NCBI GenBank assembly: GCA_050747525.1
Contig: JBOGOC010000110.1
Location: forward strand, 17,303 to 81,302
Source of the DNA: Candidatus Polarisedimenticolia bacterium
GTDB taxonomy: Bacteria; Acidobacteriota; Polarisedimenticolia; JACPZX01; DASXTC01
DNA: 64,000 bases
Reading direction: 5' to 3'
In this document: in pieces, positions 1-64,000 of the stretch
Layout: every line of letters begins with the position of its first letter
How positions within the stretch are numbered: the stretch's first letter is position 1
The notes under the pieces: model-generated
Database searches by the model: none
The model's input: the letters and a program-made list of their open reading frames with translations, nothing else
Told to the model about the DNA's origin: nothing
Translations under genes and position numbers: made by a program

Positions 1-1
1 C

Positions 2-280
2 ATTGTCGCCAGTCGAGAACGCCTCGTCGACCTCGAGGCGGACCTGGCAGCGTTTCCCCGACCCCGTACCGGATCGCCATGGCCCATGGCGCTCCTCTCG
101 GACGCCGGCGGAGAACGGCTCCGCGGCGCGGGCATCCTCGTCCTCGACTCTCACTCCTCTCCGGGATCCACCCGGCTGACGCCCCGGCTGAACCTGCTCG
201 CCGCATCGCTCGCCACCGACGTCGAGACCACCACAGGCGTCTGGGTGCGTCGAATCGATCTCGACAATCCCGGCCGATAG
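2..280 (+). CDS. Partial CDS (5' end outside the window): C-terminal extracytoplasmic domain of a membrane Ser/Thr kinase paralog
   Basis: Frame-2 translation IVASRERLVDLEADLAAFPRPRTGSPWPMALLSDAGGERLRGAGILVLD...RLNLLAASLATDVETTTGVWVRRIDLDNPGR* aligns residue-by-residue with the C-terminus of the kinase at 37387..39075 (FLIVASRERLFDLESDLEAFPRPRAGSPLSMALLSPSAGERLRGAGILVVD...RIELDNPGR*). It is followed by the same downstream motif. Confidence 0.6.
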   Translation: MVASRERLVDLEADLAAFPRPRTGSPWPMALLSDAGGERLRGAGILVLDSHSSPGSTRLTPRLNLLAASLATDVETTTGVWVRRIDLDNPGR

Positions 281-285
281 TCACA

Positions 286-335
286 GCTCCTCCTGTTCAT
301 CGAGCCTCCCTCCGGTGTTATCCATCTTCGAAGGG
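286..335 (+). promoter_or_regulatory. Conserved promoter-like motif, copy 1 (TGTTCA -N18- [TG]TTATCC with a conserved leader cttcgaagg)
   Basis: cctcctgttcatcgagcctccctccggtgttatccatcttcgaaggga lies ~65 nt upstream of the start at 397. The same architecture is found at 9190 and 39090. Confidence 0.5.
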
Positions 336-396
336 ACGCCCGGATCGAGATAACGCGATCCCCCACCGCGTAGTCGTGGGGGCTGGAGGAGGCTCG

Positions 397-966
397 ATGA
401 ATCGCACCGTCATGTCGTTCGTCTGTTTGCTCGCCGGGAGCGGGCTTCTCGTCCATGGGGCGGAATCGCGCATTCCCATCTACCAGCCTGTCGTCATCAA
501 CACCCCAGGCCATTACTTCCTCACCCAGGACATCACCGCCTCCGTCGGCAGCGTCATCAGGATTCGAGCCAACAACGTCACCCTGGACCTGAACGGGCAC
601 ACGATCACGCATACGGCACTGGGTGGCACTGGCATCTTCATCGACACGATTGCCGAGCTGCCACTCCGGGGTATCGTCGTCAGGAACGGGTACATCAACG
701 GCGCCCCCTTCGGGATTTCCTCGTACGATGTGTCCGGCGATGTGTCCGGCGTCGGCGCTGACGTGCAGCTGACCGTCGAGCGGGTTCAAATCTCCGGTGG
801 CAGGGAGGGGATCAGAATTCAACTCGACAAGAAGCGACTCGGGGGCCACATGGGGAGAGCCCGAGTATTGTTGCCGCTGCAACCACCGCTTCAGGCCCCA
901 AGCAGCCGCGGCCTGGACACGCCTCGGACGCCACGGCGTTCCTTCTGTAGCGGAGGAACGACGTAG
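397..966 (+). CDS. Small secreted right-handed beta-helix-like protein (189 aa), possibly truncated or frameshifted at its C-terminus
   Basis: ATG at 397 sits 6 nt after GGAGGAGG. Signal peptide MNRTVMSFVCLLAGSGLLVHGAES. Parallel beta-helix-like repeats (NNVTLDLNGHTITH, GIVVRNGYINGA). The last ~45 aa (GGHMGRARVLLPLQPPLQAPSSRGLDTPRTPRR) are low-complexity and look non-native. The stop TAG 964-966 overlaps the GTG at 966 of the next gene. Confidence 0.5.
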   Translation: MNRTVMSFVCLLAGSGLLVHGAESRIPIYQPVVINTPGHYFLTQDITASVGSVIRIRANNVTLDLNGHTITHTALGGTGIFIDTIAELPLRGIVVRNGYINGAPFGISSYDVSGDVSGVGADVQLTVERVQISGGREGIRIQLDKKRLGGHMGRARVLLPLQPPLQAPSSRGLDTPRTPRRSFCSGGTT

Positions 967-3900
967 TGCGCGATCAACGATCCATAGCCATAGATGGGCG
1001 TTCGCAGTACTTCGCTGGTCGTGTCCCCTTCTGGAGGTTGCTGACCCTCGCGACCTTCGTGACGTGTTCGATGGCGAACGCCCTGGAACCCCCGCCGCAT
1101 GGTGACGTACTGTCGCAGAAACGGTTCTTCAAGCCGGAACTGTACATCAGCACGTCGAACGTACTCGATGATTCCGGCACGCTGCTCGGTGCAAGGCAGG
1201 CCGCATTGGAACGTTTCTTCGCCGAGCACACGTCCCAGTTCCGAGTCTACTTCGATCCTCGCTCCGGAACCCCGAGCAACCTACTCGGCTCGATCCCCCT
1301 CCTGCCAGGTCCCGGCGTCGGGAACGACCTGACGCTCCAAGACGTCGCGCAGCGCCTCAGCCGAACGGTCGTCAAGGTCGACGCCGTCGTTGTCTCCGAC
1401 CTCGTCCGGTCCTTGATCGTGGAGCACGCGGATGCTTTCTCGATCGACTCTGAGCAACTCGGGGGCGCGACGGCGGCACCGGTCGCCGATCACTTGTGGC
1501 AAGTCAGCATCGCCCAGCAGTTCGATGGCCTTCCGGTACGCCACTCTCGGATCGTCGCCACGATCAACAACGGGAACCTCGTGCTCTTGGGTACGGAGAG
1601 CTGGGGCGACGTTGGCGAGCTCAAGACCCAGGCATCGATCACGGCCGATCAGGCGCTGGAGTTAGGTTTCGCCTACGTTGGCGGCCGGGCCGTCGAGGAC
1701 GAACTCTGGCGCTCGCCCAAGCTCGAGATCATACCCATTGCGCCTCCCGAGCACCAAGACGGCGGTCGGTTCGTCGGACCGATCGGCGCGGGCTACGCGC
1801 ATCGGCTGGTCTGGTCGTTCGGCTTCGAGCGGCCGCCAGAGCCAGCACGCTGGGAGTTGCTAGTCGACGCTCACTCGGGCGAGGTTCTGGCTTTCGAGGA
1901 TACCAATCAATATGCGACGGAAAGCGTCTCCGGTGGCGTCTATCCGATCACCAGCACGGAGATCTGTCCGACGGACGAGACCTGCGGCACCATGCAATCT
2001 GCGGTACCCATGCCTTACGCAGACACCGGGTTGTTGCCGCCCAATGACTTCACCGATGCTGCGGGGCAGTTCGAGCACGCAGGGGGCCCCGTCACGACGA
2101 CGCTGAAGGGGCGGTTCGTCTGGATGGCGGATACCTGCGGGGTGATCAACGGAACCGCCGCCGGGAGCATCGACCTCGGAGGGGTCAACGGCGACCACGA
2201 CTGCACGAGCGGAGGCGGCTCGCCCGGCAACACGGCGACATCGCGCACCTGCTACTACGAGCTGAACCAGCAGGCGGCAATGGCGCGGGGCTGGCTGCCG
2301 GGGAACGTATGGCTGCAAGGTCCGCTCCGCGCGAACGTGAACGTGGCGGGCACTTGCAACGCGTTCTGGGACAGGATCTTGGGATCGGTCAACTTCTACA
2401 AGAGCGGCGGCGGCTGCCGGAACACCGGGGAGATGGCGTCGGTCATCGACCACGAATGGGGCCACGGCCTCGACGACAACGACGCCGGCGGCCTGCTCAG
2501 CAACTCCAGCGAGGCCTACGCCGACATCGCGGCTCTGTACCGCACGCAGGCATCGTGCCTGGGGCATGGCTTCTTCCACACGTTCAATAGGGGGTGCGGT
2601 CAGACTTCCGACGGAACCGGTTTCAATCAGAACGAGTCGCAGACCGGCATGCACTGCAACCTCGACTGCTCGGGGGTACGGGACGCCGATTGGGCCCGGC
2701 ACATCGATGGCCTACCCGATACGCCGGCGAGCTGGAACTGCGTGCATTGCGGTGGGGGTACCGGACCCTGCGGCAGACAGGTGCACTGCGCGGCAGCGCC
2801 GGCGAGGCAGGCGGCCTGGGACCTCGTGGCGCGCGACCTGCAGAGTCCTCCTTTCGACTACGAGCCCAACACGGCATTCATCATCGGCAACAAGCTCTTC
2901 TACCAGGGAAGCGGCAACATCGGTGCGTGGCACGCGTGCACGTGTCCTGACTCGGACGGCTGCGGCGCTGCAAACGCATACATGCAATGGCTGGCCGCGG
3001 ACGACGACAATGGGAGCCTCATCGACGGGACGCCGCACATGTCCGCCCTGCATGCGGCGTTCGATCGACATGCGATCGCCTGCGCAGCTCCGGCACCAAC
3101 GAACAGCGGGTGTGCGGGCGGTCCGACAGGTGCACCGTCGCTGGACGTCATCGTCGGAAGCCGGCGGCTCGACCTGTCGTGGAATGCGGTCGCCGGCGCC
3201 AGCTCCTACCGCGTGTTCCGCACCGAGGGCCATGCCGGTTGCGCGTTCGGCAAGACGTTGATCGCCACGGTCGCCGGGACCAGCCACGCGGACACCGCGC
3301 TGGCGAACGACCGCGGCTACAGCTACGTCGTGCAAGCGGTCGGCGCCAGTGGTGCCTGCTTTGGCTCGGCAAGCAACTGCGTGACGGCTGCGCCGCAGTT
3401 GCAGTCGTGCGTCGGCGCGGTCGCCCTCGGTGCGGAAACGTACGGCTGCGCCGGAGTGTTGGAGGTGTCCCTGTCGGATTCCGACCTGGAGGGGGCGGGT
3501 ACTGCGGTGATCGAGATCTCCTCCACGACGGAGCCGATTGCCGAAACGCTCGGGTTGACCGAGGTCCCTCCGAATTCCGGGGTCTTCACCGGCACCCTGG
3601 CCACGACGGCCGCACCGCCCGTGCCTGCCGACGGCGCCGTCTCGGTCGTCGACGGGGACACGATCACCGTGCGTTATCAAGACGCCTCGGCTTGTGGGCC
3701 GCCGAGCGTCGCAGAGGCAATGAGTTCGGTGGATTGTGTCGGCCCTGTGGTCGTCAGCATCAGTCCACCGGACAACGCGGCTGGCGTTCCGCAGGCGACC
3801 GTGATCCTCGCGCAGTTCGACGAGCCCGTGGATCCGACGACGGTCACGACGTCGACATTCGTCGTCCTGAATTGCACCGAGACGCAGGTGGCAGGGACCC

Positions 3901-6650
3901 TGTCGGTGTCGGACGACCGGAGGGCCGTAACCTTCGTTCCCACGGACGGCCTCGCACCCGACACACGCTATTTCGTTTCCCTCACGTCCGGAATCGAGGA
4001 TCCCCTCGGCAACGGCCTGGTGCCGTTCAACAGCTCGTTTCTGACGTCGTCGGTTCCGGCCGCCGCGGTCCCCGCGGATTCTATCGGAGCGTCGGAGGCC
4101 GGGACGGCCATCGGCGGACCGAACGCCGGCGCGAACTTCGGACGCGGTGTCGCCGCAGTCGAGGACATCGACGGCGACGGCATCGGAGAGCTGCTCGTCG
4201 GGGCACCGCGGGCCCAGCCGAATGGTGTCGACTCTGGCGCGGCCTACCTGATCTTCGGAGGATCGACGGGCCCGCAGGAAGACCCTACACAGTGGGTCAG
4301 CTTCCTCGGTGAGGCAGCCGGAGACAGCGCGGGGTTCTCGGTCGCGGCGGCCGGAGACGTGAACGGCGATCACGTCCCGGACCTTCTGATCGGAGCGCCC
4401 GGGAACGACGCGGCAGGATCCGGTTCCGGTCGGGCCTATGTCGTGTTCGGAGGAGGGAACCTCACGCCTGGAGCCGTGATCGAGCTGGCCCACGTCGGCG
4501 GCTCGGTGCCCGGGGTGAAGATCACCGGAGCCGAGGCCGGGGACCAGCTCGGCTTCTCGATCTCCGGCGGCGGGGACCCGAACGTCGATGGCACGAGCGA
4601 CGTGCTGCTTGGGGCACCGTTCTCGGACCCGGGGGGCGATGTGGATGCAGGCCGAGCGTTCCTGCTCTTCGGACCTCTGACGCCCGGCGAGATCAGCCTG
4701 ATTGACGTTGGCGAGCCTGGCACGACGGCTGCCGGCGTCGTCTACGAGGGTGCTGCCGCCGGCGACGAGACCGGTCGCTCCGTAACGCTGTGGCTCGACT
4801 CCGGAACCACTGACGGCGACGGTTTTGACGATGTGGTCATCGGCAGCCCGGGTGCGGACCCTGTCGTCAACTCGGTGGCCTACCCGGACGGCGGAATCGT
4901 CTACGTCGTCCACGGCGGAGCTGCCAATCTCGCGGAGAGCCCCGTTCGGCTCGATCGAGTGGCGAACGGAGGAACCGACGCGATCTCGGGAGTGCAATTC
5001 CAGAACGACTTTGCCGCGGAACGGATGGGAACGACGGTAGGCGGCGCCGACTTCACGTCGACCTCGGGGACCGGCGCTCTCGCGGCCGGCGCCCCGGGGG
5101 ACAGTGCACAGCAGAGTGCCGCGGCCCTGTGCGTGAGGAAGGTCAAGGTATGGAGGCCGCCGATCGTCTGCGCTCGATGCCTGAGTGTCAAGGCCAAGAT
5201 CACCGCCAGTAACTCGTCGGCATCGAGCTCGATCTTCGCGATGACCCGCTCTTGCTCGGCCGCCCTAGCAGCAGAGCCAGCTGCGTCGCCAACGCTCGAC
5301 TTTCAAGACTTGGGTGGGCTGGACGCAGGGAATGTCCTCGCCTTCGTGGGGGACGTCGACGGACTTCAGGGCGAGGACCTCGCGATCGGGGTCCCGTCGG
5401 AGGTGGTCGGCGGCCTTGATGGAGCGGGCAGGGTGTTCGTTGTCTCTGGCGGCTCGATGCAGCCTGGAACTGTGAAGGACCTGGACGATGTGGGCCAAAC
5501 CGTTCCCGGCTTCGTCCTCGAAGGGGACGAGGCGCAAGGGCTCCTGGGCCGCTCGGTCGGGGGCGGATTCGATGTGAACGGCGATGCCGTGGCGGACCTG
5601 CTCGTCGGAGGCCCGCTGATCAACCCGCCCTCTCCCCAGCAGCCGCCGGCCACGATCACCGACGCCGGGGAGACGTTCGTCGTCTCCCACGTCCCGCCGG
5701 GCGCGGTCGGGAGTGGAGCAGCGGCCCCCCTCCTGTACTCGGGTAACAATGTCCTAGAGTGGGGAGGCGTCGACCGGGCGACCCGCTACAACGTCTACCG
5801 CGGTCTCTTGAGCACCTTGCGCTCGGACGGCCGGGTCTACACCAGTTCCATGGTTTGCCTGGCCAACGACACCACGCGCGATGACGATGCGGACGGCCTG
5901 CCCGACGCCGCCGATGCCGACATCCCGCCACCGGGTGACGGCTTCTTCTACCTGATCACGGCCGAGAACGACTCGGGGGAGGGGTCGCTCGGCACCGACA
6001 GCGCGGGCAAGCTGCGTGTCAACAACTCGCCCTGCAGCGGCTCACAGACCGAGTCCATCCCGGGCCAGGGCGACGCGGATGGCGACAGCTTCGTCGATCT
6101 CTGCGACAACTGCCCGACCGTCGCGAACGCGAACCAGCTCGACACGGACGGCGATGCCGCGGGCAACGCCTGCGACCCGGACGACGACAACGACGGCTTG
6201 CTGGACACCGAGGAACTCGCGCTCGGAACGGACCCGTTGCTGTCGGACACTGACGGCGACGGGTTGTCGGATTTCGATGAGGTCCGGGTGCACGGTACCG
6301 ATCCCCTCGATCCTGATCCAGACGGCGACGGATGTCCGGACCCGGTGGAGCTTGCTCGAGGGTCCGACCCCCACGTAGCCGACACCGACTCCGACGGCTT
6401 CCTCGACTGCGCCGACAACTGCCCCGCGGTCGCGAACCCGTTGCAGGAGGACGCCGACGGCGACAGTGTCGGCGACGCGTGCGAGCTCCATCTGAAGGCG
6501 GCGACCCTTGACGGGGCGGGAGGCCGGATGACGTCCCCGGCGGTTTCCATGGCCCGGGCGAGCCTGGGCCAGACGGCGGCCGGGCGCTCCCAGTCTCCGG
6601 GAGGCGAGTACAGGCTGCGCGGTGGCTTCGTCGCGGCGGTGGCACCGTGA
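966..6650 (+). CDS. Very large secreted Zn metalloprotease (HEXXH) with FG-GAP (integrin-alpha-like) repeats, Ig/FN3-like domains and C-terminal thrombospondin type-3 (TSP3) calcium-binding repeats
   Basis: 1894-aa ORF. HEWGHGLDDND zinc-binding motif. Several FG-GAP units (DIDGDGIGELLVGAP, DVNGDHVPDLLIGAP, GDVDGLQGEDLAIGVP). TSP3-type repeats DTDGDAAGNACDPDDDNDGLLD, DSDGFLDCADNCPAVANP near the C-terminus. N-terminal hydrophobic segment FWRLLTLATFVTCSMANA. The exact start is uncertain: GTG 966 is the first start after the in-frame stop at 948. Confidence 0.75.
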   Translation: MRDQRSIAIDGRSQYFAGRVPFWRLLTLATFVTCSMANALEPPPHGDVLSQKRFFKPELYISTSNVLDDSGTLLGARQAALERFFAEHTSQFRVYFDPRSGTPSNLLGSIPLLPGPGVGNDLTLQDVAQRLSRTVVKVDAVVVSDLVRSLIVEHADAFSIDSEQLGGATAAPVADHLWQVSIAQQFDGLPVRHSRIVATINNGNLVLLGTESWGDVGELKTQASITADQALELGFAYVGGRAVEDELWRSPKLEIIPIAPPEHQDGGRFVGPIGAGYAHRLVWSFGFERPPEPARWELLVDAHSGEVLAFEDTNQYATESVSGGVYPITSTEICPTDETCGTMQSAVPMPYADTGLLPPNDFTDAAGQFEHAGGPVTTTLKGRFVWMADTCGVINGTAAGSIDLGGVNGDHDCTSGGGSPGNTATSRTCYYELNQQAAMARGWLPGNVWLQGPLRANVNVAGTCNAFWDRILGSVNFYKSGGGCRNTGEMASVIDHEWGHGLDDNDAGGLLSNSSEAYADIAALYRTQASCLGHGFFHTFNRGCGQTSDGTGFNQNESQTGMHCNLDCSGVRDADWARHIDGLPDTPASWNCVHCGGGTGPCGRQVHCAAAPARQAAWDLVARDLQSPPFDYEPNTAFIIGNKLFYQGSGNIGAWHACTCPDSDGCGAANAYMQWLAADDDNGSLIDGTPHMSALHAAFDRHAIACAAPAPTNSGCAGGPTGAPSLDVIVGSRRLDLSWNAVAGASSYRVFRTEGHAGCAFGKTLIATVAGTSHADTALANDRGYSYVVQAVGASGACFGSASNCVTAAPQLQSCVGAVALGAETYGCAGVLEVSLSDSDLEGAGTAVIEISSTTEPIAETLGLTEVPPNSGVFTGTLATTAAPPVPADGAVSVVDGDTITVRYQDASACGPPSVAEAMSSVDCVGPVVVSISPPDNAAGVPQATVILAQFDEPVDPTTVTTSTFVVLNCTETQVAGTLSVSDDRRAVTFVPTDGLAPDTRYFVSLTSGIEDPLGNGLVPFNSSFLTSSVPAAAVPADSIGASEAGTAIGGPNAGANFGRGVAAVEDIDGDGIGELLVGAPRAQPNGVDSGAAYLIFGGSTGPQEDPTQWVSFLGEAAGDSAGFSVAAAGDVNGDHVPDLLIGAPGNDAAGSGSGRAYVVFGGGNLTPGAVIELAHVGGSVPGVKITGAEAGDQLGFSISGGGDPNVDGTSDVLLGAPFSDPGGDVDAGRAFLLFGPLTPGEISLIDVGEPGTTAAGVVYEGAAAGDETGRSVTLWLDSGTTDGDGFDDVVIGSPGADPVVNSVAYPDGGIVYVVHGGAANLAESPVRLDRVANGGTDAISGVQFQNDFAAERMGTTVGGADFTSTSGTGALAAGAPGDSAQQSAAALCVRKVKVWRPPIVCARCLSVKAKITASNSSASSSIFAMTRSCSAALAAEPAASPTLDFQDLGGLDAGNVLAFVGDVDGLQGEDLAIGVPSEVVGGLDGAGRVFVVSGGSMQPGTVKDLDDVGQTVPGFVLEGDEAQGLLGRSVGGGFDVNGDAVADLLVGGPLINPPSPQQPPATITDAGETFVVSHVPPGAVGSGAAAPLLYSGNNVLEWGGVDRATRYNVYRGLLSTLRSDGRVYTSSMVCLANDTTRDDDADGLPDAADADIPPPGDGFFYLITAENDSGEGSLGTDSAGKLRVNNSPCSGSQTESIPGQGDADGDSFVDLCDNCPTVANANQLDTDGDAAGNACDPDDDNDGLLDTEELALGTDPLLSDTDGDGLSDFDEVRVHGTDPLDPDPDGDGCPDPVELARGSDPHVADTDSDGFLDCADNCPAVANPLQEDADGDSVGDACELHLKAATLDGAGGRMTSPAVSMARASLGQTAAGRSQSPGGEYRLRGGFVAAVAP

Positions 6651-6688
6651 CAGCAAGCAAGCGGGATCTCGGAATGTTTAGGAGGTGG

Positions 6689-8527
6689 ATGGACATGCGA
6701 TGCTTTCTTATCTGCTCAGTGACCCTCGCGATCGCGTTCGGCCAGCCAATGTTCGCGCAGGGCGCTCCAGCGCTGCTCTCGTATCAGGGGCAGCTCACGA
6801 ACGCCGTCGGCGCCCCCATCACGAGTCCGACGCCGGTGCGTTTCACCCTGCTGTGGGGCGGCACGGCGAACGAGATCCCGTCCACCGGCAAGCCGGTGTA
6901 CCAGGAGGACGTCACCGTCGCACCCGACGGGGAAGGGGTGTTCCATCACCTGATCGGTGCCGGAACGCCCACCTCCGGGTGCGACGAGAACCGGGACGGC
7001 ACCGCGAACGAGCCGTGCGTCCTGACGCCTTCCGACTTTTCCGACTCGGTCACTGCGGTGTACCTCGAACTACGTGTGGATCCCGGTGGCACGAATAACG
7101 TTCTGGTGCCACGGCAGCGGACAGCAAGCGTGGGCTATGCGCTGGAAGCGGATACTCTCGATGGTCAGCATGCCACTGGGTTGGCCGACACTCTCGATTC
7201 CGCCTACCACCGCGGCGGCGCCGGGGCGGGCCGCACCATTGTCGCGGACTCGGGCGCTGTGAGCATCGCCGGCTCGGACGGTCTGACCGTGAACGGCAGC
7301 GTCGGAATCGGCACCACTACGCCCGCCAGCAAGCTACAGGTGTCGAGCGGAGCAGGTACAACGGAACTACGCATCACGAATACGGCTGCTCCAGTAGATG
7401 GTGTCGTGCGTACGGGTCTGCCCGGTGGCATCGCCAGCATGCAACTCGGCACGCTAACGTTGCATGACCTTGCCCTTGCGGCTGGCAACGCTACGCGGGT
7501 GACGATTAACGCAAGTTCCGGCAACGTCGGAATCGGCACTGCGACGCCGGGTGAAAAGCTTACCGTTGCGGGCACCATCCGCTCGACGAGCGGCGGGTAC
7601 AGATTCCCGGACGGTACAGTCCAAGGCTCGGCGGCCTCGCCCATCAATGGCATTCGTACACCACTTCAAATTGCGCTGTTGCGTTGGTACGAGTCCAACC
7701 AGGGGCCAGCAAGGTTCAGTTTTCCGGGTGGCATGTACGGAGGAAGCTCGGTCGCCTTCGACGGAGACCACATGTGGGTGGTTCTTGACCTCTTCAACAG
7801 GGTGCTCAAGTTGCGGGCCAGCGATGGGGCGCAGGTCGGCAACTTTGCGACCGGAGCCGGGGCGACCGCCGCGTCCTTTGATGGGGCCAACATCTGGGTG
7901 GCCAACTCTGACGCCGACAGCGTGACCAAGTTGCGAGCCAGCGATGGGGCATCACTCGGCACGTTCGCGGTCGGCGATGATCCGCGGGCCGTGACCTTCG
8001 ACGGTGCAAACGTCTGGGTGGGAAACTGGGCCAGCGACTCCTTGACCAAGCTTCGTGCCAGCGATGGAGTATCCCTCGGTACGTTCGCGGTCGGTGACGG
8101 CCCGGAGGGTCTATGCTTCGACGGGGCGAACATCTGGGTGACGAACTTCAATAGCGACAACGTGACGAAGATACGGGCCAGTGACGGATCGTTGCTGGGC
8201 ACATTCGGCGTCGGAAACGGTCCGCGGGGATTGGCCTTCGATGGCGCCAACATCTGGATCGCGAACTTTTTCGGTAGTGTAACGAAGCTACGTGCCAGCG
8301 ACGGAGCGCTGCTGGGAACCTTTCCGGCTGGCAGCAATCCGGCGGCCGTCGCTTTTGATGGTGCGAACATCTGGGTGGCCAACCAATCCAGCAACGTTGT
8401 AACCAAGCTGCAAGCGAGCGACGGAGCGCCGCTGGGAACCTTTCCGGCTGGGGAACTACCACAGGCGATCGCCTTCGATGGAGCCAACTTTTGGGTCGTC
8501 GGCTGGTATTACGTGTCGAAGCTGTAA
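6689..8527 (+). CDS. Secreted protein: N-terminal tail-collar-associated domain, tail-fibre-like G-rich repeats, then a 6-bladed NHL/YVTN-like beta-propeller
   Basis: AGGAGG at 6680-6685 followed by ATGs at 6689 and 6695. Signal peptide MDMRCFLICSVTLAIAFGQPMFAQG. N-domain LLSYQGQLTNAVGAPITSP is homologous to the N-termini of the tail-collar proteins at 44420 and 45384. Repeats SGNVGIGTATPGEKLTVAG. Six repeats LRASDGxxLGTFxVGxxPxxxxFDGANIWVxN. Confidence 0.7.
   Translation: MDMRCFLICSVTLAIAFGQPMFAQGAPALLSYQGQLTNAVGAPITSPTPVRFTLLWGGTANEIPSTGKPVYQEDVTVAPDGEGVFHHLIGAGTPTSGCDENRDGTANEPCVLTPSDFSDSVTAVYLELRVDPGGTNNVLVPRQRTASVGYALEADTLDGQHATGLADTLDSAYHRGGAGAGRTIVADSGAVSIAGSDGLTVNGSVGIGTTTPASKLQVSSGAGTTELRITNTAAPVDGVVRTGLPGGIASMQLGTLTLHDLALAAGNATRVTINASSGNVGIGTATPGEKLTVAGTIRSTSGGYRFPDGTVQGSAASPINGIRTPLQIALLRWYESNQGPARFSFPGGMYGGSSVAFDGDHMWVVLDLFNRVLKLRASDGAQVGNFATGAGATAASFDGANIWVANSDADSVTKLRASDGASLGTFAVGDDPRAVTFDGANVWVGNWASDSLTKLRASDGVSLGTFAVGDGPEGLCFDGANIWVTNFNSDNVTKIRASDGSLLGTFGVGNGPRGLAFDGANIWIANFFGSVTKLRASDGALLGTFPAGSNPAAVAFDGANIWVANQSSNVVTKLQASDGAPLGTFPAGELPQAIAFDGANFWVVGWYYVSKL
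7756..8515 (+). repeat. In-gene tandem DNA repeat, ~126-bp period, 6 copies, ~80% identity (encodes the NHL-type blades)
   Basis: Repeated units gtgaccaagttgcgagccagcgatggg...ttcgacgg.gcaaacatctgggtgg.caac are seen directly in the sequence. Confidence 0.7.
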
Positions 8528-8665
8528 ACGGGGCAGTGGGTGCCAAGTCAACCGAGAGTCGAGGCTGGAGTCGCTGGATGTTCCGCAACGGAGCGCTTCT
8601 TCCAGGACGTGATAACAGCGGGCGGGTTCGGGCCCGCAGCACCCTCCGCAGCTGGATAGGTTGTG

Positions 8666-8703
8666 GAAGCCCGGGCGCGGCCGGCCGGGGCTTCCTCCTT
8701 TCG
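8666..8703 (+). terminator. GC-rich hairpin, possible intrinsic terminator between the convergent NHL-protein gene and the tmRNA-like gene
   Basis: GGAAGCCCGG-gcgcggccgg-CCGGGGCTTCC forms an ~8-10 bp stem and is followed by tcctttc. It lies between a + gene end (8527) and a - RNA end (8847). The T-tract is weak. Confidence 0.3.
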
Positions 8704-8846
8704 GGGGACTCATTTCCACCAGCTTGGAGTTCCTATCCACCGCTGTCCGGCAGATATTGGCTTCGCCGAGCCGCGGATGTCGGTCCAGCCGCTCCTGGAA
8801 ACAGCGCGCGGCGAGGGCGATAGGGACGACGGTATCGCGGAATGAG

Positions 8847-9193
8847 TGGTGGAGGCGGCGGGAGTCGAACCGGCGCTGGCGGTCTGGGATGGCTTCCAGT
8901 TCACGCACCAGGCGCCGGATGCCGCATGGCCCGCTGGTGGCCAGATAGCGGCGCTTGCCGGAGTCACCATCCTCACGGGCGGAGGAGGAACCCAGGGATC
9001 GACACGCCGTATACTTCGTTCCTCTCCATAGATCGCACCTGAGGAGCCACCCCTTCCCAGCCATGCGGTCGCGTGGTGATCGACAAGCCGGAGCGCCCAC
9101 CTCGCCTGACGACGTGTTCATCACGCCGGACGGCGCCTCCACGGGGGACGCCTTCACCGGGGAGTCACCTGCGAGGTGAGACGGCGTCACCCC
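8847..9193 (-). ncRNA. ssrA: tmRNA (ssrA)-like gene, 347 nt; alternatively only a partial 3' (att-like) copy
   Basis: The minus-strand 3' end reads ...CCAGCGCCGGUUCGACUCCCGCCGCCUCCACCA. This is a tRNA-Ala-like T-arm plus acceptor with encoded CCA, near-identical to known tmRNA 3' termini (E. coli ...CGGGUUCAACUCCCGCCAGCUCCACCA). The complementary 5' acceptor strand GGGGGUG at 9193 (RC of caccccc) gives a G3.U70 pair and a GGGGnUGA start. Its length is typical for tmRNA. No protein gene occupies the interval. No canonical tag-peptide ORF ending in ..AA-stop could be identified, and the 5' D-analogue UUCGAC is not obvious. Confidence 0.45.
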
Positions 9194-9241
9194 CTCTCCT
9201 GTTCGTCGGGCCTAGGTCCGGTGTTATCCACCTTCGAATGG
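9190..9241 (+). promoter_or_regulatory. Conserved promoter-like motif, copy 2, upstream of the giant subtilase gene
   Basis: cccctctcctgttcgtcgggcctaggtccggtgttatccaccttcgaatgga. The spacing between TGTTCG and TTATCC is 18 nt, as in the other copies. It lies ~50 nt upstream of ATG 9286. Confidence 0.5.
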
Positions 9242-9285
9242 ACCTCTCGAAAGCACAGGCGACGGCCTCAACCGAGGAGCACGAG

Positions 9286-12200
9286 ATGCATGCGTTCCGA
9301 GCTGCAAGGGTGGTGAAAAGGCTGTTCTGGTCTGGCATCGCCTTTTCTATTGTCATCTCCATCACCTCGTGGACCAGCCCGGCACCTGGACGCGACGGCT
9401 CCGAGCGCCGGCCGCTCCCCACCGCGGGCGCCGACACCGAACATCCGGATGACGCTCTGACGGCCGAGGTGCGGTTCCTCGAGAAGGGCAGACGACAGCT
9501 CTACCCGCGCCCCGAGCCGACCTGGTGGCCGGTCAGCAACGCGGGGGGATTGAAGCCCTACGGTCACGTCCCCGCGAGCGACCTCGACTCCCCCTACACG
9601 CTGATCCTCCCCAACGGGAAGGGCTCCATTGACACACGGAAGCGGAGCTACCGCCACGATCTGCCGGCTGTCCTGCGTGGCGGCTCAGGGAAAGGCCACC
9701 GGCCGGGGCGCGGTCTCTACTACCTCGTCCAGTTCAGGCCGGAAGCGGCCGCCGGCAAGGTCTCCCTCAGCCTCCATGAGGACCTGAGGCGTCTGGGCGC
9801 CGAACCGATCGAGTACGTTCCGCACAACGGGTGGCTGGTGCGCATGGCAGGCGAGCAGGAGGCGGCGGGACTGGGGAAGGCGGGCATCTTCCAGTTCGTG
9901 AGTCCCTTCGAGCCGGCCGACAAGATCCACCCAGACACCGGACGCAAACCTCTTTTGAATCCGGAGCGTGCCAGCTCCGATCTCTTCGAAGTCATCGTCC
10001 GCGTGATGCCCGCCGAGGATGCGGAGGAAGTGGCCGCCACCGTGCGACGCGCGGGTGGTGAGGTCCTGCGGCTCGACCGCGACCCGCGCGGGAACACACT
10101 CATCTCGGCACGGCTGCGCAACAGCAGGCTGCTGGAGCTACTGGCGGACCCAGGTGTGATGGGACTCTGGGAATCGCCGGAGTACGTGCAGTTGGATCTG
10201 GCGCCGGCGGCCCAGATGGAGGTCGGTCGCATCCTGGATCCGCGCGATTTCGGCGACTTCATCCTGCCGTTCCGGCAGGCCGGCATCGATGGCGGCGGCA
10301 CCTATATCGGTCCCCCGGTCGACTTCACCATGCCCGGCGTCCCGGGAGCGCCGATCCCCTTCAGCTCGGCACTGGGCTTCTACGCAGGTCCGCCGCAGTT
10401 TCTCGGGGTGGCGGACAATGGCCTGACGCTGGACAGCCCGGCCTTCGCCCATGACAACTCGAACCCATGCCTCGCCCCGGGGGCCTGCGTCGACGGCGGG
10501 GGGTTCGCGGGCCTCGCAAATGTTGGGGTGTTTCATCGGAGAATCGAGGCTTACACCGAGGGTGACGACTTCGACCCGGGGGCCTCCGGCGACTTCCTCA
10601 CATGCGACGCGATCGGGTCGGGGGGGCGCACGCACGGAACCATTGTGACCGCCGCGGCTGCGGGCAACCCGAGCGGAGGCCTGTTCGGCCTGGGCCGATT
10701 CTACGATGACGTGGACGCGATCGGGCAGCACAGGGTCTTCTTCAACGACTCGCGCGAGACGGACCTGCCACTGGACGGACAGGCCCGCGGGGCGAGAGTC
10801 ATTTTCCAGGACATCGCGGTGACGCCGCCGGCTTCGCCACCGGCTTGTGCCGCGAACTTCCAGTCCGACGTGGACGCGGGTGCCCTTCCTTCCGATCGGC
10901 TCGAGGACATGGCGTACCGCTGCGACCTCTTCGGACCAGGATGCCCCGGCCCGCTCGACCCCCGGGGTGCGAAGGTGACGCTGTTCGCCTTCGGCAATCC
11001 GGTCAACTTCGACGATGCCGCCGGCAACGGCAACGGCGTCTATGGCGTGGGGGCCGACACGGTGGACGCGTTCCTCTTCCTGAACCGCAGGATTACGCAC
11101 GTCCAGGCCGTGGGCAACGACGGCGCCGATCCGGATGACGGCTCCGATATCGACCCGTTCGTCCCGGCGCTGGCCCCCGGAAGCATCCAGATCAACAGCC
11201 TGGCCACGGGGAAGAACGTGGTGACCGTGGGGGCCAACCACACCGACAGCATCGATCCGCTCGGCATGGGATTCGGCGCGGACCCATCCGAGTTCATCGC
11301 CAACTTCAGCAGCAAGGGGCCGGCGACCTTCGCCTCCGGACGCGGCGCCCCGCTGGTGGTGGCGCCTGGCTTCGACGTGGGCCAGGGGCTCAAAGGGCGG
11401 CGCTCCGACGACTACTTCATCTCTGCGGCGACGGTCCTGTCGCGCGACAACGGCAACGACATGCTCGGGGCGGACGAGGTGGAGAACTTCGTCGTCGAAG
11501 GGGCCGCGGGGACCTCGATCTCCGCGGGCCGCGTGGCTGGAGCGGCGCTGCTGATCCGCGACTACTTCGCCAAGGGGTTCTACCCGACCGGCGCGGCCAC
11601 TGCAGCGGACATAGTCCCCGACATCTCCGGGATGCTGGTGAAGGCGGTGCTGGTCAACAGCACCGATTTCTCCTCGCGCGGCCCTCTGATCGAGTCGTGC
11701 GAAGGACGCGGGCCGCTGATGTGTCCATCGGAGCAGGGCTACGGCAAGGTCGAGCTGGCCAATACCCTTCCGTTGCAGAACTACCGCGCGGAGCGGCGGC
11801 CCCCCTCGCCGACGAACGTGGCTCCGGTCACCAACGTCCCGCAGGCGCTGCTGGTCGCCGACGAGTATTTCGACGGCGGGATGCGCGGCACAGGGCCCGG
11901 CGGCAGCACGACCGGCATCGCCGTGGTTCCGGTCGGGGGGTCGGTGTCGTTCGACTTCTTCCGGCGCCACGGCAACGACCAGCTCAGAGTGAGCCTGGCC
12001 TGGTATGACGCCGTCGGAGAGCTGCTCGCGAACGACCTCAACCTGGAGGTCACCAGCGGCGACTACCAGACCTCGCTCGGGGGGGCTGGCATCTGCGGAC
12101 CGGTGGGCGGTGGCATACCCGCCGTCTGCGGCGATTGCACGATTGCCGCCAACTACCCGGGGGAGGCGCTCTATTTCGACCCCACGGGGGTGAACCCCTA

Positions 12201-15200
12201 CGTACAGATATTCCGAGGCAACCAGTTCCGCGCCTTTGACGGGCAGTTCTCCTATCGGGTCGAGTGCGACGCGGCCGGAGCGCCGGAACCACCGGCCGTC
12301 GCTCCCCAGAACGCCTTCGACGACACCAACCCCACCGAGTCGGTGATGCTGCACTACCTGGGGGATCCATTGGCCTTCGGGCAAACCAGAAGCGGGGGCG
12401 ACCACGGCCCCTATCGAGTCCGGGTGAGCTTCCCGGCCACGCCGGCATCGACACCCGTCCCTGATGCTCCCGTGATCCATCCGGGCCCCGATGGAGATCT
12501 GGACGCCGTTCCCGTCGCGGACGACACGATGCTGGCGTTCTCCGACGGGACCCCCTACATCGGAGCCGGGCCTGACGGGATCGCCGACACGGCGCCCGTT
12601 GCCGACGACATCGCGCTGATCCCGCTGGGAAGCTTCGGGCAGCCGTTCGCCCTGGTGGCCGCCGGGCCCGTCCTGGCCAACACGCCGACGGACCCTCGTG
12701 GCACCGCCCGGGTGAGCAGCGTGGTCGCTTTCAACAAGGATGTATTCGACTGCTCCGACGAATTGACCTTGCGCGTGGCCGACTGGAGCCTGCCGGTTCC
12801 GCCGGCGTCGAGCATCGGCGCGAACACCCTCGTGAACGTGCTCGATTCCACGGGAGCGATCGTGGACACCGAGGCGGGATTCACCTTCACCGTCGATCCC
12901 GGCTCCTCGGCGCTCCGAGTCTCGCGAGCCATGCACTACAACTCGTCGTCCCTCGACCTCGGAACTCCGGTGGTCGGCGGGCCCGTCCCCTTCAACAGCC
13001 TCCTGGAGGTCATGGAAGGCTGGACGCTCCAGGCCGTATACGACGATCCCACCCCCGTGGTGATGGTTGGGGGGAGGCCGATTCCTCTTGACGCCGTCAC
13101 CACCGCGCGGGTGAGGTGCCGGCCCTTCCTGGGCCCCACGCTCCTGACGCTGGAGGACGAGAACGCACGCCGCACCGTCATCTCGGGAGGGTGCGACGAG
13201 GGACGCGTCCGGCAGGCTCCCGGCGACCTCTTCCTGGACGCGGACGAGTCGGTGGTGTACCAGGTCGGCTTCGCGAACCACGGCCACGAGGCGCTCGAGG
13301 ACCTGCGCGCCACGCTCACCTGCGCGGATCCATTGCCCGGATTCCCGAACCCCTGCGCCTTCGTCACGATCGTGCGGGCGAACGCGGTTCTCGGGACGAT
13401 CCCTCCGGGCTCCGAGGGGGTCGCAGCCTGGACGCTCAAGATCGCTCCCACCGTCGTAACGCTCTTGGGGGGCCCGCCGGCGGATCTGGCCGTGGACCTC
13501 ACGGTGACCTTCTCGGCTCCAGAGCTCGCGGGCGTTGCCTTCACATTCCGCGAGGGGCTCCAGGCCGACATGGAGGTTCTGCGGTACAACACGGACTTCC
13601 CCGGCGGCGGCACTCGTGCCGCGGACTACGACAGGAACGGCGTGATCGCGACTCTGCCGCCCGGATCGGGGGCGCGCAACCGCGAACTGATGGAGTTCGA
13701 GCCCCTTGTCTTCGCCGGCAGTCCCAACGCGGGTCTGGCCGGCCTCATTCCCTGGCGCTTCGACTCCAACGCCGGTGGGTTCACCGCATTCCGTACAGGA
13801 ACCAGCAAGCCGGGGTTCCCTCAGAACGCCCTGGCCTGGTTCTACGGCACGGCAGGTGGCTGCGGCTGGCAGACCCAGAACAACGGAATCGTCGGTCTCA
13901 GCACCACTCTGCCCAAAGGCGTGTGGCACGCCGGCCACGGACCGGTCGGTACCTTCAGGGCGGCGGGCGCCTGTCCCGCCTATACCAATCCCAGCGATCC
14001 CCTGACCCGTCCCTTCACCGAGTTCATCCACGATGTCCTCCGATCTCCCGTCCTCTTCAAGATGAACCCCGGCACCGACGCCCGCGGCATGCCCCTCGAT
14101 CTGAGGATCGAGGCGATCGGATGGAATGAGAATCAGCATTTCGGAGATTCATCCACCGTCGCCTCGCTCGCCGTCGACACCAACATCATGGATGATGGCC
14201 CGGTGGTTCTGGGAGATCCCTATGCAGAGAACATCCCCTTCGTCACGAGCGGACCAAGGCTCAATGCGGCCCACTCCCAGCGAACCTTCGGGCCCCTGCG
14301 CGACAGCGACAACTCTCTCCCCGGAAAGGGCGGTGCGAACGGAGACGAGGTGGGCGTCGCGGAGCCGCTCGTACAAGGGAGCGAGTTCAACTTCATCGAG
14401 CGCAGGCTGCTTGCCTATCCAGCGGTAGACGCGGATGCAAACATTCGTGGCTTCCAGAGCAGAACGGCGGTTGACGGGGTCGGCCACAGCACGCCCTGGG
14501 GGCCGGTCCGCAACCGCGACTCCAACGCCAGCGGGAGCGAGATCGTCGATTTCGGCGGCAGCTTCGAGGACTTCTACGGCGCCTCGGGGGATGCCTTCCA
14601 GTTCGAGTTCGGGTGGACGCTGTTCGAGGGTGGGGTAGGAGCCCGGGGATGGACCATCGACGATCCCTACATCGAGTGGTCCGAGCAGCATGCGGTCGAC
14701 CAGGCGCCGGGGAGCGTCAACGACTGCTCGGAGATCCCGTTTCGACCCGGCTCCGACCCGGCCTCCAGCCAGTGCGCCGTCGTCTCCTTTGAGAGGCTGA
14801 CCCTTCACGAGTGCACGGAAGGAGTCATCGTGACGGTCATTGATGGGACGACCGCCTCGACGGTGGGAACCATGGGATGCCCGATCGGGCAGGTGCCGGT
14901 CCTGCTTCGCAGCGCCGGCGAGCCGGCCGGGGAGATCTTCTGCCTAGCCCCGCGGGGAGGCGGCAACTTCAACAATACCGTCTCGCTGAGCGGTCTGTCC
15001 GATCAACCCGGATTCCTCTTCGTCAATCCGGCCGACGGCCAGAACGCGAGCATCGAGGCAATCTACCGGGATCCCGAGTGTGACCGGGACCATGACGGCG
15101 TTCTCGGTGAGAACGATCCCGTCGATGTCGACGGCGACGGTGTACCCAACTTCGGCGCCGATGGAGTCTTCGGCGACTCCGATCCCGCGGCGCTGCTGGC

Positions 15201-18200
15201 CGGAGGAGAGGGAGCCTCTGACGACGACAACTGCTTCGACCCGGTCAAGCTGATCGATATCTTCAACCCGCCGGGCGTGCCGCAGATGGATCTGGCTCCG
15301 CCCGTGGGGATCACGCCGGCCGACTGCGTCCCGTCGCCCACTAATGGCCAGTGCGACTTCGATGACGACGGCAGGGGCGATCTGTGCGACAACTGCCCAT
15401 CCACGCCCAACCACAAGCAGCTCGACACGGACGGCGACGGCGTCGGGGACTCCTGCGAAGTGAGCGACATCGACGTGGACGGCGTTGTCAACGACATCGA
15501 CAACTGTCCGACCGTGCCGAATCCGGCCCAGGCACCCGGCGCGGGCGGAAGGGGCGCCGTCTGCGATGCCGCTGCGGACATGGACAGCGACGGGGTCGCC
15601 GAGGTGACCGACAACTGTCCGAACGAGGGAGCTTTTCCCATCTCGACCACCTACAACCCGGCGCAGGAGGATCACGACGGGGACGGAGTCGGCGACCGGT
15701 GCGATTCCGACGATTTCGACGGGGACGGCGCGATGAACTCCGCCGACTCCTGCCCGACGGTGTTCAACGTGGTCGATCCGGCCCTCAGGACGCAGGCCGA
15801 CTCGGACCGCGACGGGCGGGGCGACGACCGCGGTGGCATCGATGCGACCGCCGGTCCCGCGAACTACTGCGATCCTGACCAGGACGACGACGACGGCAGT
15901 GGCGCTCCGGATGACCTGGTGGGGTTCTCCGCGTCGGTGCGGTGCAACTTCAACCAGTTCGGCATCAACAACGCGGCCGGACCCCAGGCGGCCGTGGGCT
16001 CTCTGGTGCTGGAGGGGTTCACCATCACCGACGATGGGGCAGCCGATGGAGGGGTCCCCGACGGAATCGCCGATCCCGGCGAGCTGGTCTCGGTGACTCT
16101 CACGCTCCGCAACGCCTCGCTGGATCGCGGGACGGGACTCCCGCGTCCTCTGACCAATCTGATGGTCGGGATCAAGCCTCTGACTCCTTCGATCTCGAGC
16201 GTGCCGCTGTCCGAGGTCTCCATCGGGTTGCTTGCGGGTATGGGCACCGTCACGACGCCCCCCGGCGGCCTCAGCTTCATCGTCAATCCGGCACTCCCGG
16301 GACCCGGCCAGTCGGTGCCGGGCCATCCCGCCCAGGCGGAGTTCCTGGTGACGGCGCAGGCAAAGGAGATGACGGGGATCGCCCCGGAGCAGAAGTTCCG
16401 CATCTTCGTCGATCTGGACGTGGCCCACGCGGGGCTCGCCCCCGCGGCGTGTCCCGGCATCCCGGCGATGGCGGGTCCCGGGGTTCTCTGTGAGAACTTC
16501 GACACCGATCTCAACGGAAGCCTGGCACTCGATCCCTGGACCCGCTTGCCGATCGGTCTCGATGCCGCCGATCCTCAGAACAGAGCGTTGCAGGATCCCG
16601 CGGACGACATCATCGGATACGCACAGGGAACCGGGTCAGGCTCCGCCTTCAACACGAATGCGAGGCTCTGCTCCTCGGACAAGGCCGCCGGCGCGCCCGC
16701 GACCTGTCAGGCGGTCGCGGAGGAGAACGACTGGCACCTGCATTCGCCCGTGAACGGTCCTGGCGCCGGATATGCGCCGGGGGCTCCCCCCGCGATCGGC
16801 GCGCCCGACGGGGGCAAGGCGCACAGCGGCGTGCAGTCGCTTCACTTCGGCCGGCACCTCGACCCCGCGTCGACGCTGTCCGACACGACGCGATACCGGC
16901 AGGCGGCCGCCTATGTCCTGGACATGGATCCCCCCCTGGTCCCCGGTCCGGCCAGCAGGCTGGAGTTCTGGCACATCATCCAGATGCCTGACGACGACTC
17001 GATCGGCGCGGAAGCGGGGACCTCGCTGGGAGGCGGCCAGGTCCAGGTCAGTGTGAAGGAGGGCCCCGCCGGCCTGTTCGGCAAGTGGCGAACGCTGACT
17101 CCTCTGTGCAACGGCTACAACTCGCTGGTGCAGGGGACCTACGCCGTTTGCCAGTTCGATCCGGGCGACGACGGCTCGCTCGACATGGACGAGACGATGT
17201 GCAACGGTCAGCCGGTGTGGTCCGATATCGGCGACGTGCAGGCCACGGCATCGGTGTGCGGAGGCGACAGCGACGGCAACGGTCAGGACGATTGCGGGGA
17301 GATCGCGAGCACTGTATGTCCCGCCCTGCCGGGCGGAGTTCCGGACACAGTCTCTCTCGGCTCGACAGGCACCGGCGTGTGGGCACGCTCCCAGGTCGAT
17401 CTGTCGCCATTCGCAGGTCGAGAAGTGCGGCTGCGCTGGATCGCCACGACAGCGGGCGGGTGGGACTTCGGCAGGGACCGCTCCGCGCTGGAACCTGAAA
17501 CCGGCCCGGCCAGCCAGTACTATGAAGCAGACGACGGCTGGTGGATCGACAATATCGTCCTGACGGGCCTCCTGGTGGCGCCCTCGGCCTTCGCTCCTGA
17601 CCCGGCAGCCGGTCCGTTTGCGCTGACCGGCCCGCAGTCCGGTGAACCGGACTTTCTGGTTGGCTCAGCGGCCGGCCTGGCGCCACAGGATCCGGCCAAT
17701 TGCGGCGTCGTCACGCTGAACCTGGCGAACTCGATCCCCTATGGCAGCAACCGGCTCTTGAGCAGCGAGGGGCCGGGACGCCACATCCAGCTCGATGCGT
17801 TCCAGTCCGCCGCCGGCGATGACCCGAACACGCAGGCCGTCGAGGGCCGGTGTGAGCGAGGATTGCTGGAGTTCCAGTTCAGCCAGCTCGGCCCGACCGG
17901 CTCGGTGGTCGAGGTCATCAAGGAGTTCTCGCCGGCGCGCGTCGCGAACGTGCGGCCCGCGGCAGACACGATGTACCGCCTGGCCGGGCGCTGCTCCTCG
18001 GATCTCGCCTGCGCGGCCAGCCAGGACGTCCTCGTCAAGCTGTACACGGGAGACGGATCGGACCTGAACCCTGCGCCCGGTGAGTTCGGCCTCGAGGTCA
18101 CGGGCGGGGCCACGGCTACCCTGCAGTGGCCCTCGCGGCCTCAACCTGCGGGGATCTCCGGCTACGATGTCTTCCGGTACGCCAGCGGCACCAACACCGG

Positions 18201-18441
18201 CGTGGATGTGTTCTCCGGCGGGACTTTCGACGGCGCCTGCGTGGCCAGCGCGGTGCCCAACGTGGCTCTGCCTGGTATGGTGACGTGGACGGATGCCACC
18301 GTTCCGCCTGTCGGCACGGCCTTCATGTACCAGGTGGGCCATTCGTCATTGGTCACTGTCGCGATTGCGCCTCTGGGTGTGGGCCAGGTCGGAGACTTCC
18401 GGGCCGGCCAACTGAAGAGGGCTGGAGTGACCTGTCCGTAA
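9286..18441 (+). CDS. Giant (~3050 aa) secreted S8 subtilisin-like serine protease with long extensions and TSP3-type calcium-binding repeats
   Basis: ATG 9286 follows GAGGAG. Signal/TM segment MHAFRAARVVKRLFWSGIAFSIVISITSWTSPAPG. Subtilase His motif HGTIVTAAAAGN and Ser motif GTSISAGRVAGAALL. TSP3 repeats CDNCPSTPNHKQLDTDGDGVGDSCE, DNCPTVPNPAQ, DHDGDGVGDRCDSDDFDGDG around 15360-15800. The ORF track starts the open frame at 9073, but that region overlaps the tmRNA-like gene, and the RBS and signal peptide support 9286. Confidence 0.8.
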   Translation: MHAFRAARVVKRLFWSGIAFSIVISITSWTSPAPGRDGSERRPLPTAGADTEHPDDALTAEVRFLEKGRRQLYPRPEPTWWPVSNAGGLKPYGHVPASDLDSPYTLILPNGKGSIDTRKRSYRHDLPAVLRGGSGKGHRPGRGLYYLVQFRPEAAAGKVSLSLHEDLRRLGAEPIEYVPHNGWLVRMAGEQEAAGLGKAGIFQFVSPFEPADKIHPDTGRKPLLNPERASSDLFEVIVRVMPAEDAEEVAATVRRAGGEVLRLDRDPRGNTLISARLRNSRLLELLADPGVMGLWESPEYVQLDLAPAAQMEVGRILDPRDFGDFILPFRQAGIDGGGTYIGPPVDFTMPGVPGAPIPFSSALGFYAGPPQFLGVADNGLTLDSPAFAHDNSNPCLAPGACVDGGGFAGLANVGVFHRRIEAYTEGDDFDPGASGDFLTCDAIGSGGRTHGTIVTAAAAGNPSGGLFGLGRFYDDVDAIGQHRVFFNDSRETDLPLDGQARGARVIFQDIAVTPPASPPACAANFQSDVDAGALPSDRLEDMAYRCDLFGPGCPGPLDPRGAKVTLFAFGNPVNFDDAAGNGNGVYGVGADTVDAFLFLNRRITHVQAVGNDGADPDDGSDIDPFVPALAPGSIQINSLATGKNVVTVGANHTDSIDPLGMGFGADPSEFIANFSSKGPATFASGRGAPLVVAPGFDVGQGLKGRRSDDYFISAATVLSRDNGNDMLGADEVENFVVEGAAGTSISAGRVAGAALLIRDYFAKGFYPTGAATAADIVPDISGMLVKAVLVNSTDFSSRGPLIESCEGRGPLMCPSEQGYGKVELANTLPLQNYRAERRPPSPTNVAPVTNVPQALLVADEYFDGGMRGTGPGGSTTGIAVVPVGGSVSFDFFRRHGNDQLRVSLAWYDAVGELLANDLNLEVTSGDYQTSLGGAGICGPVGGGIPAVCGDCTIAANYPGEALYFDPTGVNPYVQIFRGNQFRAFDGQFSYRVECDAAGAPEPPAVAPQNAFDDTNPTESVMLHYLGDPLAFGQTRSGGDHGPYRVRVSFPATPASTPVPDAPVIHPGPDGDLDAVPVADDTMLAFSDGTPYIGAGPDGIADTAPVADDIALIPLGSFGQPFALVAAGPVLANTPTDPRGTARVSSVVAFNKDVFDCSDELTLRVADWSLPVPPASSIGANTLVNVLDSTGAIVDTEAGFTFTVDPGSSALRVSRAMHYNSSSLDLGTPVVGGPVPFNSLLEVMEGWTLQAVYDDPTPVVMVGGRPIPLDAVTTARVRCRPFLGPTLLTLEDENARRTVISGGCDEGRVRQAPGDLFLDADESVVYQVGFANHGHEALEDLRATLTCADPLPGFPNPCAFVTIVRANAVLGTIPPGSEGVAAWTLKIAPTVVTLLGGPPADLAVDLTVTFSAPELAGVAFTFREGLQADMEVLRYNTDFPGGGTRAADYDRNGVIATLPPGSGARNRELMEFEPLVFAGSPNAGLAGLIPWRFDSNAGGFTAFRTGTSKPGFPQNALAWFYGTAGGCGWQTQNNGIVGLSTTLPKGVWHAGHGPVGTFRAAGACPAYTNPSDPLTRPFTEFIHDVLRSPVLFKMNPGTDARGMPLDLRIEAIGWNENQHFGDSSTVASLAVDTNIMDDGPVVLGDPYAENIPFVTSGPRLNAAHSQRTFGPLRDSDNSLPGKGGANGDEVGVAEPLVQGSEFNFIERRLLAYPAVDADANIRGFQSRTAVDGVGHSTPWGPVRNRDSNASGSEIVDFGGSFEDFYGASGDAFQFEFGWTLFEGGVGARGWTIDDPYIEWSEQHAVDQAPGSVNDCSEIPFRPGSDPASSQCAVVSFERLTLHECTEGVIVTVIDGTTASTVGTMGCPIGQVPVLLRSAGEPAGEIFCLAPRGGGNFNNTVSLSGLSDQPGFLFVNPADGQNASIEAIYRDPECDRDHDGVLGENDPVDVDGDGVPNFGADGVFGDSDPAALLAGGEGASDDDNCFDPVKLIDIFNPPGVPQMDLAPPVGITPADCVPSPTNGQCDFDDDGRGDLCDNCPSTPNHKQLDTDGDGVGDSCEVSDIDVDGVVNDIDNCPTVPNPAQAPGAGGRGAVCDAAADMDSDGVAEVTDNCPNEGAFPISTTYNPAQEDHDGDGVGDRCDSDDFDGDGAMNSADSCPTVFNVVDPALRTQADSDRDGRGDDRGGIDATAGPANYCDPDQDDDDGSGAPDDLVGFSASVRCNFNQFGINNAAGPQAAVGSLVLEGFTITDDGAADGGVPDGIADPGELVSVTLTLRNASLDRGTGLPRPLTNLMVGIKPLTPSISSVPLSEVSIGLLAGMGTVTTPPGGLSFIVNPALPGPGQSVPGHPAQAEFLVTAQAKEMTGIAPEQKFRIFVDLDVAHAGLAPAACPGIPAMAGPGVLCENFDTDLNGSLALDPWTRLPIGLDAADPQNRALQDPADDIIGYAQGTGSGSAFNTNARLCSSDKAAGAPATCQAVAEENDWHLHSPVNGPGAGYAPGAPPAIGAPDGGKAHSGVQSLHFGRHLDPASTLSDTTRYRQAAAYVLDMDPPLVPGPASRLEFWHIIQMPDDDSIGAEAGTSLGGGQVQVSVKEGPAGLFGKWRTLTPLCNGYNSLVQGTYAVCQFDPGDDGSLDMDETMCNGQPVWSDIGDVQATASVCGGDSDGNGQDDCGEIASTVCPALPGGVPDTVSLGSTGTGVWARSQVDLSPFAGREVRLRWIATTAGGWDFGRDRSALEPETGPASQYYEADDGWWIDNIVLTGLLVAPSAFAPDPAAGPFALTGPQSGEPDFLVGSAAGLAPQDPANCGVVTLNLANSIPYGSNRLLSSEGPGRHIQLDAFQSAAGDDPNTQAVEGRCERGLLEFQFSQLGPTGSVVEVIKEFSPARVANVRPAADTMYRLAGRCSSDLACAASQDVLVKLYTGDGSDLNPAPGEFGLEVTGGATATLQWPSRPQPAGISGYDVFRYASGTNTGVDVFSGGTFDGACVASAVPNVALPGMVTWTDATVPPVGTAFMYQVGHSSLVTVAIAPLGVGQVGDFRAGQLKRAGVTCP

Positions 18442-18543
18442 CGGCACGCATCTCCTCAATGCAGGACGCGCTTGAAGAGCGCGGCTTAAGGAGTTCGGTC
18501 TATTGGACGAGGAGCACACGAGATTCTGGCGATAGGTGATGCG

Positions 18544-18685
18544 CTGTGACGGTTCTGTGACGGAACGCCCGCCTAAGCCACCCAACTCCGGCCTAAACCG
18601 CCTCACCTAAGTCGTTGCTCTACTTGACCGGCTCGTCTGGCGTGGTGTCCGGCTTCGCGTTCGATTCCCACACGCTTCCGCCAGG
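18544..18685 (+). repeat. Dispersed ~160-bp repeat element, copy A
   Basis: ctgtgacggttctgtgacggaacgcc...cccaactccggcctaaac...cctaagtcgttgctctacttgaccggctcgtctggcgtggtgtccgg...cgttcgattcccacacgcttccgccagg shares 85-90% identity with the copies at 21340, 28537 and 46386. Confidence 0.75.
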
Positions 18686-18869
18686 ATCGCCCGTCGTAGG
18701 AACAGGGTGTTTCGTATGCTGGTCATGCGGGGAATCTGGGCGGGCCGGACGTCAACGGCGGCGCGCCCGAGCGAAGATCGTGTGACCGATCGGCAGCCGG
18801 CCCAGTAGCGTGTCGTCAGCGCCGGAAGCGGACCCTGTTCACGGAGCCGGGACCCCCTGGCGGCCGCCG

Positions 18870-21191
18870 TCACGGCCTGCCCGCACCCGCAAGTGGAAAA
18901 AGTTCGGGTGCGCTTCGGGTGGGCATGCCCCCTGCCCAGGGAAGATCAGGGCCTGCCGCGATGACGTACAAGCGGTTCGCGGTGGCCAGATAGAGCGTGT
19001 CGCCGATCAGCGCCGGGGCCGAATAGAGCGGGGCATCCATCGCCATCCGCCCCAGCACGTGATGTCGCCGTCCGGCGCGGAGGATGGTCATGCCCCCTTC
19101 AGCGCTCCCGACGTAGAGCCGGTCGGCGGCGAGCAGGAGGCATCCCCAGATGGCCTCGTTCGTCTCGTGCGTCCAGATGGAGGCGCCGGTCGCCGCGTCC
19201 AGGCAATGAACTGTTCCGCCCAGGTCCGCGACGTACAGGAGACCGTCTCTCGCAACTGGCGTTCCCACCACGCGACCGACCTCGCGAGACGTCCAGAGGA
19301 GCCCGCTCCGGGTGACGTCTCCCCGGCCGTCGGGACGGACTGCGTGAACCCACGAGGGCGCGTTGCCGTGCCCGGGACTCTGTCCCATCGCCACGAAGAC
19401 GCGCCCGTCGGCGAAGACTGGTGAGGCAATGATGGAGCCGCGCGAGAGGACTCCGGGACGCGGAACAAGGCGGGCGTCTTTCGGGTTGCCGTCGAATCGC
19501 CAGAGTTCGTGACCCGACGCCGCGTCGTGGGAGCGCAGCCAGCCGTCCCCTCCGCCGAAGAGCACCTGCGGGCGCCCCCTGACATGGGCCGCCACGGGGC
19601 TGGACCATTGGCCGTGCAGGACCTGCCCGCCCGGGTCGATGGCGCGCCAGACCACTGCGCCGGAACGCTTGTCCACCGCGATCAGACTGGGGGCGCGCGG
19701 CGATGGGACCCGCGTGTGGCCTTCGTTCTGTCCGTTGGAGGTGGAGACCATCAGCAGATCGCCCACCGGCAGCACGTCGCTGTTGGTGGCTTCGTGCGGA
19801 AAGACACCCAGGCGGCCGCACATGTCCAGCTCCCAGACGATGTCGGCCGCGGCCTCGTCCTGGAAGATCTCCTCCCGATACGGGCCCGTGTTCTCGCCGT
19901 CACGGAAGCCCTGCGTGTCGAGGCAGCGGAGCTGGCACTCGGCGGTGACGTAGTACAAGCGGTTCCCTTCCACGTACGGCGCGCTTGTCGTCGAAGGCAA
20001 CAGAAACTCCCGCAGACCCCGCTCGACTCGCGGGGCCAGGTCCTGCCAGAGGAACCGGCCATCCTTCGCCTGGAACGCCACGAGCACGCCGGCTTCCTTC
20101 TGGTAGTCGGGGTTCAGGGCCCTGGCGTTGTCGGTGCCCACATAGACCACATCGCCGGCCACCACGGGACGACCGAACGTCTCGTTCCCCAGCTCGGCGC
20201 TCCAGGCGATGTTCCGGCCGGTGGTCGTGTCCCAGTCAACCGGAGGGTTGCCCGGCTGGATGACCGTCGTCCGGAGTGGGGGCGCGACGGAAGGCGCCGG
20301 CACACGGTGTGAGGCGACAGGATCTCCGGACTTGACTCCGGCGATCCGGCGCAATGCCCATTCCGCTTCGTCACGCACGGCGGGATCGTCCGCCGCCGCT
20401 CTCAGCGCCTCCCGGGCCGACCGTGCCTTCGGCCCGATGCTTCCCAGAGCCCCGGCCGCGAAAAGACGCACATAGAGGAAGTCGTCCTTCAGCGCTTCTA
20501 TCAAATGCGGCACCGCGGACCGCGCGGCCGGGCCGATCCCTGCGAGGGCCTCGCACGCCGCCCATCGGACGCCGGGGACCGGATCGTCCAGGGCTCCTGC
20601 CAATGCCTGTGTCGCCCTGGCCGCCGCCGGACCGATGGACGCCAGGGCCTCCGCCGCGTAGACGCGGACGTACGGATCCCCGTAGAACAGAGTGCCGACG
20701 AGAGCCCCCACCGAAGGGGCGGCCCTCCTGCCCAGGGCACCCAGGGCGCGTGCGGCATCGCCCGCGACCATCGGGTCCACGTCTCCCAGCGCCCGTCTCA
20801 ACGCCGGCTGAACCGAGTCCGTGTGAGGCGCCAGGTCGATCAAGGCATCGGCGGCGTTGCGCCGGATGGAGGTCGACCCGTGCCCCAGCAGGTCCACCAG
20901 CAGCGGAATGGCGGGAGGACCGAGCCGCCGGATGATCTCGAAAGTCACCTCATGCAGATCCTCGTGCCCGGGGTCGAGGAAAAGTCTCAGCAGAGGGAGC
21001 GAGCGCCGCGCCCCCTGGACCAGGGCGGCCTCGGCGCCAGCGCGGACCTCCGGATCGTCGGCCAGCAGGCGATGGGCCCAGTCACGCACCAGGGCGGGGT
21101 CGGCCGGCGGGGATGGGGAGATCGCGACCGCCTGGCCGAGACCGGCGGCGAACACGACTGCGAGGGACTGTGTCCTGATGAATGATCTCAC
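18870..21191 (-). CDS. Secreted HEAT-repeat / PQQ-like beta-propeller protein
   Basis: 773 aa. Signal peptide MRSFIRTQSLAVVFAAGLGQAVA. N-terminal PBS-lyase HEAT-like repeats (DPxVRxxAAxALGxIG, several copies). C-terminal PQQ/BamB-like propeller repeats (GDVVYVGTDNARALNP...DGRFLWQ, DGLLYVADLGGTVHCLDAATGASIWT). Confidence 0.7.
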   Translation of the reverse strand: MRSFIRTQSLAVVFAAGLGQAVAISPSPPADPALVRDWAHRLLADDPEVRAGAEAALVQGARRSLPLLRLFLDPGHEDLHEVTFEIIRRLGPPAIPLLVDLLGHGSTSIRRNAADALIDLAPHTDSVQPALRRALGDVDPMVAGDAARALGALGRRAAPSVGALVGTLFYGDPYVRVYAAEALASIGPAAARATQALAGALDDPVPGVRWAACEALAGIGPAARSAVPHLIEALKDDFLYVRLFAAGALGSIGPKARSAREALRAAADDPAVRDEAEWALRRIAGVKSGDPVASHRVPAPSVAPPLRTTVIQPGNPPVDWDTTTGRNIAWSAELGNETFGRPVVAGDVVYVGTDNARALNPDYQKEAGVLVAFQAKDGRFLWQDLAPRVERGLREFLLPSTTSAPYVEGNRLYYVTAECQLRCLDTQGFRDGENTGPYREEIFQDEAAADIVWELDMCGRLGVFPHEATNSDVLPVGDLLMVSTSNGQNEGHTRVPSPRAPSLIAVDKRSGAVVWRAIDPGGQVLHGQWSSPVAAHVRGRPQVLFGGGDGWLRSHDAASGHELWRFDGNPKDARLVPRPGVLSRGSIIASPVFADGRVFVAMGQSPGHGNAPSWVHAVRPDGRGDVTRSGLLWTSREVGRVVGTPVARDGLLYVADLGGTVHCLDAATGASIWTHETNEAIWGCLLLAADRLYVGSAEGGMTILRAGRRHHVLGRMAMDAPLYSAPALIGDTLYLATANRLYVIAAGPDLPWAGGMPTRSAPELFPLAGAGRP

Positions 21192-21339
21192 GTCGCCGAG
21201 ACTCCTCGGTCAGTGATTCTACGACACGGGTCGCATGGCGCCGGCCGCGGTCTCTTGACGTGCCCGTCAGGAAGGAGGCTCCACCATGTCCACCATGGGC
21301 AGGCGACCAACGAGGTGAACTTCATGATGCAGAAGTTCA

Positions 21340-21500
21340 CTGTGCCGGTTCTGTGACGGAACTCCAGCCGAACCCACCCAACTCCAGCCTAAACGACCGG
21401 GCCTAAGTCGTTGCTCTACTTGATCGGCTCGTCTGGCAGGATGTCCGGGATCGCCTTCGATTCCCACACGCTTCCGCCAGGGCTCCCTGCAGCATCAGGC
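21340..21500 (+). repeat. Dispersed ~160-bp repeat element, copy B
   Basis: ctgtgccggttctgtgacggaactccagccgaacccacccaactccagcctaaac...ttcgattcccacacgcttccgccagggctccctgcagcatcaggc. It is preceded by the hairpin gtgaacttcatgatgcagaagttcac. It is in direct orientation with copies A and C. Confidence 0.75.
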
Positions 21501-21614
21501 GTCTTCTGGCAGTCAGTTCCCCTGCTGTGGGCGGCCATCCTCCCACCGACGCCGTGATAGCGTCGACTTGGCGATTGTTTCCAGAGGAGGATAGCCGATG
21601 CTCTAAAGGGCGGA

Positions 21615-24041
21615 CTACCGCAACGACCAAACTTCGATGGCGCCCCCGGAGACGTCTATCATGGGGCCGGTCGTGGACCCTGGGGGTGGCACAGAAATAT
21701 CGATTCTGCCAATCGTTGCAGTGCTTCCATCGGAGTAGCGCACTCTGAACTCGTAGCTCACTTCCTTCAGCAGCTCGTGCCCGCGCCACGTCGCTCGTGG
21801 ATAGCTCTCCGCGCTGGCTGTGAGCACGATCGTGGCACCTTCATTGCTCGCGAGATCCCGGAGCTCGCGCAGGCGTGCTTCGGCTGTGCGGCTTTGGAAA
21901 ACCTGGTTCACTTCACGGGGGGCATACATGATTCCTTCACGAGCCTCGTCACCGAAACCAGGGCCCCAGAGGTGTGCTCTCTCGTAGTCGGGAAGTCCGA
22001 TTTCCCGGGAGGTTGGCAGATCCACGTTGAAGTTCGGTACTCGGGGATCGCGCCGATCCCCTAGAGAAGGCCCCAGTTCTCCTTCGATTCTGAATTTGAT
22101 GGTCCCATCCGGATCCCGATGGGCCCAGATCTCCTTGATGAGACCTGTTCCGGCAGTATCCCCTGATAGGGCCACATTCGTGCTGCGTAGCCTGGGCCCT
22201 CTCCCGGAGGCTGCTGGATCGGGCGAGGCCTGTTCTCGACCGGAGGCAGCCCGCTGGCGCCGTGCCTCGGATCTGCCCCGTGGTGGTCGCTGCGTGGGCT
22301 CGCGCTCGCTCCGCCTTCCGGAGACCATCGTGTCGGCAGCTCTCGCTGACGGACCGTGCGTCGACGGATCCACCGCACCCGCGATCGGGCGCGCTTGCCG
22401 CGTCTCGGCTGCGCCTGACGCCGGGCGGTCGGTGTTCCCCTGGCTTGCTGGACGACGTGGTCGTCGCTCCCGGGAGCCGGCAGTCATCGGGGATTCCTGC
22501 CTCTCCGCCGTGCGCGACCCGGTGGAGGGCAAAGCCTCGGAAGGTGCCGCTGGCCGAGCCCCCAGCCTCGGCTCGTCCCCGACGCCAGCGGGGCGCTGGA
22601 GTCGCGCCTCCCCGGTGCCGGGAATGGGCCGATCGACCGCCCGCTCTGCCGTACGCAGGCCCTGAAGGCTCGGTCGCGGGGTTCGGCCCCTCGCTGCTCG
22701 CAGAAGAACGCGCTGAGTGAATTCAGTGCGCAGGAATCTGCGGGCGACGGGTCCCAGCATCGCGGGGAGAAGTATCGATGCCGCCAGAAGACCGACATCG
22801 GCGGTGATGTCCACCATCTCGCCGCTCGCGGGCCCCTCCGCGACACGAAGACCCTCATCGACAAGCGCGGTGCGATTCATGAGATTCCGTTGCGTCTCCG
22901 CGGACGCTGCGAATCCATACTCGACTCCGGTCTGAATCCCCAGCATCACGGCCCCGACCACTCCCGCCACGAGAGGCGATGCGAGCCCTCCTGAGACAGC
23001 CGTGACGACGAGCCCGGCTGCAAGCACCAGCACCCTGACATTCTCCAGAGCCCCCCATCTCTCTGTGAGTTCCGGGAAAAGCTCCTCAGCGAGCTCCTTC
23101 AGCGGTTCGGACTCCGCGAAGGCCGCTCCTACGTCATTTCGGAACGTAACGTCCGCCAACCTCAGCACGGGGCGCAGGTTCTCCCAGTTCTCCTGGCCTC
23201 TCAGAATCTCGTCGAGTCTCCCCCGGAAAGCAGCCACGCCTGCTCGCAGGAACACCACGATTTCATTGACGAGGCTACGGAGGTACCGGTTCCTCAGCTC
23301 GGTCGGGGCTCTCAAGACATCGTAGAGCGCCTGAGGGGTTGCGAATCTTCGGACCAGGACCAGGATTGGATGGCCCCCGAGCTCCTCGTCGAGGAGCAGG
23401 GAACGCAACTCGAAGTCATTGTTGGTCTTGACGAGGGCCACGCGTGCCAGGATGAAGTCCTGGTCCCGAGACTCTCGTGGCGACTCTCCCCAGCGGTACC
23501 AGATGAGATGGCGGACAGGGGGTTGAGCCGGCCCATAGGCCTGGGTCCCTGCATCTCGTTCGGGCGGACCGCCAGGCGGCAGCGCTGGGGTGGGTGGCAA
23601 CGCCGGCGGAGGCAACGCCGATTCCGGCACTGCGTACGGCGCGCTCGAGGTGAACACCAGCCAGCTCGCAAGGCAGCGCGCAAGGCTCCCCAGCTCCTGT
23701 TCGGCGGGCGGAGTGGCCTCACCCTCTCTTCGCCGTCCGCGGTAGCGCCAGTTGATGTGGCCCCAGAGCGAGGTCATCAAGCGAAGCTGAAACTCGCCCA
23801 TCTCGACAGCCGACGCTTGAAGCCATGCCTTGAATAGGGCGCGGTCCTCTTCGTGCCGAGGGCTTAGAAACGCCAGTCCCCCTGGCCCCGCGTCAGGGTA
23901 TGTCCGCCGAAACTGATCGAAGGCCCTCGGGATCGTACCGTGAGGATCCGAGGACACACCGCCTCGCGCCCTCCACAAGAGACGATAGGAACGGTCAGCG
24001 TGGTGTAGCCTCCGCAGGACTTCTCTGGGCTCGTCTGACAT
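21615..24041 (-). CDS. Hypothetical 808-aa protein: N-terminal domain, two TM helices, a disordered R/P-rich linker and a C-terminal ~190-aa toxin-like domain
   Basis: Long ORF with coding-like composition. TM segments VLVLAAGLVVTAVSGGLASPLVAGVVGAVMLGI and LLAASILLPAMLG. Low-complexity linker RQESPMTAGSRERRPRRPASQGNTDRP... C-terminal block LPDYERAHLWGPGFGDEAREGIMYAPREVNQVF...IVLTASAESYPRATWRGHELLKEVSYEFRV. No confident family assignment. Confidence 0.55.
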   Translation of the reverse strand: MSDEPREVLRRLHHADRSYRLLWRARGGVSSDPHGTIPRAFDQFRRTYPDAGPGGLAFLSPRHEEDRALFKAWLQASAVEMGEFQLRLMTSLWGHINWRYRGRRREGEATPPAEQELGSLARCLASWLVFTSSAPYAVPESALPPPALPPTPALPPGGPPERDAGTQAYGPAQPPVRHLIWYRWGESPRESRDQDFILARVALVKTNNDFELRSLLLDEELGGHPILVLVRRFATPQALYDVLRAPTELRNRYLRSLVNEIVVFLRAGVAAFRGRLDEILRGQENWENLRPVLRLADVTFRNDVGAAFAESEPLKELAEELFPELTERWGALENVRVLVLAAGLVVTAVSGGLASPLVAGVVGAVMLGIQTGVEYGFAASAETQRNLMNRTALVDEGLRVAEGPASGEMVDITADVGLLAASILLPAMLGPVARRFLRTEFTQRVLLRAARGRTPRPSLQGLRTAERAVDRPIPGTGEARLQRPAGVGDEPRLGARPAAPSEALPSTGSRTAERQESPMTAGSRERRPRRPASQGNTDRPASGAAETRQARPIAGAVDPSTHGPSARAADTMVSGRRSEREPTQRPPRGRSEARRQRAASGREQASPDPAASGRGPRLRSTNVALSGDTAGTGLIKEIWAHRDPDGTIKFRIEGELGPSLGDRRDPRVPNFNVDLPTSREIGLPDYERAHLWGPGFGDEAREGIMYAPREVNQVFQSRTAEARLRELRDLASNEGATIVLTASAESYPRATWRGHELLKEVSYEFRVRYSDGSTATIGRIDISVPPPGSTTGPMIDVSGGAIEVWSLR

Positions 24042-24103
24042 GGGCGGCTCCCGGCAGCGCCGGCCTCCTCTCGACTTCCTCCATGTGATCCAGCGCTCGA
24101 GGG

Positions 24104-26974
24104 TTACGCATCGTCGTCCGTTGGGTCCACTGCGGGAAAGTCCCCCAGAGCGCCCTGCGTAACAACCGTGACCCGTTCGACATCGGGATCGCCCAGCTTG
24201 TCGATGTCGATCCGTCGCTGACGACGCCTGTTCTCGATCTGCTTGGCTTCCAGATCCGCCGCCGCCGAGAGGACATCGAGATAGCGGTGCAATGACTTGA
24301 AAGGCTCAAGGGAGCTTGCCGGGTCGACCGCCCTGGAGAGCAGGACGTTGTTCGTATCGAGGAGAAACCGCCTCGTGTGTTGCTTGCGCAGCACGTAGTC
24401 GGGTAGAAGGTCCCGCACGAGCTTGCGGGTCGACGCGTCGAGATCGCTCCACTGGCCAGGCCTCGGGTCCAGCACCCCGAACGCTGTCGCAACCTCAGGG
24501 AAGAACTCTTCGAACTCACTCAACATCTCCGCGCTGAAGAACTCCGACTCCTGCTCGGGCGAGAGTGGTTCCTGCCTGAACCGAATCGCTCTCAGCTCCG
24601 GATCTTCGAGGAGTGGATCGGCGAATACGTTCACGGCGAACCGATCGCCGTGCTGGAGCGCCTCACCCGCAGCCGGGACGAGCCTGACGCGCAATCCATG
24701 GAACTCGAGCTCGCCGCCGGACGAGCTCATATCCGTCGCGGCGACAACCGTATAGACGCTCCGACCGTCGACGTCATCGGCCTCCAGCAGACTGATTTCG
24801 CATCGTGACGGAGAGGGAGGCGTGCTGACGAAGTCGATCTGATACTCGCCGGTCCCGAGCCGGTTCGGGGAGATATCCACCTCGACGGTGACGCGCCCCG
24901 GGGAACCGCCCAGGAGTTCGCCGCTGGCCCTGTGCCTGAGGTACGGAAGGCGCAGATAGCCCACCGCATCGTCGATATCCGGGAACCGACCGTCCTGCTT
25001 CAGATAAAAGATGGCGTAGTTGCCTGCAAACCCGATCGGGCCGGCGGGGTTGATCAGATTCGCGAGGCTCGCCGTGGGCCGTAGCTCCGGGCGCCACACC
25101 CCCTCGAGAACCCCCTCCGCCGTGTAGGATCCGACGAGCGACCACTCCGTCGGGACAGTCACCGAGGCGTACCGAAGGAGCCGTTGCTGCGGGTCTTCCG
25201 ATGCCCAGATCGCTCTGCAGTAGTGCAGGATGTTCTCGAAGATGTGCCACTGCAGCCGACGAACGCTGCGAGAATACTGCTCCCTCTCGGCCCTGCGGAC
25301 ACGCTCGCGCTCGACCTCTCGCTCGTAGCTCGCCTGCGGATTAGAGTAGACGTCTGGTGCCGTTCCTTCGAGACTGTCGAACTGCGGCAACCCACGGCTG
25401 ACGATGCCACCCATGAGATTGGCAATAGCCGGGTCCTTGTCTGCGACCTCCTCCGCTTCGGAACGGGGCTCCTGAGCGCGAATCACCTCCAAGTCCTTGC
25501 GGTATGACTCGTCGAGTAATGCGCGAGCGAGGATTGTATCATGCCCTCTGATCCATCGGCCGGTTATCTCGCTTGGGAGTGGGATTCTCTCGGCGACGAA
25601 CACACAAGCATTCGCCTCGGCTAGCTCCGTGTGAATCTCGTACTGTCTCTGGAGGCGGCTGTAGATGTAAGTCACCGCGACCTCGTCGTTCGGATTACTG
25701 ATCTCCGACTCGCGGGAGAGCTCCGTCGTCTCCTCGACCTCCGTTGAAACGACGATCTTGGTTTCTTGCCGCATCCTCGAGGCGGTCTTCGCCATGGTCT
25801 CGTTGAGGGTCGATTTGGTATCCCGGGAGGATGATGCGGACTCGCCTCCCATCCCGGCGGATAGACTCGCGGAGCCGAAACCGAAGGAGGCCGAGGCCGA
25901 GGCCTCCGCGTTCCACTTGAAGGTATCGGACGCCTCGCTCACTATCTCCTGAGAATCCTTCGTCGCTGTCGACGACTCCGTCGCGGTCTCGATGGCCGTC
26001 ACCGCTTCCATCTGGCGGGTTGCCTTCGTGCGATGTATCGCCTTGATACTGACCTTCTCGCTCTGTTTCGGACCGAGTGGCAGGGTTCTGAGGATCTCTC
26101 CTTCCTGGTAGCCGAGCGGCACCCAAGTCTGTCGATAGACGAGTTGCAGGCCCAGGTTGACCGTATCGTGGGCGTATGGGACGAAGGGGTAGGAGCCGGA
26201 AAGCAGGTTGCTCTCGGGTGCAGGGACGGGCGCTTCAGACGCCCTGCGATTGGCCTCTTCCTGCAAGGCGTTCCTGATTTCCGGTCTGTGTTCCAGCCAC
26301 AAGCCGCCATCGCTGAGATCCCGAATCACGTATTCGTGAATGACACGCGCCGGATCCAGTCCTGCTGCGGTGATGTCTGCGACGTATTCCGGAATCCCTC
26401 GAAGCCTTGGGATCTCCTCGAGAAGTATGCGCCTCACATGCGAGTCGGCGAACGACCAGTACCATTCGGGTTCATGCAATCCACGCCAGTGCGCGTAAAG
26501 CCCGCCTTCACCCTCGACGAGCCCCGATCGAATTCCGACCACCACCATCTCAGCCACCGAGTCGGCGATTCCGCTTCCCTCCGAGACGGTTCCCTCGTAG
26601 ACAAGGAAGATCCGGCTGGGCAGGTCGTCGAAGACCTGACTCACCACGAGACTGAATCCAGCGGCCGTCTCCGAGAGCGTGGCGATTCCTCCACTCGACG
26701 GCAAACCGCCGAAGCCGAGCGGATATCCTCGCTCGTCGGGCCCAATCCCAGCAAAGGTCTCGCCGGCCCTCCCAACATCCCTCACTCGTTCGGAGATCCC
26801 GAGGGCATAGCCGAGGGTAGGCGGTGCCATGAAGAGGTACTGCGAGAAGTCGTGGATCGCGGTTTCTTTGATCTCGGAAGGCGGGCTCTTCAGGACGTTC
26901 TCGAGGGGCGCCGCCTCGGCGAGCAGGCGGGAGAGCCGCTCGCTTACCTGCTCCAAATCCAGTGACACCGACAT
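24104..26974 (-). CDS. Hypothetical 956-aa protein with no recognisable motif, co-oriented between the Toprim gene and the 808-aa gene
   Basis: Long ORF. 30-nt gap to the downstream gene start at 24041 and 40-nt gap from the upstream gene. Internal S/A/G-rich segment ASASASFGFGSASLSAGMGGESASSS. No Walker A/B or catalytic motifs seen. Confidence 0.55.
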   Translation of the reverse strand: MSVSLDLEQVSERLSRLLAEAAPLENVLKSPPSEIKETAIHDFSQYLFMAPPTLGYALGISERVRDVGRAGETFAGIGPDERGYPLGFGGLPSSGGIATLSETAAGFSLVVSQVFDDLPSRIFLVYEGTVSEGSGIADSVAEMVVVGIRSGLVEGEGGLYAHWRGLHEPEWYWSFADSHVRRILLEEIPRLRGIPEYVADITAAGLDPARVIHEYVIRDLSDGGLWLEHRPEIRNALQEEANRRASEAPVPAPESNLLSGSYPFVPYAHDTVNLGLQLVYRQTWVPLGYQEGEILRTLPLGPKQSEKVSIKAIHRTKATRQMEAVTAIETATESSTATKDSQEIVSEASDTFKWNAEASASASFGFGSASLSAGMGGESASSSRDTKSTLNETMAKTASRMRQETKIVVSTEVEETTELSRESEISNPNDEVAVTYIYSRLQRQYEIHTELAEANACVFVAERIPLPSEITGRWIRGHDTILARALLDESYRKDLEVIRAQEPRSEAEEVADKDPAIANLMGGIVSRGLPQFDSLEGTAPDVYSNPQASYEREVERERVRRAEREQYSRSVRRLQWHIFENILHYCRAIWASEDPQQRLLRYASVTVPTEWSLVGSYTAEGVLEGVWRPELRPTASLANLINPAGPIGFAGNYAIFYLKQDGRFPDIDDAVGYLRLPYLRHRASGELLGGSPGRVTVEVDISPNRLGTGEYQIDFVSTPPSPSRCEISLLEADDVDGRSVYTVVAATDMSSSGGELEFHGLRVRLVPAAGEALQHGDRFAVNVFADPLLEDPELRAIRFRQEPLSPEQESEFFSAEMLSEFEEFFPEVATAFGVLDPRPGQWSDLDASTRKLVRDLLPDYVLRKQHTRRFLLDTNNVLLSRAVDPASSLEPFKSLHRYLDVLSAAADLEAKQIENRRRQRRIDIDKLGDPDVERVTVVTQGALGDFPAVDPTDDDA

Positions 26975-27013
26975 GATGTCGTCCTCCTCGACTGCGGCTC
27001 AAGGCGATTCTTG

Positions 27014-28090
27014 CTAGGGCATCAAGGGATCTCCGATCGACTCATAGAGCCTTCCAGCGACATCCATCAGCCGGCGTCGCTGCTCTAACGACAGGGGCTC
27101 ATCGCGCAGAGCGCGAAGGAGGTGGGGCTTGAGTCGTTCTGCGAGCCGGCGCACGCCGGCGAGGCGTATCGCCGTGGCAGGTCGTGCCAGCCGGCCGCCA
27201 TGGGAACGCTCGACAGGTGTCCGGAGGTGTGCCAGCCGGACCGCTGTGCGGGGAAGCCTCAGGCGCGGAAACGGAGTGGCGTACGACGGTCGCCATTCGG
27301 CAGCCTGGCTCAACATTCCTTTCGCATTCGAAGGAGACATGATTGTGGCCATCGGCATGGGCGATCTCCCGACGATTCGCGTCGAGGTCGCACCCATCCG
27401 GGCGAGCTGCGCGGCAAGCTGCTGCATGTGTGCCCACCCGTTGGCGTCGGGAAGGGGCCAGAGGACGATCGAAGTTGAATCGAGAACCGGCTCCAGCGCT
27501 GTCCTCGGCGGGAGAAGGAAGGGCCCGCAGAGCGTCCCCACGGCCTGGAGACCCTGGGCTCGCAGAGCATCGGCAGCCCGCACCCCCTCCGTGATGACTA
27601 CCGGACCCCCCTGGCGCGACAAATCCTCGTATCCGCACAGTGGCAGCAGCAGGGATGACAGATCGTAGTGTCTGATGCCAGTCTCGTCCTCGAAGAACAC
27701 CTCGTGACGTATTCTTCCGCTCGGATCGCGGCGGATTGTGCGGACGAGTCGACCGCGCCGGCCGTCGAGGAGCCGCAGGGCGATCGAGGTGTTCTGATCA
27801 GGTGAGAGCTCCTCGCCCGACCGGCTCATCGGCGATCGCCACGGATCCAGCCTGATGGCCATCCATTCCGGCGAAGAGACGGACACGAACGGCATCCGAT
27901 GAACGAGTGTGGGCAGCAAAAACCCGACCAGAGCCGGATCGCCGAGGAGTCTTCGGGATACTCTCGATGCGCGACCGGCCTCCACAAGCAATCGGCGGGT
28001 CTCCCGCGACACGGAGGCGATCCCGCTCGCGAAGTCGTGCTTGCCGGGAGCGGTCCTGGAACCATCCTTGGGCTTCGACTGTCGGGGCAT
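27014..28090 (-). CDS. Toprim-domain protein (DnaG-primase/OLD-nuclease-like Toprim fold), 358 aa
   Basis: PVVITEGVRAADALRAQGLQAVGT and IVLWPLPDANGWAH match the Toprim E...G and DxD(G) acidic motifs. It is the first gene of a three-gene minus-strand unit. Confidence 0.55.
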   Translation of the reverse strand: MPRQSKPKDGSRTAPGKHDFASGIASVSRETRRLLVEAGRASRVSRRLLGDPALVGFLLPTLVHRMPFVSVSSPEWMAIRLDPWRSPMSRSGEELSPDQNTSIALRLLDGRRGRLVRTIRRDPSGRIRHEVFFEDETGIRHYDLSSLLLPLCGYEDLSRQGGPVVITEGVRAADALRAQGLQAVGTLCGPFLLPPRTALEPVLDSTSIVLWPLPDANGWAHMQQLAAQLARMGATSTRIVGRSPMPMATIMSPSNAKGMLSQAAEWRPSYATPFPRLRLPRTAVRLAHLRTPVERSHGGRLARPATAIRLAGVRRLAERLKPHLLRALRDEPLSLEQRRRLMDVAGRLYESIGDPLMP

Positions 28091-28200
28091 CTGATCCCTC
28101 CGGCGCCTGGGAATTCAAACTGGTTCTTTTCAACGATTCTACATGCGAAAGGGCGCATTCCGTCAACCTCGGCCCCGATCGAGCGGCTGGCGACCAGGCA

Positions 28201-28536
28201 GTGCGGCTGGCCGTGGTCTCGCGTCTCGCGTGGATCCTCCGCAAGCGGAGGGCGTTCGTGGAGCAGGCTCGCCAGTCGCAACGAGAGACAGTCACGGGCG
28301 AGAGTCAATACTTCCAGGGGCGCCGTTACCTGCCCTACGTGATTGAAGTGGCCAAATCACCTTCCGTCCGTCTGGCCGGCCACAACACGATGGAACTGCG
28401 GGTTCGCCCGGGCAGCGACCGACAGGCCCGCGAGGCCGTCCTTCAGGGATGGTATCGACGTGGCCTGCGCGAGCAGGCAACGACGCTTCTTGCCAAGTGG
28501 GGGCCGAAGATCGGCGTGACTGTTTCTGAGGTGGGA
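28201..28536 (+). pseudogene. Truncated DUF45/YgjP-like (WLM-type metal-dependent hydrolase) gene fragment, interrupted by repeat copy C
   Basis: Translation ...RRYLPYVIEVAKSPSVRLAGHNTMELRVRPGSDRQAREAVLQGWYRRGLREQATTLLAKWGPKIGVTVSEV matches the YgjP family middle region (..WYRRqA....v..wa.rlGl....vrvr). The expected RWGSC/HExxH part is replaced by the repeat sequence beginning ctgtgccggttctgtga at 28537. The N-terminus overlaps the upstream minus-strand gene. Confidence 0.45.
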
Positions 28537-28697
28537 CTGTGCCGGTTCTGTGATGGAACACCAGCCGAACCCACCCCACTCCAGCCCAAATTTCCTCGCC
28601 TAAGTCGTTGCTCTATTTGACCGACTCGTCTGGCGTGGTGTCCGGAATCGCGTTCGATTCCCACACGCTTCCGCCAGGGCTCCCTGCAGCATCAGGC
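28537..28697 (+). repeat. Dispersed ~160-bp repeat element, copy C, followed by a second partial start motif (ctgtgccggttctg) at ~28722
   Basis: ctgtgccggttctgtgatggaacaccagccgaacccaccccactccagcccaaat...cctaagtcgttgctctatttgaccgactcgtctggcgtggtgtccggaatcgcgttcgattcccacacgcttccgccagggctccctgcagcatcaggc. Confidence 0.75.
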
Positions 28698-29057
28698 TTT
28701 CCCGAGTGCTCCACTCCCCCGCTGTGCCGGTTCTGAGGGCTTCGGAGCCTCACCGGGGAACCGTAAGACCCTTCGGCCTGACGAGGCAGCAGCCAGGTGC
28801 CTCTGCGTGCGCCTGCGGCACGCCCGCGGATCATAGGCTTCGCGACTTCACGCACGGCGCGTGAGGGGGGGGTCGTGAATTCGGTTCGGGCTGCGCACAG
28901 TTCGGAGTAGAATCGCCTACCGGCTATCGCCGAGCGGGCAAGGGGAGGATGTCCCGAGGCCCCCTGCGACGGCGTCCGACCCTCAACAGCATCCTCGGCC
29001 GCAACCGCAGGGACGGGCTGCGCTTCACCATCTGCCCGATGTGCAGAGGAGGCACCC

Positions 29058-32000
29058 GTGTCCCATCCCGCGCCAGGTCGTCCAGCAGCAGCCCGTTCAC
29101 TCGGACTCATCCTTCTCGCAATCGGTGCCCTCCTCGGCGGAAATGCGAGCGCCGGAGACCAGGCAGCCGGCTCCCGGCCCGAGTATTTCCTCAAGTTCGC
29201 CGGCTCGCTGCCTGAGTCCGACGGCAGTCTCTTTTCGGGAAGCCGCACGTTCGTCTTCGAGCTCTTCGGGCGCGAGCGCGGAGAGGCGCCGATCTGGTCC
29301 GAGCAGCAGGAGATCGAGGTCCGTGATGGGCGGTACTCGACCCTGCTGGGAGTCAGCGCGCCCCTCACGGCGCCTCCGGGAGACGGGTACGCGCTCGCGG
29401 TCCGTGTCGAGGGAGTGGTCGAGCCGCTCGAGGTGCACGAGATCTCGATCGCGGTGCCCGCCGGCAGGGACGGGGTCGCTCGAACCGCGGGCACCCCGAT
29501 CTACAGGCTCCTCCCCTCGACGACGGGCCGGCGCGGCCGAGGCCGGATGGCGGCGATGGCCACCGCAGCCGCGGTGTCCGAGCCGGCGGACCAGGCCATG
29601 GCCCAGGCCGGCGCTGCCGCCTCGGGGCCCAGACTCCTCTTCGTCGGTGTGGAAGTGGAGGAGACATCGGGCAACACGGACGGTTCTCTGGAGCCCGGCG
29701 AAACGGTCAACCTCAAGGTCAAGCTCTACAACGACGGCAATGAGCTGGCCTCGTCCATCTTCGGGACTCTCGACTATCTCGGGACGAATCCCGATGTGAC
29801 GATCCTCGACAAGACCGCTTCGTGGCCGAACCTGGCGGCACGCGGAGCCCCGGCGCTGACCGACTCCCCCCACTTCCAGGTCCAGCTCGCAGGCACTCTG
29901 GCCTGCGGGACGGTGCTGCCATTCCGCGTGGAGGTGACGACAGGAACGGGGGGGATCTTCGATCTCGACTTCTCGCTCAAGGCCGGCCAGAGACTCGACT
30001 ATGACATGCTCCACGACGCGATCCGCCGATTCAACGAGCAGGAGGCGAACCTCTGGGGGGCCGATCCGGGGGACAAGCTCGGCTCGAGCGTGGCGTGGGG
30101 GGACATCAACGGAGACGGGCGCGCGGATCTGATTTTGGGGGCCAGCGAAGGCGACTCTGTAGGAAACGCCCGCGGCTTCGCTGGGGAGGTCTACCTCATT
30201 TACGGGAGGTCCAGCCAGTGGACCGAAACGGATCTCCTCAGCCCGGGGACCGGCGTGGCGCGATTCTGGGGAGCGGATCCAACTGATGTCCTCGGGATCT
30301 CTGTCGCCAGCGGTGACCTGAACGGCGACGGCTTCGACGACCTCATTTTGGGAGCAGAACTCGCCGACGGTCAGGGAAACGCGCGCGCTAACGCTGGTGA
30401 GGTCTACCTCATCTACGGGAGGTCCAGCGAGTGGACCGACACGGATCTCCTCTCCCCGGCGCCCGGCGTGGCGCGATTCTGGGGGGCGGACTCCCTGGAT
30501 TTGCTGGGATCTTCGGTGGCCAGCGGTGACGTGAACGGCGACGGGTTCGACGACCTCATTTTGGGGGCCAAAGAAAGCGACTCTTCAGGAAACGCCCGCA
30601 ACGCCGCTGGGGAGGTCTACCTCATCTACGGGAGGTCCACCCAGTGGATCGACACGAATCTCCTCACCCCCCCGTCCGGCGTGGCGCGATTCTGGGGCGC
30701 GGAACCCTTTGACACGTTGGGCTCCAGTGTGGCCAGCGGAGACGTGAACGGCGACGGGTTCGACGACCTCATTCTGGGGGCGGTCTTCGGCGACTCCGTG
30801 GGGAACACGCGTTTCAACGCTGGGGAGGTCTATGTCATCTACGGGAGGTCCAGCCAGTGGACCGACACGGATCTCCTCACCCCTCCGTCCGGCGTGGCGC
30901 GATTCTGGGGGGTGGATGAAGCAGATCGCCTCGGGATCTCTGTCACCAGCGGTGACGTGGACGGCGACGGCTTCGACGACCTGATCCTGGGAGCGGACGA
31001 CGGCGACTCCGTGGGGAACACGCGCTTCCTCGCTGGGGAGGTCTACCTCATTTACGGGAGGTCCAGCCAATGGACCGACACGGATCTCCTCAGCCCGGCG
31101 ACGGGCGTGGCGCGATTCTGGGGGGCGGATAATGCCGATCACCTCGGGTTCTCTGTCACCAGCGGTGACGTGGACGGCGACGGCTTCGACGACCTGATCC
31201 TGGGAGCGTTTAACAGCTCATCCGCAGGGAGCACGCGCCTCAGTGCCGGAGCGGTTTACCTAATCTACGGGAGGTCCAGCCCGTGGACCGACACGGATCT
31301 GCTCACCCCGGCGCCCGACGTGTCGCGATTCTGGGGGGCGGATACATTCGATCACCTCGGGTTCTCTGTCGGCAGCGGGGATGTGGACGGCGACGGCTTC
31401 GACGACGTGATCCTGGGAGCGGTTTCCGGCGCTTCGGCGGGAAACGCGCGCCCCGATGCCGGAGAAGTGTACCTCTGGTACGGGAAGCCCGTGGACACGC
31501 ACTACGCCCGCTCCGACACCTACTCGTTCATCGACGCCAGCGTCGGGGCCGGTCTTCCTGCCCTTGCCTGCGATGACTGCTCCACGACAGTGCCGATAGG
31601 ATTCTCGTTTCCCTTCCATGGCGAGGAGTATTCGACCATCCACGTGTCGAGCAATGGCCTGATCTCCTTCGCGCCCATCAGCGACCTCGCCTCCGCGAAC
31701 CCGATCTGCATCCCGGCGCGCAATCCCTCGAATCTCCTGGTCGCCCCCTTCTGGGACGATCTGAACCCGGCCGCCGGAGGAGCAGGCAGCGGCGTCTTCA
31801 CCCTCCTCCAGGGGACCGCCCCGAACCGCCGGCTCACGATCGAATGGAAGGATGTCCCGCACTATCCGGCGACGGGCGGAGCGACGTTCGAGGTGACGCT
31901 CTTCGAGTCGTCGGGACAGATCCTCGTCCAGTACGGCGACACGATTTTCGGAAACAGCGCCTTCGACGGCGGCGCCGCTGCGGTCGCGGGGCTCGAGAAC

Positions 32001-33125
32001 GGCAAGGGGGCCCAGGGCACGGCCTACTCCTGCTTCTCCAATAACCTTCTGACCGGCTCGACGGCCGTGCGGTTCATCCCGACGACTCCCCTGATCGAAA
32101 CGCGGCCGGAGACCGCCACGCCCCTGTGGAGCACGACCGGTCTGTGGCATCTCTCGACAGGGGCCTGCGAGCCGGACCAGCACACGGGAAGCACGGGCTG
32201 GTACTACGGTCAGGATGCCACCTGCGACTACAACACCGCATCCGTCAACAGCGGATCCTTGAGGGCGCCGACGGTCCCTGATTTTCCCGCCGACGCCCGC
32301 CTGGCGTACTGGTACAGGAGGCAGGCCGAAGCGGGGACGTTCGATCTCTCCAAAGTCCAGCTCAGCACCACCGGGACGGGCGGCTCGTATGGGGACATTC
32401 AGCAGACAACCGATTCCACCAATGTCTGGCTCTACGCCGGTGTCACCAACATCTTCTCTGCGCCGGCGGCGACGGTCGATCTGAGGTTCTTCTTCGACAC
32501 CGTGGACAACGCCGTCAACAACACGCTCGGCTGGATGGTGGACGACGTCCAGCTCGTCGGCTGCGACGCCACCGGCGCACCCTCGATGGCCGCCGCGGCG
32601 ACCGCCTTCGCGCAGCCCGACACGTTCTGCGAGGGGGACTCGGGGGTGCTCGACGCTCTGGGCTCCTTCTGCGGAGATTCGGGATCACCCTCGGGCTATC
32701 AGTGGCGGCGCGATGGACTGGACCTGGCGGGAGCGACGAGTCTGATGCACGCGATCCCGCCGACCGAACCCGCGGGTGTCTACGACTATTCCGTCGCCAT
32801 CTCGTGTCCCGGTGGAGCCATGGATGAATCAGACGCGCAGCAGGTGACGATCGTGGCGCCTCCGGAGGCAGTGGGCCCGACCCTCGAGCTCCTCGCGTTA
32901 CCGAACCCTGCTGCCCCGGCGTCGCTGAAATTCACCTGGACGGACGTGACGGGGGCGGATGACTACGTGGTGTTGCAGGATACGACGAACGGTCCCTTCA
33001 CGACGGTGACGGGAACCGCCTCGAGCGGGTCGCCGGGTCTGACCGTTCCGCTTCCGCCGGGATCGCTCGTCTACTTCCTCGTCGCCGGACGCAACGCCGT
33101 CTGCGGGGAGGGGCCGAAGCAATGA
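29058..33125 (+). CDS. Secreted 1355-aa protein with 7-8 tandem FG-GAP repeats followed by beta-rich C-terminal domains
   Basis: GTG 29058 follows GAGGAGG. Signal peptide MSHPAPGRPAAARSLGLILLAIGALLGGNASA. Repeats RFWGADxxDxLGxSVxSGDVNGDGFDDLILGAxxxDSxGNxRxxAGEVYLIYGRSSQWTDTDLL (7-8 copies). Confidence 0.8.
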   Translation: MSHPAPGRPAAARSLGLILLAIGALLGGNASAGDQAAGSRPEYFLKFAGSLPESDGSLFSGSRTFVFELFGRERGEAPIWSEQQEIEVRDGRYSTLLGVSAPLTAPPGDGYALAVRVEGVVEPLEVHEISIAVPAGRDGVARTAGTPIYRLLPSTTGRRGRGRMAAMATAAAVSEPADQAMAQAGAAASGPRLLFVGVEVEETSGNTDGSLEPGETVNLKVKLYNDGNELASSIFGTLDYLGTNPDVTILDKTASWPNLAARGAPALTDSPHFQVQLAGTLACGTVLPFRVEVTTGTGGIFDLDFSLKAGQRLDYDMLHDAIRRFNEQEANLWGADPGDKLGSSVAWGDINGDGRADLILGASEGDSVGNARGFAGEVYLIYGRSSQWTETDLLSPGTGVARFWGADPTDVLGISVASGDLNGDGFDDLILGAELADGQGNARANAGEVYLIYGRSSEWTDTDLLSPAPGVARFWGADSLDLLGSSVASGDVNGDGFDDLILGAKESDSSGNARNAAGEVYLIYGRSTQWIDTNLLTPPSGVARFWGAEPFDTLGSSVASGDVNGDGFDDLILGAVFGDSVGNTRFNAGEVYVIYGRSSQWTDTDLLTPPSGVARFWGVDEADRLGISVTSGDVDGDGFDDLILGADDGDSVGNTRFLAGEVYLIYGRSSQWTDTDLLSPATGVARFWGADNADHLGFSVTSGDVDGDGFDDLILGAFNSSSAGSTRLSAGAVYLIYGRSSPWTDTDLLTPAPDVSRFWGADTFDHLGFSVGSGDVDGDGFDDVILGAVSGASAGNARPDAGEVYLWYGKPVDTHYARSDTYSFIDASVGAGLPALACDDCSTTVPIGFSFPFHGEEYSTIHVSSNGLISFAPISDLASANPICIPARNPSNLLVAPFWDDLNPAAGGAGSGVFTLLQGTAPNRRLTIEWKDVPHYPATGGATFEVTLFESSGQILVQYGDTIFGNSAFDGGAAAVAGLENGKGAQGTAYSCFSNNLLTGSTAVRFIPTTPLIETRPETATPLWSTTGLWHLSTGACEPDQHTGSTGWYYGQDATCDYNTASVNSGSLRAPTVPDFPADARLAYWYRRQAEAGTFDLSKVQLSTTGTGGSYGDIQQTTDSTNVWLYAGVTNIFSAPAATVDLRFFFDTVDNAVNNTLGWMVDDVQLVGCDATGAPSMAAAATAFAQPDTFCEGDSGVLDALGSFCGDSGSPSGYQWRRDGLDLAGATSLMHAIPPTEPAGVYDYSVAISCPGGAMDESDAQQVTIVAPPEAVGPTLELLALPNPAAPASLKFTWTDVTGADDYVVLQDTTNGPFTTVTGTASSGSPGLTVPLPPGSLVYFLVAGRNAVCGEGPKQ
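30045..31490 (+). repeat. In-gene tandem DNA repeat, 186-bp period, ~8 copies with high nucleotide identity (FG-GAP units)
   Basis: Near-identical blocks ...gaggtctacctcatctacgggaggtccagccagtggaccgacacggatctcctca... recur every 186 nt. Confidence 0.8.
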
Positions 33126-33137
33126 TGTGCGGGAGGA

Positions 33138-36100
33138 TCACCGCCAGTCGCCGCTGGCGACGAACGCTCCCCAGTAGAACGGATGGGTGCTGAGTCCTGC
33201 CGCCCGGCGGTCCTTCAGGACGCGCAGCCCCGCCTCGCGGACGGCGGCGGTGGTCGATCGCCGGCGCATCAACCGCGCCTCGTAGAGCGCCCGCATCCAC
33301 GTCCGGGTCGGCTCATCGCCGACCGGCCAGAGGCTCATGATCAACGACGCCGCGCCGGCGACCTGAAAGGCCCGCTGCAACCCCAGGACTCCCTCGCCCG
33401 CCTGGATCGTGCCCGTCCCGGTGCTGCAAGCGGACAGCACGACCCACTCGACCCCCGCCAGATCGAGGGTGGCTATCTCTTCGGCCGTCAGGATGCTCTC
33501 CTCTCCGCCCTCCGAGGACACCCTGTTGGCGCCCGCGAAGGCGAGGCCGGACAGGAGCATGGGACTCTCCGCTCCCGCGGAAACCGCCGGCGGTGCGACG
33601 TCTCCGGACACCACCAGAGCGCCGACCCCGCGCGTGCCGATCCCGGCCGATGGGCAGTCGCTCCCCAGCACGAACGCGTGCGTCGCGAGATGCAGAACCT
33701 TGCGCCCCGGCCCCTGACGGCGCACGACCTCTTCCGTCGCCTCCGCGCGGGTCGCAAGGACGACCACCGCGGCGTCCGGACTCTTCGCCTTGCTCCTCGT
33801 CCAGAGCCCCGCGATCTCCTGCACCTCCTGCGCCGAGGCGGGCAGCCGCTCGAACTCCAGCGCCCGGAACCCGCGGCAGCCCGGGACAGGTCCCCGGTAC
33901 ACCTCCATGCCTGGCGGCGCTTCCGCTGCGGACGGCGGCCTGGCAGCGGCGGTGACGAGCGCCGGCGCCTCGTCGAATGCCGGGTCACCAACGGCGAGCA
34001 GCCCGCTGCCGGTCGCCGTGATCGAAGGACGCAGCAGGTCCTTCTCGGTGGAGAGGCGGTGCATCATCGGCCCCTTCTCGATGAGCCACCCCGATCCGTC
34101 ATCGGGCAGTGCTTCCAGGTTGACCAGATGCAGCGAGCCGTCGGGGACGACGAAGACCGTCCCGACGCCGGCCACATGCGCCGCCACCGGATCCCACACC
34201 GCCTTGCGGAGGGCCAGACCCGAGACCCGGGCTCGCTCCACGGCCGCGGCGTCCGCGGGTGCCAGCCGCACCCCGTTCGACCACTCCGCTACGAGCGCGT
34301 CGATGGCTGCGGCGGATGCCAGGGGAACGACGCGGGCAACACCGCCGGTCCGCGCCAGCACGAATGCCAGATACCGCCGATCCACAGGGGCCTCGATGTC
34401 GGGTCGCTCGCCTGCGTGCTCGTAGAGGGCGTATGCGATCAGCGCAGCGCCACGGGGCAGCGCGCCCGCCACCTGCTCGAATCCGGCAAGGGCCTGCTGC
34501 CGCCCCGTCCGGAATCGGGCGCTGCGCTCCGCCAGTGCGCCTTCCGCCCGCTCCACGTCCCGGCGGGCGTTCATGAGGCGGTCCGGCTGCTGGGGGCTTG
34601 TGGAGTCCCAGATTTCCTGGAGAAAAAGGTTGGACATCCGGTGCCTCGCCCGATCGAGCTCCTGCTTGAGGTCGAGGACGCCGGGATCGGCGCTGGCCAC
34701 TGTGGTGCCGTGGCGCTGCGCCATCTCGTCGAGCACCAGCCCGCGCGAGCGCACCAGGGCGTCCCAGGCGGGCTGCACGATGCCCGGCTCCCGGCTCGTG
34801 GCGGCAACCGACAGGATCAGCGACAACCCGTTCGGCCTGGTCTCCGCGTAGCGGAGCGCCTGCCGCTCGGGCAGCGTCCGGTAGGTCGTGCGCAGGTGCT
34901 CGCGTCCGATCGCTTCGGCGGCCAGGGCCCTGTCCATCGCCTCTGGTCCCCGCTTCATGCTCCATAGCACCTGCCCCTGGTCCAGGAGAGTCTGGGCGAC
35001 CAGATGGTGCTGCTCCCCGAGCGCCTTCCTGCGCAGGGCCAGCGCCCGCTCCACCAGGGCGGCCGCCCGATCGAGATCGCCGAGCTGCTGATGGATGGCC
35101 GCCAGGTCGACGAGGGATGTGGCGATCTCGGGATGGTCGGCGCCAAGAGCTTTCTCCTGGATTGCCAGGGCGCGCTCACATAGGGAGCGCGCCTGCGCGA
35201 GGTCTCCGGAACGGAATCGTACCGTGGCCTGGCCGATGAGGATCGAGGCGACCGCGGGATGGTCCGCGCCGTGCGCCTGCTCACGCAGGGCGAGCGCGCG
35301 CGCGAAGAGCGCGTCGGCATCGTCCGGCTTGTCCAGCCTGGACTTCACCAGGGCAAGGTTCTGGAGCATCTGGGCCGCGCCTCGATGGTCCGGGCCGAAC
35401 CATTTCTCATGGAGGGCGAGGGCGCGCGTCATGAGGGTCTCCGCCTCCGCGTCGTCTCCCTCGTCATGAAGGATGTTGGCGAGGCTCAGCAGCGAACCGG
35501 CCACGTCGACGTGGTCGGGGCCGAGCACCTTCTCGACGACGGCCAGCTCGCGTTCCCTCAGCGATCGCGCCGTGACGAAGTCGCCGCGGGCGCGGGCGAG
35601 CGTGGCCATCGAGCCCAGCGTGTTCGCCGTGTCGCGGTGGTCCAGACCGAGGGCCTTCTCCTGGATCGAGAGGGCCCTCGCATAGAGCGACTCGGCGGCC
35701 TCGTAGTCGGCCAGTCTCCGGTGGACGTTCCCCAGGAATCCCAGAGTCTGCGCGAGCTGCGGGTGGGCCGGCCCCAGCTTCGCCTCCTCGATCGCGAGGG
35801 CCCGCTCGCCGAGCCGAAGCGCCTCCTCCATCTCGTGGGCGTCACGGTGGATGCGAGCCAGGTTGTACAGGACGATGGAGAGGGAAGCATGCTCCTTCCC
35901 GAAGTACTTTTCACGGATGGCCAGCGCCCGCTCGTACAGCCCTCTGGCTTCCTGAGGCTCTCCCATCGTCATCTTGAGGCCGGCGATGTTCACCAGGGTC
36001 GAGGCGACGTCCGGGTGGTCCGGCCCGTGGGCCTTCTCACGGATCGCCAGCGACCGGCGGAAGCATGCCTCCGCCGTGGCATGGTCTCCCATCCTCAGGC

Positions 36101-36602
36101 ACACGCCACCGAGGTTGTTGAGCTGAAGGGCCACCCAGGGGTCGTCGACACCCAGCGACTTCTCCGCGACGCTCACCGAGCGCTCGTAGATGGTCCGCGC
36201 ATCGGCGTAGCGCGAGTTCATGTTGTGGATGTTGCCCAGGTTGGTCAGGCTGAGGATCAGATCGCGGTGCACCGGCCCGAGCTTCTCTTCCTTGATCCGG
36301 ACGGCCCGTTCGGCCAGCGACAGGAGCTCCGGATCCTTGTATCGGCCGGCGCGCCACGCCGCCTCGACGATCCTGTCGATGATGGTGCCGATCGCCGGCC
36401 CGTCGGAAGGACGCTCGCGTTCGAGGGTGGCCAGGTAGAGCCGGCCCTTCTCTTCGGCTTCCTTGAGCTTGCCGGCGTCGATGAGCGACTGGAGCTCGCG
36501 GGCGGGGTCGGGAGGGGCGACCTGCGGCTCCGCGCCGACCGCCGCCGTGGCGGCGACCAGCAGCAAGGGAAGGCCCCGTGCGCGGAAGGCAAGAGAGCGC
36601 AT
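33138..36602 (-). CDS. Secreted TPR-repeat protein with a C-terminal CHAT (caspase-like) domain
   Basis: 1154 aa. Signal peptide MRSLAFRARGLPLLLVAATAAVGA. More than 12 TPR units (LxxLGxxxxxxGxYxxAxxxxxRALAI). C-terminal CHAT signature VLHLATHAF...VVLSACSTGTG (His/Cys dyad). Confidence 0.8.
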   Translation of the reverse strand: MRSLAFRARGLPLLLVAATAAVGAEPQVAPPDPARELQSLIDAGKLKEAEEKGRLYLATLERERPSDGPAIGTIIDRIVEAAWRAGRYKDPELLSLAERAVRIKEEKLGPVHRDLILSLTNLGNIHNMNSRYADARTIYERSVSVAEKSLGVDDPWVALQLNNLGGVCLRMGDHATAEACFRRSLAIREKAHGPDHPDVASTLVNIAGLKMTMGEPQEARGLYERALAIREKYFGKEHASLSIVLYNLARIHRDAHEMEEALRLGERALAIEEAKLGPAHPQLAQTLGFLGNVHRRLADYEAAESLYARALSIQEKALGLDHRDTANTLGSMATLARARGDFVTARSLRERELAVVEKVLGPDHVDVAGSLLSLANILHDEGDDAEAETLMTRALALHEKWFGPDHRGAAQMLQNLALVKSRLDKPDDADALFARALALREQAHGADHPAVASILIGQATVRFRSGDLAQARSLCERALAIQEKALGADHPEIATSLVDLAAIHQQLGDLDRAAALVERALALRRKALGEQHHLVAQTLLDQGQVLWSMKRGPEAMDRALAAEAIGREHLRTTYRTLPERQALRYAETRPNGLSLILSVAATSREPGIVQPAWDALVRSRGLVLDEMAQRHGTTVASADPGVLDLKQELDRARHRMSNLFLQEIWDSTSPQQPDRLMNARRDVERAEGALAERSARFRTGRQQALAGFEQVAGALPRGAALIAYALYEHAGERPDIEAPVDRRYLAFVLARTGGVARVVPLASAAAIDALVAEWSNGVRLAPADAAAVERARVSGLALRKAVWDPVAAHVAGVGTVFVVPDGSLHLVNLEALPDDGSGWLIEKGPMMHRLSTEKDLLRPSITATGSGLLAVGDPAFDEAPALVTAAARPPSAAEAPPGMEVYRGPVPGCRGFRALEFERLPASAQEVQEIAGLWTRSKAKSPDAAVVVLATRAEATEEVVRRQGPGRKVLHLATHAFVLGSDCPSAGIGTRGVGALVVSGDVAPPAVSAGAESPMLLSGLAFAGANRVSSEGGEESILTAEEIATLDLAGVEWVVLSACSTGTGTIQAGEGVLGLQRAFQVAGAASLIMSLWPVGDEPTRTWMRALYEARLMRRRSTTAAVREAGLRVLKDRRAAGLSTHPFYWGAFVASGDWR

Positions 36603-36776
36603 GGACGTACTCCTTGGCAGGAAGCGGGGCGACTATATCACGGTCCTGTTCGTTCCACGACAATCCGGTGTTCTTCCTTGCGGAGACAGGGAGCTCTTTT
36701 TTCTTCTGATGAGCGGCAAGGACGCGTATGATGGCGATGAAGCCGTCTGGGGTTCGGCTGAGAGTCAGGACCAGGC

Positions 36777-37403
36777 ATGCTGGAAGACCCTACCGGCCGT
36801 GGGTCACGCGGACCGGTCGATTCGTCTATATCGCCGCTCGAATCGTCGGCAGAGCTGCTGCGCCGCGCCCGGGATGGCGACTCCCAGGCTCTCAACAGCC
36901 TTTGCGAACGGATCATCCCCCCGCTGAAACGATGGGCGAGGCATCGGCTCCCTTCGTGGGCGCGCGACCTGGTCGACACCGACGACCTGGTGCAGGAAGC
37001 GGTGCTGGGTACCATCCACCAGATCGAGAACTTCGAGCCCCATCACCAGGGGGCGATCCACGCCTACCTGCGCCAGGCGCTCCAGAGCCGGATGCTCAAC
37101 GAACTGCGGCGTGCCCGCCGTCATCCTCATTCCGACGCCATCGAAGGGGACGGTCAGTTGGATCCCTCCCCCTCACCGCTGGAGGCGGCGATCGGCCACG
37201 AGGCCCTGGCGCGATACGAGTCGGCCCTGCAGCGGCTCAGACCTGACGAGCGCGAGGCGATCGTCGCACGCGTCGAGATGGGGATGGGCTACGCCGAGCT
37301 GGCGCAGGCGATCGGCAAACCGACGCCGGATGCCGCCCGCGTGGCGGTCGGCAGAGCGCTTCTCCGGCTGGCCCAGGAGATGCGGTATGAGCGAACGCGA
37401 TGA
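36777..37403 (+). CDS. ECF-type RNA polymerase sigma factor (sigma-70 regions 2 and 4)
   Basis: 208 aa. Region 2 DLVQEAVLGTIHQIENFEP. Region 4 PDEREAIVARVEMGMGYAELAQAIGKPTPDAARVAVGRALLRL. The stop overlaps the downstream kinase gene start by 17 nt. Confidence 0.8.
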   Translation: MLEDPTGRGSRGPVDSSISPLESSAELLRRARDGDSQALNSLCERIIPPLKRWARHRLPSWARDLVDTDDLVQEAVLGTIHQIENFEPHHQGAIHAYLRQALQSRMLNELRRARRHPHSDAIEGDGQLDPSPSPLEAAIGHEALARYESALQRLRPDEREAIVARVEMGMGYAELAQAIGKPTPDAARVAVGRALLRLAQEMRYERTR

Positions 37404-39075
37404 GATGACGCGGCTGATGCCGCTGGCCACACGCGTCTCCGACGGCGGGGTGGTCGACTGGGCCACCCTCCGATCGAGCGAGACCGACCCTGAGGCGCGC
37501 GCCCTCATACACGAGCTCGAGCTGGTCTCCAGCATCATGGCTGCCCACCCCGCCGCCACGCCCCGGCGTATCTGGGGGCACCTCGAGCTGATCGAAGCGA
37601 TCGGGGAAGGAACCGGAGGGATCGTCTACCGCGCGCGCGACGCGGGGCTCCAGAGCGAGGTGGCCTTGAAGCTGCTCCACCCACCCTTCCGCCCGGACAG
37701 GACCGGCCCGGTCGAGGAGGGACGTCTGCTCGCCCGCGTCCGCCATCCTCATGTCGTGATCGTCCACGGCGCCGACTGCATCGACGGCCTGGCGGGAATC
37801 TGGATGGAGCTCCTGCGGGGCCAGACCCTCGAGGAGGCTCTCTCCCGCAACGGCCCGCTGGGCCACCGCGAGGCGGCTCTGATCGGCGTCGACCTGTGCG
37901 GCGCTCTCGCGGCGATCCATGCGGCGGGCCTGCTGCATCGCGACGTCAAGACCCGCAACGTGATGCGGGAGGAAGGTGGGCGCATCGTCCTGATGGACTT
38001 CAGCTCCGCGCGCGAAGCTCCCGCGGCGGCGGGGCCCCTCGAGGAGAATATCCGCGGGACGCCTCTCTACATGGCTCCCGAGCTCCTCGCCGGCGGGCCC
38101 CCGAGCGTCCAATCCGATCTGTACAGCCTCGGAGTGGTCCTCTACCATCTCGTGACGGGCCGGTACCCCGTCCCGGCGAAGACCCTGCCGGAGCTCAGGC
38201 AGGCCCATGAGGAGCGGCGGGGGATCCCGCTCAGACAGGCACGGCCCGATGTGCCCCAGACGTTCGCCGCGGTCGTGGAGCGGGCGATCGCCGCCGACCG
38301 GGCCCACCGCTTCCCCAGCGTGAGCCATTTCGAGCAGGCGCTTGCGGCGACGCTCGGACAGGACCACAGTCTTGCCATGCCGGAGCCCGCTCGTTCTCCC
38401 CGCGTGGCTCCGTGGATCGCCGCGGCGCTGGCTCTGGTGGCGACGCTCGTCCTGACCTGGCAGGCCGGGTGGCTTCCCGGCTCTTCCACGACGCGGCCCT
38501 ATTCCGTGAGAGCCGCGATGCAGCGGCGCGGCGGCGCCACGCTGCAGCCGCTCACCCCGGGGTCGGCGGTCGCGCCGGGCGATCAGCTCGCCCTCGAGTT
38601 CGAGGCTTCCGTGCCGCTCCACGTGTACGTCATCAACGAGGACGAGCGAGGAGAGTCCTATCTCCTGTTTCCTCTCCCCGGGCTCGAGCCGCAGAACCCT
38701 CTGCCAGCCGGCCGACTCCACCGCCTCCCCGGGACGTCCCGTGGATCGCCGACCTACTGGGGAATCTCCAGCGCCGGGGGACGGGAGCACTTCCTCATCG
38801 TCGCGAGCCGTGAACGCCTGTTCGACCTCGAGAGCGATCTGGAAGCGTTCCCCCGTCCCCGCGCCGGCTCCCCTCTGTCGATGGCCCTCCTTTCCCCATC
38901 GGCCGGCGAGCGCCTCCGCGGCGCGGGGATCCTCGTGGTCGATCCCGACGCTGGCCCGGGACCCGGCTCGCCGGGCTCCCGCCTGAACCGGCTGGCCGCC
39001 TCGCTCGCCGGCGGCCCCGAGACCGCCTCGGGGACCTGGATCCGCCGCATCGAGCTCGACAACCCGGGCCGCTAG
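37387..39075 (+). CDS. Membrane Ser/Thr protein kinase with a C-terminal extracytoplasmic sensor-like domain, cognate to the ECF sigma factor
   Basis: ATG 37387 is in the long open frame. Kinase motifs IGEGTGGIVYRARD, VALKLL, HRDVKTRNVM, DFSSA, PLYMAPE. TM segment VAPWIAAALALVATLVLTW. Its C-terminal ~230 aa are paralogous to the partial ORF at the window start. The ORF track starts at 37111, but that start lies inside the sigma gene. Confidence 0.8.
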   Translation: MSERDEMTRLMPLATRVSDGGVVDWATLRSSETDPEARALIHELELVSSIMAAHPAATPRRIWGHLELIEAIGEGTGGIVYRARDAGLQSEVALKLLHPPFRPDRTGPVEEGRLLARVRHPHVVIVHGADCIDGLAGIWMELLRGQTLEEALSRNGPLGHREAALIGVDLCGALAAIHAAGLLHRDVKTRNVMREEGGRIVLMDFSSAREAPAAAGPLEENIRGTPLYMAPELLAGGPPSVQSDLYSLGVVLYHLVTGRYPVPAKTLPELRQAHEERRGIPLRQARPDVPQTFAAVVERAIAADRAHRFPSVSHFEQALAATLGQDHSLAMPEPARSPRVAPWIAAALALVATLVLTWQAGWLPGSSTTRPYSVRAAMQRRGGATLQPLTPGSAVAPGDQLALEFEASVPLHVYVINEDERGESYLLFPLPGLEPQNPLPAGRLHRLPGTSRGSPTYWGISSAGGREHFLIVASRERLFDLESDLEAFPRPRAGSPLSMALLSPSAGERLRGAGILVVDPDAGPGPGSPGSRLNRLAASLAGGPETASGTWIRRIELDNPGR

Positions 39076-39089
39076 CCCGGGCAGCCGAT

Positions 39090-39140
39090 CCCCTCCCTGT
39101 TCGTCCCGTCCCGCCCCGGTGTTATCAGCGGCGAAGGAAG
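39090..39140 (+). promoter_or_regulatory. Conserved promoter-like motif, copy 3, upstream of the kelch-subtilase gene
   Basis: ccctccctgttcgtcccgtcccgccccggtgttatcagcggcgaaggaagc. TGTTCG -18- TTATCA. It lies directly after the kinase stop and ~75 nt before GTG 39208. Confidence 0.5.
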
Positions 39141-39207
39141 CACGTATCGAAGCAACGCGATCCCTTGCGACGGAATGTGAGGGGCGCCTCTCAGAGAGAG
39201 GTGAGGT

Positions 39208-42200
39208 GTGAGAACGTCGAGAGCGATCACCACGATCCCGGTTCGAGGTTTGCAGAGGCCGCTGCGCGGTGCAGTGGCGCAATGCCTGGCACTCATCGTG
39301 GGCCTTCTGGCATGGTCCGCCACGCCGGCCCAGCCGATCACCCCTCCTGAATGGATCCCGGAACTGACCGGCTGGACAGGCGACGTCAATGCCAACGGCG
39401 TGGCCGACTCCATCGACAACGCGGACCCGAACATCTCGGTGTTCGACGGCATCGTCCTGGATCTCAACGCCGCCCCGTCTCCGACCGATCTCGCCGACTT
39501 CGAGGCGATCGGAAACGTGGCGTACGTCGCGCAACATCTGTCCATCGTGGTGCTCCATGGGGTCCCGCGGTCCTGGATTCCCAATCTCGCTGCGCACCCT
39601 CGCGTTGCGATGGTCGAGCAGCCGGTCATGCAGACGACGCTCGACGTCGGCGCTCGCGCGGTCCGATCCCTTCCCAGCGCCACCTTCTCGCCTCAGACGG
39701 CCGCCGAGATAGGCATCGATGGGACCGGCGTCACCATCGTGATCATGGACACCGGGGTCGACAACGGCGGCGGACCGGGCATCACGCACAGCGCGCTTCC
39801 CGCCGCGCGCAACGCGGCCCTCCCCGAAGGGGGGTTCGATGGATGCGCGGCCCCCCCGGCCTACGGCGATCCCGATGACCTGACGTTTCACGGAACCCAC
39901 GTCGCCGGCATCGCCGTGGGAGGGGCCTACGTCGACGTGGGCTCGGGGCTGACCCTGAAAGGAGTCGCCTCAGGTGCCCACTACGCGGACGTGAAGGTGT
40001 GCTGCGGGCTGTTCTGCCCTGCCGTCGCCATCGCCGCGGGCTTCGACGCCATCCTCGACAAGAAAGTGCCCTGGGACATCCGGGTCGTCAACATGAGCTG
40101 GGGCGGACTCTGCGGCATCACCAACGGCCTCGACGCGTTCAGCATGTTCGCCAACGCGCTCGCCGACGCGGGGATCGTGCCGGTGGCCTCCGCGGGCAAT
40201 TCGGGGTTCGGGGGGCTCTGCTCCCCCTGTGCAGGGGACAAGGTCGTGTGCGTCGCGAGCGACAACGACGTGGGAACCGTCCCCCTGACGGACGATGTGA
40301 TCAGCGCCTTTTCCAGCCGCGGGCCGCGCCCGAGCGACGGCGACGGGGACCCGCTGGACGAGCTGAAGCCCGACCTCGCCGCGCCAGGGAGCCTCATCCT
40401 GGCTCCGGCGAACAACACCGTGGCCGGCTCGATGACCCTCAGCGGCACCTCCATGGCTAGCCCCCACGTGGCGGGCGGCGCCGCGCTGGCGATCCAGGGG
40501 CGGCCCGGGCTGCCGCCGAGCGCGATCAAGACGGTCCTCAAGCAGACCGCGGCGGACATGGCGGACATGGATGGAGGCTCCTTTCCAGGACTGGATCCTC
40601 TCTACGACACGGCGTTCGGCGAGGGGATCCTCAACGCTTTCGCGGCCGCCTCGTGTGCAAGCGATGCGGAATGCCAGGACGGCGACGCCTGCAATGGGGC
40701 CGAGGTCTGCGTGGCGGGTGTCTGCCAGCCGGGCTCCCCGCCCGACTGCGACGACGGATCGATCTGCACGGTCGACTCGTGCAGCCCGCTCTCGGGATGC
40801 CTCAACATTCCAGCGGCCGACGCGGAGATCCCCTCCGGGCTGGACAGGACCTGCAGCACGGCCGACGACAACGTCACGCTGTTCGGCCCCGACGGATTCT
40901 GCAACACGGCCGACGACACGTGCGGAGATGGCGTCGTCGCGGGAGACGTCTGTCCCGGGCACGTGGATCCGGCGCAGGCGGATCACGACGGCGACGCGGT
41001 CGGCGACATGTGCGACCCGACGGCCTGCCTGACCGCTTCTTCAGGCGTGTTCCGCTCCCGTGGCTCGATGACGCAGGCCCGAGAAGGCCATGCCGCCGCC
41101 TTGATGTCCGACGGAAGGGTGCTGGTCGCCGGGGGAGGCTTCACTCCCCCCTCAGAGGTCTACTCGCCGGCGACCCGCTCCTTCTCCGCGACCAGCGCGA
41201 TGTCCGTGGCGCCGAACCGCACCGGCCACACGATGACGCCGCTCACGAACGGCCGCGTCCTGGTGGCGGCGGGCTGGAACCCGTTCGGCGGCGGGTCGCT
41301 GAACTCCGCCCAGATCTACGACCCGCTCACGGGGTTCTTCACGGCAGCCGGCAACCTGGGGACCGCGCGCAACAGCCACACCGCCACCCGCCTCTCTTCG
41401 GGTCAGGTGCTCGTGGCCTCGGGAGCGACCACGATCGGCGGGCGAACCGCCACGGCCGAGCTCTACGAGCCGGCTTCCGGAATCTTCTCTCCGACGGGAA
41501 GCCTGCTCGAGGCACGGGAGGGCCACGTCGCGGCCTTGCTGGCCGACGGACGTGTCCTGGTGGCTTCGGGCCGCGGCGACTCGGGCGTCCTCGCCTCCGC
41601 CGAGATCTTCAACCCCGCCACCGGGACCTGGTCGTTCACCGACTCCATGAACGTCGGCCGCGAGTTTGCCCAGGCCACCGCGCTGGCGGACGGCCGCGTG
41701 CTGGTCACCGGCGGCCGAAGGGCGGACGCCACGATTCTCTCCTCCGCGGAGATCTACGATCCGGCCACGGGGCATTTCTCCCTGGTGGGCCCGATGGCCG
41801 GTGCCCGCATGCATTACACCATGACGATGATCCCGGGAGGCCGCGTGCTCATCGCTGGAGGCGCGTCCGCCCTCGGCGGGGTGCCGACGCCGACCAGCCC
41901 CTCCGCCGAGCTGTTCGACCCCGCCACGGATTCCTTCACCACCGTCGCTTCCATGCTGACTCCGCGGATGCTCCACATCGCCTCGCCGCTGGCGAATGGA
42001 CACGTCCTGATTGCGGGCGGGAACCAGATCCTGTCGTCGTCGGAGCAGTTCGTTCCGGGCGAGCAGGCCGTGGTCTCGGTGCCGGATGGCCTGAGCCTGC
42101 TCATCAACGACTCCACGGCGCAAGTCCCCGTGCTGACGTCGGACCTCACGGGACTGGGGATCGTCTCGGCCGACTTCACCCTCTCGTTCAATCCGTCGGT

Positions 42201-43476
42201 GGTGCAGCCCAGCGGTGTTGTCACCACGGGGCCGGTGTCTGCCGGCTGCTCGATCGGCTTCACTCCCTCGTTCAACTCGGTCTCGGTGTCGATTTCCTGT
42301 CCCGGTCCGATGTCGGGGTCGGGCGATCTCGCCGTCGTGAGCTTCGATTTCGCCGGCGGGTTCAACGAGATCACGCCGCTCCTGCTCACTTCGGCCTCGC
42401 TGTCTCCTGGGCTCTCTCCAGCCTGCTCTGAGAACGGCTCGCTCCAGCTCGTGCAGAACGCCGATCTCACGGGCATGGTCCGCTACTATCGCGACGCGGC
42501 CCTGGGCACGGAGCCCGGCTCGATACCCGTTGCTCTCGTCTCGATCCGGTTGACGGGCACCGGTCCTTCCGTGCCCGCCACCACGTCGACCCTGGCGGCG
42601 GGGACCTACACGCTTGCCGGCAAGCGGCTGGGCGAAACTTACGCCGTGACGCCCGCCAAGACGGCCGACTTCCAGAGCGGGGTGACCAGCTACGACGCGG
42701 CGCTCAACGCGCAGGACGTCGTAGGGCTCATCACCCTGTCCCCCGCCCAGCTCCTGGCCGCGGACGTCTCGGGCAACGGCCGCAACACGGCGTTCGACTC
42801 GGCGCTCATCGCCGAGATGGCCGTCGGGAGCCTGGGGCGATTCCCCGTGGCCACCATGATGACCAGCGACTGGTTCGCTCTGCCCGTTCCTGCCCCGGCG
42901 CTGAACCAGATGACGGTCGCTCCTTCGCCGTCCACGGGAGTCGCCGGAGCCATCGGCTACGCGCCGCTGGTTCAGGACGTCGCGGGACAGGACTTCCTCG
43001 CGGGACTGTTCGGCGACGTGTCGGGAAACTGGCCTTCCGGCGCACCCGGGTTCACCTCGGGCGGCACGGCGAGCCTGCAGGGGCCGTCCACGCCGCCACG
43101 GTTCGTCCTGGGCGACCTGGAGGGAGCGACCGGATCGATCGTACAGGTGCACCTGGCGGCCGAGGGTATCGAGGGGGCGATCGCGGTCGACCTGGACCTG
43201 CGCTTCAAGGAGAGCGTGCTGCGTCCCATCGCCGTGGCGCCCGGGACTGCGGCGGCCGGGTTCACGCTCAACGCCAACCTCGCGACGCCGGGCAGGGCGC
43301 GGATCGGGCTCTTCAGCGCCTCGCCTCTGAAGGCGCCAGGGACCCTGGCCGTGATCTCCTTCGAGATCGTCGGCCGTCCCGGCTCGCAGAGCGTCCTCAA
43401 GCTCAGCGGCCTGGCCGACGAAGGCCGCATTCCGGTGTCCTCATCGACCGCGCACGCCAGGGTGTCCCGCCCATGA
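39208..43476 (+). CDS. Secreted S8 subtilisin-like protease fused to kelch/galactose-oxidase-like beta-propeller repeats and a C-terminal cohesin-like domain
   Basis: GTG 39208 follows GAGGTGAGG. Signal peptide ...AQCLALIVGLLAWSATPAQP. Subtilase motifs DTGVD, HGTHVAGIAVGG, GTSMASPHVAGGAALA. Kelch-like units GRVLVAGG / GRVLIAGG (6 copies). C-terminal domain similar to the product of the next gene. Confidence 0.8.
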   Translation: MRTSRAITTIPVRGLQRPLRGAVAQCLALIVGLLAWSATPAQPITPPEWIPELTGWTGDVNANGVADSIDNADPNISVFDGIVLDLNAAPSPTDLADFEAIGNVAYVAQHLSIVVLHGVPRSWIPNLAAHPRVAMVEQPVMQTTLDVGARAVRSLPSATFSPQTAAEIGIDGTGVTIVIMDTGVDNGGGPGITHSALPAARNAALPEGGFDGCAAPPAYGDPDDLTFHGTHVAGIAVGGAYVDVGSGLTLKGVASGAHYADVKVCCGLFCPAVAIAAGFDAILDKKVPWDIRVVNMSWGGLCGITNGLDAFSMFANALADAGIVPVASAGNSGFGGLCSPCAGDKVVCVASDNDVGTVPLTDDVISAFSSRGPRPSDGDGDPLDELKPDLAAPGSLILAPANNTVAGSMTLSGTSMASPHVAGGAALAIQGRPGLPPSAIKTVLKQTAADMADMDGGSFPGLDPLYDTAFGEGILNAFAAASCASDAECQDGDACNGAEVCVAGVCQPGSPPDCDDGSICTVDSCSPLSGCLNIPAADAEIPSGLDRTCSTADDNVTLFGPDGFCNTADDTCGDGVVAGDVCPGHVDPAQADHDGDAVGDMCDPTACLTASSGVFRSRGSMTQAREGHAAALMSDGRVLVAGGGFTPPSEVYSPATRSFSATSAMSVAPNRTGHTMTPLTNGRVLVAAGWNPFGGGSLNSAQIYDPLTGFFTAAGNLGTARNSHTATRLSSGQVLVASGATTIGGRTATAELYEPASGIFSPTGSLLEAREGHVAALLADGRVLVASGRGDSGVLASAEIFNPATGTWSFTDSMNVGREFAQATALADGRVLVTGGRRADATILSSAEIYDPATGHFSLVGPMAGARMHYTMTMIPGGRVLIAGGASALGGVPTPTSPSAELFDPATDSFTTVASMLTPRMLHIASPLANGHVLIAGGNQILSSSEQFVPGEQAVVSVPDGLSLLINDSTAQVPVLTSDLTGLGIVSADFTLSFNPSVVQPSGVVTTGPVSAGCSIGFTPSFNSVSVSISCPGPMSGSGDLAVVSFDFAGGFNEITPLLLTSASLSPGLSPACSENGSLQLVQNADLTGMVRYYRDAALGTEPGSIPVALVSIRLTGTGPSVPATTSTLAAGTYTLAGKRLGETYAVTPAKTADFQSGVTSYDAALNAQDVVGLITLSPAQLLAADVSGNGRNTAFDSALIAEMAVGSLGRFPVATMMTSDWFALPVPAPALNQMTVAPSPSTGVAGAIGYAPLVQDVAGQDFLAGLFGDVSGNWPSGAPGFTSGGTASLQGPSTPPRFVLGDLEGATGSIVQVHLAAEGIEGAIAVDLDLRFKESVLRPIAVAPGTAAAGFTLNANLATPGRARIGLFSASPLKAPGTLAVISFEIVGRPGSQSVLKLSGLADEGRIPVSSSTAHARVSRP

Positions 43477-43514
43477 CCGGGCCGGTCGTGATCCGTGTCA
43501 TCAGGAGGCTTGCC

Positions 43515-44357
43515 ATGAAGCTCTTCGCTCGACTGAACCGGGACGCCGCCGCGGCACTGATCGGCGGCGCCCTGCTCCTCGCCTCGCAGACGCCCGCCTG
43601 GGCGGCGGCGCTCAGCCTGCCGCCGGACGCCGGCGGCCGAGGCGGCGTGACGGTGAGCGTTCCTCTGCGAGTGGACGACGCGGCGGGGATCCGCTCGGCC
43701 GATGTCCGCGTGGAGTTCTCCCCCGCGATCGCCGAAGCGGTCGCCGTCTCACTCACCCCCCTGACCTCGAGCTTCCAGATCGCCGTGAACCTGAACACAC
43801 CAGGCGTGGTGATCGTCTCGATGTTCGGGACGACGCCTCTCTCGGGCACCGGCGATCTCCTCCGGATCGACTTCCAGGTCGAGGGGGGGCTGGGGCAGTC
43901 CACGTCCCTGGACCTGGTCCTCGGCGAGCTCAACGAAGGGGCCATCGCCTCCACGCTCCAGGATGGGATCTTCACGGTGCTCCCCACCTATCTGCTCTCA
44001 ATGAAGAGCGTCAACTCGGGAGGAGGGGAGGCGGCCTCGGCGTCCTGGCGCGCCGGTGGCTCGATGGGACAGGAGTCGGTCGTGGAGGCCTCGGCGGCCT
44101 TCGGCCACGTGGTGCAGTCGGGCTTCTGGAGCTTCGCCGGGACCGGCGTGGTTCCCGTGGTGCTGTCCGTGGGCGCGACCGTCCTGAGCTGGTCGGGGAA
44201 CGATCCGCCTTACTCCATCTACCGGTCCGGCGACTGCAGTGACGTCGGGTCGTCCCTGCTCACGGTGACTCCTGCCAGCAGCTTCTCCGACCCCGCCGTT
44301 CCTGCTCCGGGGCAGGTCTTCTGCTATCAGGTCGAGCCCGCGCCGCCGGGCATGTGA
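43515..44357 (+). CDS. Secreted cohesin-like domain protein
   Basis: AGGAGG 9 nt before ATG 43515. Signal peptide MKLFARLNRDAAAALIGGALLLASQTPAWAAA. The segment VSVPLRVDDAAGIRSADVRVEFSPAIAEAVAV...LLRIDFQV resembles the C-terminal domain of the upstream subtilase. Confidence 0.6.
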   Translation: MKLFARLNRDAAAALIGGALLLASQTPAWAAALSLPPDAGGRGGVTVSVPLRVDDAAGIRSADVRVEFSPAIAEAVAVSLTPLTSSFQIAVNLNTPGVVIVSMFGTTPLSGTGDLLRIDFQVEGGLGQSTSLDLVLGELNEGAIASTLQDGIFTVLPTYLLSMKSVNSGGGEAASASWRAGGSMGQESVVEASAAFGHVVQSGFWSFAGTGVVPVVLSVGATVLSWSGNDPPYSIYRSGDCSDVGSSLLTVTPASSFSDPAVPAPGQVFCYQVEPAPPGM

Positions 44358-44419
44358 GGTCGATGGGAATGCACGGCCACGATTCCAGTCTGGTGAAGGT
44401 CGACAACAGGAGGTCGCAC

Positions 44420-45331
44420 ATGAAGAAGACTCTGGGAACCGGAACCGCCCTGCTCCTCGCCTGCGTGATTCCGGCAGCCCTGGGCGCCCATGCCCTCGCG
44501 GCAATCCCGCGGACGATCAACTATCAGGGACGGCTTACCACCAACGATGCGCTGCCGTCCCCGGTCAATGGAAACCTGCCGATGCAGTTCAGCCTCTGGG
44601 ATGACGTGGTGGGCGGCACGCTCCTCTGGTCCGAGAGCTGGCCCTCGGTCCCCGTGAGCGAAGGGATCTTCAACCTGGTGCTCGGATCGCTGACGCCGCT
44701 CCCCTCATCTCTCTTCCAGTCTGGCGACCGCCGCTGGCTCGAGCTGAGCGTCAACGGAGAGGTGCTTTCGCCTCGGCAGGAGCTCACTTCCACCGGGTGG
44801 GCCTTCCAGGCGGAGGGGACGAACACACTGGGCGGCCTGCCGGCCTCGAGCTGGCAGCGGCGCGTCACGGGGACCTGCCCCTCCGGATCGAGCATCCAGG
44901 CCGTCGGGGATCAGGGGACCGTGACCTGCGAGGTCGACGACACGGGGGCCGGCGTTCCCTCGGGAGCGATCATGTACTTCAACAATTCCACGTGCCCTCC
45001 CGGGTGGAGCCCCCTCGTCGCGGCGCAGGGACGGTACCTGGTGGGCGTTGTCCCCGGCGGGACGCTGCTGGGAACCCCTACAGGAGTGCATTCCGCCCTG
45101 TTCGACCGGGAGAACCGCCCGGTAGGTGCCCACTCCCACGGCATCACCGACCCGGGGCACAGGCATGGCTACGAAGCGGCGGTCCCGACGTCGACCGGCT
45201 CCGGCGACTCGCAGGCCGGGTACGAACACCGCAACACGGACCTCGCGGTCACGAACGTCACCATCAACAGCACCGGCCCGGCCGGGACGAACGCCCCCTA
45301 CATCCAGCTCCTCGTCTGCCAGAAGAACTGA
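44420..45331 (+). CDS. Secreted phage tail-collar domain protein (MdpB-like), paralog 1
   Basis: AGGAGG before ATG. Signal peptide MKKTLGTGTALLLACVIPAALGAHALA. N-domain IPRTINYQGRLTTNDALPSPVNGNLPMQFSLWDD. C-terminal tail-collar signature GAIMYFNNSTCPPGWSPL...LFDRENRPVG...GTNAPYIQLLVCQKN. Confidence 0.75.
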   Translation: MKKTLGTGTALLLACVIPAALGAHALAAIPRTINYQGRLTTNDALPSPVNGNLPMQFSLWDDVVGGTLLWSESWPSVPVSEGIFNLVLGSLTPLPSSLFQSGDRRWLELSVNGEVLSPRQELTSTGWAFQAEGTNTLGGLPASSWQRRVTGTCPSGSSIQAVGDQGTVTCEVDDTGAGVPSGAIMYFNNSTCPPGWSPLVAAQGRYLVGVVPGGTLLGTPTGVHSALFDRENRPVGAHSHGITDPGHRHGYEAAVPTSTGSGDSQAGYEHRNTDLAVTNVTINSTGPAGTNAPYIQLLVCQKN

Positions 45332-45383
45332 GACGGTCAAGGGGATGGCGAACGCGGATCATGGTCGAGCACAGGAGGAGGTC

Positions 45384-46277
45384 ATGAGAGTTCTGTGTGG
45401 AGTTCTGCTGGCGATTTCGGCGGCTCTGTGCGGGCAGGCGTTCGCGGCCGTCCCTTCCACGATTCACTACCAGGGTCGCCTCCTGCTGAACGATGCGATC
45501 CCTTCTCCCTTCAATGGGACGGTCCCGATCCAGGCGGTCCTCTGGGACGACGCGACGGCCGGCACGCAGCTCTGGACCGAGACGTGGGCCTCGGTCACCG
45601 TAACTGACGGCGTCTTCCACCTGGTGCTCGGCTCTTTGTCCCCAATTCCGGCTCTCGTCTTTCAGTCGACCGAGCCGGTGTGGCTGGAGATGATCGTCGA
45701 CGGCGAGGTGATTTCTCCGCGCCGCGAGCTCACTTCTTCCATGTGGTCCTTCAGGGCCGAAGCGTCCGACATGCTGGGCGGGCTCGCCTCCTCGTCATGG
45801 CAGCTCCGCGTCTCCGGCGCCTGTCCGCCGGGCTCGAGCATCCAGACCGTGGGGAGCGGCGGCGCGGTGACCTGCGAGACGGACGACACCGGGGCGCCCG
45901 TCCCCGCCGGCGCCGTGACCTTCGTCAACCTGCCGGCCTGTCCGCCCGGATGGAGCCTTCTGGCCGCCGGGCAGGGTCACTACGTGGTCGGCCTGTCGCC
46001 GGGCGGCACGCTGTTGGGCACGCCGATGGGGACCTACAGTCCCCTGACCGACCGGGAGAACCGGCCCGTGGGAGGCCACACTCACACCAAAAACGATCCA
46101 GGGCACAGGCATGGCTACGAAGCGGCCGTCCCGACGTCGACCTCGGGCGGCTCATCGAAGGCCGGGTACCAGCATCGCGATACTGATCTCGCCGTCACCG
46201 GGATCTCGGTCAACAGCACGGGTCCGGTCGGGACCAACGCCCCCTACGTCCAGCTCCTCCTTTGCCAGAAGGACTGA
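45384..46277 (+). CDS. Secreted phage tail-collar domain protein, paralog 2 (tandem duplicate)
   Basis: AGGAGGAGG before ATG 45384. MRVLCGVLLAISAALCGQAFA. The protein has the same architecture as 44420..45331, with an estimated ~65% identity. Confidence 0.75.
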   Translation: MRVLCGVLLAISAALCGQAFAAVPSTIHYQGRLLLNDAIPSPFNGTVPIQAVLWDDATAGTQLWTETWASVTVTDGVFHLVLGSLSPIPALVFQSTEPVWLEMIVDGEVISPRRELTSSMWSFRAEASDMLGGLASSSWQLRVSGACPPGSSIQTVGSGGAVTCETDDTGAPVPAGAVTFVNLPACPPGWSLLAAGQGHYVVGLSPGGTLLGTPMGTYSPLTDRENRPVGGHTHTKNDPGHRHGYEAAVPTSTSGGSSKAGYQHRDTDLAVTGISVNSTGPVGTNAPYVQLLLCQKD

Positions 46278-46385
46278 AAGGTCTGCGCCGACGTGCCGAA
46301 ACCATCGGTCGCCGGTAGGCCGGGGCGAGTCCCCACAGCGTCACGGGAGGTCCGATCGGGCCGGCCGGCAAGGACAATCGCCACA

Positions 46386-46470
46386 CTGTGCCTGTTCTGT
46401 GGCGGAACGCCCGCCGAACCCACCCAACTCAGGCCTAAACGTTCGCGCCCAAGCCGTTGCACTCTGATTC
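46386..46470 (+). repeat. Dispersed repeat element, copy D (5' portion only, more diverged)
   Basis: ctgtgcctgttctgtggcggaacgcccgccgaacccacccaactcaggcctaaacgttcgcgcccaagccgttgc. Confidence 0.6.
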
Positions 46471-46808
46471 GGGCGCCTGCCGTCACTCGCGGGAACCATA
46501 TGTCGCCTGAGGAATTCCTGGATGGCGGACGCCGTGGTGATCAAGCTGTTCTCCCCGGCCCCTGAGCTGCGTCCTGTATCCCGGTAGTCAACCAGCGTCT
46601 GGCCGTCCCGATGGTGCGCTGAAGGTAGTCGCTTCCACGCGCGAGGCCCTCCCGGCGGAAGATCTCGTGACGGTCACAAGAATGGGATAACCGGTTGACT
46701 GCCAGGACCGTCTAGGTGCCCGGCGCCCTCTCGCCCGCCGCCACGTGAGCGTAGGCGTCCTGAGCGGCAACACCCGGCCTTTTCCGTCAAGGGGACACTC
46801 GGAGTGAT

Positions 46809-47912
46809 ATGGGCATGAAACGAAGGATTGCCGTGGTTACGTTGACACTCGTCCTCAGCTCCGGCCTCGCCGCCCCGACGGAAGCACGGCTGGATGGCAG
46901 CCATCGGGAAGGCACGGAAGCGAAGCTCAAACAGCTTGAGGAAAGATTCGAGGTTCTGAGGAAGGAAAGGATGATACCCGGCATGGCTGTGGCTGTAGTC
47001 AGCAGCCAGCAGGTGGTCCTGGCCAAGGGCTTTGGTTTCATGGATGGAGAGGGGCAACGGCCGGTGACACCTCACACGTCATTCTGTATTGCGTCCATCA
47101 CCAAGCCGATCACGGCGGCCGTCTTGATGCGGCTAGCCGAAGTAGGGAAGCTCGACCTCGGCTTCAAGATGTCTGATGCGCCCGGCTACGCGGCCTGGTG
47201 TGAGCGGTTCAGTCGCTCCAGCTCCATCTTCGCCAAGGACCTGGACTGTCAGGCGGCTATCACTGTAAAGGACGTGCTCTCTCACACCGTGAACGGGAGA
47301 CCGGGAGAGAAGTTCTCGTACAACGCCGCCGTTTACTCGCAACTACGCCGCGTGGTGCCGGTCGTATCCAAGATGACCCTTGCCGAGCTGCTCTACGAGT
47401 ACGTCCTGGGGCCGGCCAGGATGACCGAAACCGCGGCGGGCTGGTATGACCCCAAGAAGTCGCATGTGCTCACCAATCTGGCACAGCCCCGGCGCGTAGC
47501 GGATGACGGCGACTCTGAGATCTCTATCACTCCGATCTGGGATGTTGGCACGAGCTCGGGCATCATCTCGACGGTGCTGGACCTGGCCAAGTTCGACATA
47601 GCAATGGATCGCAACGTGATCGTGCCCGAGAAGATCAAACAGCAGATGTGGAGTCCGACCATGTCTCCTGGTGGACAGCCACAAGACTACGGTATCGGCT
47701 GGTACGTGCAGAGCTACAAGGGCACGAAGCTCGTGTGGCATTCGGGGTGGGAGCCCAACTCGTACTCGGGATTGTTCCTGAAGATTCCGGAAAAGGGTCT
47801 GACCCTGATTGCCCTGGCGAACAGTGAGGGGGTATGGTGGCGAAACCGGCTCGATGGAGCTGAGGTAGAGAAGTCTGCATTCGCTGCAGCCTTCCTCGAG
47901 CTCTTCTTGTAA
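46809..47912 (+). CDS. Secreted serine hydrolase of the beta-lactamase/transpeptidase family
   Basis: 367 aa. Signal peptide MGMKRRIAVVTLTLVLSSGLAAP. S-x-x-K active-site motif CIASITKPITAAV. Confidence 0.7.
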   Translation: MGMKRRIAVVTLTLVLSSGLAAPTEARLDGSHREGTEAKLKQLEERFEVLRKERMIPGMAVAVVSSQQVVLAKGFGFMDGEGQRPVTPHTSFCIASITKPITAAVLMRLAEVGKLDLGFKMSDAPGYAAWCERFSRSSSIFAKDLDCQAAITVKDVLSHTVNGRPGEKFSYNAAVYSQLRRVVPVVSKMTLAELLYEYVLGPARMTETAAGWYDPKKSHVLTNLAQPRRVADDGDSEISITPIWDVGTSSGIISTVLDLAKFDIAMDRNVIVPEKIKQQMWSPTMSPGGQPQDYGIGWYVQSYKGTKLVWHSGWEPNSYSGLFLKIPEKGLTLIALANSEGVWWRNRLDGAEVEKSAFAAAFLELFL

Positions 47913-47983
47913 CGAGGACGCTTCCCCTGCGGCGCCTGAACCGCCAGGCAATACGCGGGACGCTTTGCGCTGGAGTCAGCCCC

Positions 47984-48283
47984 ATGTCAGATGGCCACAG
48001 CCGATCGGTTCCGAAACCTCCTCGACGAAGCGTGCGCTGGGCATCGTTCGTGGCCGGTGCGGTCATGGGTCGGGCCGTACGCGGGCTCCATGAGGAGGGC
48101 AACCCCCAGCACCGGGTTCGTGTGGAGCACAACAAGCACACCCTGCTGGTACACATCTCCGACGAGGATGGACAGGGCTGGACGGTCGTCGCTATCGATA
48201 GGGCGACGAGAGAGTGGGCCGTTGCCCAGCGCCCTCAACAACTCGCGGCAGCGGCGGCTGCGTTCGACCAACTCTACAAGTGA
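47984..48283 (+). CDS. Small hypothetical protein (99 aa)
   Basis: ORF with reasonable composition, ending ...AFDQLYK. It has no recognisable motif and competes with an antisense ORF. Confidence 0.3.
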   Translation: MSDGHSRSVPKPPRRSVRWASFVAGAVMGRAVRGLHEEGNPQHRVRVEHNKHTLLVHISDEDGQGWTVVAIDRATREWAVAQRPQQLAAAAAAFDQLYK

Positions 48284-48470
48284 CTCCCTCGCAGGCCCTT
48301 GCAGCCTGGACAGAGCCTCGGCCACTACCGCAGGCAATGGAAGGGAGACAGGCGCCCAGTTCGTCGACGCGCTGAACCGCGCACCGCGAGAATCGTGCCT
48401 CCGGACCTCCCTTCTGCAGGAACTCCACAAAGAACCCAATCTTCGAGTCCCACTTCGTCAACCCGTCCGG

Positions 48471-50800
48471 CTACTGCGGCCGCAGTCGCGTCGCCCGCCT
48501 GATCAGATTGTTTCCTTCCTCACGGGAAAGCAGTCCTGCCTTGACCAGATCGTTCACTTCGCGCGTCACGCACGTGAGGTACGCACCGGGAGAATCCCAC
48601 GTCGCTGTCGGGTCGCAGAGGGCCTGGCCGTTGCAGTCTTCGTCTCGCGCGTCGCCTGGGAGCTCCAGCGCTCCCGGGTAAACGTGTGGGTCACCGTCGG
48701 AACAGTCTCCGTCGCAGGGCGTCCAGCCGTCATGATCGGCGTCGAGCTCAGCCGGGGACAGGCTCCCGTCGCAGTCATTGTCCACCATGTCGCACAACTC
48801 GGGAGCGCCCGGGAAAACAGACACCTGGCCATCGTCGCAGTCGCCGTGGCAGACGGCGAACGTGTCGTCGTCCAAATCGGCCAGGTCCACCCGTCCGAGG
48901 TCCGGCCAGTCGGGGTGGGTGCAGTCGTTGTTGAAGCCGTCACAGATCTCGGTGGCGCCCGGATAGACCGTCCGCTCGGCGTCGTCACAGTCGCAGGCGG
49001 TGCTGAAGCCGTCGCCGTCATAGTCAGGCGAGTTGCTCAGGACATAGCGCTTCCCGTCGCTCAGCTGACCCACAATCGGGTCGCTTCCGCCCCACACGAT
49101 GGCGACGCCGTCCGCCCAGACCATCGTGGCGTCGCGGCGCGGCGACGGAGCGTTCACAAAAGTGGTCGGCCCCCACAGCAGCGTGAAGGGGTTGTAGATC
49201 CCTCCCGTATTCAGGATGTGCAATCCAGCTCCACCACCCCAGACCATCATCCGCTCGCCGCTCCAGATGGCCAGGTGGTTCCCTCGTGGAAGAGGCTCGG
49301 TCCCCGAGCCCGCAATCGGCAGCCAGCTGTTTGATGCCGGGACGAAGCGGCCGACTCCCGTTCGGACGACCGGGCCGGTGCCGCCGTAGATGAGCATCTC
49401 GAGCCCCGTCCATACGGCCGTATGCGCGGTGCGCTCGCGGGCCGCGCCGATCATGCTCGTGGGGACCCACGAGTCAGTGGCCGGATCATAAAGGCCGCCG
49501 CTGTTGAGGTAAATCTCGTTGCAGGAGCCGGACGCTGAAAAGCGGCAGACCCCTCCCCAGATGACCATCCGGTCTCCAGTCCAGACGGCCGTGGCACCCT
49601 CGCGCGGGAAAGGGGCTCCGGTCAGCGAGGTCGGAGACCAGACGTCGGCCACCGGATCATAGCGACCGCCCGAGTTCTCATCTCCGCCAGCCGCCCGGCC
49701 TCCCCAGACGATCATTTCGCTGCCGGTCCAGACGGCGGTGTGGAATTGCCTGGCCGACGGGGCGCCGGCCTGGTTCACGGGGGACCACGTGTCCGTCGCG
49801 GGATCATACCGCCCCCCGCTCGAGTTGCCCCCCCAGATCAGCATCCGATTGCCTGTCCACACGGCGGTGTGAAGTATGCCTCCGGTCGGAGCGCCCAGTG
49901 TGGACACCGGCCTCCAGGAGTCGGTGACCGGGTCGTAGAGACCTCCCTGGCGCCCACCGCTGCCCCAGGTGATCATGTGAGTGCCTGTCCAGATGGCACT
50001 GTGCGCCGACGCCGGCGCTATGCCCCGCGACATGGGAAGCCAGACGTTGTCGGGCCCGCACGCCACGGCCGGCGAAGAGGAGCCGCCGGGCAGAGCCCCC
50101 GGCATGGGCGATTGCCGCAGCTCCTCACTGGCCGCGCTCCACCAGTCGTCGAACGATTCCTTGGGTATGCGATGGACGACACCGGGCGCGCCCTCGCCGT
50201 CGGTGGCCGGCTCGCGGACGAGGAACGCGTCAACCGTCTCCTCCAGGACCGTCTCCGACCGCTCGCCGGCCAGATCGCCCGCGGCCAGGGCCGCCGCCTC
50301 CCTTCGGGCCGCGTCGTGCCGCCCAGGATCGTAGGCGAAGGCCCGGCGGAGCAGCCGATCGGCCAGCAGAGGCCGCACCAGAGATTCCCGGATGAGAACG
50401 GGATCGTGTTCGAGCGCCTCGAACATCTCCTCGAGCCGATCAGGCATCACGGTGCTGTGGGTGATGCGCTCCAGCTCCTCGTCGAGCTGCTCCACGGTGA
50501 TCCTGATACCCCAGAATCGGCTCAGGGCCGACTCCTGGAGAATCCAGGTGTTCACACGTTCGCGAGCCCGCTCAGCTCCTACGAGCTCGTCATAGGAATG
50601 CCTGGCTCGAGAAGATGGCCGGCCTGCACGCGATCGATGGCCACCTGCGCGTCGACCCTGCCCGTGAAGGTGATCTCCCGCCGCGGCGAGGCGTCCGTCA
50701 AGAAGGGTGAAATGACCAGAGACAGGATGGAGGCAAGCCAGAGCATACGACCTCCCATGCGCCACAGGCGCCGTGTCTGGTGAAGGGGTGACCCGATCAT
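48471..50800 (-). CDS. Secreted kelch-repeat protein with C-terminal Cys-rich putative metal-binding (MopE-like) repeats; probable frameshift near 50590
   Basis: Kelch units WTGxxMIxWGG (7 copies). Cys repeats CDCDDAERTVYPGATEICDGFNNDC (3 copies). A signal peptide plus mature start is encoded by a different frame (50800..50579, MLWLASILSLVISPFLTDASPRREITFTG...) that overlaps the 5' end of the long frame (48471..50765). Confidence 0.55.
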
Positions 50801-50988
50801 ACGCTCATTGCCCTCGAGAGGCTTTTTGGTTCCCGCCTTACTGATGTTTTTTATTCCTGCAGCGACGAGGACGCCGTGCCTGGCAACCGTGGGAGTCTAC
50901 CAGGGACGCCCACGCGGCCGGAAAGTATTCCCTTGCGTGAGGCAACAGGCGTATGATCAGGGCCTGCCCAATCGTGAGGAGGTGTACC

Positions 50989-51339
50989 TTGAAGAGAGGA
51001 CTGTTCCTGGTGGCTTTGGCCTGCGCGCTGGCGGGCAGCTCGGCCGGCGCCGCTCCGTTCAGGGTCAGCAAGGTGGAGCTTTTCTTCAACTTCCTGTTGC
51101 GGGACTCATCGTGTCCGCAGGCCACGCACCTGTTCGTGCGCAGGTGCCAGATAAGCGGCGACATCCCTCAGTATTACGCGCGGTTCAGGGAGAACGAGGA
51201 TGTCTCGGCGCTGGAAGACACAAACACGCAGGTGAACGTCAGGGGGATGGTGTCGAAGGTGCAGCACAACTGCTCCCTTCCCATACTCGAGTCCCCGAAG
51301 ATGGAACCACAGACTGACATCTTCGACTGTTTCGACTGA
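50989..51339 (+). CDS. Small secreted hypothetical protein (116 aa), TTG start
   Basis: GAGGAGG 4 nt upstream of TTG 50989. Signal peptide MKRGLFLVALACALAGSSAGAAP. Four Cys residues. Confidence 0.4.
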   Translation: MKRGLFLVALACALAGSSAGAAPFRVSKVELFFNFLLRDSSCPQATHLFVRRCQISGDIPQYYARFRENEDVSALEDTNTQVNVRGMVSKVQHNCSLPILESPKMEPQTDIFDCFD

Positions 51340-51395
51340 TCCGGAACGACCGACCACCGTCTCGGGGACGCCAGCGTTCCCGTACGTCCCTGACA

Positions 51396-54300
51396 TCAGG
51401 GCTCGGTGTACTCGATCCGCAGGCGGGGGGCGGCGAAGGCGCCTCCCTCGAACGACTCGGCGAAGCGCGTGCCGGAGCCGGTGATCAGGAACACCATCGC
51501 GTTCCCGCTGGTCCAGCCGGCCCGGTTGACGATCTCCTGCACGATGGGGGCCAGGTTTGGCGACTTCTGCGCACCGCCCGCCTCACCAGGCGACGGCCAG
51601 GCAGGAGGAGCCCACGAGATCGAGGCCGTTGTCCGTGTTCGGCCGCCGAGGTCGTTCTTGACGGCGGCGAAGGTGGGGGCGTTGTCGGCCGCCTGACCCC
51701 GAATCTGCAGCGACGAGGACGCCGTGCCTGGCATATCGGTCTGGAGCTGCAGCCAGGCTCCCTGGATGACGGAGCCCTTGGGTATGGCGATGTCCGTGAA
51801 ACGCACGCCCACGTACGGGAGGTCTCCCATCGGGAGGTAGCCGAGGTTCAGGGTCACCGCCTTGGTTTTACCGCCCACCTGCTGGGCATCGTCCGATCCT
51901 GCGCTCACGGTGCGGTCCAGAGTGACCACCTGGGCGGGCGGATTCACCACCACGGAGACCGCGCCGAGTCCCACCAGCTCTCCGTCGTCGGCCTGCAGCT
52001 CCAGCACGTAGGTTCCCGGCTCGGAGAAGGTGGCCGTGGTGTCGATGGCCTGGGGATGGGCGAAGGTCACCACGCCCGTCAACGGCCCGGTCTCCTTGAA
52101 CCAGAGGGTCTGGAGGGCTCCCGGAGGATTCGGAAGCCCGTCGTCCGTGACCGTCCCGTTCAGCAGGACGGGGTTGGGGATGCGCACGGTCACCGGCGGC
52201 CCCGGATCCACGGTCGGAACCCGGTTGGACGGTGGCGTGGAGCTGCCGATCTCGACGTGGAGGAGCGCCGCGCCCAGCGGGAGATCCTCCCAGGCTTCGG
52301 CCACGCGCTTGCCGGACCCCTTGATCACCACGACCAGAGCGTTGCCGCTCGACCAGCCCGGGCGGTTCACGATCTGCTGGATGATGGGAGTGATGTCGGG
52401 CGTGCGCTGATTCGGCCCCACCTCGCCCACGATCAGCCACGGCGGAGGAGCCCATGACACGGAGGCCGGTGTGAGCGTCCGGCTGCTCACGTTGAATGAC
52501 GTGGTGGTGAAGGCCGGGGCGTTGTCCACGTTCTGGCCGTAAATCTGGAGCGCGGTGGCGTCCGATGTGGCCTCGTCCGTCTTGAACTGGATCCAGGCCC
52601 GGACGATCCGCTCGCCCTGCCGTACGGCGAGGTTGGGGAAGCGCAGGCCGACGGTCTGCACGGTCGAGTCGAACACAAGCTCCAGGTCGGAGCTGTCCGC
52701 CATGGACCCGCCGGCCTTCTCTTCGACGTCGTCGGCGGCGTTGGTGATGCGCACCTCGACGGGGAAGCCTCCGCTCACACCGTCGGTGACGGTGATGGAG
52801 ACCGTGTCCGTGCCGCTCAGCTGGCCGTCGGTCCCGGTGAGCCGAAGGACGTACGTCCCGATGGTGCTGAAGGACGCTGCGGACTGCGGCGAGCCGGGAG
52901 CCGCGAAGACGACGCTGCCCGGTCCGCTCTCCTTGGTCCAGGCCACCGAGAGGGTGGCCGACGGAAGCCCGTCGTCGGTGACCGTGCCGTTGAGCGTGGC
53001 ATCGGCCGGAAGGATGATGGTGCTCCCGGGTCCCGCGTCGACCACGGGACGCTGGTTGCCTCCAGCAATGGCGCCGAGCCGCACCCAGCGCGCCACCGAG
53101 GGGACACCCGAGGTGTTGACCAGGAAGAGCATGTAGTACCCCGGTGGAGCCACGTTCTGATCGATGGGCGCAGTGGCCACCAGGGTCGAGGCCCCCGTCT
53201 GGGAGAAAGCCAGCGGCACGTACCGCTGCTCGATGTTGATGGCGTGTGTGGAGACCCCCGGCCGCATGAGCACCACCGAGGCGATCGACGCGGCATCCAG
53301 TGAGCCGATGCTCATCGTGCCGCTGTGGGGGACGGCGCCGGGAGCAGAGCCAATCACGGGTCGTGCGCCCCGGAAGAGATACGGCGGCGAGTAGACCTCG
53401 GCGGTGTAGTTGCCGTTGGCGCCCGCCCACAGCACACGCCCGTCAGGCAGGAGAAGGGCCGATGAATGGTATCCACGGCGCGTGCGCTGGGACGCCATGA
53501 CCGTCCACGTTCCGGCGACCGGGTCATACATCTCGGCCGGATAGGCCGGGGTGAGGTCCTCGTCGGTCGTCCCACCCGCCACCAGAACCTTGCCGGTCGG
53601 CAGGATCACGGTGTTGGCGTGCATCCGCCGCCAGGTCATGGGCGGCGCGCTCGTCCACCGGGGCGTGGGGGCAGACATGTCCAGGATCTCGACGGTGTTC
53701 GTGGCCAGGGGGTCGGGCTTCCCCCGGTCCCGCCCTCCCAGGATCATGATCTTCTGGAAGCCGGGCGGCAGCATGACGGAGGTCCCGTGCGTGCGGTTTC
53801 CGTAAAGGCTGGTGCTCACCGGCTGCCAGGTCATGTTGGACGGATTGAAGACGTAGGTATTTCTGTCCGGCCCGATGTGCACCACCTGTCCGCTGGGAAG
53901 CATGTGAAAGCGCGGGTAATAGGTGATGGAGCGCTCGGCGCCCGGGAGGAGCTGGAAGGAGTCGGGCCCGGTCGACCCCGGCACGAAGGCCTCCACCAGC
54001 GGGTTGGTGATGCCATTCTCGTCGGTCCCGCTGAAAACCAGCGTGCGGCCGTCACCCATGAGGACGTTACTCGGATAGTAGCGCCCCGCGCGCATGTCCA
54101 CCGTGCGGGTCCACTGCGTGGTGAGGGGATCGAATATGTAGGCGTGCAGCGCCCCGGTCGTGCCGCCCGGATAGATGGAGCCTCCGGTTATGAGAACACG
54201 GCCGTCCTCCAGGACAGAATTGCCGGAGCACCAGACGATGTCCGGCACTGGCTTGGAAGATATCTGGTTGGTGGCCGGATCCCACACATAGGTGGTGGGG

Positions 54301-54605
54301 ACGTCGTCCTCGTCGCCGCGGAAGAAGAGCACCTTGCCCGTGCGCATGAGGATGGCGTGCACCGCGACCGCGGGCCAGTCCATCGGCAGATCCCACTGCC
54401 CGAACTGGGCAGGGTCTTCAGCAAGGGGGTCGGAGGTCGTGCGCCAGGCAGTGTAGAGCCCGTCATTTCGGGTGAGGGGTTCTTCCGCGTCGGCGGGCTG
54501 GGCACCGCGCTCAGCCGCCTGGCCGGCCACGAGCATGCCGACCAGCACAAGAAGGAGCGCCGATCCGGCCACCGGGCCGCGGAGACTGATGCGGGGCAGC
54601 ACCAT
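51396..54605 (-). CDS. Secreted galactose-oxidase/glyoxal-oxidase-like protein (kelch propeller plus DUF1929-like domain) with two C-terminal ~260-aa repeated domains
   Basis: 1069 aa. Signal peptide MVLPRISLRGPVAGSALLLVLVGMLVAGQAA. Propeller blades. VLMRPGVSTHAINIEQRYVPLAF is a DUF1929-like segment. The C-terminal halves are repeated (IQFKTDEATSDATALQIYGQNVDNAP / LQLQTDMPGTASSSLQIRGQAADNAP). Confidence 0.7.
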   Translation of the reverse strand: MVLPRISLRGPVAGSALLLVLVGMLVAGQAAERGAQPADAEEPLTRNDGLYTAWRTTSDPLAEDPAQFGQWDLPMDWPAVAVHAILMRTGKVLFFRGDEDDVPTTYVWDPATNQISSKPVPDIVWCSGNSVLEDGRVLITGGSIYPGGTTGALHAYIFDPLTTQWTRTVDMRAGRYYPSNVLMGDGRTLVFSGTDENGITNPLVEAFVPGSTGPDSFQLLPGAERSITYYPRFHMLPSGQVVHIGPDRNTYVFNPSNMTWQPVSTSLYGNRTHGTSVMLPPGFQKIMILGGRDRGKPDPLATNTVEILDMSAPTPRWTSAPPMTWRRMHANTVILPTGKVLVAGGTTDEDLTPAYPAEMYDPVAGTWTVMASQRTRRGYHSSALLLPDGRVLWAGANGNYTAEVYSPPYLFRGARPVIGSAPGAVPHSGTMSIGSLDAASIASVVLMRPGVSTHAINIEQRYVPLAFSQTGASTLVATAPIDQNVAPPGYYMLFLVNTSGVPSVARWVRLGAIAGGNQRPVVDAGPGSTIILPADATLNGTVTDDGLPSATLSVAWTKESGPGSVVFAAPGSPQSAASFSTIGTYVLRLTGTDGQLSGTDTVSITVTDGVSGGFPVEVRITNAADDVEEKAGGSMADSSDLELVFDSTVQTVGLRFPNLAVRQGERIVRAWIQFKTDEATSDATALQIYGQNVDNAPAFTTTSFNVSSRTLTPASVSWAPPPWLIVGEVGPNQRTPDITPIIQQIVNRPGWSSGNALVVVIKGSGKRVAEAWEDLPLGAALLHVEIGSSTPPSNRVPTVDPGPPVTVRIPNPVLLNGTVTDDGLPNPPGALQTLWFKETGPLTGVVTFAHPQAIDTTATFSEPGTYVLELQADDGELVGLGAVSVVVNPPAQVVTLDRTVSAGSDDAQQVGGKTKAVTLNLGYLPMGDLPYVGVRFTDIAIPKGSVIQGAWLQLQTDMPGTASSSLQIRGQAADNAPTFAAVKNDLGGRTRTTASISWAPPAWPSPGEAGGAQKSPNLAPIVQEIVNRAGWTSGNAMVFLITGSGTRFAESFEGGAFAAPRLRIEYTEP

Positions 54606-54831
54606 CGTCTCCTGTTCGGTTTTGTCTGAAAACGTCGCGACTGTTTACAGGAACGGACCGACCCTGTCAAGCGGATATTACGGCAAGTCCACCATTCACG
54701 CCGCCGGAATCAGTCGTATTCGATCAACAAACGGGTCGCTTTGTGCGAGCTGTTGTCCCTGTCCTCGTGGCTCTTGACGCGGCACCGCGTATGCCTTGAT
54801 GATTGGACCTTGTTCTCATCTGGAGGAGGCA

Positions 54832-55617
54832 ATGACGCGCACAACAGGACGTCGGTTCATGTTACCCGGGCTGGCCGGAATCGCCATGCTGGCCGCTTCA
54901 TCCCAGGCGCTGTTTGCCCAGACCGATCACTTCAAGTGCTATCAGACCCAGGAGCTGTTCGTCGAGCAGGCCAGGGACGCCGAGCTGACGGACGCCTTCG
55001 GGGGCGATCCGGAGGTCCGCATTCACAACGCGGCCTGGTTCTGCAACCCGGTTTCAAAGGCCGTCGGAGAGGAGGCGCCCACCCCCATCACCGAGCCGGC
55101 CAACCATCTGACTCTTTATCCGCTCTCGAACACCAACCCCTCGCCGCTGCATCGCGTCACCATCGACAACCAGTTCGGGACCCGCGAGCTCGTGATCACG
55201 TCGCCGCGGCTGGTGGCGGTGCCCACCCGCAAGGACGACGAGCCCGACCCGCAGGGGATCAGCCATTTCAAATGCCATCAGGCGAGCGGGCGGCCCGTCC
55301 ACGTGAGGGCCACGCTGGCCGACCAGTTCCAGACCGAGTCGGCGAGAATCCTGCAGCCGCGCTATCTTTGCAATCCGGCCACCAAGACGCTGGAGGGAGT
55401 GACCACCGCTCCGGAGCCAGGAGAAGCTTCTCTGACCTGCTACACGATTGCCCCGGGCGGTCCCCCGCCGGTCGACTTCATCGACTTCGACAACCAGATC
55501 GGCGCCCCGGACACCATGAGGCTCGGTCCGTCCAACTTCTTGTGCGTGCCTACCACCGTGGCCAGCGGGGAAGAGGCGGCGACCGATCGCCGTTACCTGC
55601 GGGACCAGCGGAAATGA
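54832..55617 (+). CDS. Secreted protein with three ~85-aa repeats (HFKCYQ-type), immediately upstream of and translationally coupled to the VgrG-like gene
   Basis: GGAGGAGG before ATG 54832. Signal peptide MTRTTGRRFMLPGLAGIAMLAASSQALFAQ. Repeats DHFKCYQTQ / SHFKCHQAS / ASLTCYTIAP. The stop TGA overlaps the next ATG (ATGA). Confidence 0.6.
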   Translation: MTRTTGRRFMLPGLAGIAMLAASSQALFAQTDHFKCYQTQELFVEQARDAELTDAFGGDPEVRIHNAAWFCNPVSKAVGEEAPTPITEPANHLTLYPLSNTNPSPLHRVTIDNQFGTRELVITSPRLVAVPTRKDDEPDPQGISHFKCHQASGRPVHVRATLADQFQTESARILQPRYLCNPATKTLEGVTTAPEPGEASLTCYTIAPGGPPPVDFIDFDNQIGAPDTMRLGPSNFLCVPTTVASGEEAATDRRYLRDQRK

Positions 55618-57158
55618 GCCGGGCCATGAGACAGATCGCGACTCTCTTCCTCACGGCCGGCATGTTGGCCGGCTCGGCGGCCCGGGCGGAACTCCTGCCG
55701 CTCGTCCTGGAGGACACCGCGACGCGCATCGCGCTGTCGGCGTCACTGCCGCCGGAGGCGGGAGCCCTGGTGCTCGAGGGGTTCCAGGGACACGAGGCGA
55801 TGTCATCCCTGTACTCGTTCCAGCTGGACCTGGTGTCCTCCAACGGGACGACCATCGCCATGGACTCCCTCCTGGGAAAGACGATGGGGGTGACCGTCAC
55901 CACCGCGGGCGGCCGGACGCGGCACTTCCAAGGCATCTGCAGCCGGATCACGCAGGGGCAGAGGGACGGGACCATCCGGTATCGCGCGGAGATGGTGCCC
56001 AGTTTGTGGCTGCTGACGCGACGTCAGTCCAGCCGGGTCTTCCAGGACATGTCCGTGCCCGACATCGTCTCGGAAATCCTGGGCCAGGTTCCGGGCCTCG
56101 CGTTCGAGTCGCGTCTCCAGGGGACCTTCCATCCACGCAATTACGTCGTCCAGTACAGGGAGACCGATTTCGACTTCGTGAGCCGTCTCATGGAAGAGGA
56201 TGGGATCTTCTACTTCTTCCTGCATGACGAGGGCGGTCACACCATGGTGCTGGGCAACAGCCCGCAGGGGCATCCCGACCTTCCTGGCGTCTTCCCCTAT
56301 CTGGGGGGGCGCCTCCTTCCGGGCCGCCCCGACTCCATCCAGGGCTGGGAGAAGACGCAGGAGATCCGGGCGGGCAAGGTCACGCTCCGGGACCACACCT
56401 TCGAGCTGCCGTCGAACGACCTGGAGTTCGGTGCGACCATTCAGGACACGGTGGCCGCCGGCGGCGTGACCCATCGCCTGAGCGCCGGCGGCGGCGACGC
56501 GCTGGAGCTCTACGACTACCCGGGCGGGTACGCGCAACGCTTCGATGGCGTCGACCCCGGTGGCGGCGAGCGCCCCACGGAGATCCAGAAGATCTTCGAC
56601 GACGGCCCGCGCACGGCCGGCATCCGGATGCAGGAGGAAGCGGCGGATGCACTCAGCATCCAGGGACGATCGACCTCGGCCGTCTTCTCGCCCGGGCACC
56701 GGTTCCAGCTCGCGCGGCACTTCGATGGCGATGGATCGTACGTCCTCACCTCGGTGCAGCACTCGGCGCGGGCAGCGGTCTACCAGAACTCCTTCCAGTG
56801 CATTCCCGCCGGCCTGCCGTTCCGGCCGCGCCGGGCCACCCCGAAGCCGGTCATCCCCGGCCCGCAGACCGCGGTGGTGGTGGGCCCTCCGGGAGAGGAG
56901 ATCTTCACCGACAAGTACGGCCGCGTGAAGGTGCAGTTCCACTGGGACCGTCAGGGGCAGAACGACGCTCACAGCTCCTGCTGGATCCGGGTCTCCACGC
57001 CCCATGCCGGGACCGAGCCGGGGTCCTACCTCGTTCCGGAGGTCGGCGACGAGGTGATCGTCGCTTTCCTGGAAGGCGATCCCGATCAGCCAATCATCCT
57101 TGGCAGTGTCTACAACGCGCACCGGCTGCCTCCTCCACCGGCGCTCATCGGCCCATGA
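55614..57158 (+). CDS. VgrG-like / phage gp27-gp5 baseplate hub protein, short form (gp27-like plus gp5 OB-fold, no C-terminal beta-helix spike)
   Basis: ~514 aa. VgrG N-region LPLVLEDTATRIAL...LYSFQLDLVS...LLGKTMGVTVTT...RHFQGICSRITQ, YRETDFDFVSRLMEEDGIFYFF. gp5 OB-fold RVKVQFHWDRQG...SCWIRVSTPHAG...VPEVGDEVIVAFLEGDPDQPIILGSVYN. It ends 10 residues after the OB-fold. Confidence 0.7.
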   Translation: MSRAMRQIATLFLTAGMLAGSAARAELLPLVLEDTATRIALSASLPPEAGALVLEGFQGHEAMSSLYSFQLDLVSSNGTTIAMDSLLGKTMGVTVTTAGGRTRHFQGICSRITQGQRDGTIRYRAEMVPSLWLLTRRQSSRVFQDMSVPDIVSEILGQVPGLAFESRLQGTFHPRNYVVQYRETDFDFVSRLMEEDGIFYFFLHDEGGHTMVLGNSPQGHPDLPGVFPYLGGRLLPGRPDSIQGWEKTQEIRAGKVTLRDHTFELPSNDLEFGATIQDTVAAGGVTHRLSAGGGDALELYDYPGGYAQRFDGVDPGGGERPTEIQKIFDDGPRTAGIRMQEEAADALSIQGRSTSAVFSPGHRFQLARHFDGDGSYVLTSVQHSARAAVYQNSFQCIPAGLPFRPRRATPKPVIPGPQTAVVVGPPGEEIFTDKYGRVKVQFHWDRQGQNDAHSSCWIRVSTPHAGTEPGSYLVPEVGDEVIVAFLEGDPDQPIILGSVYNAHRLPPPPALIGP

Positions 57159-57176
57159 CCCCCGCGGAGCGGCCCT

Positions 57177-57205
57177 TGACAACAACGGGCTCAACCGGTA
57201 GAAGG
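57177..57205 (+). promoter_or_regulatory. Sigma-70-like promoter candidate (TTGACA -17- TAGAAG) for the Cys-rich peptide gene
   Basis: ttgacaacaacgggctcaaccggtagaag sits ~43 nt upstream of ATG 57248. Confidence 0.35.
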
Positions 57206-57247
57206 GATTCCGTATCGCAGTCAACACATCATGTTGAGGAGGGTGCC

Positions 57248-57463
57248 ATGAAGGGAAGGGTCCTTCTGCGTCTCGTTCTCGCCGCCGTCATCGTCGCTTC
57301 CATGGTCGAGGTCATCGGTACCGTGCCGCCGTTGGAGTCCACGGCCATCCCCGCCGGCCATTCCTGTGTGTCGGACGCCGACTGCAAGGGGACGCAGATC
57401 TGCTGTCCGATCAGCGGGACCTGCACGACTCCGCGGGGATGCAGAAAAGACCCTCTCAACTGA
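57248..57463 (+). CDS. Small secreted Cys-rich peptide (71 aa, 6 Cys in the ~35-aa mature region)
   Basis: GAGGAGGG 6 nt before ATG. Signal/TM segment MKGRVLLRLVLAAVIVASMVEVIG. Mature region HSCVSDADCKGTQICCPISGTCTTPRGCRKDPLN. Confidence 0.5.
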   Translation: MKGRVLLRLVLAAVIVASMVEVIGTVPPLESTAIPAGHSCVSDADCKGTQICCPISGTCTTPRGCRKDPLN

Positions 57464-57521
57464 GCGAGGCGGCCGGAATCCCCTGCTTCAGGTCGTATGA
57501 GTACCGGAGTGGGAGGTCCGC

Positions 57522-59582
57522 ATGAGGGACAAGATCCAGGATGCCGTCGACGACGAGGCCCGCCTGGAGGCGCTGCGTCGGACGTTCCTGCTGGACACTC
57601 CGCCCGAAGAGGCTTTCGATCGGCTGACGCGCCTGGCGACGACCGTGCTCAGGGTGCCCGTGGCGCTCGTCACGCTGGTGGCCGCCGACCGGCAGTTCTT
57701 CAAGAGCCAGCAGGGGCTGCCTGAGCCGCTGGCCTCCGCGCGGCAGTCCTCCCTGAAGCACTCCTTCTGCAAGCATGCCGTGGGGACGCGCGAGCCGCTC
57801 GTCGTGCCGGACGCCCGGCGCGATCCCACCTTCGAGAGCAACCCGGCCATCACCGAGCAGGGTGTGGTCGCGTACGCGGGGATCCCGCTGATCGACTCCG
57901 AGGGTCATGCTCTCGGCACGTTTTGCGTCGTGGACGCTCAGCCTCACGACTGGACGGCCGAGGAGATCGCGATCCTCCGGGTGCTCGCGGCGGCCGTCCT
58001 GTCCGAGATAGAGCTGCGGCACATGGCCGGGAGATTGCAAGGCCTGGTGGAGTCCCGCACGTCCGCGCTGCGCGCTTCCGAGCAGCGCCAGCGCGTGCTG
58101 CTCGACGTCAACAACGCCATCGTCACGTGCCTCGACAGGGATTCCCTGTTCTCGGCCACCGCGACCGCGCTGGCGAGCGCGATCCCCTACGATCGCGCCG
58201 CTCTGGTCCTGTACGATCCCGTCAGGGACGTCTTCAAGGTGCTGGGCGTGGCCGGTCCGGTGCCGAACCCTCCCGTGATCCCGCTCGGGACCGAGTGGCC
58301 GCGGAACCAGAGCCGGGCCGGCTGGATCCTCGATCATCACGAGCCGATCCTCTCGAAAGATATACGCGATGAACCACCCTTCTTCGAACACCTCTTCTTG
58401 CTCAGGGAAGGGATCCGCGCAGCGGTCTCGGTTCCCCTGATGGCCAAAGGGAGGGTCATAGGAACGCTGAACGTCGGCAGCCGCGTTCCCGGCCGGTATG
58501 GCGAGGAGGAGGCTTCGCTGCTCACCGCGATCGGCGAGCAGGTGGCGCTTGCCATCGAGAATCTGCTCGCGTACGAGGAAATCGCCGCCCTCAAGGCACG
58601 CCTGGAGGAGGAGAACATCTACCTGCAGGAGGAGGTCCGGGCGGAGGCCGCGTTCGGCGACGTGGTGGGCGAGTCTCCCGTCATCCGAGGCGTCCTCGCG
58701 AACGTGCGCAAGGTGGCAGGGACCGATTCCACGGTGCTCGTCACCGGCGAGACGGGCACCGGCAAGGAGCTGATCGTCCGCGCCATCCATGCCCTGAGCC
58801 GCCGGAAGGACAAGCTCCTGGTGAAGGTGAATTGCGCCGCCCTCCCGTCCGGCGTGATCGAGAGCGAGCTGTTCGGGCACGAGAAGGGGGCGTTCACGGG
58901 CGCGCTGACGCGGAAGGCCGGACGATTCGAGCTGGCCAACGGGGGCACGCTCTTCCTCGACGAGGTCGGCGACCTCCCGCTCGAGCTACAGGCCAAGCTC
59001 CTGCGCGTGCTGCAGGACGGCGAGTTCGAGCGCGTCGGCGGGATACAGACGCTGAAGGTGGATGTGCGATTGATCGCGGCCACGAACCGCGATCTCGAGC
59101 GGGCCGTGCGCGAGGAACGGTTTCGCGCAGACCTCTACTACCGCCTCAACGTCTTTCCGATCGTGATCCCGCCGTTGAGGAAACGCAAGGAGGATGTGCC
59201 GCGACTGGCCCGACATTTCGCCATGTTCTTCGCGTCGAAGATGGGAAAGAACATCGGCATGCTGGGGCCGGAGGTGCTGGAGCGGCTGTCCGGCTACTCC
59301 TGGCCGGGCAACGTGCGCGAGCTGCAGAACGTGATCGAGCGGGCGGTGATCCTCTCCCCCAAAGGCCGCTTTGAGCTGGGCGACTTCGAGCCGGCACGAT
59401 CCGACGTCCCGCATTCCCAGCCGCAGAACCTCGAAGAGGTGGAACGCCGGCACATCGTCTCGGTGCTCGAACAGACCGGCTGGCGGGTCAGCGGGGACCG
59501 CGGCGCCGCCATGATTCTGGGCCTCAAGCGAACGACTCTCGAGGCCCGCATGAAGAGGCTCGGCATCCTCCGCCGTTCCTGA
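57522..59582 (+). CDS. Sigma-54-dependent transcriptional activator with two N-terminal GAF domains, a central AAA+ domain and a C-terminal Fis-type HTH
   Basis: 686 aa. Walker A GETGTGKE. GAFTGA motif. ESELFGHEKGAFTGA. HTH AAMILGLKRTTLEARMKRLGI. Confidence 0.85.
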   Translation: MRDKIQDAVDDEARLEALRRTFLLDTPPEEAFDRLTRLATTVLRVPVALVTLVAADRQFFKSQQGLPEPLASARQSSLKHSFCKHAVGTREPLVVPDARRDPTFESNPAITEQGVVAYAGIPLIDSEGHALGTFCVVDAQPHDWTAEEIAILRVLAAAVLSEIELRHMAGRLQGLVESRTSALRASEQRQRVLLDVNNAIVTCLDRDSLFSATATALASAIPYDRAALVLYDPVRDVFKVLGVAGPVPNPPVIPLGTEWPRNQSRAGWILDHHEPILSKDIRDEPPFFEHLFLLREGIRAAVSVPLMAKGRVIGTLNVGSRVPGRYGEEEASLLTAIGEQVALAIENLLAYEEIAALKARLEEENIYLQEEVRAEAAFGDVVGESPVIRGVLANVRKVAGTDSTVLVTGETGTGKELIVRAIHALSRRKDKLLVKVNCAALPSGVIESELFGHEKGAFTGALTRKAGRFELANGGTLFLDEVGDLPLELQAKLLRVLQDGEFERVGGIQTLKVDVRLIAATNRDLERAVREERFRADLYYRLNVFPIVIPPLRKRKEDVPRLARHFAMFFASKMGKNIGMLGPEVLERLSGYSWPGNVRELQNVIERAVILSPKGRFELGDFEPARSDVPHSQPQNLEEVERRHIVSVLEQTGWRVSGDRGAAMILGLKRTTLEARMKRLGILRRS

Positions 59583-59733
59583 ACCCGGTTCACGATACTG
59601 CCATCCCCTCGGCACTCTCCCAACATATCGGCATGCATCCGGGAAAGACCCTCGGCAGCGCCGCAAGCCTCTCGGCCATCCAAGTCGCTTCGCTTCTGAC
59701 GCTTGCGCTGCACCGCGACGGAGCGATGGAGCG

Positions 59734-59749
59734 TGGCACGCCGCGTGCG
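59734..59749 (+). promoter_or_regulatory. Sigma-54 (-24/-12) promoter candidate upstream of the STAS gene
   Basis: TGGCACGccgcGTGCg has GG-N10-GC spacing identical to the consensus TGGCACG-N4-TTGCA. It lies ~38 nt upstream of ATG 59788 and immediately downstream of the sigma-54 activator gene. Confidence 0.4.
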
Positions 59750-59787
59750 TTGGGGAGTGATGTGCCCGAACAGGCAAGGGGGCCTGC

Positions 59788-60099
59788 ATGGTGATGCGGA
59801 TCACGCGCGAGCAAGGGACCCGATCTCAAGCGACGCTGAAGATCGAGGGGACCGTCACCGGGGAGTGGGCTGCCCTGATGGAGCGCGAGTGCCAGAATCT
59901 TCTTCACTCGTGCGACGCGGTGGGTCTCGATCTCAGAGAGGTCACGTTCGTCGATCGGGCCGGCCTCGAGACTCTCGAGCGGCTCAGCCGGGCGGGGGTC
60001 GAGATCTGCTGCCGCTTCGGGGTCGTCGCCAGCGTGCTCGAGGCGGAAGGGGTCCGCGTCACGCGGGTCTCGAATGGTGTGGACGATGGGCTTCCGTAG
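59788..60099 (+). CDS. STAS-domain protein (anti-sigma-factor antagonist SpoIIAA-like)
   Basis: 103 aa. LKIEGTVTGEWAALMERECQNLLHSCDAVGLDLREVTFVDRAGLETLERL matches the STAS fold pattern. Confidence 0.55.
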   Translation: MVMRITREQGTRSQATLKIEGTVTGEWAALMERECQNLLHSCDAVGLDLREVTFVDRAGLETLERLSRAGVEICCRFGVVASVLEAEGVRVTRVSNGVDDGLP

Positions 60100-60142
60100 G
60101 TGAATCACAAGAACAACGAACGTACTCAACCAGGAGGACGCA

Positions 60143-60901
60143 ATGAAGAGGTCAGTCGTGTTCGCGCTCGCCATGCTGTTCCTGATGTCGCCGACGCTGG
60201 GGTTGGCAGCATCGGTCGTGTTCGAGGCCACGGGGCAGACTCCGGACGAGATCCGGGCCGCGGTGGACGCCTTCCGGACCTTCCTGGGGCCCCTGAACCC
60301 CAATGTGCTCGGCTCGTTCTCCGATGGCCGCCGGGAGATCAACTGGGATGGCGTGCCTGATGCCTTCTCGGCCCCCAACAACCTCCCGCCCAACTTCTTC
60401 AACGCCAACTCCCCGCGTGGCGCCGTGTTCCTCACCCCGGGGACCGGTTTCCAGGTGAGCGCCGACGATGCGAACCCGACGAACACTTCGATCCTGTTCG
60501 GCAACCTGCACCCGGTCTTCCCGCAGCTCTTCACCGTCTTCAGCCCGCAGCGGCTGTTCGCCGCATTGAACAGCAACATGATGGAAACCTTCTTCTTCGT
60601 GCCCGGCAGCGCCGAGGGCGCGACGGTGGACGGGTTCGGCGCGGTCTTCACCGACGTCAACGCTGACGGGAGCACCACCATCGAGTACCTCGACACCGCC
60701 GGAAAGGTGCTGCTCAGCCGGAGCGTTCCCCCGGGACCCACGAACCGCGGCAGCCTCTCGTTCCTCGGCGTGGCGTTCGATGCCGGAGAACGGGTCTTCG
60801 CGGTGCGCATCCTCAGCGGGAATCGATCTCCGGTGACTCCCGCACGCGACGTCGTCGTGATGGACGACTTCATCTACGGCGAGCCGCAGGCGCTCCCCTA
60901 G
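60143..60901 (+). CDS. Secreted hypothetical protein (252 aa)
   Basis: AGGAGG 6 nt before ATG. Signal peptide MKRSVVFALAMLFLMSPTLGLAAS. No recognisable motif. Confidence 0.55.
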   Translation: MKRSVVFALAMLFLMSPTLGLAASVVFEATGQTPDEIRAAVDAFRTFLGPLNPNVLGSFSDGRREINWDGVPDAFSAPNNLPPNFFNANSPRGAVFLTPGTGFQVSADDANPTNTSILFGNLHPVFPQLFTVFSPQRLFAALNSNMMETFFFVPGSAEGATVDGFGAVFTDVNADGSTTIEYLDTAGKVLLSRSVPPGPTNRGSLSFLGVAFDAGERVFAVRILSGNRSPVTPARDVVVMDDFIYGEPQALP

Positions 60902-60978
60902 GCCGGGCCGTCAACCGGGGCGCCGCCGGCCGTGCAGGCAAAGAAGGCCGGCGGCGTATACTCGGTGCGAGGCGCTCC

Positions 60979-63900
60979 GTGATAAAGCTTGCCGGCACCG
61001 GTATCCTGACGATTCTTGCGACGCTCCTGGCAGCTCCTGCCGTGGGGATGCCGTCACGCGATCCCCATTTCGAGCACATCGGCTCGGAGAGCGGCCCGCC
61101 CTTTTCGGTCGTCACGGCACTTCACCAGGATCGCGTGGGGTTCGTCTGGATCGGATCGCGCGACGGCCTGACCTTCTACGACGGCCACACCTACACCACC
61201 TTCGAGCACGATCCGTCCGATCCTTCCTCGCTCTCCGACGATGTCATCCGCACCATCCACGAGGACAGCCGCGGCCATGTCTGGATCGGGACCAACTCCG
61301 GGGGCCTCAACCGGCTGGAGCGAGGCTCGGGGAAGTTCCAGCGTTTCCGCCACGATTCGGCCGACCCGCGCTCTCTCAGCCATGACAGTGTCTACGCGGT
61401 CGTCGAGGATCGCGACGGCAAGGTGTGGGTGGGGACCCAGCGCGGGCTCAACAGGCTCGATCCGGTCACCGGCAAGTTCGAGCGGTTCCTGGCGGATCCG
61501 GCGGCCCCCGGAAGCCTCGGCAGCCACTACGTCAGCTCCCTGCTGATCGACAGACAGGGACGCCTGTGGGTGGGGACCGTCGGCGGCGGATTGAACCGCT
61601 TCGATCCTTCCACGAAGACCTTCGAGACCTGGCGACACGATCCTGCCGACCCCCGCTCGCTGGGAGACTCCTCCGTGTTCGCCCTCCTGGAGGACGAGTC
61701 GGGCGGCCTCTGGATCGGGACCAACGCGGGGCTCAGCCGGATGGATGCACCGGGCCGGTTCAGCCGATTCCCCCACGCGGCAAGGAGCCCGTCGGCGCTC
61801 AGCCATCCCATCGTCACCTCCCTGGCGGCCGGGACGTCCGGCCGCATCTGGGCCGGGACGTTCGGTGGCGGGCTCAACGAGCTGGACCCCGCCACGGGGG
61901 CCATCCGCGCCTTTCATCACGACGAAACGCGGCGCGGAACGATCGGAGCGGATCGAGTCCTCAGCCTTCTGGCCGACAGGGCCGGAGCGCTGTGGGTCGG
62001 CACGTGGGGAGGGGGCCTGAGCCGCATCTCCGGCTCGGCCCTGCTTCTGGCCTCCGGGACCAATGAGGTCCCGGAGCCACCCGGGTTGGAGGATCGTGAC
62101 GTCACAGCCATGGCCAAGGGCGACGACGGGACCATCTGGATCGGCATGCGCAACGGGGCGCTGATACGCCGTGGCCCGGGAGCGGGGGCCTACGAGACCC
62201 ACAAGCTGGACGACTCGGTGCTGCGCATCCTCCCCGCTCGCGATGGAGAGCTCTGGGTCGGCACGAGCCACGGGCTGCTGCGCTTCCATCCGGATCCTTC
62301 GAAACGCCTCTGGCTCCGTCACGACCCCGGCGACGCGGCCAGCCTGGGCCCCGGGTTCGTCCCCGCACTTCTGGAGGATGCCGATGGGCATCTGTGGGTG
62401 GGGACCGGAGAAGGGGGCCTGAACGAGCTCGACCGAGAGGGACGTGTGCTGCGGCGCTTCCTCCATGACCCCTCCAATCCGTCCAGCCTGAGCGACGACT
62501 ATGTCACCGCGCTTCACCTGGATCGGGACGGGATCCTGTGGGTCGGCACGCGATCGGGAGGAATCAACACCCTGAACCGGGCCACGGGCCGCGCGGTGCG
62601 GCATGTGGCCGACCCAGCGGACCCGCACACCATCAGCCACCATAATGTCACCGCCATCCTCGAGGACCGCCGGGGCCGCCTCTGGGTGGCCACGGGAGGA
62701 GGAGGGCTCAACCGCGCCGATCGATCCGGATCAGCCGGAGAGCCCGTCCGCTTCACCCGCTTCACGACGGCGGATGGACTGGTGGACAACAACGTCATGT
62801 CCGTTCTCGAGGACGACGACGGCAGCCTGTGGGTCAGCACCAAGCGCGGGCTGGCGCGATTCGCCCCCGAAAGCACGACGTTCACGAACTACTTCGTGGC
62901 CGACGGGCTCCCTACCGCCGAGTTCGAGTTCGGCGCCGCCGTGAGGACGCAACGCGGCCTGCTTTTCGGCTCCGTCGACTGGGTGGTGGCCGTGCCTGCG
63001 GGCATGCCCCTTCCCCAGCCCGTCCCCTCCCCGACCGTGGTCACCTCGGTGAGGGTTCGATCCGACGAACTGCGCGGCGAGCGTCCTTCCTGGTCGCTTG
63101 AGCAGATGGAGATCCCGTGGGGCACGTGGTTCTCCATCGAGGTGGCCGTGATGGACTTCAACACACCTCACAGCCATGCGCACGCCTATCGCCTGGGTCA
63201 GGGCCCGGGAGAGGACGGCTGGATCGATCTCGGCCCGCGCCGCACGATCACCTTCACCGACCTCGGCCCGGGGCGCTACGAGTTCGTCGCCCGCGGTCGC
63301 AACTGCCAGGGGGTGTGGACCAGCACGAGCACCCCGCTGCATATCCGCGTGGTCCCTCCGTTCTGGATGACTACCTGGTTCCGCGCGCTTTCGGTGGGGT
63401 TCCTTGCGGCCGTGGTCATCGTGACTCACCGCATGCGTCTGTCCGCCCTGGAGCGCCGGAATAGAGAGCTGGTGCTCCTGCATGAGCAGCGGGAGAGGGC
63501 CAACCGCGAGCTGGGCCTCGCCTACGAGCGGCTGCAGACCCTCGCCGGGCGCCTGGAGGCCGCCAAGGAGGACGAGCGGAAGAAGATCGCCCGGGAGCTG
63601 CACGACGACCTGGGCCCGGCGCTCACGGCGGTGGTCATCAACCTGCAGCTTCTCGGCCGGGAGCAGGATCGGGTACGCTTTGCCAGGCGTCTGGAGGACT
63701 CCATCGATCTGGTCGACCGCATGGTGCAGCAGATCCGTGACCTGTCCCTGGCCCTTCGCCCGCCCTTGATGGACGAGATGGGGCTCGGCGGCGCGCTGAG
63801 GGGGTACCTCGAGACGCAGGCGGAGCGCACCGGCCTCGACATCGAGGTGCGCGGCGACGCCGCCACGGACGGGCTCCCCCCCCAGGCAGAGATCACGGCC

Positions 63901-64000
63901 TTCCGCGTGGCGCAGGAGGCGGTCACCAACGCCATCCGGCATGCCGAGGCCCGCCGGATTGTCGTGACCCTCGACAGCGGAGTCGGCGGGCTGGAGATCA
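60979..64000 (+). CDS. Sensor histidine kinase, partial (3' end beyond the window): periplasmic two-component-regulator propeller repeats plus Y_Y_Y domain, TM, HisKA_3 (NarL-type) dimerisation domain
   Basis: GTG 60979. Open frame to the window end, so it is absent from the ORF track for lack of a stop. Signal/TM VIKLAGTGILTILATLLAAPAVG. More than 12 propeller repeats (VWIGTxxGLNRLD). Y_Y_Y-like segment GRYEFVARGRNCQGVWTS. TM WFRALSVGFLAAVVIVT. HisKA_3 ERKKIARELHDDLGPALTAVVINLQL. Confidence 0.75.
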   Translation, partial: MIKLAGTGILTILATLLAAPAVGMPSRDPHFEHIGSESGPPFSVVTALHQDRVGFVWIGSRDGLTFYDGHTYTTFEHDPSDPSSLSDDVIRTIHEDSRGHVWIGTNSGGLNRLERGSGKFQRFRHDSADPRSLSHDSVYAVVEDRDGKVWVGTQRGLNRLDPVTGKFERFLADPAAPGSLGSHYVSSLLIDRQGRLWVGTVGGGLNRFDPSTKTFETWRHDPADPRSLGDSSVFALLEDESGGLWIGTNAGLSRMDAPGRFSRFPHAARSPSALSHPIVTSLAAGTSGRIWAGTFGGGLNELDPATGAIRAFHHDETRRGTIGADRVLSLLADRAGALWVGTWGGGLSRISGSALLLASGTNEVPEPPGLEDRDVTAMAKGDDGTIWIGMRNGALIRRGPGAGAYETHKLDDSVLRILPARDGELWVGTSHGLLRFHPDPSKRLWLRHDPGDAASLGPGFVPALLEDADGHLWVGTGEGGLNELDREGRVLRRFLHDPSNPSSLSDDYVTALHLDRDGILWVGTRSGGINTLNRATGRAVRHVADPADPHTISHHNVTAILEDRRGRLWVATGGGGLNRADRSGSAGEPVRFTRFTTADGLVDNNVMSVLEDDDGSLWVSTKRGLARFAPESTTFTNYFVADGLPTAEFEFGAAVRTQRGLLFGSVDWVVAVPAGMPLPQPVPSPTVVTSVRVRSDELRGERPSWSLEQMEIPWGTWFSIEVAVMDFNTPHSHAHAYRLGQGPGEDGWIDLGPRRTITFTDLGPGRYEFVARGRNCQGVWTSTSTPLHIRVVPPFWMTTWFRALSVGFLAAVVIVTHRMRLSALERRNRELVLLHEQRERANRELGLAYERLQTLAGRLEAAKEDERKKIARELHDDLGPALTAVVINLQLLGREQDRVRFARRLEDSIDLVDRMVQQIRDLSLALRPPLMDEMGLGGALRGYLETQAERTGLDIEVRGDAATDGLPPQAEITAFRVAQEAVTNAIRHAEARRIVVTLDSGVGGLEI

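Follow-up and report, generated by a model that had tools for sequence, protein, structure and literature searches.

The window, by which we mean the whole stretch of 64,000 nucleotides that was analysed, is best explained as holding one intact pair of an ECF sigma factor and a Ser/Thr kinase (36777..39075), four copies of the promoter that this sigma factor would use and, at its start, the relic of another kinase gene, a reading that we consider likely. The sigma factor would recognise a bipartite promoter composed of CCTGTTC (-35), a spacer and CCGGTGTTATC (-10). One copy precedes the operon encoding the sigma factor and the kinase themselves, which would provide positive autoregulation, and the three others precede operons for very large secreted proteins, namely a putative metalloendopeptidase and two subtilases. 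An extracytoplasmic cue is expected to act on the kinase, which would phosphorylate the sigma factor or activate it in another way, and RNA polymerase loaded with this sigma factor would then initiate at each of the four promoters. What stands at the window start would not be a second sensor. It appears to be what is left of a once-complete kinase gene, retained together with its downstream promoter after a deletion that would have removed the kinase domain and whatever preceded it, joining the remainder to a truncated integrase near a tRNA-Sec gene. The features on which this proposal is built are listed in Table 1.

Table 1. Genes, gene remnants and candidate promoters in the window and directly upstream of it. 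Positions are those of the window, except for the recombinase fragment, which is placed on contig L001, a contig that overlaps the window and extends upstream of it.
Feature	Position	Strand	Basis and remarks
Tyrosine recombinase fragment, 200 aa	L001 8641..9243	opposite to relic	Pfam match
3′ end of a 5′-truncated kinase paralogue, 92 codons and stop	2..280	+	BLASTP, tblastn, dN/dS
Candidate promoter copy 1, TGTTC (-35) N17 TGTT (-10)	294..319	+	exact pattern match; ends 77 nt before ATG 397
189-aa ORF, signal-peptide-like N-terminus, ribosome-binding site GGAGGAGG	397..966	+	same gene call in two assemblies
Putative secreted metalloendopeptidase, 1894 aa	966..6650	+	HEWGH...EAYAD, homologue names
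Beta-propeller-repeat protein, 626 aa	6647..8527	+	start overlaps previous stop
Candidate promoter copy 2	9200..9225	+	pattern match; ends 60 nt before ATG 9286
Secreted protein, 3051 aa, Peptidase_S8 and thrombospondin type 3 repeats	9286..18441	+	S8 39.1 bits, partial match
TPR-repeat and CHAT (caspase-like) protein, 1154 aa	33138..36602	-	divergent from sigma gene
Candidate promoter copy 3, autoregulatory	36647..36672	+	pattern match; ends 104 nt before sigma ATG
ECF sigma factor, 208 aa	36777..37403	+	Pfam, TIGR02937, alignment
Hanks-type Ser/Thr kinase, membrane, 562 aa	37387..39075	+	Pkinase 125.7 bits
Candidate promoter copy 4	39098..39123	+	pattern match; 23 nt past kinase stop, ends 84 nt before GTG 39208
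Secreted subtilase, 1422 aa, Kelch propeller and cohesin	39208..43476	+	Peptidase_S8 115.5 bits
Cohesin-domain protein, 294 aa	43473..44357	+	start overlaps subtilase stop

The product of 36777..37403 is a member of the ECF (group 4) sigma-70 factors. It scores 41.8 bits with Sigma70_r2 and 25.6 bits with Sigma70_ECF, both above the cut-off, and 25.4 bits with Sigma70_r4_2, just below the cut-off of 25.7, while its match to TIGR02937 (sigma70-ECF) reaches 73.4 bits against a cut-off of 42.9. The best NCBIfam subfamily matches, ShbA and Planctomycetaceae subfamily 1, remain far under their cut-offs. The kinase gene starts at the ATG 37387 and overlaps the sigma gene by 17 nt, as the earlier note had observed, and its 562-aa product is confirmed by independent gene calls. 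This product is a Hanks-type Ser/Thr kinase whose catalytic domain (residues 66-308) carries GEGTGG at 73-78, VALK with K95, HRD at 184-186, DFS, a variant of DFG, at 204-206 and APE at 230-232. A single membrane helix (343-358) leads to the extracytoplasmic part, which consists of a DUF4384 domain (PF14326; residues 395-476, 45.7 bits against a cut-off of 27) and a conserved tail. The predicted model of DUF4384 is an Ig-like beta-sandwich, and 118 database proteins share the 212 extracytoplasmic residues as one conserved block.

Homologues of the sigma factor are numerous, with 3851 proteins found at E <= 1e-5. When 33 aligned sigma sequences were used for a pattern scan, 80 related loci were obtained, mostly from Vicinamibacterales and other Acidobacteriota, and a kinase catalytic domain lies immediately downstream of the sigma gene in about 74 of these 80. 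The sigma factor, recorded under the source name Candidatus Polarisedimenticolia bacterium (an acidobacterium), is part of a large Acidobacteriota ECF family in which a Ser/Thr kinase gene nearly always comes immediately after the sigma gene, and the coupling of an ECF sigma factor to a Ser/Thr kinase that the earlier note had recognised is a genuine ECF/Hanks-kinase pairing.

An open frame on the plus strand enters the window from its 5′ edge and closes with a TAG at 278-280. The earlier note had described this segment as the 3′ 280 nt of the window and as near-identical to the C-terminal domain of the kinase, whereas it forms the 5′ end of the window (2..280) and is considerably more diverged. 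A gapless alignment places its 92 residues on kinase residues 471-562, with 63 of the 92 identical (68%, E 4e-37, BLASTP), and they fall beyond the DUF4384 match, in the extracytoplasmic part. The DNA upstream of position 1 was read from contig CDBFBP010000146.1 of assembly GCA_974107545.1 (L001), which also carries the 189-aa ORF of 397..966 and shows 0 mismatches to the window in 10,966 nt of overlap, window position 1 being L001 position 9605. On this contig the whole relic amounts to 212 codons (L001 9246..9881) that match kinase residues 351-562 and comprise half of the membrane helix, the DUF4384 domain and the C-terminal tail. Over this length it is 71% identical to the kinase in amino acids (tblastn) and 73% in nucleotides, and the gene calls of two assemblies annotate it as DUF4384.

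Compared with the full kinase, the relic has a dN/dS of 0.27 at a dS of 0.78, and its 212 codons contain neither a gap nor a stop. A ratio this low in an undisrupted frame suggests that most of the divergence arose while selection acted on both copies. This is most simply explained by a full paralogous kinase gene that once existed and was truncated fairly recently; a complete second sigma-kinase cassette probably existed in the past.

The intact frame and its low dN/dS could also belong to a functional stand-alone gene, for instance one that serves the protease operon as a decoy or an accessory sensor. DUF4384 modules that are genuinely kinase-less do exist at two further loci (L088 and L089), the latter with its own membrane helix and adjoining an S9/Tricorn peptidase gene. 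We nevertheless regard such a function as unlikely for the sequence at the window start. Its frame opens halfway through the ancestral membrane helix and lacks a signal peptide, and a protein made from the called start (MQRHTGG...) would be cytoplasmic. Neither the promoter motif nor a ribosome-binding site was found ahead of the frame, and a recent truncation would give an equally low dN/dS. In addition, several of the apparent stand-alone homologues are not what they seem, the short 'stand-alone' DUF4384 genes on long contigs being mostly kinases split by frameshifts in long-read assemblies (L083, L084 and L087). The preferred reading of this sequence remains that of a relic.

The relic and the intact kinase gene are followed by related intergenic DNA, and a paralogous copy of the extracytoplasmic module with a shared downstream motif is indeed present, as the earlier note had claimed. 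The blocks CCTGTTC, CCGGTGTTATC, CGAAGG, ATCGA and AACGCGATCCC are common to the regions 3′ of both stop codons, and in the aligned regions CCGGTGTTATC stands 13 nt further on from CCTGTTC. Written as CTGTTC-N15-GGTGTT, the pair is matched exactly at four places in the window, namely at positions 293, 9199, 36646 and 39097. Relaxing it to TGTTC-N17-YGTT recovers these four sites and none besides; by shuffling, 0.28 matches would be expected in 64 kb, and 0 of 100 shuffles reached four. All four copies are intergenic, lie on the plus strand and end 60-104 nt ahead of a start codon that is served by a purine-rich ribosome-binding site. The genes behind them are the sigma gene, the 189-aa ORF (first gene in the operon of the 1894-aa protein), the 3051-aa ORF and the 1422-aa ORF.

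The copy at 294 aligns with that at 39098 and agrees with the family-wide consensus. Copies 1 and 2 are identical at 40 of 47 positions, spacer included, and copy 4 matches these at 27 of 47, so that the promoter appears to have been duplicated within the first cluster. Scans for sigma-70-type promoters and intrinsic terminators around both kinase ends revealed nothing competing in these intergenic regions. The four 5′ leaders, when folded, gave z-scores from -1.1 to +0.6 and hence no structured RNA, and an Rfam scan of the whole window returned no match.

The motif extends to related loci. Of 83 related sigma genes, 28 have TGTTC-N17-YGTT in the 300 nt ahead of them, where 0.65 would be expected, and the strict pattern has no match at the other 55. 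The consensus in the relatives is TGTTCGgtt..cgtCGTTa.a, from which the window copies differ in the -10 box alone, where they have TGTT and the relatives mostly CGTT. A further 34 matches in the related loci lie mostly ahead of an ORF start, a few being inside coding sequence or chance-like, and the ORFs most often found behind them encode a small conserved protein of ~88 aa and a divergently oriented short kinase. A motif that stands upstream of sigma genes and also before other ORFs is characteristic of autoregulation by an ECF sigma factor.

Within 300 nt past the kinase stop, no motif was found in any of 68 related cassettes. The second promoter copy in those Vicinamibacterales loci sits further downstream, and at L055, for example, it lies between a nitroreductase-family gene and, downstream, the gene for the small ~88-aa protein. 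A closer parallel to the window is provided by L087, whose kinase carries the same DUF4384 sensor (50% identical). Its sigma factor and kinase were detected by tblastn across frameshifts, the locus having no called sigma gene and gene calls on the opposite strand. One copy of the motif lies upstream of the sigma-homologous region and another just past the kinase, where it precedes genes that include a Peptidase_C70 and a Peptidase_S8. The layout of the window is thereby found again in an independent lineage.

Position, statistics and conservation together make the promoter of the intact ECF sigma factor itself the best reading of the motif. As in classical autoregulated ECF promoters, a bipartite element of fixed spacing stands before the sigma gene and is repeated before target operons, and its -10 core is CGT/TGT. 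The common -35 box of ECF promoters is of the GGAAC type; that of the window is TGTTC. It is quite improbable, in our estimation, that the motif is instead residual similarity from the duplication or the binding site of another regulator. The copies at 294 and 39098 do follow homologous kinase ends, part of their similarity being due to descent, and their two 5′ leaders have the additional 11-mer AACGCGATCCC in common besides the promoter boxes. Both boxes, however, are perfectly kept although about 49% of synonymous sites have changed, they also occur at 9200 and 36647 with no kinase relic ahead of them, and the related sigma genes of other genomes are preceded by the box pair, at this spacing, about 40 times as often as expected.

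The earlier note had gone further and proposed that the whole sigma-kinase-protease cassette was duplicated, naming beforehand the extension of the sequence upstream of position 1 as the check. This extension contradicts the proposal. Homology to the kinase ends on L001 at position 9246, halfway through the membrane helix (kinase residue 351), and a tblastn search of the 9.6 kb upstream of position 1 found 0 kinase catalytic domains and 0 sigma genes; the gene table of this region lists an integrase and tRNAs. Next to the relic lies the tyrosine recombinase fragment, which spans positions 49-167 of the 172 in the Pfam profile and aligns to position 49 with its own residue 1, indicating that the 5′ part of the recombinase gene has been lost. 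A tRNA-Sec gene stands beside it (ARAGORN; Rfam 76.6 bits), and the composition profile has no GC break of the genomic-island type. The junction between relic and integrase is identical in L002, a Logan contig from a second assembly that likewise carries the 189-aa ORF, although both assemblies may stem from the same reads. Since these 9.6 kb contain neither a kinase domain nor a sigma gene, a complete second cassette is rejected, and on the contig sequence the window-start copy is a head-truncated relic joined to a truncated integrase. That two complete cassettes exist today, the first being merely cut by the window edge, would agree with the paralogous C-terminal module and downstream motif and with the long purifying selection visible in the relic, but is rendered extremely improbable by a contig identical to the window on which homology stops against the truncated integrase and tRNA-Sec, by the lack of a sigma gene and a kinase domain in the 9.6 kb and by the same junction in L002.

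Since the promoters at 294 and 9200 share their boxes with the promoter of the surviving sigma factor, these orphan promoters are now most likely read by it. Other sigma paralogues may exist elsewhere in the genome and could drive them as well. The window would in this respect be an example of regulon rewiring, in which a paralogous regulator is lost while its promoter and payload stay and are apparently readable by the surviving paralogue. It also offers a testable regulon, comprising a promoter, autoregulation and three protease operons, for a kinase-linked ECF family that is very abundant in soil Acidobacteriota. The principles of ECF/kinase signalling are unchanged by these results, and the regulon is tidy but ordinary.

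The payload genes were expected from the earlier note to be secreted hydrolases at both places. Signal-peptide-like N-termini are present at both; on the hydrolase side, the 189-aa ORF has no family match, and the 1894-aa protein matches no protease domain in Pfam, NCBIfam or the PDB. The latter protein contains HEWGH followed by EAYAD, a sub-threshold PepSY, Big_5, FG-GAP and bacterial TSP3 repeats. Its N-terminal region has 575 homologues at E <= 1e-5, the best 120 of which are 58-66% identical, and several homologues of the protein are named 'endopeptidase' or 'PepSY domain-containing' by NCBI. On these features the product is likely a metalloendopeptidase, possibly of the gluzincin type (HExxH with a Glu ligand further on). 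The start of the beta-propeller-repeat gene overlaps the stop of this gene, so the two probably belong to one operon. Homologues of the 1894-aa protein in two other genomes (L090 and L091) have no sigma-kinase pair nearby and no motif upstream, and the recruitment of its gene to the regulon therefore looks lineage-specific.

The 1422-aa protein is a subtilase with a readable D/H/S triad (DTGVD, HGTHVAG and GTSMASPHVAG), and its gene probably forms an operon with the cohesin-domain gene behind it. The statement of the earlier note that the protease payloads differ is sound, as the two S8 proteins (9286 and 39208) share nothing other than their TSP3-like repeats and are otherwise not paralogous.

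Pairs of ECF sigma factors and Ser/Thr kinases are a recognised class (PMC7826278, PMC8999054, PMC13147305), within which ECF43 is the sole group studied by experiment, through EcfP-PknT and EcfK-PknS (PMC8999054, PMC13147305). The hallmark of ECF43 is the loss of the acidic DxxD in region sigma-2.2, where the consensus is QTTA/STTA and the phosphorylated Thr is at position 3 (PMC13147305, PMC8999054). Like EcfP-PknT of Vibrio parahaemolyticus and EcfK-PknS of Xanthomonas citri, the window has a sigma gene adjoining that of a single-pass Ser/Thr kinase with a variable extracytoplasmic domain. It also resembles the ECF43 pairs in that the sigma factor has a dedicated gene set, here a predicted one. 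As far as Pfam scans show, no anti-sigma domain lies near the window pair, whose immediate neighbours encode the TPR-CHAT protein and the subtilase. The outputs differ, being giant secreted proteases in the window, by prediction, and polymyxin resistance or type VI secretion in ECF43.

The label 'ECF43-like' used in the earlier note is not supported by the sigma factor itself. Its sigma-2.2 motif is D67-T68-D69-D70, and D-T-D-D or a close variant is present in the window sigma factor and its 32 aligned homologues, in contrast to the uncharged QTTA/STTA of ECF43, so that in this defining feature the sigma factor is unlike that group. Across these 33 sequences T68 and D70 are invariant and the third position is acidic (Asp or Glu) in nearly all; xTxD occurs in 83 of 83 sigma matches, a figure to be read with the fact that the search pattern itself partly selected for xTxD. 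The window family thus has Asp at position 3 and a conserved Thr at position 2, unlike ECF43, and since the acidic DxxD is retained, the phospho-charge switch of ECF43 need not apply to it.

A kinase association is predicted for ECF59, ECF61, ECF62, ECF217, ECF283 and ECF267, the last with a TPR protein (PMC7826278, PMC8999054). In these non-ECF43 groups a DAED-like motif is kept, with Ser/Thr in or near it (as reviewed; PMC7826278, PMC8999054), and the window sigma factor is similar to them in keeping an acidic motif with a Thr inside. Taxonomically they are different. The model members of ECF59, 61, 62 and 217 are from Planctomycetes and that of ECF283 from an actinobacterium (PMC8999054), and ECF267 is listed as 100% Proteobacteria (PMC7826278), whereas the window family is from Acidobacteriota.

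A bolder interpretation, which we judge doubtful, would see in this Acidobacteriota family, with its invariant Thr within D-T-D-D and yet nearly always in translational coupling with a Ser/Thr kinase, a form of phospho-control unlike the ECF43 charge switch, such as modulating or inhibitory phosphorylation or a site in the linker. It would form a dedicated switch for giant secreted proteases, and the kinase-less DUF4384 modules beside protease operons at three independent loci might act as accessory or decoy sensors.

As to the gene divergent from the sigma gene, a CHAT/TPR protein was considered as a generally conserved neighbour and was found at 1 of 82 loci only (L083; the 80 sigma-family loci plus L083 and L084). 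Among DUF4384-type kinases, CHAT neighbours are present at L083, at L087 and on the JGI contig of P0167, and kinases of this type recurrently adjoin TPR-CHAT proteins, clostripain-like (C11) proteins and other peptidases.

Two of the four copies of the putative TGTTC-N17-TGTT promoter, those numbered 1 and 2, are identical at 40 of 47 positions. The likeness takes in the spacer, whose sequence is normally free, and continues for roughly 20 nt downstream, which suggests that the promoter itself was duplicated locally and recently. The 5′ leaders behind copies 1 and 4 share an identical 11-mer, AACGCGATCCC, which is missing from the leaders of copies 2 and 3, and for which no RNA structure or known family was found to account.

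The motif also recurs in relatives. In those from the Vicinamibacterales, a second promoter copy stands ahead of a conserved protein of about 88 aa (MDTAMTLNWLEMRR...), at approximately 12,600–15,800 of the loci (L011, L015, L016, L020, L025, L036, L037, L047, L054 and L055). The distance from the sigma start down to this copy is usually about 4.7 kb; in L015 and L025 it is about 7.7 kb. An opposite-strand copy stands ahead of a kinase gene of about 300 aa in a further six loci (L008, L032, L038, L044, L050 and L063). In two Acidobacteriota relatives, L059 and L067, a promoter copy is followed 1.6 kb further on by an S8 peptidase-like region, a hint that subtilases recur among the targets of the family of the window's ECF sigma factor.

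DUF4384, the Ig-like sensor domain of the Ser/Thr kinase, is found without a kinase domain in two other genomes, represented by loci L088 and L089; in the latter, a 30-residue N-terminal sigma fragment is followed directly by a membrane-anchored DUF4384 gene, after which come an ORF of 744 aa and then an S9/Tricorn-like peptidase. The window also encodes a large TPR–CHAT protein, and CHAT/TPR and Peptidase_C11 genes repeatedly adjoin DUF4384-sensor kinases (L083, L087 and the JGI contig of P0167), with no recurrence of such neighbours across the wider sigma family.

Coordinates of the features discussed (L001, NCBI contig CDBFBP010000146.1, identical to the window over their overlap)
Feature	Position	Remarks
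tRNA-Sec and adjoining 5′-truncated tyrosine recombinase	L001 8607..9243	~360–1000 nt upstream of window position 1; tRNA-Sec, Rfam 76.6 bits
Promoter copy 1	window 291..337 (the 47 nt compared)	
Leader 11-mer	window 352..362 and 39154..39164	
189-aa ORF	window 397..966	first gene of first operon
Gap between first operon and promoter copy 2	window 8527..9190	~660 nt; sole content, minus-strand 244-aa gene call (L001 18060..18794)
Promoter copy 2	window 9197..9243 (the 47 nt compared)	
1154-aa protein	window 33138..36602 (−)	nine TPR_12 matches, CHAT caspase-like domain; divergent from sigma gene
S8 peptidase-like regions	L059 12689..15065; L067 13362..15715	
DUF4384 modules without kinase	L088 8001..8618; L089 314..1048	

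Some of these features may reflect decay. The 189-aa ORF has a signal-peptide-like start, a first half recalling a beta-helix and no family match, and its final ~45 residues are of low complexity and rich in Pro and Arg, so the gene may be damaged. The 244-aa gene call has no Pfam match and is possibly another decayed gene. On L001, the truncated recombinase abuts the kinase relic, a 5′-truncated paralogue of the window's kinase; the stretch it forms with tRNA-Sec resembles a decayed boundary of an integrative element, but the window contains no GC shift supporting a genomic island.

The NCBI contig matching the window stops within the subtilase gene, near window position 39,915. The Logan contig L085 runs across that position, its gene order unchanged, and the window is therefore contiguous there.

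Follow-up and report, generated by a model that had tools for sequence, protein, structure and literature searches.

A copy of the ssrA 3' end without a tmRNA gene: a probable att-type fragment inside a selC island array of a Polarisedimenticolia bacterium

Results

The window, by which we mean the whole 64,000-nt stretch of DNA that was analysed, comes from an Acidobacteriota metagenome-assembled genome (MAG) of the class Candidatus Polarisedimenticolia, and its first 45 kb are dominated by giant secreted proteins with FG-GAP, TSP3, Kelch, cohesin, and subtilase domains. The feature under study is a short block on the minus strand, located in a 760-bp gap between the genes of a 610-aa repeat protein (6695-8527) and a 3051-aa subtilase (9286-18441), both of which are on the plus strand. 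The 610-aa protein has no Pfam domain and carries six 120-nt (40-aa) repeats at 7756-8504 (plus strand), each ending in ...FDGANIWV.N, that resemble beta-propeller blades. For the C-terminal half of this protein, soil and sediment metagenomes yielded at least 274 relatives of ~50% identity; these are not syntenic with the window and do not carry the block. Further along, six to seven tandem 213-nt repeats at 30052-31416 (plus strand, gene 29058-33125) correspond to FG-GAP blades of a 1355-aa protein. At 54741-57158 and 57522-59582 (both plus strand), a VgrG-like protein (Phage_GPD plus Phage_base_V) adjoins a GAF-GAF sigma-54 activator (GenBank MGH9870411.1).

An intact tRNA-Sec gene (selC) is located on the plus strand ~900 nt before window position 1, at 8607-8704 of the corresponding locus in GCA_974107545.1 (L324). 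It scores 76.6 bits and is also called by ARAGORN. A truncated tyrosine integrase of 200 aa, comprising the catalytic half only (Pfam Phage_integrase, E = 3.7e-12), abuts selC, and the core genes mreC, mreB, a SurA-like gene, and a tRNA-Ala gene were found only to its left. The 3' end of selC, TTCGATTCCCACACGCTTCCGCCA, recurs in the window as three exact 24-nt repeats on the plus strand, with 0 expected, and the 162-nt arms around these repeats are 80–100% conserved. As these three repeats and their arms show, the window begins within three selC islands arranged in tandem (Table 1). With its intact tRNA-Sec, the integrase beside it, and the direct repeats downstream in the same orientation, the locus is a proven hot spot of integration. 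Island 1 holds the block, which follows selC and precedes the first selC repeat and is thereby embedded in horizontally acquired DNA; it is on the strand opposite to selC and is not itself a selC repeat.

Neither island 2 nor island 3 carries its own integrase. In island 3, an 808-aa protein (21615-24041, minus strand) has a C-terminal Ntox4 toxin domain (E = 1.8e-20) and is followed by unannotated ORFs of 956 aa and 358 aa; this region is polymorphic-toxin cargo within the selC island. The window has two other public copies (L001 and L002), both identical to it; L001, like L324, represents the locus in GCA_974107545.1. L002, a Logan contig, stops at window position 18684, at the first selC repeat.

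Table 1. Features of the block, its surroundings, and the selC array, in window coordinates
Feature	Position	Strand	Remarks
ssrA 3'-end copy, exact	8847..8871	-	unique in window; RF00023 local match; tmRNA profile E = 1.3e-5
Identity break	8872..8874	-	GCC vs GCG in true tmRNA genes
GGGGGUG, proposed 5' acceptor strand	9188..9194	-	can pair with CGCCUCC, at chance level
58-nt promoter/leader-like motif, copy 2	9186..9243	+	~45 nt upstream of giant subtilase ATG at 9286
58-nt motif, copy 1	280-337	+	~60 nt upstream of gene starting at 397
244-aa ORF through block	8456..9190	-	annotated hypothetical protein in GCA_974107545.1
selC 3'-end repeat 1	18660..18683	+	right end of island 1 (holds the ssrA block); arm 18543-18704
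selC 3'-end repeat 2	21456..21479	+	right end of island 2; arm 21339-21500
selC 3'-end repeat 3	28653..28676	+	right end of island 3; arm 28536-28697

Read on the minus strand, the block is GGTTCGACTCCCGCCGCCTCCACCA, 25 nt in length. It consists of the last two T-stem bases, the T-loop UUCGACU, the 3' T-stem CCCGC, the acceptor 3' strand CGCCUCC, and an encoded ACCA, and it keeps the U70, discriminator A, and CCA of genuine tmRNA 3' ends. The same 25 bases, without a single difference, terminate at least 100 genuine tmRNA genes in Acidobacteriota, Desulfobacterota, and other phyla. Within the 64-kb window the block is single-copy, with 0 copies expected by chance, and dinucleotide-preserving shuffles gave zero matches to it even when 3 mismatches were allowed. 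Immediately upstream, GCC replaces GCG and so produces a C-C mismatch in the would-be T-stem; counting the T-stem, identity extends to 27 of 28 bases. The first-pass annotation had described the 3' end as a nearly perfect tmRNA terminus, and this description stands for CGCCUCC, ACCA, and the 25 matching bases but not for the mismatched T-stem.

A second copy of the block was not found in the window, even at 8 mismatches in 28 positions, and no arm-type repeats were found in the window or in the 760-bp gap. Two other sources of the block were considered and set aside. The neighbouring tRNA-Ala(GGC) gene matches it at only 20 of 25 positions. The selC block differs in sequence and is on the opposite strand, with only the generic T-loop common to both.

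The exact 25-mer was searched for in one genome per species, which yielded at least 120 DNA stretches. In 100 of the 121 genomic occurrences listed, it forms the 3' end of a bona fide tmRNA gene with the canonical GACGCG before it. In most of the listed stretches, the 25-mer is the exact terminus of a standard tmRNA gene called by ARAGORN, and the tags of these genes are ordinary (e.g., ANNNLALAA and ADDYNYAVAA). None of the 121 listed occurrences falls inside a tRNA gene, and many of the listed carriers belong to the Acidobacteriota, the phylum of the host. A chance origin of the block is excluded, given that the same 25-mer ends the tmRNA gene in those 100 occurrences. The block is therefore ssrA-derived: it matches tmRNA ends exactly, it is never seen in tRNA genes among the listed occurrences, and many of its carriers are Acidobacteriota. 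No conserved gene neighbour of ssrA was identified in the Acidobacteriota.

In 20 of the 121 listed occurrences (~ 1 in 6), the 25-mer stands without a tmRNA body. Identity to ssrA in these 20 orphans breaks 0–5 nt upstream of the 25-mer, and for seven of them the break is at 0 nt, as in the window. In one locus (L062), a tmRNA gene is followed 3.9 kb downstream by an orphan of the same orientation, and an AbiEi gene separates the two; in another (L035), AbiEi/AbiEii genes are directly upstream of the orphan. Further orphans adjoin Fic, a Mrr-type nuclease, a nucleotidyltransferase, or weak integrase matches. We take these contexts to be the ends of small islands.

The exact block was also found in more than 120 viral contigs. 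In two proviruses, UViG_3300045988_031979 (L221/L278) and _090522 (L217/L242), it occurs near both contig ends; in these IMGVR proviruses of 35–42 kb, the pair of blocks has the look of a textbook attL/attR. Many viral contigs of sample 3300045988 have the flanks GTTTCGGTTGCG / block / ATGAAAAAACCT in common. Among the fetched loci, a sequence-motif filter picked out 41 ORFs near the block (within 2.5 kb) as candidate tyrosine recombinases. Of these candidates, 26 are downstream on the opposite strand, and those listed are separated from the block by 150–190 nt, the arrangement usual for attL-int.

Neither the 64-kb window nor the 9.6 kb left of it contains a tmRNA gene, and an HMM built from the 41 ssrA-adjacent integrases detected no ssrA-type integrase in the window. 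When the selC-side integrase was compared with the ssrA loci by tblastn, nothing matched. Throughout the 81 kb examined, an intact ssrA, a partner repeat, and a cognate integrase were all absent. An integrase near the block had been named at first pass as something to look for; a truncated one exists, but it belongs to the selC site ~10 kb away and not to ssrA. A plasmid search with the region gave no match, and no homologues of 8847-9194 were found in other genomes.

Both ARAGORN and Infernal (RF00023), the programs that the first-pass annotation had proposed, were run, and neither produced a tmRNA model at the locus. With default settings, ARAGORN reported 0 tRNA or tmRNA genes in the 64 kb. 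Relaxing its thresholds to 90, 80, and 70% returned only implausible permuted calls on both strands, and no standard tmRNA spanning 8847-9194. At the Rfam gathering thresholds there was no match (47 bits for RF00023). In permissive mode, RF00023 scored 17.1 bits against these 47 (E = 1.8e-4) over a span of 8847-8934. Of this span, only the terminal 29 nt form a true alignment; 328 positions of the model are passed over, and mismatches occur in both the acceptor and the T-stem pairs.

Comparison with true tmRNA genes confined the similarity to the same short segment. An nhmmer profile built from 85 true tmRNAs sharing the 3' end of the block matched the window solely at 8871-8847 (model positions 328–352), and nothing in 8872-9194 matched at E ≤ 100. 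In a blastn search of the 760-bp gap against 120 ssrA loci, similarity was limited to ~30 nt (8845-8875). True genes read ...GGAC GCGGG UUCGACU CCCGC, whereas the window reads ...CAGC GCCGG at the corresponding place. GGAC precedes the T-arm in 100 of 100 true genes and is replaced here by CAGC, and the T-stem GCCGG/CCCGC contains the C-C mismatch where true genes have GCGGG. Helix 2, the mRNA-like region, and the pseudoknots of a tmRNA body were not recovered by nhmmer or blastn.

A tag reading frame is absent as well, which agrees with the statement made at first pass that no standard tag ORF could be found. The 348-nt RNA folds no better than its shuffles (z = -1.76), and in the minimum free energy (MFE) fold neither the acceptor helix nor the T-arm is formed. 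The complete tRNA-like domain, with a 7-bp acceptor helix including G3-U70, a 5-bp T-stem, and GGAC, was not found, and neither a sigma-70-type promoter nor a terminator was detected for a minus-strand gene. The region 8847-9194 is predicted to make no working tmRNA transcript.

The first-pass annotation had paired the 3' end with a 5' partner, GGGGGUG at 9193, in a molecule of 347 nt. The heptamer exists and G3-U70 can be drawn with it, but it runs from 9194 to 9188, which makes the molecule 348 nt, and its occurrence is at chance level. Heptamers able to pair with CGCCUCC arise at 8.3e-4 per position, giving a ~12% chance of one in a 150-nt range, and a second possible partner, GGAGGCG, is present at 9140. 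In the MFE fold, GGGGGUG is not paired with the 3' end. The overlap of this proposed 5' end with a repeated promoter motif, also claimed at first pass, was confirmed. The two copies of the 58-nt motif are 81% identical, with the consensus GTCAC...CCGGTGTTATCCAyCTTCGAAkGGAC. The plus-strand genes downstream are those for 189-aa and 1894-aa proteins at copy 1 and for the 3051-aa subtilase at copy 2, and the motif is likely a shared promoter or leader element. Since GGGGGUG is inside a motif repeated upstream of two plus-strand genes, it is explained by another element; the bases equivalent to it differ in copy 1.

An ORF of 244 aa passes through the block on the minus strand. It has no homologues beyond itself and no Pfam or PHROG match at E ≤ 10, and its codon-usage score is 0.04 per codon, compared to 0.36 for true genes. 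Codon usage is ambiguous here, as a plus-strand frame that contains stops outscores the ORF. The HMM of the 41 ssrA-adjacent integrases detected the selC-side integrase at E = 1.6e-4 and placed the 244-aa ORF at E = 170, rank 409 of 801. With no homologue, no domain, and this integrase score, the ORF was rejected as a real gene or integrase remnant.

The spacer shows a three-base GC periodicity in 8700-9000 (~0.5/0.7/0.8 by coordinate class), which fits either the frame of the minus-strand 244-aa ORF or a plus-strand frame with two stops. No homologues were found for either translation of this segment, and the spacer may be old, formerly coding, eroded DNA. A plus-strand pseudogene running across the block was also considered; it has no Pfam match and two in-frame stops, and was rejected. 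Elsewhere in the gap, a GC-rich 12-bp hairpin at 8665-8695 (plus strand; GGAAGCCCGGGC ... GCCGGGGCTTCC) is located ~140 nt past the stop of the 610-aa gene and is followed by TCCTTTC. It gave a spurious CRISPR-DR29 match in Rfam and is a possible weak terminator.

Discussion

We consider the block to be an orphan att-type fragment of an ssrA 3' end, a kind of feature that has already been described, and put the probability of this reading at roughly 75%. Integrases of ssrA-targeting phages and islands recombine at the segment of identity from the T-stem/T-loop to the CCA, and with every integration into ssrA, one copy of this segment remains at the distal boundary of the element. An integrase would have recombined attP with ssrA and so generated the 25-nt copy, as an attR or an attP remnant. 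Later accretion of islands, imprecise excision, or rearrangement would have moved or stranded this copy, leaving it as inert cargo, in inverted orientation, inside selC island 1. The identity with the target is exact from the T-arm to the gene end and breaks off as it does in the 20 orphans. The att-type 3' duplicate proposed at first pass is therefore favoured by the evidence, though its extent is 25 exact bases (27 of 28 with the T-stem) and not ~40.

Our confidence is limited since the canonical triad is absent from the 81 kb and since identity to the ssrA of the host itself is inferred from other Acidobacteriota. Over that distance, we did not find an intact ssrA upstream of the block in the same orientation with an island between the two, nor a cognate integrase in the element, the truncated integrase abutting selC being the only one found. 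An att scar alone also leaves the GC periodicity in 8700-9000 unexplained.

Other explanations were weighed against these observations. The block could be the end of a divergent but functional one-piece tmRNA of ~348 nt (8847-9194, minus strand), as had been suggested at first pass, whose atypical 5' D-analogue and tag region escapes the models. Such a gene would account for the perfect 3' end, for a 7-bp acceptor helix including G3-U70 that can be drawn with GGGGGUG at 9194-9188, and for a length within the 344–383 nt range of true genes. Yet ARAGORN makes no standard call there at its 70% thresholds, the Rfam score is 17.1 versus 47 bits with 328 model positions deleted, and the tmRNA profile is blank between 8872 and 9194. 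GGAC is missing and the T-stem is mismatched, the MFE fold is without acceptor helix or T-arm, and no promoter was found. The 5' heptamer belongs to a motif repeated at 280-337 in which the equivalent bases are different and is not significant as a partner, there is no tag frame, and the interior has no homologues elsewhere. A functional tmRNA is close to refuted by these results, and we give it almost no credence. A decayed full-length ssrA pseudogene, with its body mutated beyond recognition and its 3' end intact, would likewise place a 5' partner at a tmRNA-like distance. Uniform decay is at odds with 25 of 25 intact bases beside ~320 bases without detectable similarity, and the sharp boundary coincides with that of the att-type orphans elsewhere, which makes the pseudo-copy raised at first pass extremely improbable.

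The block might also be part of a real or former coding sequence, namely the 244-aa ORF, possibly an integrase remnant with its own attP core, with the likeness to ssrA being incidental. The integrase gene of Myxococcus phage Mx8 carries its own attP core. GC content by codon position (~0.7/0.5/0.8 in 8700-9000) fits the frame of this ORF, the public assembly calls it as a gene, and by eye its RRLHHSF...H...IC resembles the spacing of the tyrosine recombinase HxLRH...H...Y (box II). We nevertheless find a coding origin quite improbable: a match of 25 of 25 bases to ssrA cannot be incidental, the only homologue of the ORF is the ORF itself, Pfam and PHROG give nothing at E ≤ 10, the integrase HMM ranks it 409 of 801 (E = 170) though it detects the selC-side integrase (E = 1.6e-4), and the ambiguous codon score is exceeded by that of a stop-containing plus-strand frame. 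Another explanation sees a functional DNA site or small RNA here, either a secondary attB for ssrA-targeting elements or a tRNA-like minihelix RNA of ~88 nt (8847-8934). Both the crossover-proximal T-loop and the whole segment of identity are preserved, as such a site would need, and Infernal can draw an 88-nt tRNA-like shape. This shape has mismatches in 2 of 7 acceptor pairs and 1 of 5 T-stem pairs, no element is inserted at the block, and neither conservation in other genomes nor a promoter was found, so that a function of this kind appears unlikely.

More broadly, the block may be anything but inert: it could act as a secondary attB or module boundary, or be part of an alanine-charged minus-strand RNA, a proposal that we hold to be very improbable. 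Were it an attB, ssrA- and selC-targeting elements might exchange cargo through the block, and the subtilase segment would lie between two attR-type ends of different specificity whose island-side flanks face the segment. Were it an RNA, a molecule of ~88–350 nt with a tRNA-like CCA end would represent a minimal relative of tmRNA consisting of the tRNA-like domain only.

As an orphan att-type fragment, the block has a practical implication for annotators: even where the 3' end of a tmRNA is perfect, the gene may be missing, as the 20 orphans among the 121 listed occurrences illustrate. It also serves as a historical marker, in that DNA once recombined at ssrA is now in the selC array of a poorly known class, the Polarisedimenticolia, which suggests movement of island cargo from one integration hot spot to another. 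The fragment has no bearing on trans-translation, and the selC island array is more noteworthy than the block itself.

Features of this kind have precedents. PMC3146451 states, citing Williams 2003, that integration of ssrA islands places a short repeat of the ssrA 3' end, in direct orientation, at their distal boundary, often in tandem arrays, and it describes tandem ssrA islands, insertion at the T-loop, and direct-repeat fragments of ssrA. Williams 2003, 'Traffic at the tmRNA gene', is cited there for ssrA-integrated islands and prophages. Fragments of the ssrA 3' end are listed among known false tmRNA calls (PMC4131195).

Compared with a one-piece tmRNA (RF00023; ssrA), the block is identical over the last 25 nt and differs in having no 5' tRNA-like half, helix 2, resume codon or tag, pseudoknots, or GGAC. 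Its surroundings are like those of tandem island arrays at tRNA genes, with a tRNA-Sec, a truncated integrase, and three 24-nt selC repeats around it; unlike the repeats of such arrays, the block is not a copy of the local target (selC) and is on the other strand. It differs from ssrA attR-type fragments in that no intact ssrA is upstream within 81 kb, no cognate integrase or partner repeat accompanies it, and it is inverted inside the array of a different site, selC. It is like these fragments in being a copy that runs from the T-arm to the CCA, without a tmRNA body, among horizontally acquired cargo. The closest parallel in form is with the Dehalococcoides ssrA islands of PMC3146451, in which the ssrA 3' end is likewise copied exactly over a short length, 20 bp there and 25 nt here.

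What the first reader, a model, noticed from the sequence alone, without database searches (positions are those of the whole stretch)
21340..28697. Three-gene islet (Toprim protein, 956-aa unknown, 808-aa two-TM protein with toxin-like C-terminus) bracketed by direct copies of a 160-bp repeat
A co-oriented, tightly spaced minus-strand unit runs 27014..28090, then 24104..26974, then 21615..24041. Its ends are marked by repeat copies B (21340..21500) and C (28537..28697) in the same orientation. The first gene encodes a Toprim fold, typical of primases, OLD/Gabija/PARIS-type defence nucleases and mobile elements. The two large downstream proteins match no family I can recognise, although the last carries two TM helices and a distinct C-terminal domain. 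Copy C has also truncated a housekeeping-type DUF45 gene. Taken together this looks like an inserted accessory module, possibly a phage-defence or toxin-delivery cassette, that has not been described. Function is entirely inferred.
Basis: partly seen in the sequence, partly recalled or inferred. Interest (0 to 1): 0.7.

Follow-up and report, generated by a model that had tools for sequence, protein, structure and literature searches.

The report
Toxin operon with unannotated pore-like partner
This is a horizontally acquired three-gene operon that pairs a swappable-warhead toxin with a large, widespread, unannotated protein that may form membrane pores, which points to a toxin-delivery or cell-suicide mechanism I could not find described.

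Summary
Three co-oriented minus-strand genes sit at the stated coordinates, 39 and 62 nt apart, between two direct copies of a 162-nt repeat. Copy C cuts a YgjP/DUF45 gene.

The repeat is a dispersed intergenic element with four copies in the window. Copies A, B and C are about equally alike (87-90%). It is therefore weak evidence for mobility.

Gene 3 (808 aa) is a polymorphic toxin: an N-domain, two or three TM helices, a ~230-aa disordered linker and Pfam Ntox4 (E=1.8e-20). Gene 2 (956 aa) matches no Pfam, NCBIfam, PADLOC, PHROG or PDB entry, yet it founds a family of 3,654 clusters at 50% identity. That family occurs across many bacterial phyla and in some archaeal MAGs. Family members are usually followed directly by a large gene, some of which end in Ntox4, WHH, colicin-DNase, deaminase or HNH-like domains.

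The family has no signal peptides. It does have a gap-free, conserved amphipathic Gly/Ser/Ala beta-hairpin between long strands, and its weak fold matches are almost all aerolysin-type pore formers. Gene 1 is a DnaG-type Toprim protein found only in the closest subclade. In this copy the first Asp of its DxD motif is lost.

My best reading is a toxin cassette with a dedicated pore-forming partner. Abortive-infection defence is the close rival.

The parts
27014..28090 (-). Gene 1, 358 aa. It is a DnaG-type Toprim-like protein with the Toprim core at residues ~160-240 (27371-27613). This copy reads WPLPD where most homologues read WPDND.
   Evidence: ORF. Weak HMM hits. Family alignment with invariant E168 and D215. 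The only PDB profile hit is Aquifex DnaG, E=0.79.
24104..26974 (-). Gene 2, 956 aa. It founds a large unannotated family with no signal peptide and no TM helix. The AlphaFold model has mean pLDDT 73.7.
   Evidence: No hit in Pfam, NCBIfam, PADLOC, PHROGs or PDB sequences. 68 homologues. 3,654 clusters. Model.
25550..26227 (-). Long-strand beta-sheet module of gene 2 (residues 250-475). Four strands of 20-30 residues surround a low-confidence insert.
25841..25921 (-). Conserved amphipathic Gly/Ser/Ala-rich beta-hairpin (residues 352-378, FKWNAEASASASFGFGSASLSAGMGGE). This is the candidate membrane-inserting stem.
   Evidence: Strict hydrophobic/polar alternation and no gaps in 44 sequences. The first arm ranks 1 of 946 windows for beta hydrophobic moment.
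21615..24041 (-). Gene 3, 808 aa. It is a membrane-anchored polymorphic toxin. NCBI calls a 608-aa version, but homology to relatives starts at residue ~28, so the long form is right.
22752..23051 (-). Hydrophobic TM segments of gene 3 (residues 331-362 and 412-430).
   Evidence: Kyte-Doolittle scan. Similar central TM segments occur in many downstream partners in other loci.
22002..22694 (-). Arg/Pro/Ser/Ala/Gly-rich low-complexity linker of ~230 residues (about residues 450-680) between the TM region and the toxin domain.
   Evidence: Translation.
21690..21989 (-). Ntox4 (PF15541) toxin domain, residues 685-784. His, Glu, Asn, Gln and Glu are conserved across homologues.
   Evidence: E=1.8e-20. 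Alignment. No solved relative.
28091..28180 (-). Leader of the operon. It contains an unusually AT-rich stretch and a GGAGGG ribosome-binding site a few bases ahead of the gene 1 ATG. It is a candidate promoter region.
   Evidence: Read directly from the sequence. The sigma-70 scan found no consensus promoter.
28180..28533 (+). YgjP/DUF45-like remnant. It lacks a start and lacks the C-terminal metallopeptidase part. Its GC3 of 0.74 resembles the cassette.
21339..21500 (+). Repeat copy B. It lies 115 nt downstream of the gene 3 stop.
28536..28697 (+). Repeat copy C. It abuts the cut end of the YgjP remnant. A 14-nt restart follows at 28722-28735.
18543..18704 (+). Repeat copy A, in the convergent gap between the 3122-aa gene and the HEAT/PQQ gene.
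46384..46463 (+). Repeat copy D, which holds the 5' 80-nt module only.

Best explanation
The block is a horizontally acquired conflict operon. Its conserved core is a gene pair. The first member is a soluble ~950-aa protein of an unannotated family. It carries an aerolysin-like long-strand beta-sheet with a conserved amphipathic Gly/Ser/Ala hairpin. The second member, immediately downstream, is a membrane-anchored polymorphic toxin. Here that toxin has an N-domain, two or three TM helices, a ~230-residue disordered linker and an Ntox4 warhead.

Proposed mechanism: the 956-aa protein oligomerises and inserts its hairpins as a beta-barrel into the membrane that holds the toxin protein. That pore is the route by which the tethered C-terminal toxin is released or delivered against competitors or predators.

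The Toprim protein is an accessory found only in the closest subclade. In this copy its metal-binding DxD motif has lost the first Asp, so a regulatory or nucleic-acid-binding role is more likely than catalysis.

Shown: gene linkage across phyla, the identity of the toxin domain, swapping of the C-terminal domain among relatives, the lack of signal peptides, and the hairpin pattern. Inferred: pore formation, export through the pore, the target of the toxin, and the Toprim role.
For: Operon: gaps of 39 and 62 nt.

Conservation of the trio: the same three-gene order is found in a Rhodobacteraceae MAG, Celeribacter, Marinobacterium, Stappia, an Elusimicrobiota MAG, Pseudomonadales, Nocardioides and metagenome contigs.

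Family size: the 956-aa family has 3,654 clusters at 50% identity with E<=1e-3 and 819 with E<=1e-30. It was found in 79 genome loci from many bacterial phyla and some archaeal MAGs.

Downstream partner: 76 of 86 loci have a closely following same-strand downstream ORF, most of them over 250 aa. Pfam on 65 of these finds Ntox4 in 6, WHH in 2, Colicin-DNase in 2, PT-TG in 1 and SNAD4/APOBEC-type deaminase in 1.

C-terminal swapping: L008, L037 and L167 have an N-domain homologous to gene 3 but end in an HNH-like DH..N..EN domain instead of Ntox4.

Membrane anchoring: many partners have 1-3 central TM segments.

Hairpin: residues 352-378 alternate hydrophobic and polar residues, with an F-G-F-G tip and no gaps in 44 sequences. 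The first arm has the highest beta hydrophobic moment of 946 windows.

Prior annotation: Ntox4 was defined as a polymorphic-toxin domain with no known immunity protein (PMC3482391).
Against: - None of 176 family members has a signal peptide. The strongly basic stretch after the last TM helix of gene 3 suggests the linker and toxin face the cytoplasm. Export is therefore not shown.
- In a diderm such as this Acidobacterium, an outer membrane would still have to be crossed.
- No immunity gene follows gene 3 here. No recurrent immunity family follows the partners elsewhere.
- The Toprim protein is not explained by this model.
- Only about 12 of 65 downstream partners carry a recognisable toxin domain.
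Confidence: 0.4

Rival explanations
1. Abortive-infection or programmed-cell-death defence. The Toprim protein or another trigger senses infection. The cytoplasmic 956-aa protein then perforates the cell's own membrane from inside, as bacterial gasdermins do. The membrane-tethered toxin domain is unleashed on the host cell, which dies before phage are released.
For: - All three proteins lack signal peptides, as do 0 of 176 family members.
- The family occurs in monoderms, diderms and archaeal MAGs, so it does not depend on envelope type.
- There is no immunity gene downstream here or in L005, and no recurrent immunity family elsewhere.
- The basic stretch after the last TM helix suggests a cytoplasmic toxin domain.
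- Toprim is common in defence nucleases (established knowledge). The weak PADLOC hit is to a DRT-associated DnaG-like protein.
- Neighbours elsewhere include restriction-modification genes, integrases, NB-ARC/TPR, CHAT and caspase-like proteins.
- The window has a TPR-CHAT gene 4.4 kb away, and a YgjP remnant lies next to the cassette.
Against: - Genes 2 and 3 match no PADLOC model.
- No relative was found in 2.9 million viral contigs, although this does not bear directly on defence.
- The warhead repertoire (Ntox4, PT-TG, WHH, Colicin-DNase, SNAD4) and the long pre-toxin linker are typical of exported polymorphic toxins.
- The Toprim partner is missing from most of the family.
- A constitutively made toxin with no inhibitor would need an unexplained safety catch.
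Confidence: 0.3
2. A binary toxin aimed at eukaryotic grazers or hosts. Genes 2 and 3 are the B (pore) and A (enzyme) components. They are released by lysis or vesicles rather than by a secretion system, as with the BinAB/Tpp-type toxins.
For: - The best weak fold matches are BinB, Tpp49, Tpp80, Cry78, Cry35 and lysenin.
- Those toxins also lack signal peptides (established knowledge).
- Ntox4 has no immunity partner and was linked to PVC-type injection systems.
- No immunity gene is present here.
Against: - Gene 3 and many partners carry TM helices, so they are membrane proteins rather than soluble A subunits.
- Other partners carry nucleases and deaminases typical of inter-bacterial toxins.
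- The fold matches are not significant.
Confidence: 0.1
3. The block is a repeat-bounded mobile element or a remnant of one. The Toprim protein is its primase-like replication or mobilisation protein, and the repeats are its ends or att sites.
For: - Direct repeats lie within 115 nt of one end of the low-GC3 block and exactly at the other end.
- Copy C interrupts a gene.
- Toprim hits are to primases.
- Integrase and transposase genes lie near the cassette in Nocardioides.
Against: - B-C identity (89.5%) is no higher than A-B or A-C (87-88%).
- Copies A and B flank a widely conserved gene.
- There is no integrase or transposase inside the block.
- The repeat is absent from all other cassette loci.
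- The Toprim protein has no primase zinc-binding or polymerase part detected, and its DxD is degenerate.
- The cassette is absent from viral contigs.
Confidence: 0.07
4. The three genes are unrelated neighbours or ordinary housekeeping genes.
For: No known family covers genes 1 and 2, so nothing positively excludes an unknown cellular role.
Against: - The same order and tight spacing recur in at least five phyla.
- The distribution is patchy, and the cassette is absent beside the same neighbour gene in 80 relatives.
- A toxin domain is present.
Confidence: 0.03

Closest known systems
Polymorphic toxin systems (Zhang, de Souza, Anantharaman, Iyer & Aravind 2012, PMC3482391), Ntox4 class
   Same: A long N-terminal region carries a variable C-terminal toxin domain after a low-complexity pre-toxin linker. 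Ntox4 itself is present. Relatives swap the warhead for HNH-like, WHH, colicin-DNase or deaminase domains.
   Different: No known trafficking module was detected by Pfam: no RHS, PAAR, LXG, filamentous haemagglutinin or DUF4157/PVC-metallopeptidase. There is no signal peptide and no identifiable immunity gene. The toxin is instead coupled to an unannotated ~950-aa partner.
Aerolysin-family beta pore-forming toxins and binary toxins (lysenin, BinAB, Tpp49/Tpp80, Cry35, Cry78, parasporin-2)
   Same: Both have a sheet of very long strands around an amphipathic Gly/Ser-rich insertion hairpin. Both use a two-component gene arrangement. BinAB/Tpp-type toxins also lack a signal peptide.
Bacterial gasdermin cell-suicide systems
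   Same: Both involve a cytoplasmic pore former without a signal peptide, encoded in accessory regions and patchily distributed in bacteria and archaea.
   Different: The fold and size are unrelated. There is no adjacent activating protease. The partner here is a toxin-bearing membrane protein.
Toprim defence nucleases (OLD, Gabija GajA, PARIS AriB)
   Same: A Toprim domain occurs in an accessory conflict-type locus.
   Different: There is no ATPase domain or ATPase partner. The similarity is to DnaG-type Toprim. There are no PADLOC hits to these systems. The first Asp of DxD is lost in this copy.
PVC/eCIS-delivered Ntox4 toxins
   Same: The toxin domain is the same.
   Different: There is no PVC-metallopeptidase N-domain and no contractile-injection locus beside the cassette. 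Only an orphan VgrG-like gene is present, 31 kb away.

Membership tests
Pfam Ntox4 (PF15541) | Score above the curated gathering threshold over most of the model | tested here: met
   73.7 bits against 25, profile positions 3-109 of 109, residues 685-784.
Polymorphic toxin system | Variable C-terminal toxin domains on a homologous N-terminal region | tested here: met
   Gene 3's N-domain is homologous to L008 and L037, and partly to L167. All three end in an HNH-like domain instead of Ntox4. Other partners carry different toxin domains.
Polymorphic toxin system | Cognate immunity gene immediately downstream | tested here: not met
   The 424 nt after gene 3 hold only the repeat and a non-conserved 43-codon frame. 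No ORF is shared among Ntox4 loci. No recurrent family occurs downstream elsewhere. The status for other loci is inconclusive, because many have small tightly linked ORFs.
Polymorphic toxin system | Recognised trafficking domain or secretion signal | tested here: not met
   Pfam finds only Ntox4. There is no N-terminal hydrophobic signal.
Toprim domain | Conserved Glu and a DxD metal-binding motif in a Toprim-like profile match | tested here: inconclusive
   The Glu (E168) and the second Asp (D215) are invariant. The first Asp is replaced (WPLPD) in the window copy and three relatives, while eight others have DND. HMM hits range from 1.6e-5 to 2e-3 and fall far below curated cut-offs. The PDB DnaG hit is E=0.79.
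OLD / Gabija / PARIS defence systems | Toprim nuclease joined to or partnered with an ABC-type ATPase | tested here: not met
   No ATPase domain was found in any of the three proteins. No PADLOC hit to these systems was found.
Aerolysin-type beta pore-forming toxin | Amphipathic insertion hairpin flanked by long strands | tested here: met
Aerolysin-type beta pore-forming toxin | Significant fold or sequence similarity to family members | tested here: inconclusive
Aerolysin-type beta pore-forming toxin | Oligomeric beta-barrel pore formation in membranes | not testable with these tools
   This needs biochemistry or a multimer structure.
Genomic island or mobile element bounded by att-type direct repeats | Flanking repeats more alike than other copies, a recombinase inside, and an empty site in relatives | tested here: not met
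   B-C is 89.5% against A-B 87% and A-C 88%. No recombinase lies inside. Relatives of the neighbour gene are not syntenic, so no empty site could be examined.
YgjP/DUF45 metallopeptidase | Full-length domain that includes the HExxH motif | tested here: not met
   Only profile positions 19-136 of 207 are present. The frame diverges at 28533.

The most novel reading that the evidence does not exclude
The ~950-aa family is a new, self-contained toxin translocator. A single cytoplasmic protein builds a beta-barrel pore in the producer's own membrane to export, or fire, a tethered polymorphic toxin. It works independently of the known secretion systems and of envelope type, and it is spread by horizontal transfer across many bacterial phyla and possibly into Asgard and thaumarchaeal lineages.
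Probability: 0.2. Interest if true: 0.85.

Novelty: new variant of a known kind. Interest (0 to 1): 0.66.

Why it matters
Polymorphic toxins are normally classified by the secretion machine that carries them. Here a toxin of that kind is coupled to none of the known machines. It is coupled instead to a large protein family with no entry in Pfam, NCBIfam, PADLOC, PHROGs or the PDB, which nevertheless has thousands of sequence clusters in many bacterial phyla and some archaeal MAGs.

If the partner is a pore former, it would define either a new route of toxin delivery or a new pore-based suicide module. Either way, it gives a concrete and cheap set of experiments for a sizeable piece of unannotated sequence space. 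It would also give the first functional context for Ntox4, for which I found no experimental study in the papers searched.

Tried and rejected
- The repeat as an RNA gene or tRNA fragment. Rfam gave no hit at gathering thresholds, and only a chance H19 match at E=0.82 on copy B. ARAGORN found no tRNA or tmRNA. The TTCGATTCC...CCA look-alike is part of a 7-bp palindromic hairpin, not a T-arm. Differences between copies fall at all codon positions of the small overlapping frame, so it is unlikely to be coding.
- The repeat as a wider family. nhmmer finds no copy in any of the other fetched loci (about 1.5 Mb), including 80 loci from related soil bacteria.
- Synteny or empty-site test. The 80 metagenome relatives of the HEAT/PQQ neighbour (71-83% aa identity) share no flanking genes with the window. 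The test was therefore uninformative beyond showing that the cassette is not linked to that gene.
- Phage origin. No relative of gene 2 was found in IMG/VR.
- Sequence-profile searches of the PDB with the gene 2, Toprim and Ntox4 alignments gave nothing significant.
- Word-index homologue searches with gene 1 and with the N-domain of gene 3 found almost nothing beyond self.
- Pfam on eight long (1,179-1,300 aa) members of the gene 2 family found no fused domain that could hint at function.
- Conserved immunity gene. None was found.
- Promoter and terminator consensus scans were at background level.
- Literature searches for Ntox4, PF15541, and combinations of aerolysin, polymorphic toxin, Toprim and anti-phage terms found no description of this cassette.


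Full report
OBSERVATION

They are separated by 39 and 62 nt, so an operon is the natural reading.

The bracketing repeat is real. Copy B (21339-21500) and copy C (28536-28697) are direct and 89.5% identical over 162 nt. Sub-patterns of 23-26 nt recur 3-4 times where shuffles give none.

The window holds two further copies in the same orientation. Copy A is at 18543-18704. Copy D, at 46384-46463, has only the first 80 nt. A 14-nt restart of the repeat lies at 28722-28735.

The plus-strand ORF 27907-28620 is a YgjP/DUF45 fragment (PF01863, E=3.8e-12, profile positions 19-136 of 207). Its frame leaves the family consensus at 28533, three bases before copy C begins. This is before the part of the Pfam profile (positions 137-207) that, from my knowledge of the family, carries the RWGSC and HExxH motifs; that part is not matched. 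It also has no usable start codon, so it is a remnant cut at both ends.

THE REPEAT

The repeat has no Rfam match and is not a tRNA or tmRNA. It has an 80-nt 5' module, and a 3' module that forms a ~50-nt imperfect palindrome around GGAATCG-CGTT-CGATTCC.

All four copies are intergenic. A-B, A-C and B-C identities are 87%, 88% and 89.5%, so B and C are not a recent duplicate pair. Copies A and B flank the HEAT/PQQ gene, which has hundreds of 71-83% identical relatives in soil metagenomes. None of those 80 fetched loci, and none of the other cassette loci, contains the repeat.

I read the repeat as a lineage-specific dispersed intergenic element. It may have served as a recombination site, but it does not show that the block is mobile.

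IS THE BLOCK ACCESSORY?

Yes. P0001 is 100% identical to gene 2 and is annotated as a hypothetical protein of a Candidatus Polarisedimenticolia MAG.

The nearest relatives of gene 2 are a JGI metagenome contig (60% aa identity), a Logan contig (55%) and Marinobacterium (53%). They are not Acidobacteriota.

GC3 is 0.70, 0.76 and 0.74 for the three genes and 0.74 for the YgjP remnant. The surrounding large genes have 0.81-0.88. The low-GC3 stretch therefore runs from the gene 3 stop to the start of copy C.

None of 80 loci carrying relatives of the neighbouring HEAT/PQQ gene has the cassette. Those loci are not syntenic with the window, so no precise empty site could be examined.

GENE 3

The 808-aa protein ends in Pfam Ntox4 (E=1.8e-20, 73.7 bits against a cut-off of 25). 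NCBI names a 608-aa version 'polymorphic toxin type 4 domain-containing protein'. Homology to relatives starts near residue 28, so the 808-aa form is correct.

The architecture has four parts. There is a ~330-aa N-domain. Hydrophobic segments follow at residues 331-362 and 412-430. Then comes a ~230-aa Arg/Pro/Ser/Ala/Gly-rich linker, and finally Ntox4.

Zhang et al. 2012 list Ntox4 as an alpha+beta polymorphic-toxin domain from Nitrosococcus and Frankia. They link it to PVC-type trafficking and a PVC-metallopeptidase, and list no immunity protein (PMC3482391). Neither of those N-terminal features is present here.

The domain keeps conserved His, Glu, Asn, Gln and Glu residues within an AHxWGxGFGxE...YAPxEVNxxxQNxGIE motif. 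It has no solved relative by sequence.

No immunity-like ORF follows the gene.

GENE 2

The 956-aa protein has no hit in Pfam (even at E<=10, apart from a meaningless Aerolysin 4.8), NCBIfam, PADLOC, PHROGs or PDB sequences.

It is nevertheless the founder of a large family. A profile of 44 members finds 3,654 clusters at 50% identity with E<=1e-3 and 819 with E<=1e-30. A genome scan returned 79 loci. They include Pseudomonadota, Actinomycetota, Bacillota, Bacteroidota, Chloroflexota, Planctomycetota, Myxococcota, Elusimicrobiota and Cyanobacteria. They also include MAGs labelled Heimdallarchaeota, Promethearchaeota and Nitrososphaera. MAG binning errors cannot be excluded for the archaeal cases.

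None of 176 near-full-length members has a signal-peptide-like N-terminus, and only 3 have any TM-like helix.

The AlphaFold model (mean pLDDT 73.7) has a helical N-domain. It then has four strands of 20-30 residues (272-300, 305-324, 407-426, 434-461) around a low-confidence insert. Helical and beta-rich C-terminal domains follow.

Within the insert, residues 352-378 (FKWNAEASASASFGFGSASLSAGMGGE) alternate hydrophobic and polar residues in two ~12-residue arms around an F-G-F-G tip. The pattern holds without a single gap in all 44 aligned sequences. The first arm has the highest beta hydrophobic moment of 946 windows.

The Foldseek weak list for the full model also holds Tpp80, Cry78, Cry35 and parasporin-2. 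Each of these scores is individually insignificant. Their agreement with the hairpin pattern is the reason I propose a pore-forming function. Membership of the aerolysin family is not established.

THE CONSERVED UNIT

In 76 of 86 loci the gene 2 homologue is followed closely, usually within tens of bases, by a same-strand ORF, in most cases one of more than 250 aa.

Pfam on 65 of these downstream proteins finds Ntox4 in 6, WHH nuclease in 2, Colicin-DNase in 2, the pre-toxin PT-TG domain in 1 and an SNAD4/APOBEC-type deaminase in 1. It also finds GrpB in 2 and LigB in 1.

Relatives whose N-domain is homologous to that of gene 3 (L008, L037, and partly L167) end in an HNH-like DH...N...EN domain instead of Ntox4. 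In the closest cassette (L168) the third gene shows no detectable similarity to gene 3.

Many partners have one to three central hydrophobic segments.

The core is therefore a pair: a family member followed by a membrane-anchored protein with a swappable warhead.

No recurrent immunity family follows the partners. Many loci do have small tightly linked ORFs that could be unrecognised immunity genes.

GENE 1

The Toprim-like gene sits directly upstream of gene 2 only in the closest subclade. That subclade comprises the window, L001, L003/L004, L005, L008, L009, L010, L013, L019, L020, L002/L016, L167 and L168.

The alignment shows an invariant Glu in xxEG and an invariant second Asp. Eight members read WPDND. 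The window copy, Marinobacterium, Nocardioides and P0070 read WPLPD or WPLAD, which loses the first metal-binding Asp.

The similarity is to DnaG-type Toprim. The evidence is NCBIfam NF005477 at 1.6e-5, a PHROG primase at 2e-3, PADLOC RT-DnaG-like at 2e-3, and a profile hit to Aquifex DnaG at E=0.79 with the motifs aligned.

Another subclade has a different ~300-360-aa upstream partner with no Pfam match. Elsewhere the upstream genes are heterogeneous. Gene 1 is thus an accessory of one branch, not part of the core.

MECHANISM

My preferred reading (confidence about 0.4) is a toxin cassette with a dedicated pore-forming partner. The 956-aa protein would insert its hairpins as a beta-barrel in the membrane that anchors the toxin protein. 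The long disordered linker would let the warhead pass or be released.

The close rival (about 0.3) is an abortive-infection or cell-suicide system in which the same pore and toxin act on the producer itself.

Several observations favour the rival:
- The family has no secretion signals at all.
- It is independent of envelope type.
- The window has no immunity gene.
- The basic stretch after the last TM helix suggests a cytoplasmic warhead.
- Toprim domains are common in defence systems.
- Conflict-type neighbours recur. CHAT lies 4.4 kb away here and next to the Nocardioides cassette. A caspase-like gene lies in L001. Restriction-modification and integrase genes lie elsewhere.

Several observations favour the delivery reading:
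- The warhead repertoire (Ntox4, PT-TG, WHH, Colicin-DNase, SNAD4) is typical of exported polymorphic toxins.
- The pre-toxin linker is typical of exported polymorphic toxins.
- PADLOC gives no hit to genes 2 or 3.

Three less likely readings remain:
- A lysis-released binary toxin against eukaryotes.
- A repeat-bounded mobile element with a primase-like gene.
- Unrelated neighbouring genes.

None of the mechanistic steps is shown. They are inferences from sequence patterns, weak fold similarity and gene linkage.

COMPARISON WITH KNOWN SYSTEMS AND NOVELTY

Gene 3 is a member of the Ntox4 family and has the architecture of a polymorphic toxin. It lacks the trafficking domains, secretion signals and immunity gene that define the described systems.

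Gene 2 works, at best, like an aerolysin-type pore former. Family membership is unproven.

Gene 1 has a Toprim core but is not an OLD, Gabija or PARIS component.

I found no description of this cassette or of the gene 2 family in the profile libraries or in the papers searched. That is not proof that none exists.

I rate the finding as a new variant of a known kind: a polymorphic-toxin system with a new, widespread partner. There is a reasonable chance that the partner defines a new delivery or suicide mechanism.

Noticed in passing
window 54741-57158 (+), 57522-59582 (+): There is an orphan VgrG-like spike gene (Phage_GPD E=3e-80 plus Phage_base_V). It is followed by a GAF-GAF sigma-54 activator. 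No other contractile-injection genes were seen nearby. This may be relevant because Ntox4 was first linked to PVC-type injection systems.
   Followed up: partly
window 33138-36602 (-), 37111-39075 (+): A 1154-aa TPR-CHAT (caspase-like) protein and a Ser/Thr kinase with DUF4384 lie 4.4 kb from the cassette. CHAT or caspase-like genes also lie near the cassette in Nocardioides (L002) and in L001.
   Followed up: partly
window 18543-18704, 21339-21500, 28536-28697, 46384-46463, 28722-28735: A lineage-specific 162-nt intergenic repeat has all copies in one orientation within 28 kb. It has an 80-nt 5' module and a 3' palindromic hairpin module. It is absent from all other loci fetched, including those from related soil bacteria. 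Its function is unknown.
   Followed up: partly
window 1-337 vs 38796-39075 and 9186-9243: Sequence upstream of three giant secreted-protein genes (966-6650, 9073-18441, 39208-43476) is repeated. There are 280 nt at 72% identity and 58 nt at 81%. This may be a shared leader, a regulatory region or a paralogous gene end (families D7 and D15).
   Followed up: no
window 29058-33125 (+), 9073-18441 (+), 966-6650 (+), 39208-43476 (+): The cassette sits among very large repeat proteins. One is a 1355-aa protein with seven 213-nt FG-GAP units. Others are 3122-aa and 1894-aa proteins with Asp-rich calcium-binding-type repeats. Another is a 1422-aa subtilase-Kelch-cohesin protein.
   Followed up: partly
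L028, L030, L031, L032, L033, L038, L053 (gene immediately upstream of the gene 2 homologue): A second recurrent upstream partner of ~300-360 aa replaces the Toprim gene in another branch of the family. It has conserved motifs such as RLGS and TDxNGxFxL and no Pfam match.
   Followed up: partly
L022, L025, L027, L034, L036: Gene 2 family members lie on contigs binned as Heimdallarchaeota, Promethearchaeota and Nitrososphaera. If the binning is right, the module crosses the bacteria-archaea boundary.
   Followed up: no
window 21615-24041 (-): The public annotation starts the toxin gene 200 codons too late (608 aa). Homology to relatives begins at residue ~28 of the 808-aa ORF.
   Followed up: yes
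window 45096-45331 vs 46042-46277: A 236-nt direct repeat (79% identity) lies at the 3' ends of two neighbouring ORFs, 44354-45331 and 45126-46277, which overlap by about 200 nt. The ORFs therefore share a C-terminal segment. Neither has a Pfam match.
   Followed up: no

Follow-up and report, generated by a model that had tools for sequence, protein, structure and literature searches.

The window analysed here, a stretch of 64,000 nucleotides, contains at about 21.5-28.5 kb an islet of about 7.2 kb, in which three minus-strand genes form a module. The first gene (27014-28090) encodes a 358-aa protein, which the initial annotation labelled Toprim; weak DnaG/Toprim-like matches at residues 160-240 (NCBIfam, E=1.6e-5; PADLOC, 0.002; PHROG DNA primase, 0.002) are the only basis of this label, while Pfam gives no match for the protein. 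The second gene (24104-26974) encodes a 956-aa protein with no family assigned, and the third (21615-24041) encodes an 808-aa protein of polymorphic-toxin type with a C-terminal Ntox4 domain. The islet ends at copy B of a direct repeat, 85 nt past the stop codon of the 808-aa gene, and it is bracketed on the other side by copy C, the B-C interval being 7197 bp. Next to copy C, on the plus strand, lies the relic of a ygjP-like gene (28171-28533), which is separated from the start of the 358-aa gene at 28090 by a spacer with a GC content of 0.525 (28091-28170).

The genes of the islet have a GC3 of 0.70-0.76 and the relic of 0.74, against 0.82-0.87 in the flanking genes outside the B-C interval that were used for the comparison (the 3122-aa, 773-aa, FG-GAP and CHAT genes); the value of the relic rests on 121 codons and its contrast amounts to about 2 standard errors. 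A GC3 of 0.75 is also found in the VgrG-like and beta-lactamase-like genes of the window. The gene in the interval between copies A and B looks resident (GC3 0.82), so not every interval between repeats is foreign.

The ygjP relic and its breakpoints

The relic was recognized by Pfam, homologues, tblastn, DNA alignment to the intact gene of contig L005 and a family HMM. It comprises about 121 internal codons of a YgjP-like gene of about 240 aa and has no stop in frame; the plus frame carries the YgjP-family fragment through 28153-28536, and the left edge of the relic lies at 28183 by DNA homology to L005, arguably at 28171. The translation of 28198-28620 matches the Pfam model PF01863 (YgjP-like; the former DUF45, with the NCBI name 'M48 family metallopeptidase') at profile positions 27-136 of 207 (E=8.1e-12, 46 bits), and the longer open reading frame 27907-28620 matches at positions 19-136 of 207. 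The relic scores 46-47 bits (E=4e-12 to 8e-12), while the curated cut-off of this model is 26 bits. An HMM made from 24 full-length homologues covers the relic at positions 17-137 of 216 (E=5.5e-52), and this value together with the Pfam match (E=8e-12) upholds the DUF45/YgjP similarity proposed in the initial annotation. Among 49 relatives from a database search, P0002 (205 aa, 75% identity) and P0003 (201 aa, 73%) are the nearest at full length, and the DNA of the relic is 78% identical to the intact L005 gene over 28183-28533. Sequence searches found no solved structures related to this YgjP subfamily or to the 358-aa protein.

Although the relic shares residues with the family HMM above threshold, it lacks both the C-terminal catalytic half, with WGSC and the zinc-binding HExxH motif, and the N-terminal strand region that members of the family carry, and it has no usable start codon at the family's start position. 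As read from its sequence, the segment is a pseudogene fragment, a dead internal remnant and a non-functional member of the family.

The right breakpoint is sharp. In the protein alignment the relic follows the family up to ...KIGVTVSEV and then diverges, while every intact homologue continues with R-I-K-x-M-K-T-x-W-G-S-C and then H-E-M-V-H. At the DNA level, the homology with L005 ends abruptly at 28533, after ...TCTGAGGTG, and the repeat starts with (A)CTGTGCC at 28535/28537, so that the distance to the gene break is 1-3 nt. The bases GGA at 28534-28536 are attributable to neither side, the A being also present in copies B and D, and from 28537 onwards the sequence is that of repeat C, CTGTGCCGGTTCTGTGATGGAAC... 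The gene is therefore truncated at repeat copy C, as had been claimed, with break and repeat start coinciding within 1-3 nt. By tblastn and HMM, none of the six frames of the 64 kb contains the 3' half of ygjP (WGSC and HExxH; HMM positions 138-216). A frameshift or a sequencing artefact therefore does not account for the truncation; no frame of the window holds a continuation of the YgjP homologue that a corrected error could restore, and independent assemblies are identical.

The left breakpoint is marked by the spacer. The N-terminal portion of about 37 codons (KIDVDGIAVEVVRKEIRNLHVGVYPPGGRV...) precedes the annotated start in L005, as it does in frameshifted form in L017, and 28091-28170 contains no counterpart of it. 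As the spacer has no similarity to the YgjP N-terminus or to the 3' end of hsdR, it marks the left breakpoint of the relic. The initial annotation was right that the N-terminus is missing, about 37 codons being gone, but the overlap with the Toprim gene that it described is not there, since the 358-aa gene starts at 28090, clear of the surviving fragment. The relic is broken at both ends.

The source of the sequence is a MAG and the Logan assembly breaks at repeat copies (unitigs L002 and L013), which could suggest that the joint of ygjP and repeat C is a chimeric assembler join made at a repeat in a metagenome bin. We consider such an artefact highly improbable. The Logan unitigs of SRR27067778 match the window with 100% identity, and the de Bruijn unitig L002 (window 21471-28677) runs unbroken through 28533-28537. 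The runs shared between copies near the repeat start are shorter than 31 nt and thus cannot mislead a k=31 graph. Both ends of L002 and the left end of L013 fall where shared runs of at least 31 nt begin, as expected for such a graph. An NCBI MAG contig (GCA_974107545.1, CDBFBP010000146.1) is 100% identical to the window across the junction.

Intact homologues lie after hsdR in three of the four contexts examined (P0003, P0013 and L005), a context that is typical of this YgjP subfamily and not strictly defining. In P0003 the operon is hsdM-hsdS-KwaA-x-hsdR-ygjP and in P0013 it is hsdM-yhcG-hsdR-ygjP, while in L005 an hsdR-like C-terminus lies upstream of ygjP; P0015 is situated in a transposase-rich patch, beside a SNF2-type helicase. 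In intact relatives ygjP is thus mostly found as the terminal gene of a type I R-M or defence operon, whereas the relic of the window has no hsd neighbours, and tblastn found no remnants of hsdM, hsdR or yhcG in the window. The literature search for DUF45/YgjP in R-M systems returned only DUF450 or irrelevant matches.

The repeat family

The repeat occurs as four direct copies in the window, all on the plus strand, with starts at 18544 (A), 21340 (B), 28537 (C) and 46386 (D) and distances of 2.8-17.8 kb between copies. Copy C (28537-28721) is a 185-nt unit, which starts with the tandem 11-bp units CTGTGCCGGTT CTGTGATGGAA and has a conserved second block, GGCGTGGTGTCCGGAATCGCGTTCGATTCCCACACGC, at about 95-130 nt into the unit. 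Copy A (18544-18685), of 142 nt, lies between convergent genes and is 88% identical to C. Copy B (21340-21529), which brackets the islet on the left, matches C with 89.5% identity over 162 nt, and copy D (46386-46463) has only the first 78-80 nt or so in common with the family. Identities among the window copies are 80-90% over 80-190 nt. All copies share a sharp common 5' edge with two tandem 11-bp units, CTGTGNCGGWW, and have unrelated left flanks, and the homology reaches 78-190 nt rightward from this edge. Within the window the tandem 11-mer pattern is confined to the four copies (5 matches against 0.10 expected).

The second partial repeat start that had been noted at about 28722 is there: an exact 14-nt restart, CTGTGCCGGTTCTG, occupies 28722-28735 on the plus strand, 185 nt after the first start in C. 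A scan with CTGTGCCGGTTCTG gave 6 matches at up to 2 mismatches, while 0.64 are expected. In copy B the similarity runs on to a second CTGTG at 21525-21529, also 185 nt from the start, and only this CTGTG is present there. B and C are mutually the closest copies, differing at 17 of 162 positions, and the site patterns of the four copies fit the tree ((B,C),A,D). A mosaic origin or gene conversion among copies A-D was considered; the fit to a simple tree is evidence neither way.

The same repeat start with unrelated left flanks was found in three foreign contigs of public collections, L003, L007/L009 and L010, with nhmmer scores of 46-60 bits. L003 belongs to a Candidatus Polarisedimenticolia MAG and its homology to the repeat extends over about 140 nt, the conserved parts being a first block of about 33 nt and a second block, GGCGTGG..TCCGG..TC.CGTTCGATTC..ACACGC. 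L007/L009 and L010 are soil contigs. Across taxa the conservation is limited to the first 55 nt or so of the repeat. The pattern matches in L004, L006, L008 and L011 are short and, by our estimate, fall within the chance handful for a 19-base pattern in such collections. In L004, at the end of a prophage, a triple CTGTGGCGGWW array and a partial tRNA-Met lie about 105 nt apart; this match and that of L006, which has a RAYT neighbour, may be due to chance in very large collections. No similar DNA was found in viral contigs, plasmids or phages, save a 29-nt chance match.

Several known kinds of sequence were compared with the repeat. A structured RNA (omega-RNA, bridge RNA, riboswitch or group II intron end) was rejected, as Rfam yields no match for the repeat, whether at the gathering threshold or at E<=1, neither strand gives a fold signal (z-scores +0.15, -0.83 and +0.13) and covarying pairs are lacking, the alifold covariation term being about zero. 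A tRNA or tmRNA origin of the block that contains GTTCGATTCC was also rejected, as ARAGORN returned nothing and the T-stem is unpaired on direct reading; the window has no tRNA or tmRNA genes. A protein-coding repeat or shared C-terminal extension does not fit, since the frame that is open in C meets a TGA at the second codon of copy A; a 2-nt indel puts the two conserved blocks into different reading frames in C and in L003. A MITE with terminal inverted repeats was excluded, as no consistent inverted copies or terminal inverted repeats were found, and an nhmmer profile detected neither inverted nor extra copies in the window. The repeat is also not an integron attC site, whose core is RYYYAAC ... 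GTTRRRY, because it starts with CTGTGCC and not with RYYYAAC, and no integrase was found. Pfam searches of the long open reading frames chosen as likely genes across the 64 kb detected no transposase, integrase or other recombinase.

The layout of the repeat may resemble that of binding sites of response regulators. The E. coli Pho box has the consensus CTGTCAT-N4-CTGTCAT, which the CTGT units of the repeat would recall. The repeat could thus be a duplicated regulatory module, in which the 11-bp-phased CTGT units would form a site for a winged-helix response regulator before a promoter, the common edge would be the limit of selection, and the relic would have decayed or been deleted up to it. 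The direct-repeat architecture of 11 bp is consistent with this proposal, as are the cross-taxon conservation limited to the first 55 nt or so and the co-oriented downstream gene of a secreted protein, 200-520 nt away, in C, D and L007. However, at A, B and L003 the repeat points at the 3' ends of convergent genes, which leaves a gene to regulate at only about half of the copies, and no sigma-70-like -10/-35 pair was found in 27900-29200, around copy C. Identity of 80-90% over 80-190 nt suggests duplication or transfer and not convergent conservation of a site, and an edge set by selection leaves unexplained that the closest copies, B and C, bracket a foreign islet. We regard a regulatory module as unlikely.

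A second proposal is that the repeat is REP/REPIN-like, or an end of IS200/IS605 type, moved in trans by a Y1 transposase (RAYT/TnpA) encoded elsewhere. REP/REPIN sequences are likewise a short intergenic repeat family; the copies described here are intergenic, several of them near gene 3' ends, and, like members of the IS200/IS605 family, they lack inverted repeats at their ends. In the Gaiellaceae-like contigs L006 and L019-L022 a RAYT gene (Pfam Y1_Tnp, E=3.3e-9; JGI name 'REP element-mobilizing transposase RayT') is preceded, at about 105 nt, by the exact 22-mer of the motif. On the other hand, the L006 match is short (about 23-40 nt), belongs to another phylum and is within chance expectation, estimated at a few per scan; the motif adjoins a RAYT gene only in this lineage, and the RAYT ortholog of L023 has only a degenerate motif. 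Unlike REP/REPIN sequences, the repeat is made of direct units and not of a palindrome, its copy number looks low, and it has no palindromic hairpin, GTAG-type signature or folding signal; tblastn with a RAYT protein found no Y1 transposase in the window. A RAYT-driven element is quite improbable in our judgement. Both the regulatory and the REP/RAYT reading have less support than joining at the repeat end.

Joining at the repeat end

The same terminal base starts the homology in at least seven independent contexts, and the repeat end is therefore a defined DNA joint. Chance does not account for the coincidence of this base with the break of ygjP. The repeat start with unrelated left flanks in A-D and in the three foreign contigs indicates a place where DNA is joined, and to this extent the repeat is 'mobile or recombinogenic', as the initial annotation had it. 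The defined end stands on A-D, L003, L007/L009 and L010. Mobility of the repeat itself would be a further step, as the search for a transposase or integrase, for terminal inverted repeats and for a target duplication found none of them. The tandem layout of CTGTGNCGGWW units would be typical of a site bound head-to-tail by a recombinase, a transposase or a regulator.

The explanation that we prefer, and to which we give about even chances, is that the relic came with the islet of the Toprim-like, 956-aa and Ntox4 genes bracketed by B and C, and was joined at the repeat terminus, which would be a DNA joining site. A fragment of a defence island with a damaged ygjP would have been carried along with the toxin module, and the relic probably either was damaged before it arrived with the islet or was cut back by recombination at the repeat. 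Joining at the repeat could have proceeded by att-like site-specific recombination, through an element end, or by Campbell-type homologous integration via a repeat copy, after which B and C would remain as direct repeats on either side; another possibility is that a later recombination between repeat copies removed the rest of the gene. The responsible enzyme would be encoded outside the window. We infer these joining steps, and the role of the terminus as an att-like site or element end, from the arrangement of the copies. The three-gene module is also present in the unrelated JGI contig L015, with 51% protein identity for the first gene and 70% DNA identity for the second (956-aa) gene; there it adjoins a metallophosphoesterase gene and has neither relic nor repeat, so it is portable.

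Several observations weigh against this preferred explanation. In the long open reading frames scanned across the 64 kb there is neither an integrase nor a transposase, of Y1 type or other. Inverted copies and terminal inverted repeats of the repeat are also lacking, and so is a tRNA or tmRNA that could serve as target. With differences at 17 of 162 positions, B and C are no fresh duplication. The composition is also not clear-cut, given the resident-looking A-B gene, the difference of about 2 standard errors in the GC3 of the relic and the GC3 of 0.75 of other window genes.

The insertion into ygjP that the initial annotation had proposed would instead mean that a resident, intact gene was split by a mobile copy of the repeat, or by a larger element that starts with it, and that the 3' half and the N-terminus were lost later. 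The break exactly at the terminal nucleotide of the repeat, the same terminus adjoining unrelated DNA in at least seven contexts and the 14-nt restart at 28722, as a local rearrangement of the repeat, agree with such a split. It does not account well for a relic that is also broken on the left, lies inside the B-C interval and has a GC3 like that of the foreign islet and unlike that of resident genes, and neither the 3' half, in any frame, nor hsd partners are present in the 64 kb. No transposase, target-site duplication or second element end was found either; the 3' side of ygjP, at which a duplication would be sought, is absent from the window, and CTGTG, which B and C have again at a distance of 185 nt, belongs to all copies. 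A split in situ is accordingly unlikely, and no dating of the islet insertion, which had been drawn from the event in ygjP, follows from the data.

If the joint was made at the repeat end as in the preferred explanation, two known systems offer the nearest likenesses. In att repeats of genomic islands, as formed by tyrosine recombinases with tandem arm-type sites, same-orientation repeats bracket a foreign islet, as B and C do, and direct repeats around a compositionally distinct segment are indeed found here. The likeness to attL/attR also extends to the sharp common edge with tandem units of about 11 bp and to the L004 array near a partial tRNA-Met. In contrast to att-type islands, this locus has no integrase gene and no tRNA or tmRNA target, its copies are 10-20% diverged and their left arms are unrelated. 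DDE transposons of the Tn7, Mu, Tn402 and IS21 types have multiple subterminal binding sites and 5'-TG termini. The repeat likewise has the terminus (C)TGTG with short units at its end and adjoins unrelated DNA, once within coding sequence, but it has no inverted partner end, transposase or identifiable target-site duplication, and all copies are single-ended.

In a broader proposal, an undescribed system of Acidobacteriota-like bacteria, of cassette type or for the capture of islets, would recombine at the 185-nt repeat with its terminal pair of 11-bp units. It would stack unrelated gene blocks, such as the toxin module and secreted repeat proteins, in one orientation by means of a recombinase encoded elsewhere, the ygjP fragment being by-catch. 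We hold it to be improbable.

Taken as a gene, the relic is a case of routine pseudogene decay in a defence/toxin islet. Its use is that of a marker: through it, one breakpoint of a horizontally acquired toxin module can be placed at a single nucleotide, at which a small repeat family has its fixed end, in other soil bacteria as in the window. The family is uncharacterised and its end is a possible joining site. If the repeat end is a true site of recombination or transposition, it would point to a way of assembling islets that is as yet uncharacterised, in a phylum that has been little studied; if it is not, the case documents debris of defence islands travelling with toxin modules.

At the other bracket of the islet, the right end of unitig L013 lies at 21335, 4 nt before repeat B, a position which shared runs of at least 31 nt do not explain; it could be a variant joint in the population.

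The three-gene module and its toxin gene

The islet between repeats B and C encodes a Toprim-like protein, a 956-aa protein and a toxin with an Ntox4 domain. An unrelated metagenome contig (L015, JGI Ga0491453_0012435, 1276-7332) also conserves Toprim-like, 956-aa and ~800-aa toxin-type genes as one block, and the 956-aa protein has no match in Pfam, NCBIfam, PADLOC or PHROGs; the block is therefore an uncharacterised portable toxin module.

The stop codon of the Ntox4 toxin gene (21615-24041, minus strand) is separated from repeat B by only 85 nt (21531-21614), which is too small a space for the usual small immunity gene, and the next gene past the repeat encodes a 773-aa HEAT/PQQ-repeat protein. 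The immunity gene was either severed at the repeat joint or is located elsewhere. A VgrG-like spike protein, with Phage_GPD and Phage_base_V domains, is encoded at 54741-57158 (plus strand) and its gene adjoins that of a sigma-54 activator (57522-59582), so that a contractile injection or T6SS-type locus is found in the same window as the toxin.

Repeat termini and similar motifs

L013, a Logan unitig that matches the window, ends at 21335/21336, 4 nt ahead of repeat B, and the window contains no shared 31-mer that accounts for this end. A variant strain could explain it, as could an alternative joint formed at the repeat terminus within the population that was sampled.

In a Candidatus Acidoferrales MAG (CAWIPD010000009; L004, 3360-3400), three 11-bp units are arranged in tandem (CTGTGGCGGAA/TT), ~105 nt from the 3' half of a partial tRNA-Met, where a prophage-like region that encodes an 827-aa tape-measure-like protein comes to an end. 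The layout of this triple array is similar to that of integrase arm-type sites, and the edge of the window repeat has the same architecture, a match that may be a coincidence. In Gaiellaceae-like contigs (L006, 195-217; L019-L022), the exact 22-mer TGTGCCGGTTCTGTGTCGGAAC has a gene of the arginase family on one side and a syntenic, single-copy RAYT (Y1 transposase) gene on the other. At an ortholog locus with 78% identity (L023, ~9880-9990), the 22-mer is present only in degenerate form.

ygjP homologs in other contigs

In the metagenome contigs that carry P0003, the full-length YgjP-like homolog that is 73% identical to the ygjP relic, ygjP is the last gene of a type I R-M operon whose hsdS and hsdR are separated by a KwaA (Kiwa) gene and an unannotated 293-aa gene. 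Those database YgjP entries of this subfamily that measure 201-205 aa appear to begin at an internal start, and ~37 extra N-terminal codons are readable upstream of the annotated one (L017, 6880-7010; L005, 680-800). In L005 these codons overlap the stop of hsdR. Those in L017 are read in another frame, suggestive of a 1-nt indel or a pseudogene.

Other repeats within genes

Downstream of repeat C, a 1355-aa secreted protein contains 6-7 tandem FG-GAP units of 213 nt (71 codons; 30052-31416, plus strand) with 71-78% identity. Immediately upstream of repeat D, the adjacent ORFs 44354-45331 and 45126-46277 have 3' ends formed by a 236-nt direct repeat (45096-45331 and 46042-46277, plus strand, 79% identity), which is probably a C-terminal domain common to both.
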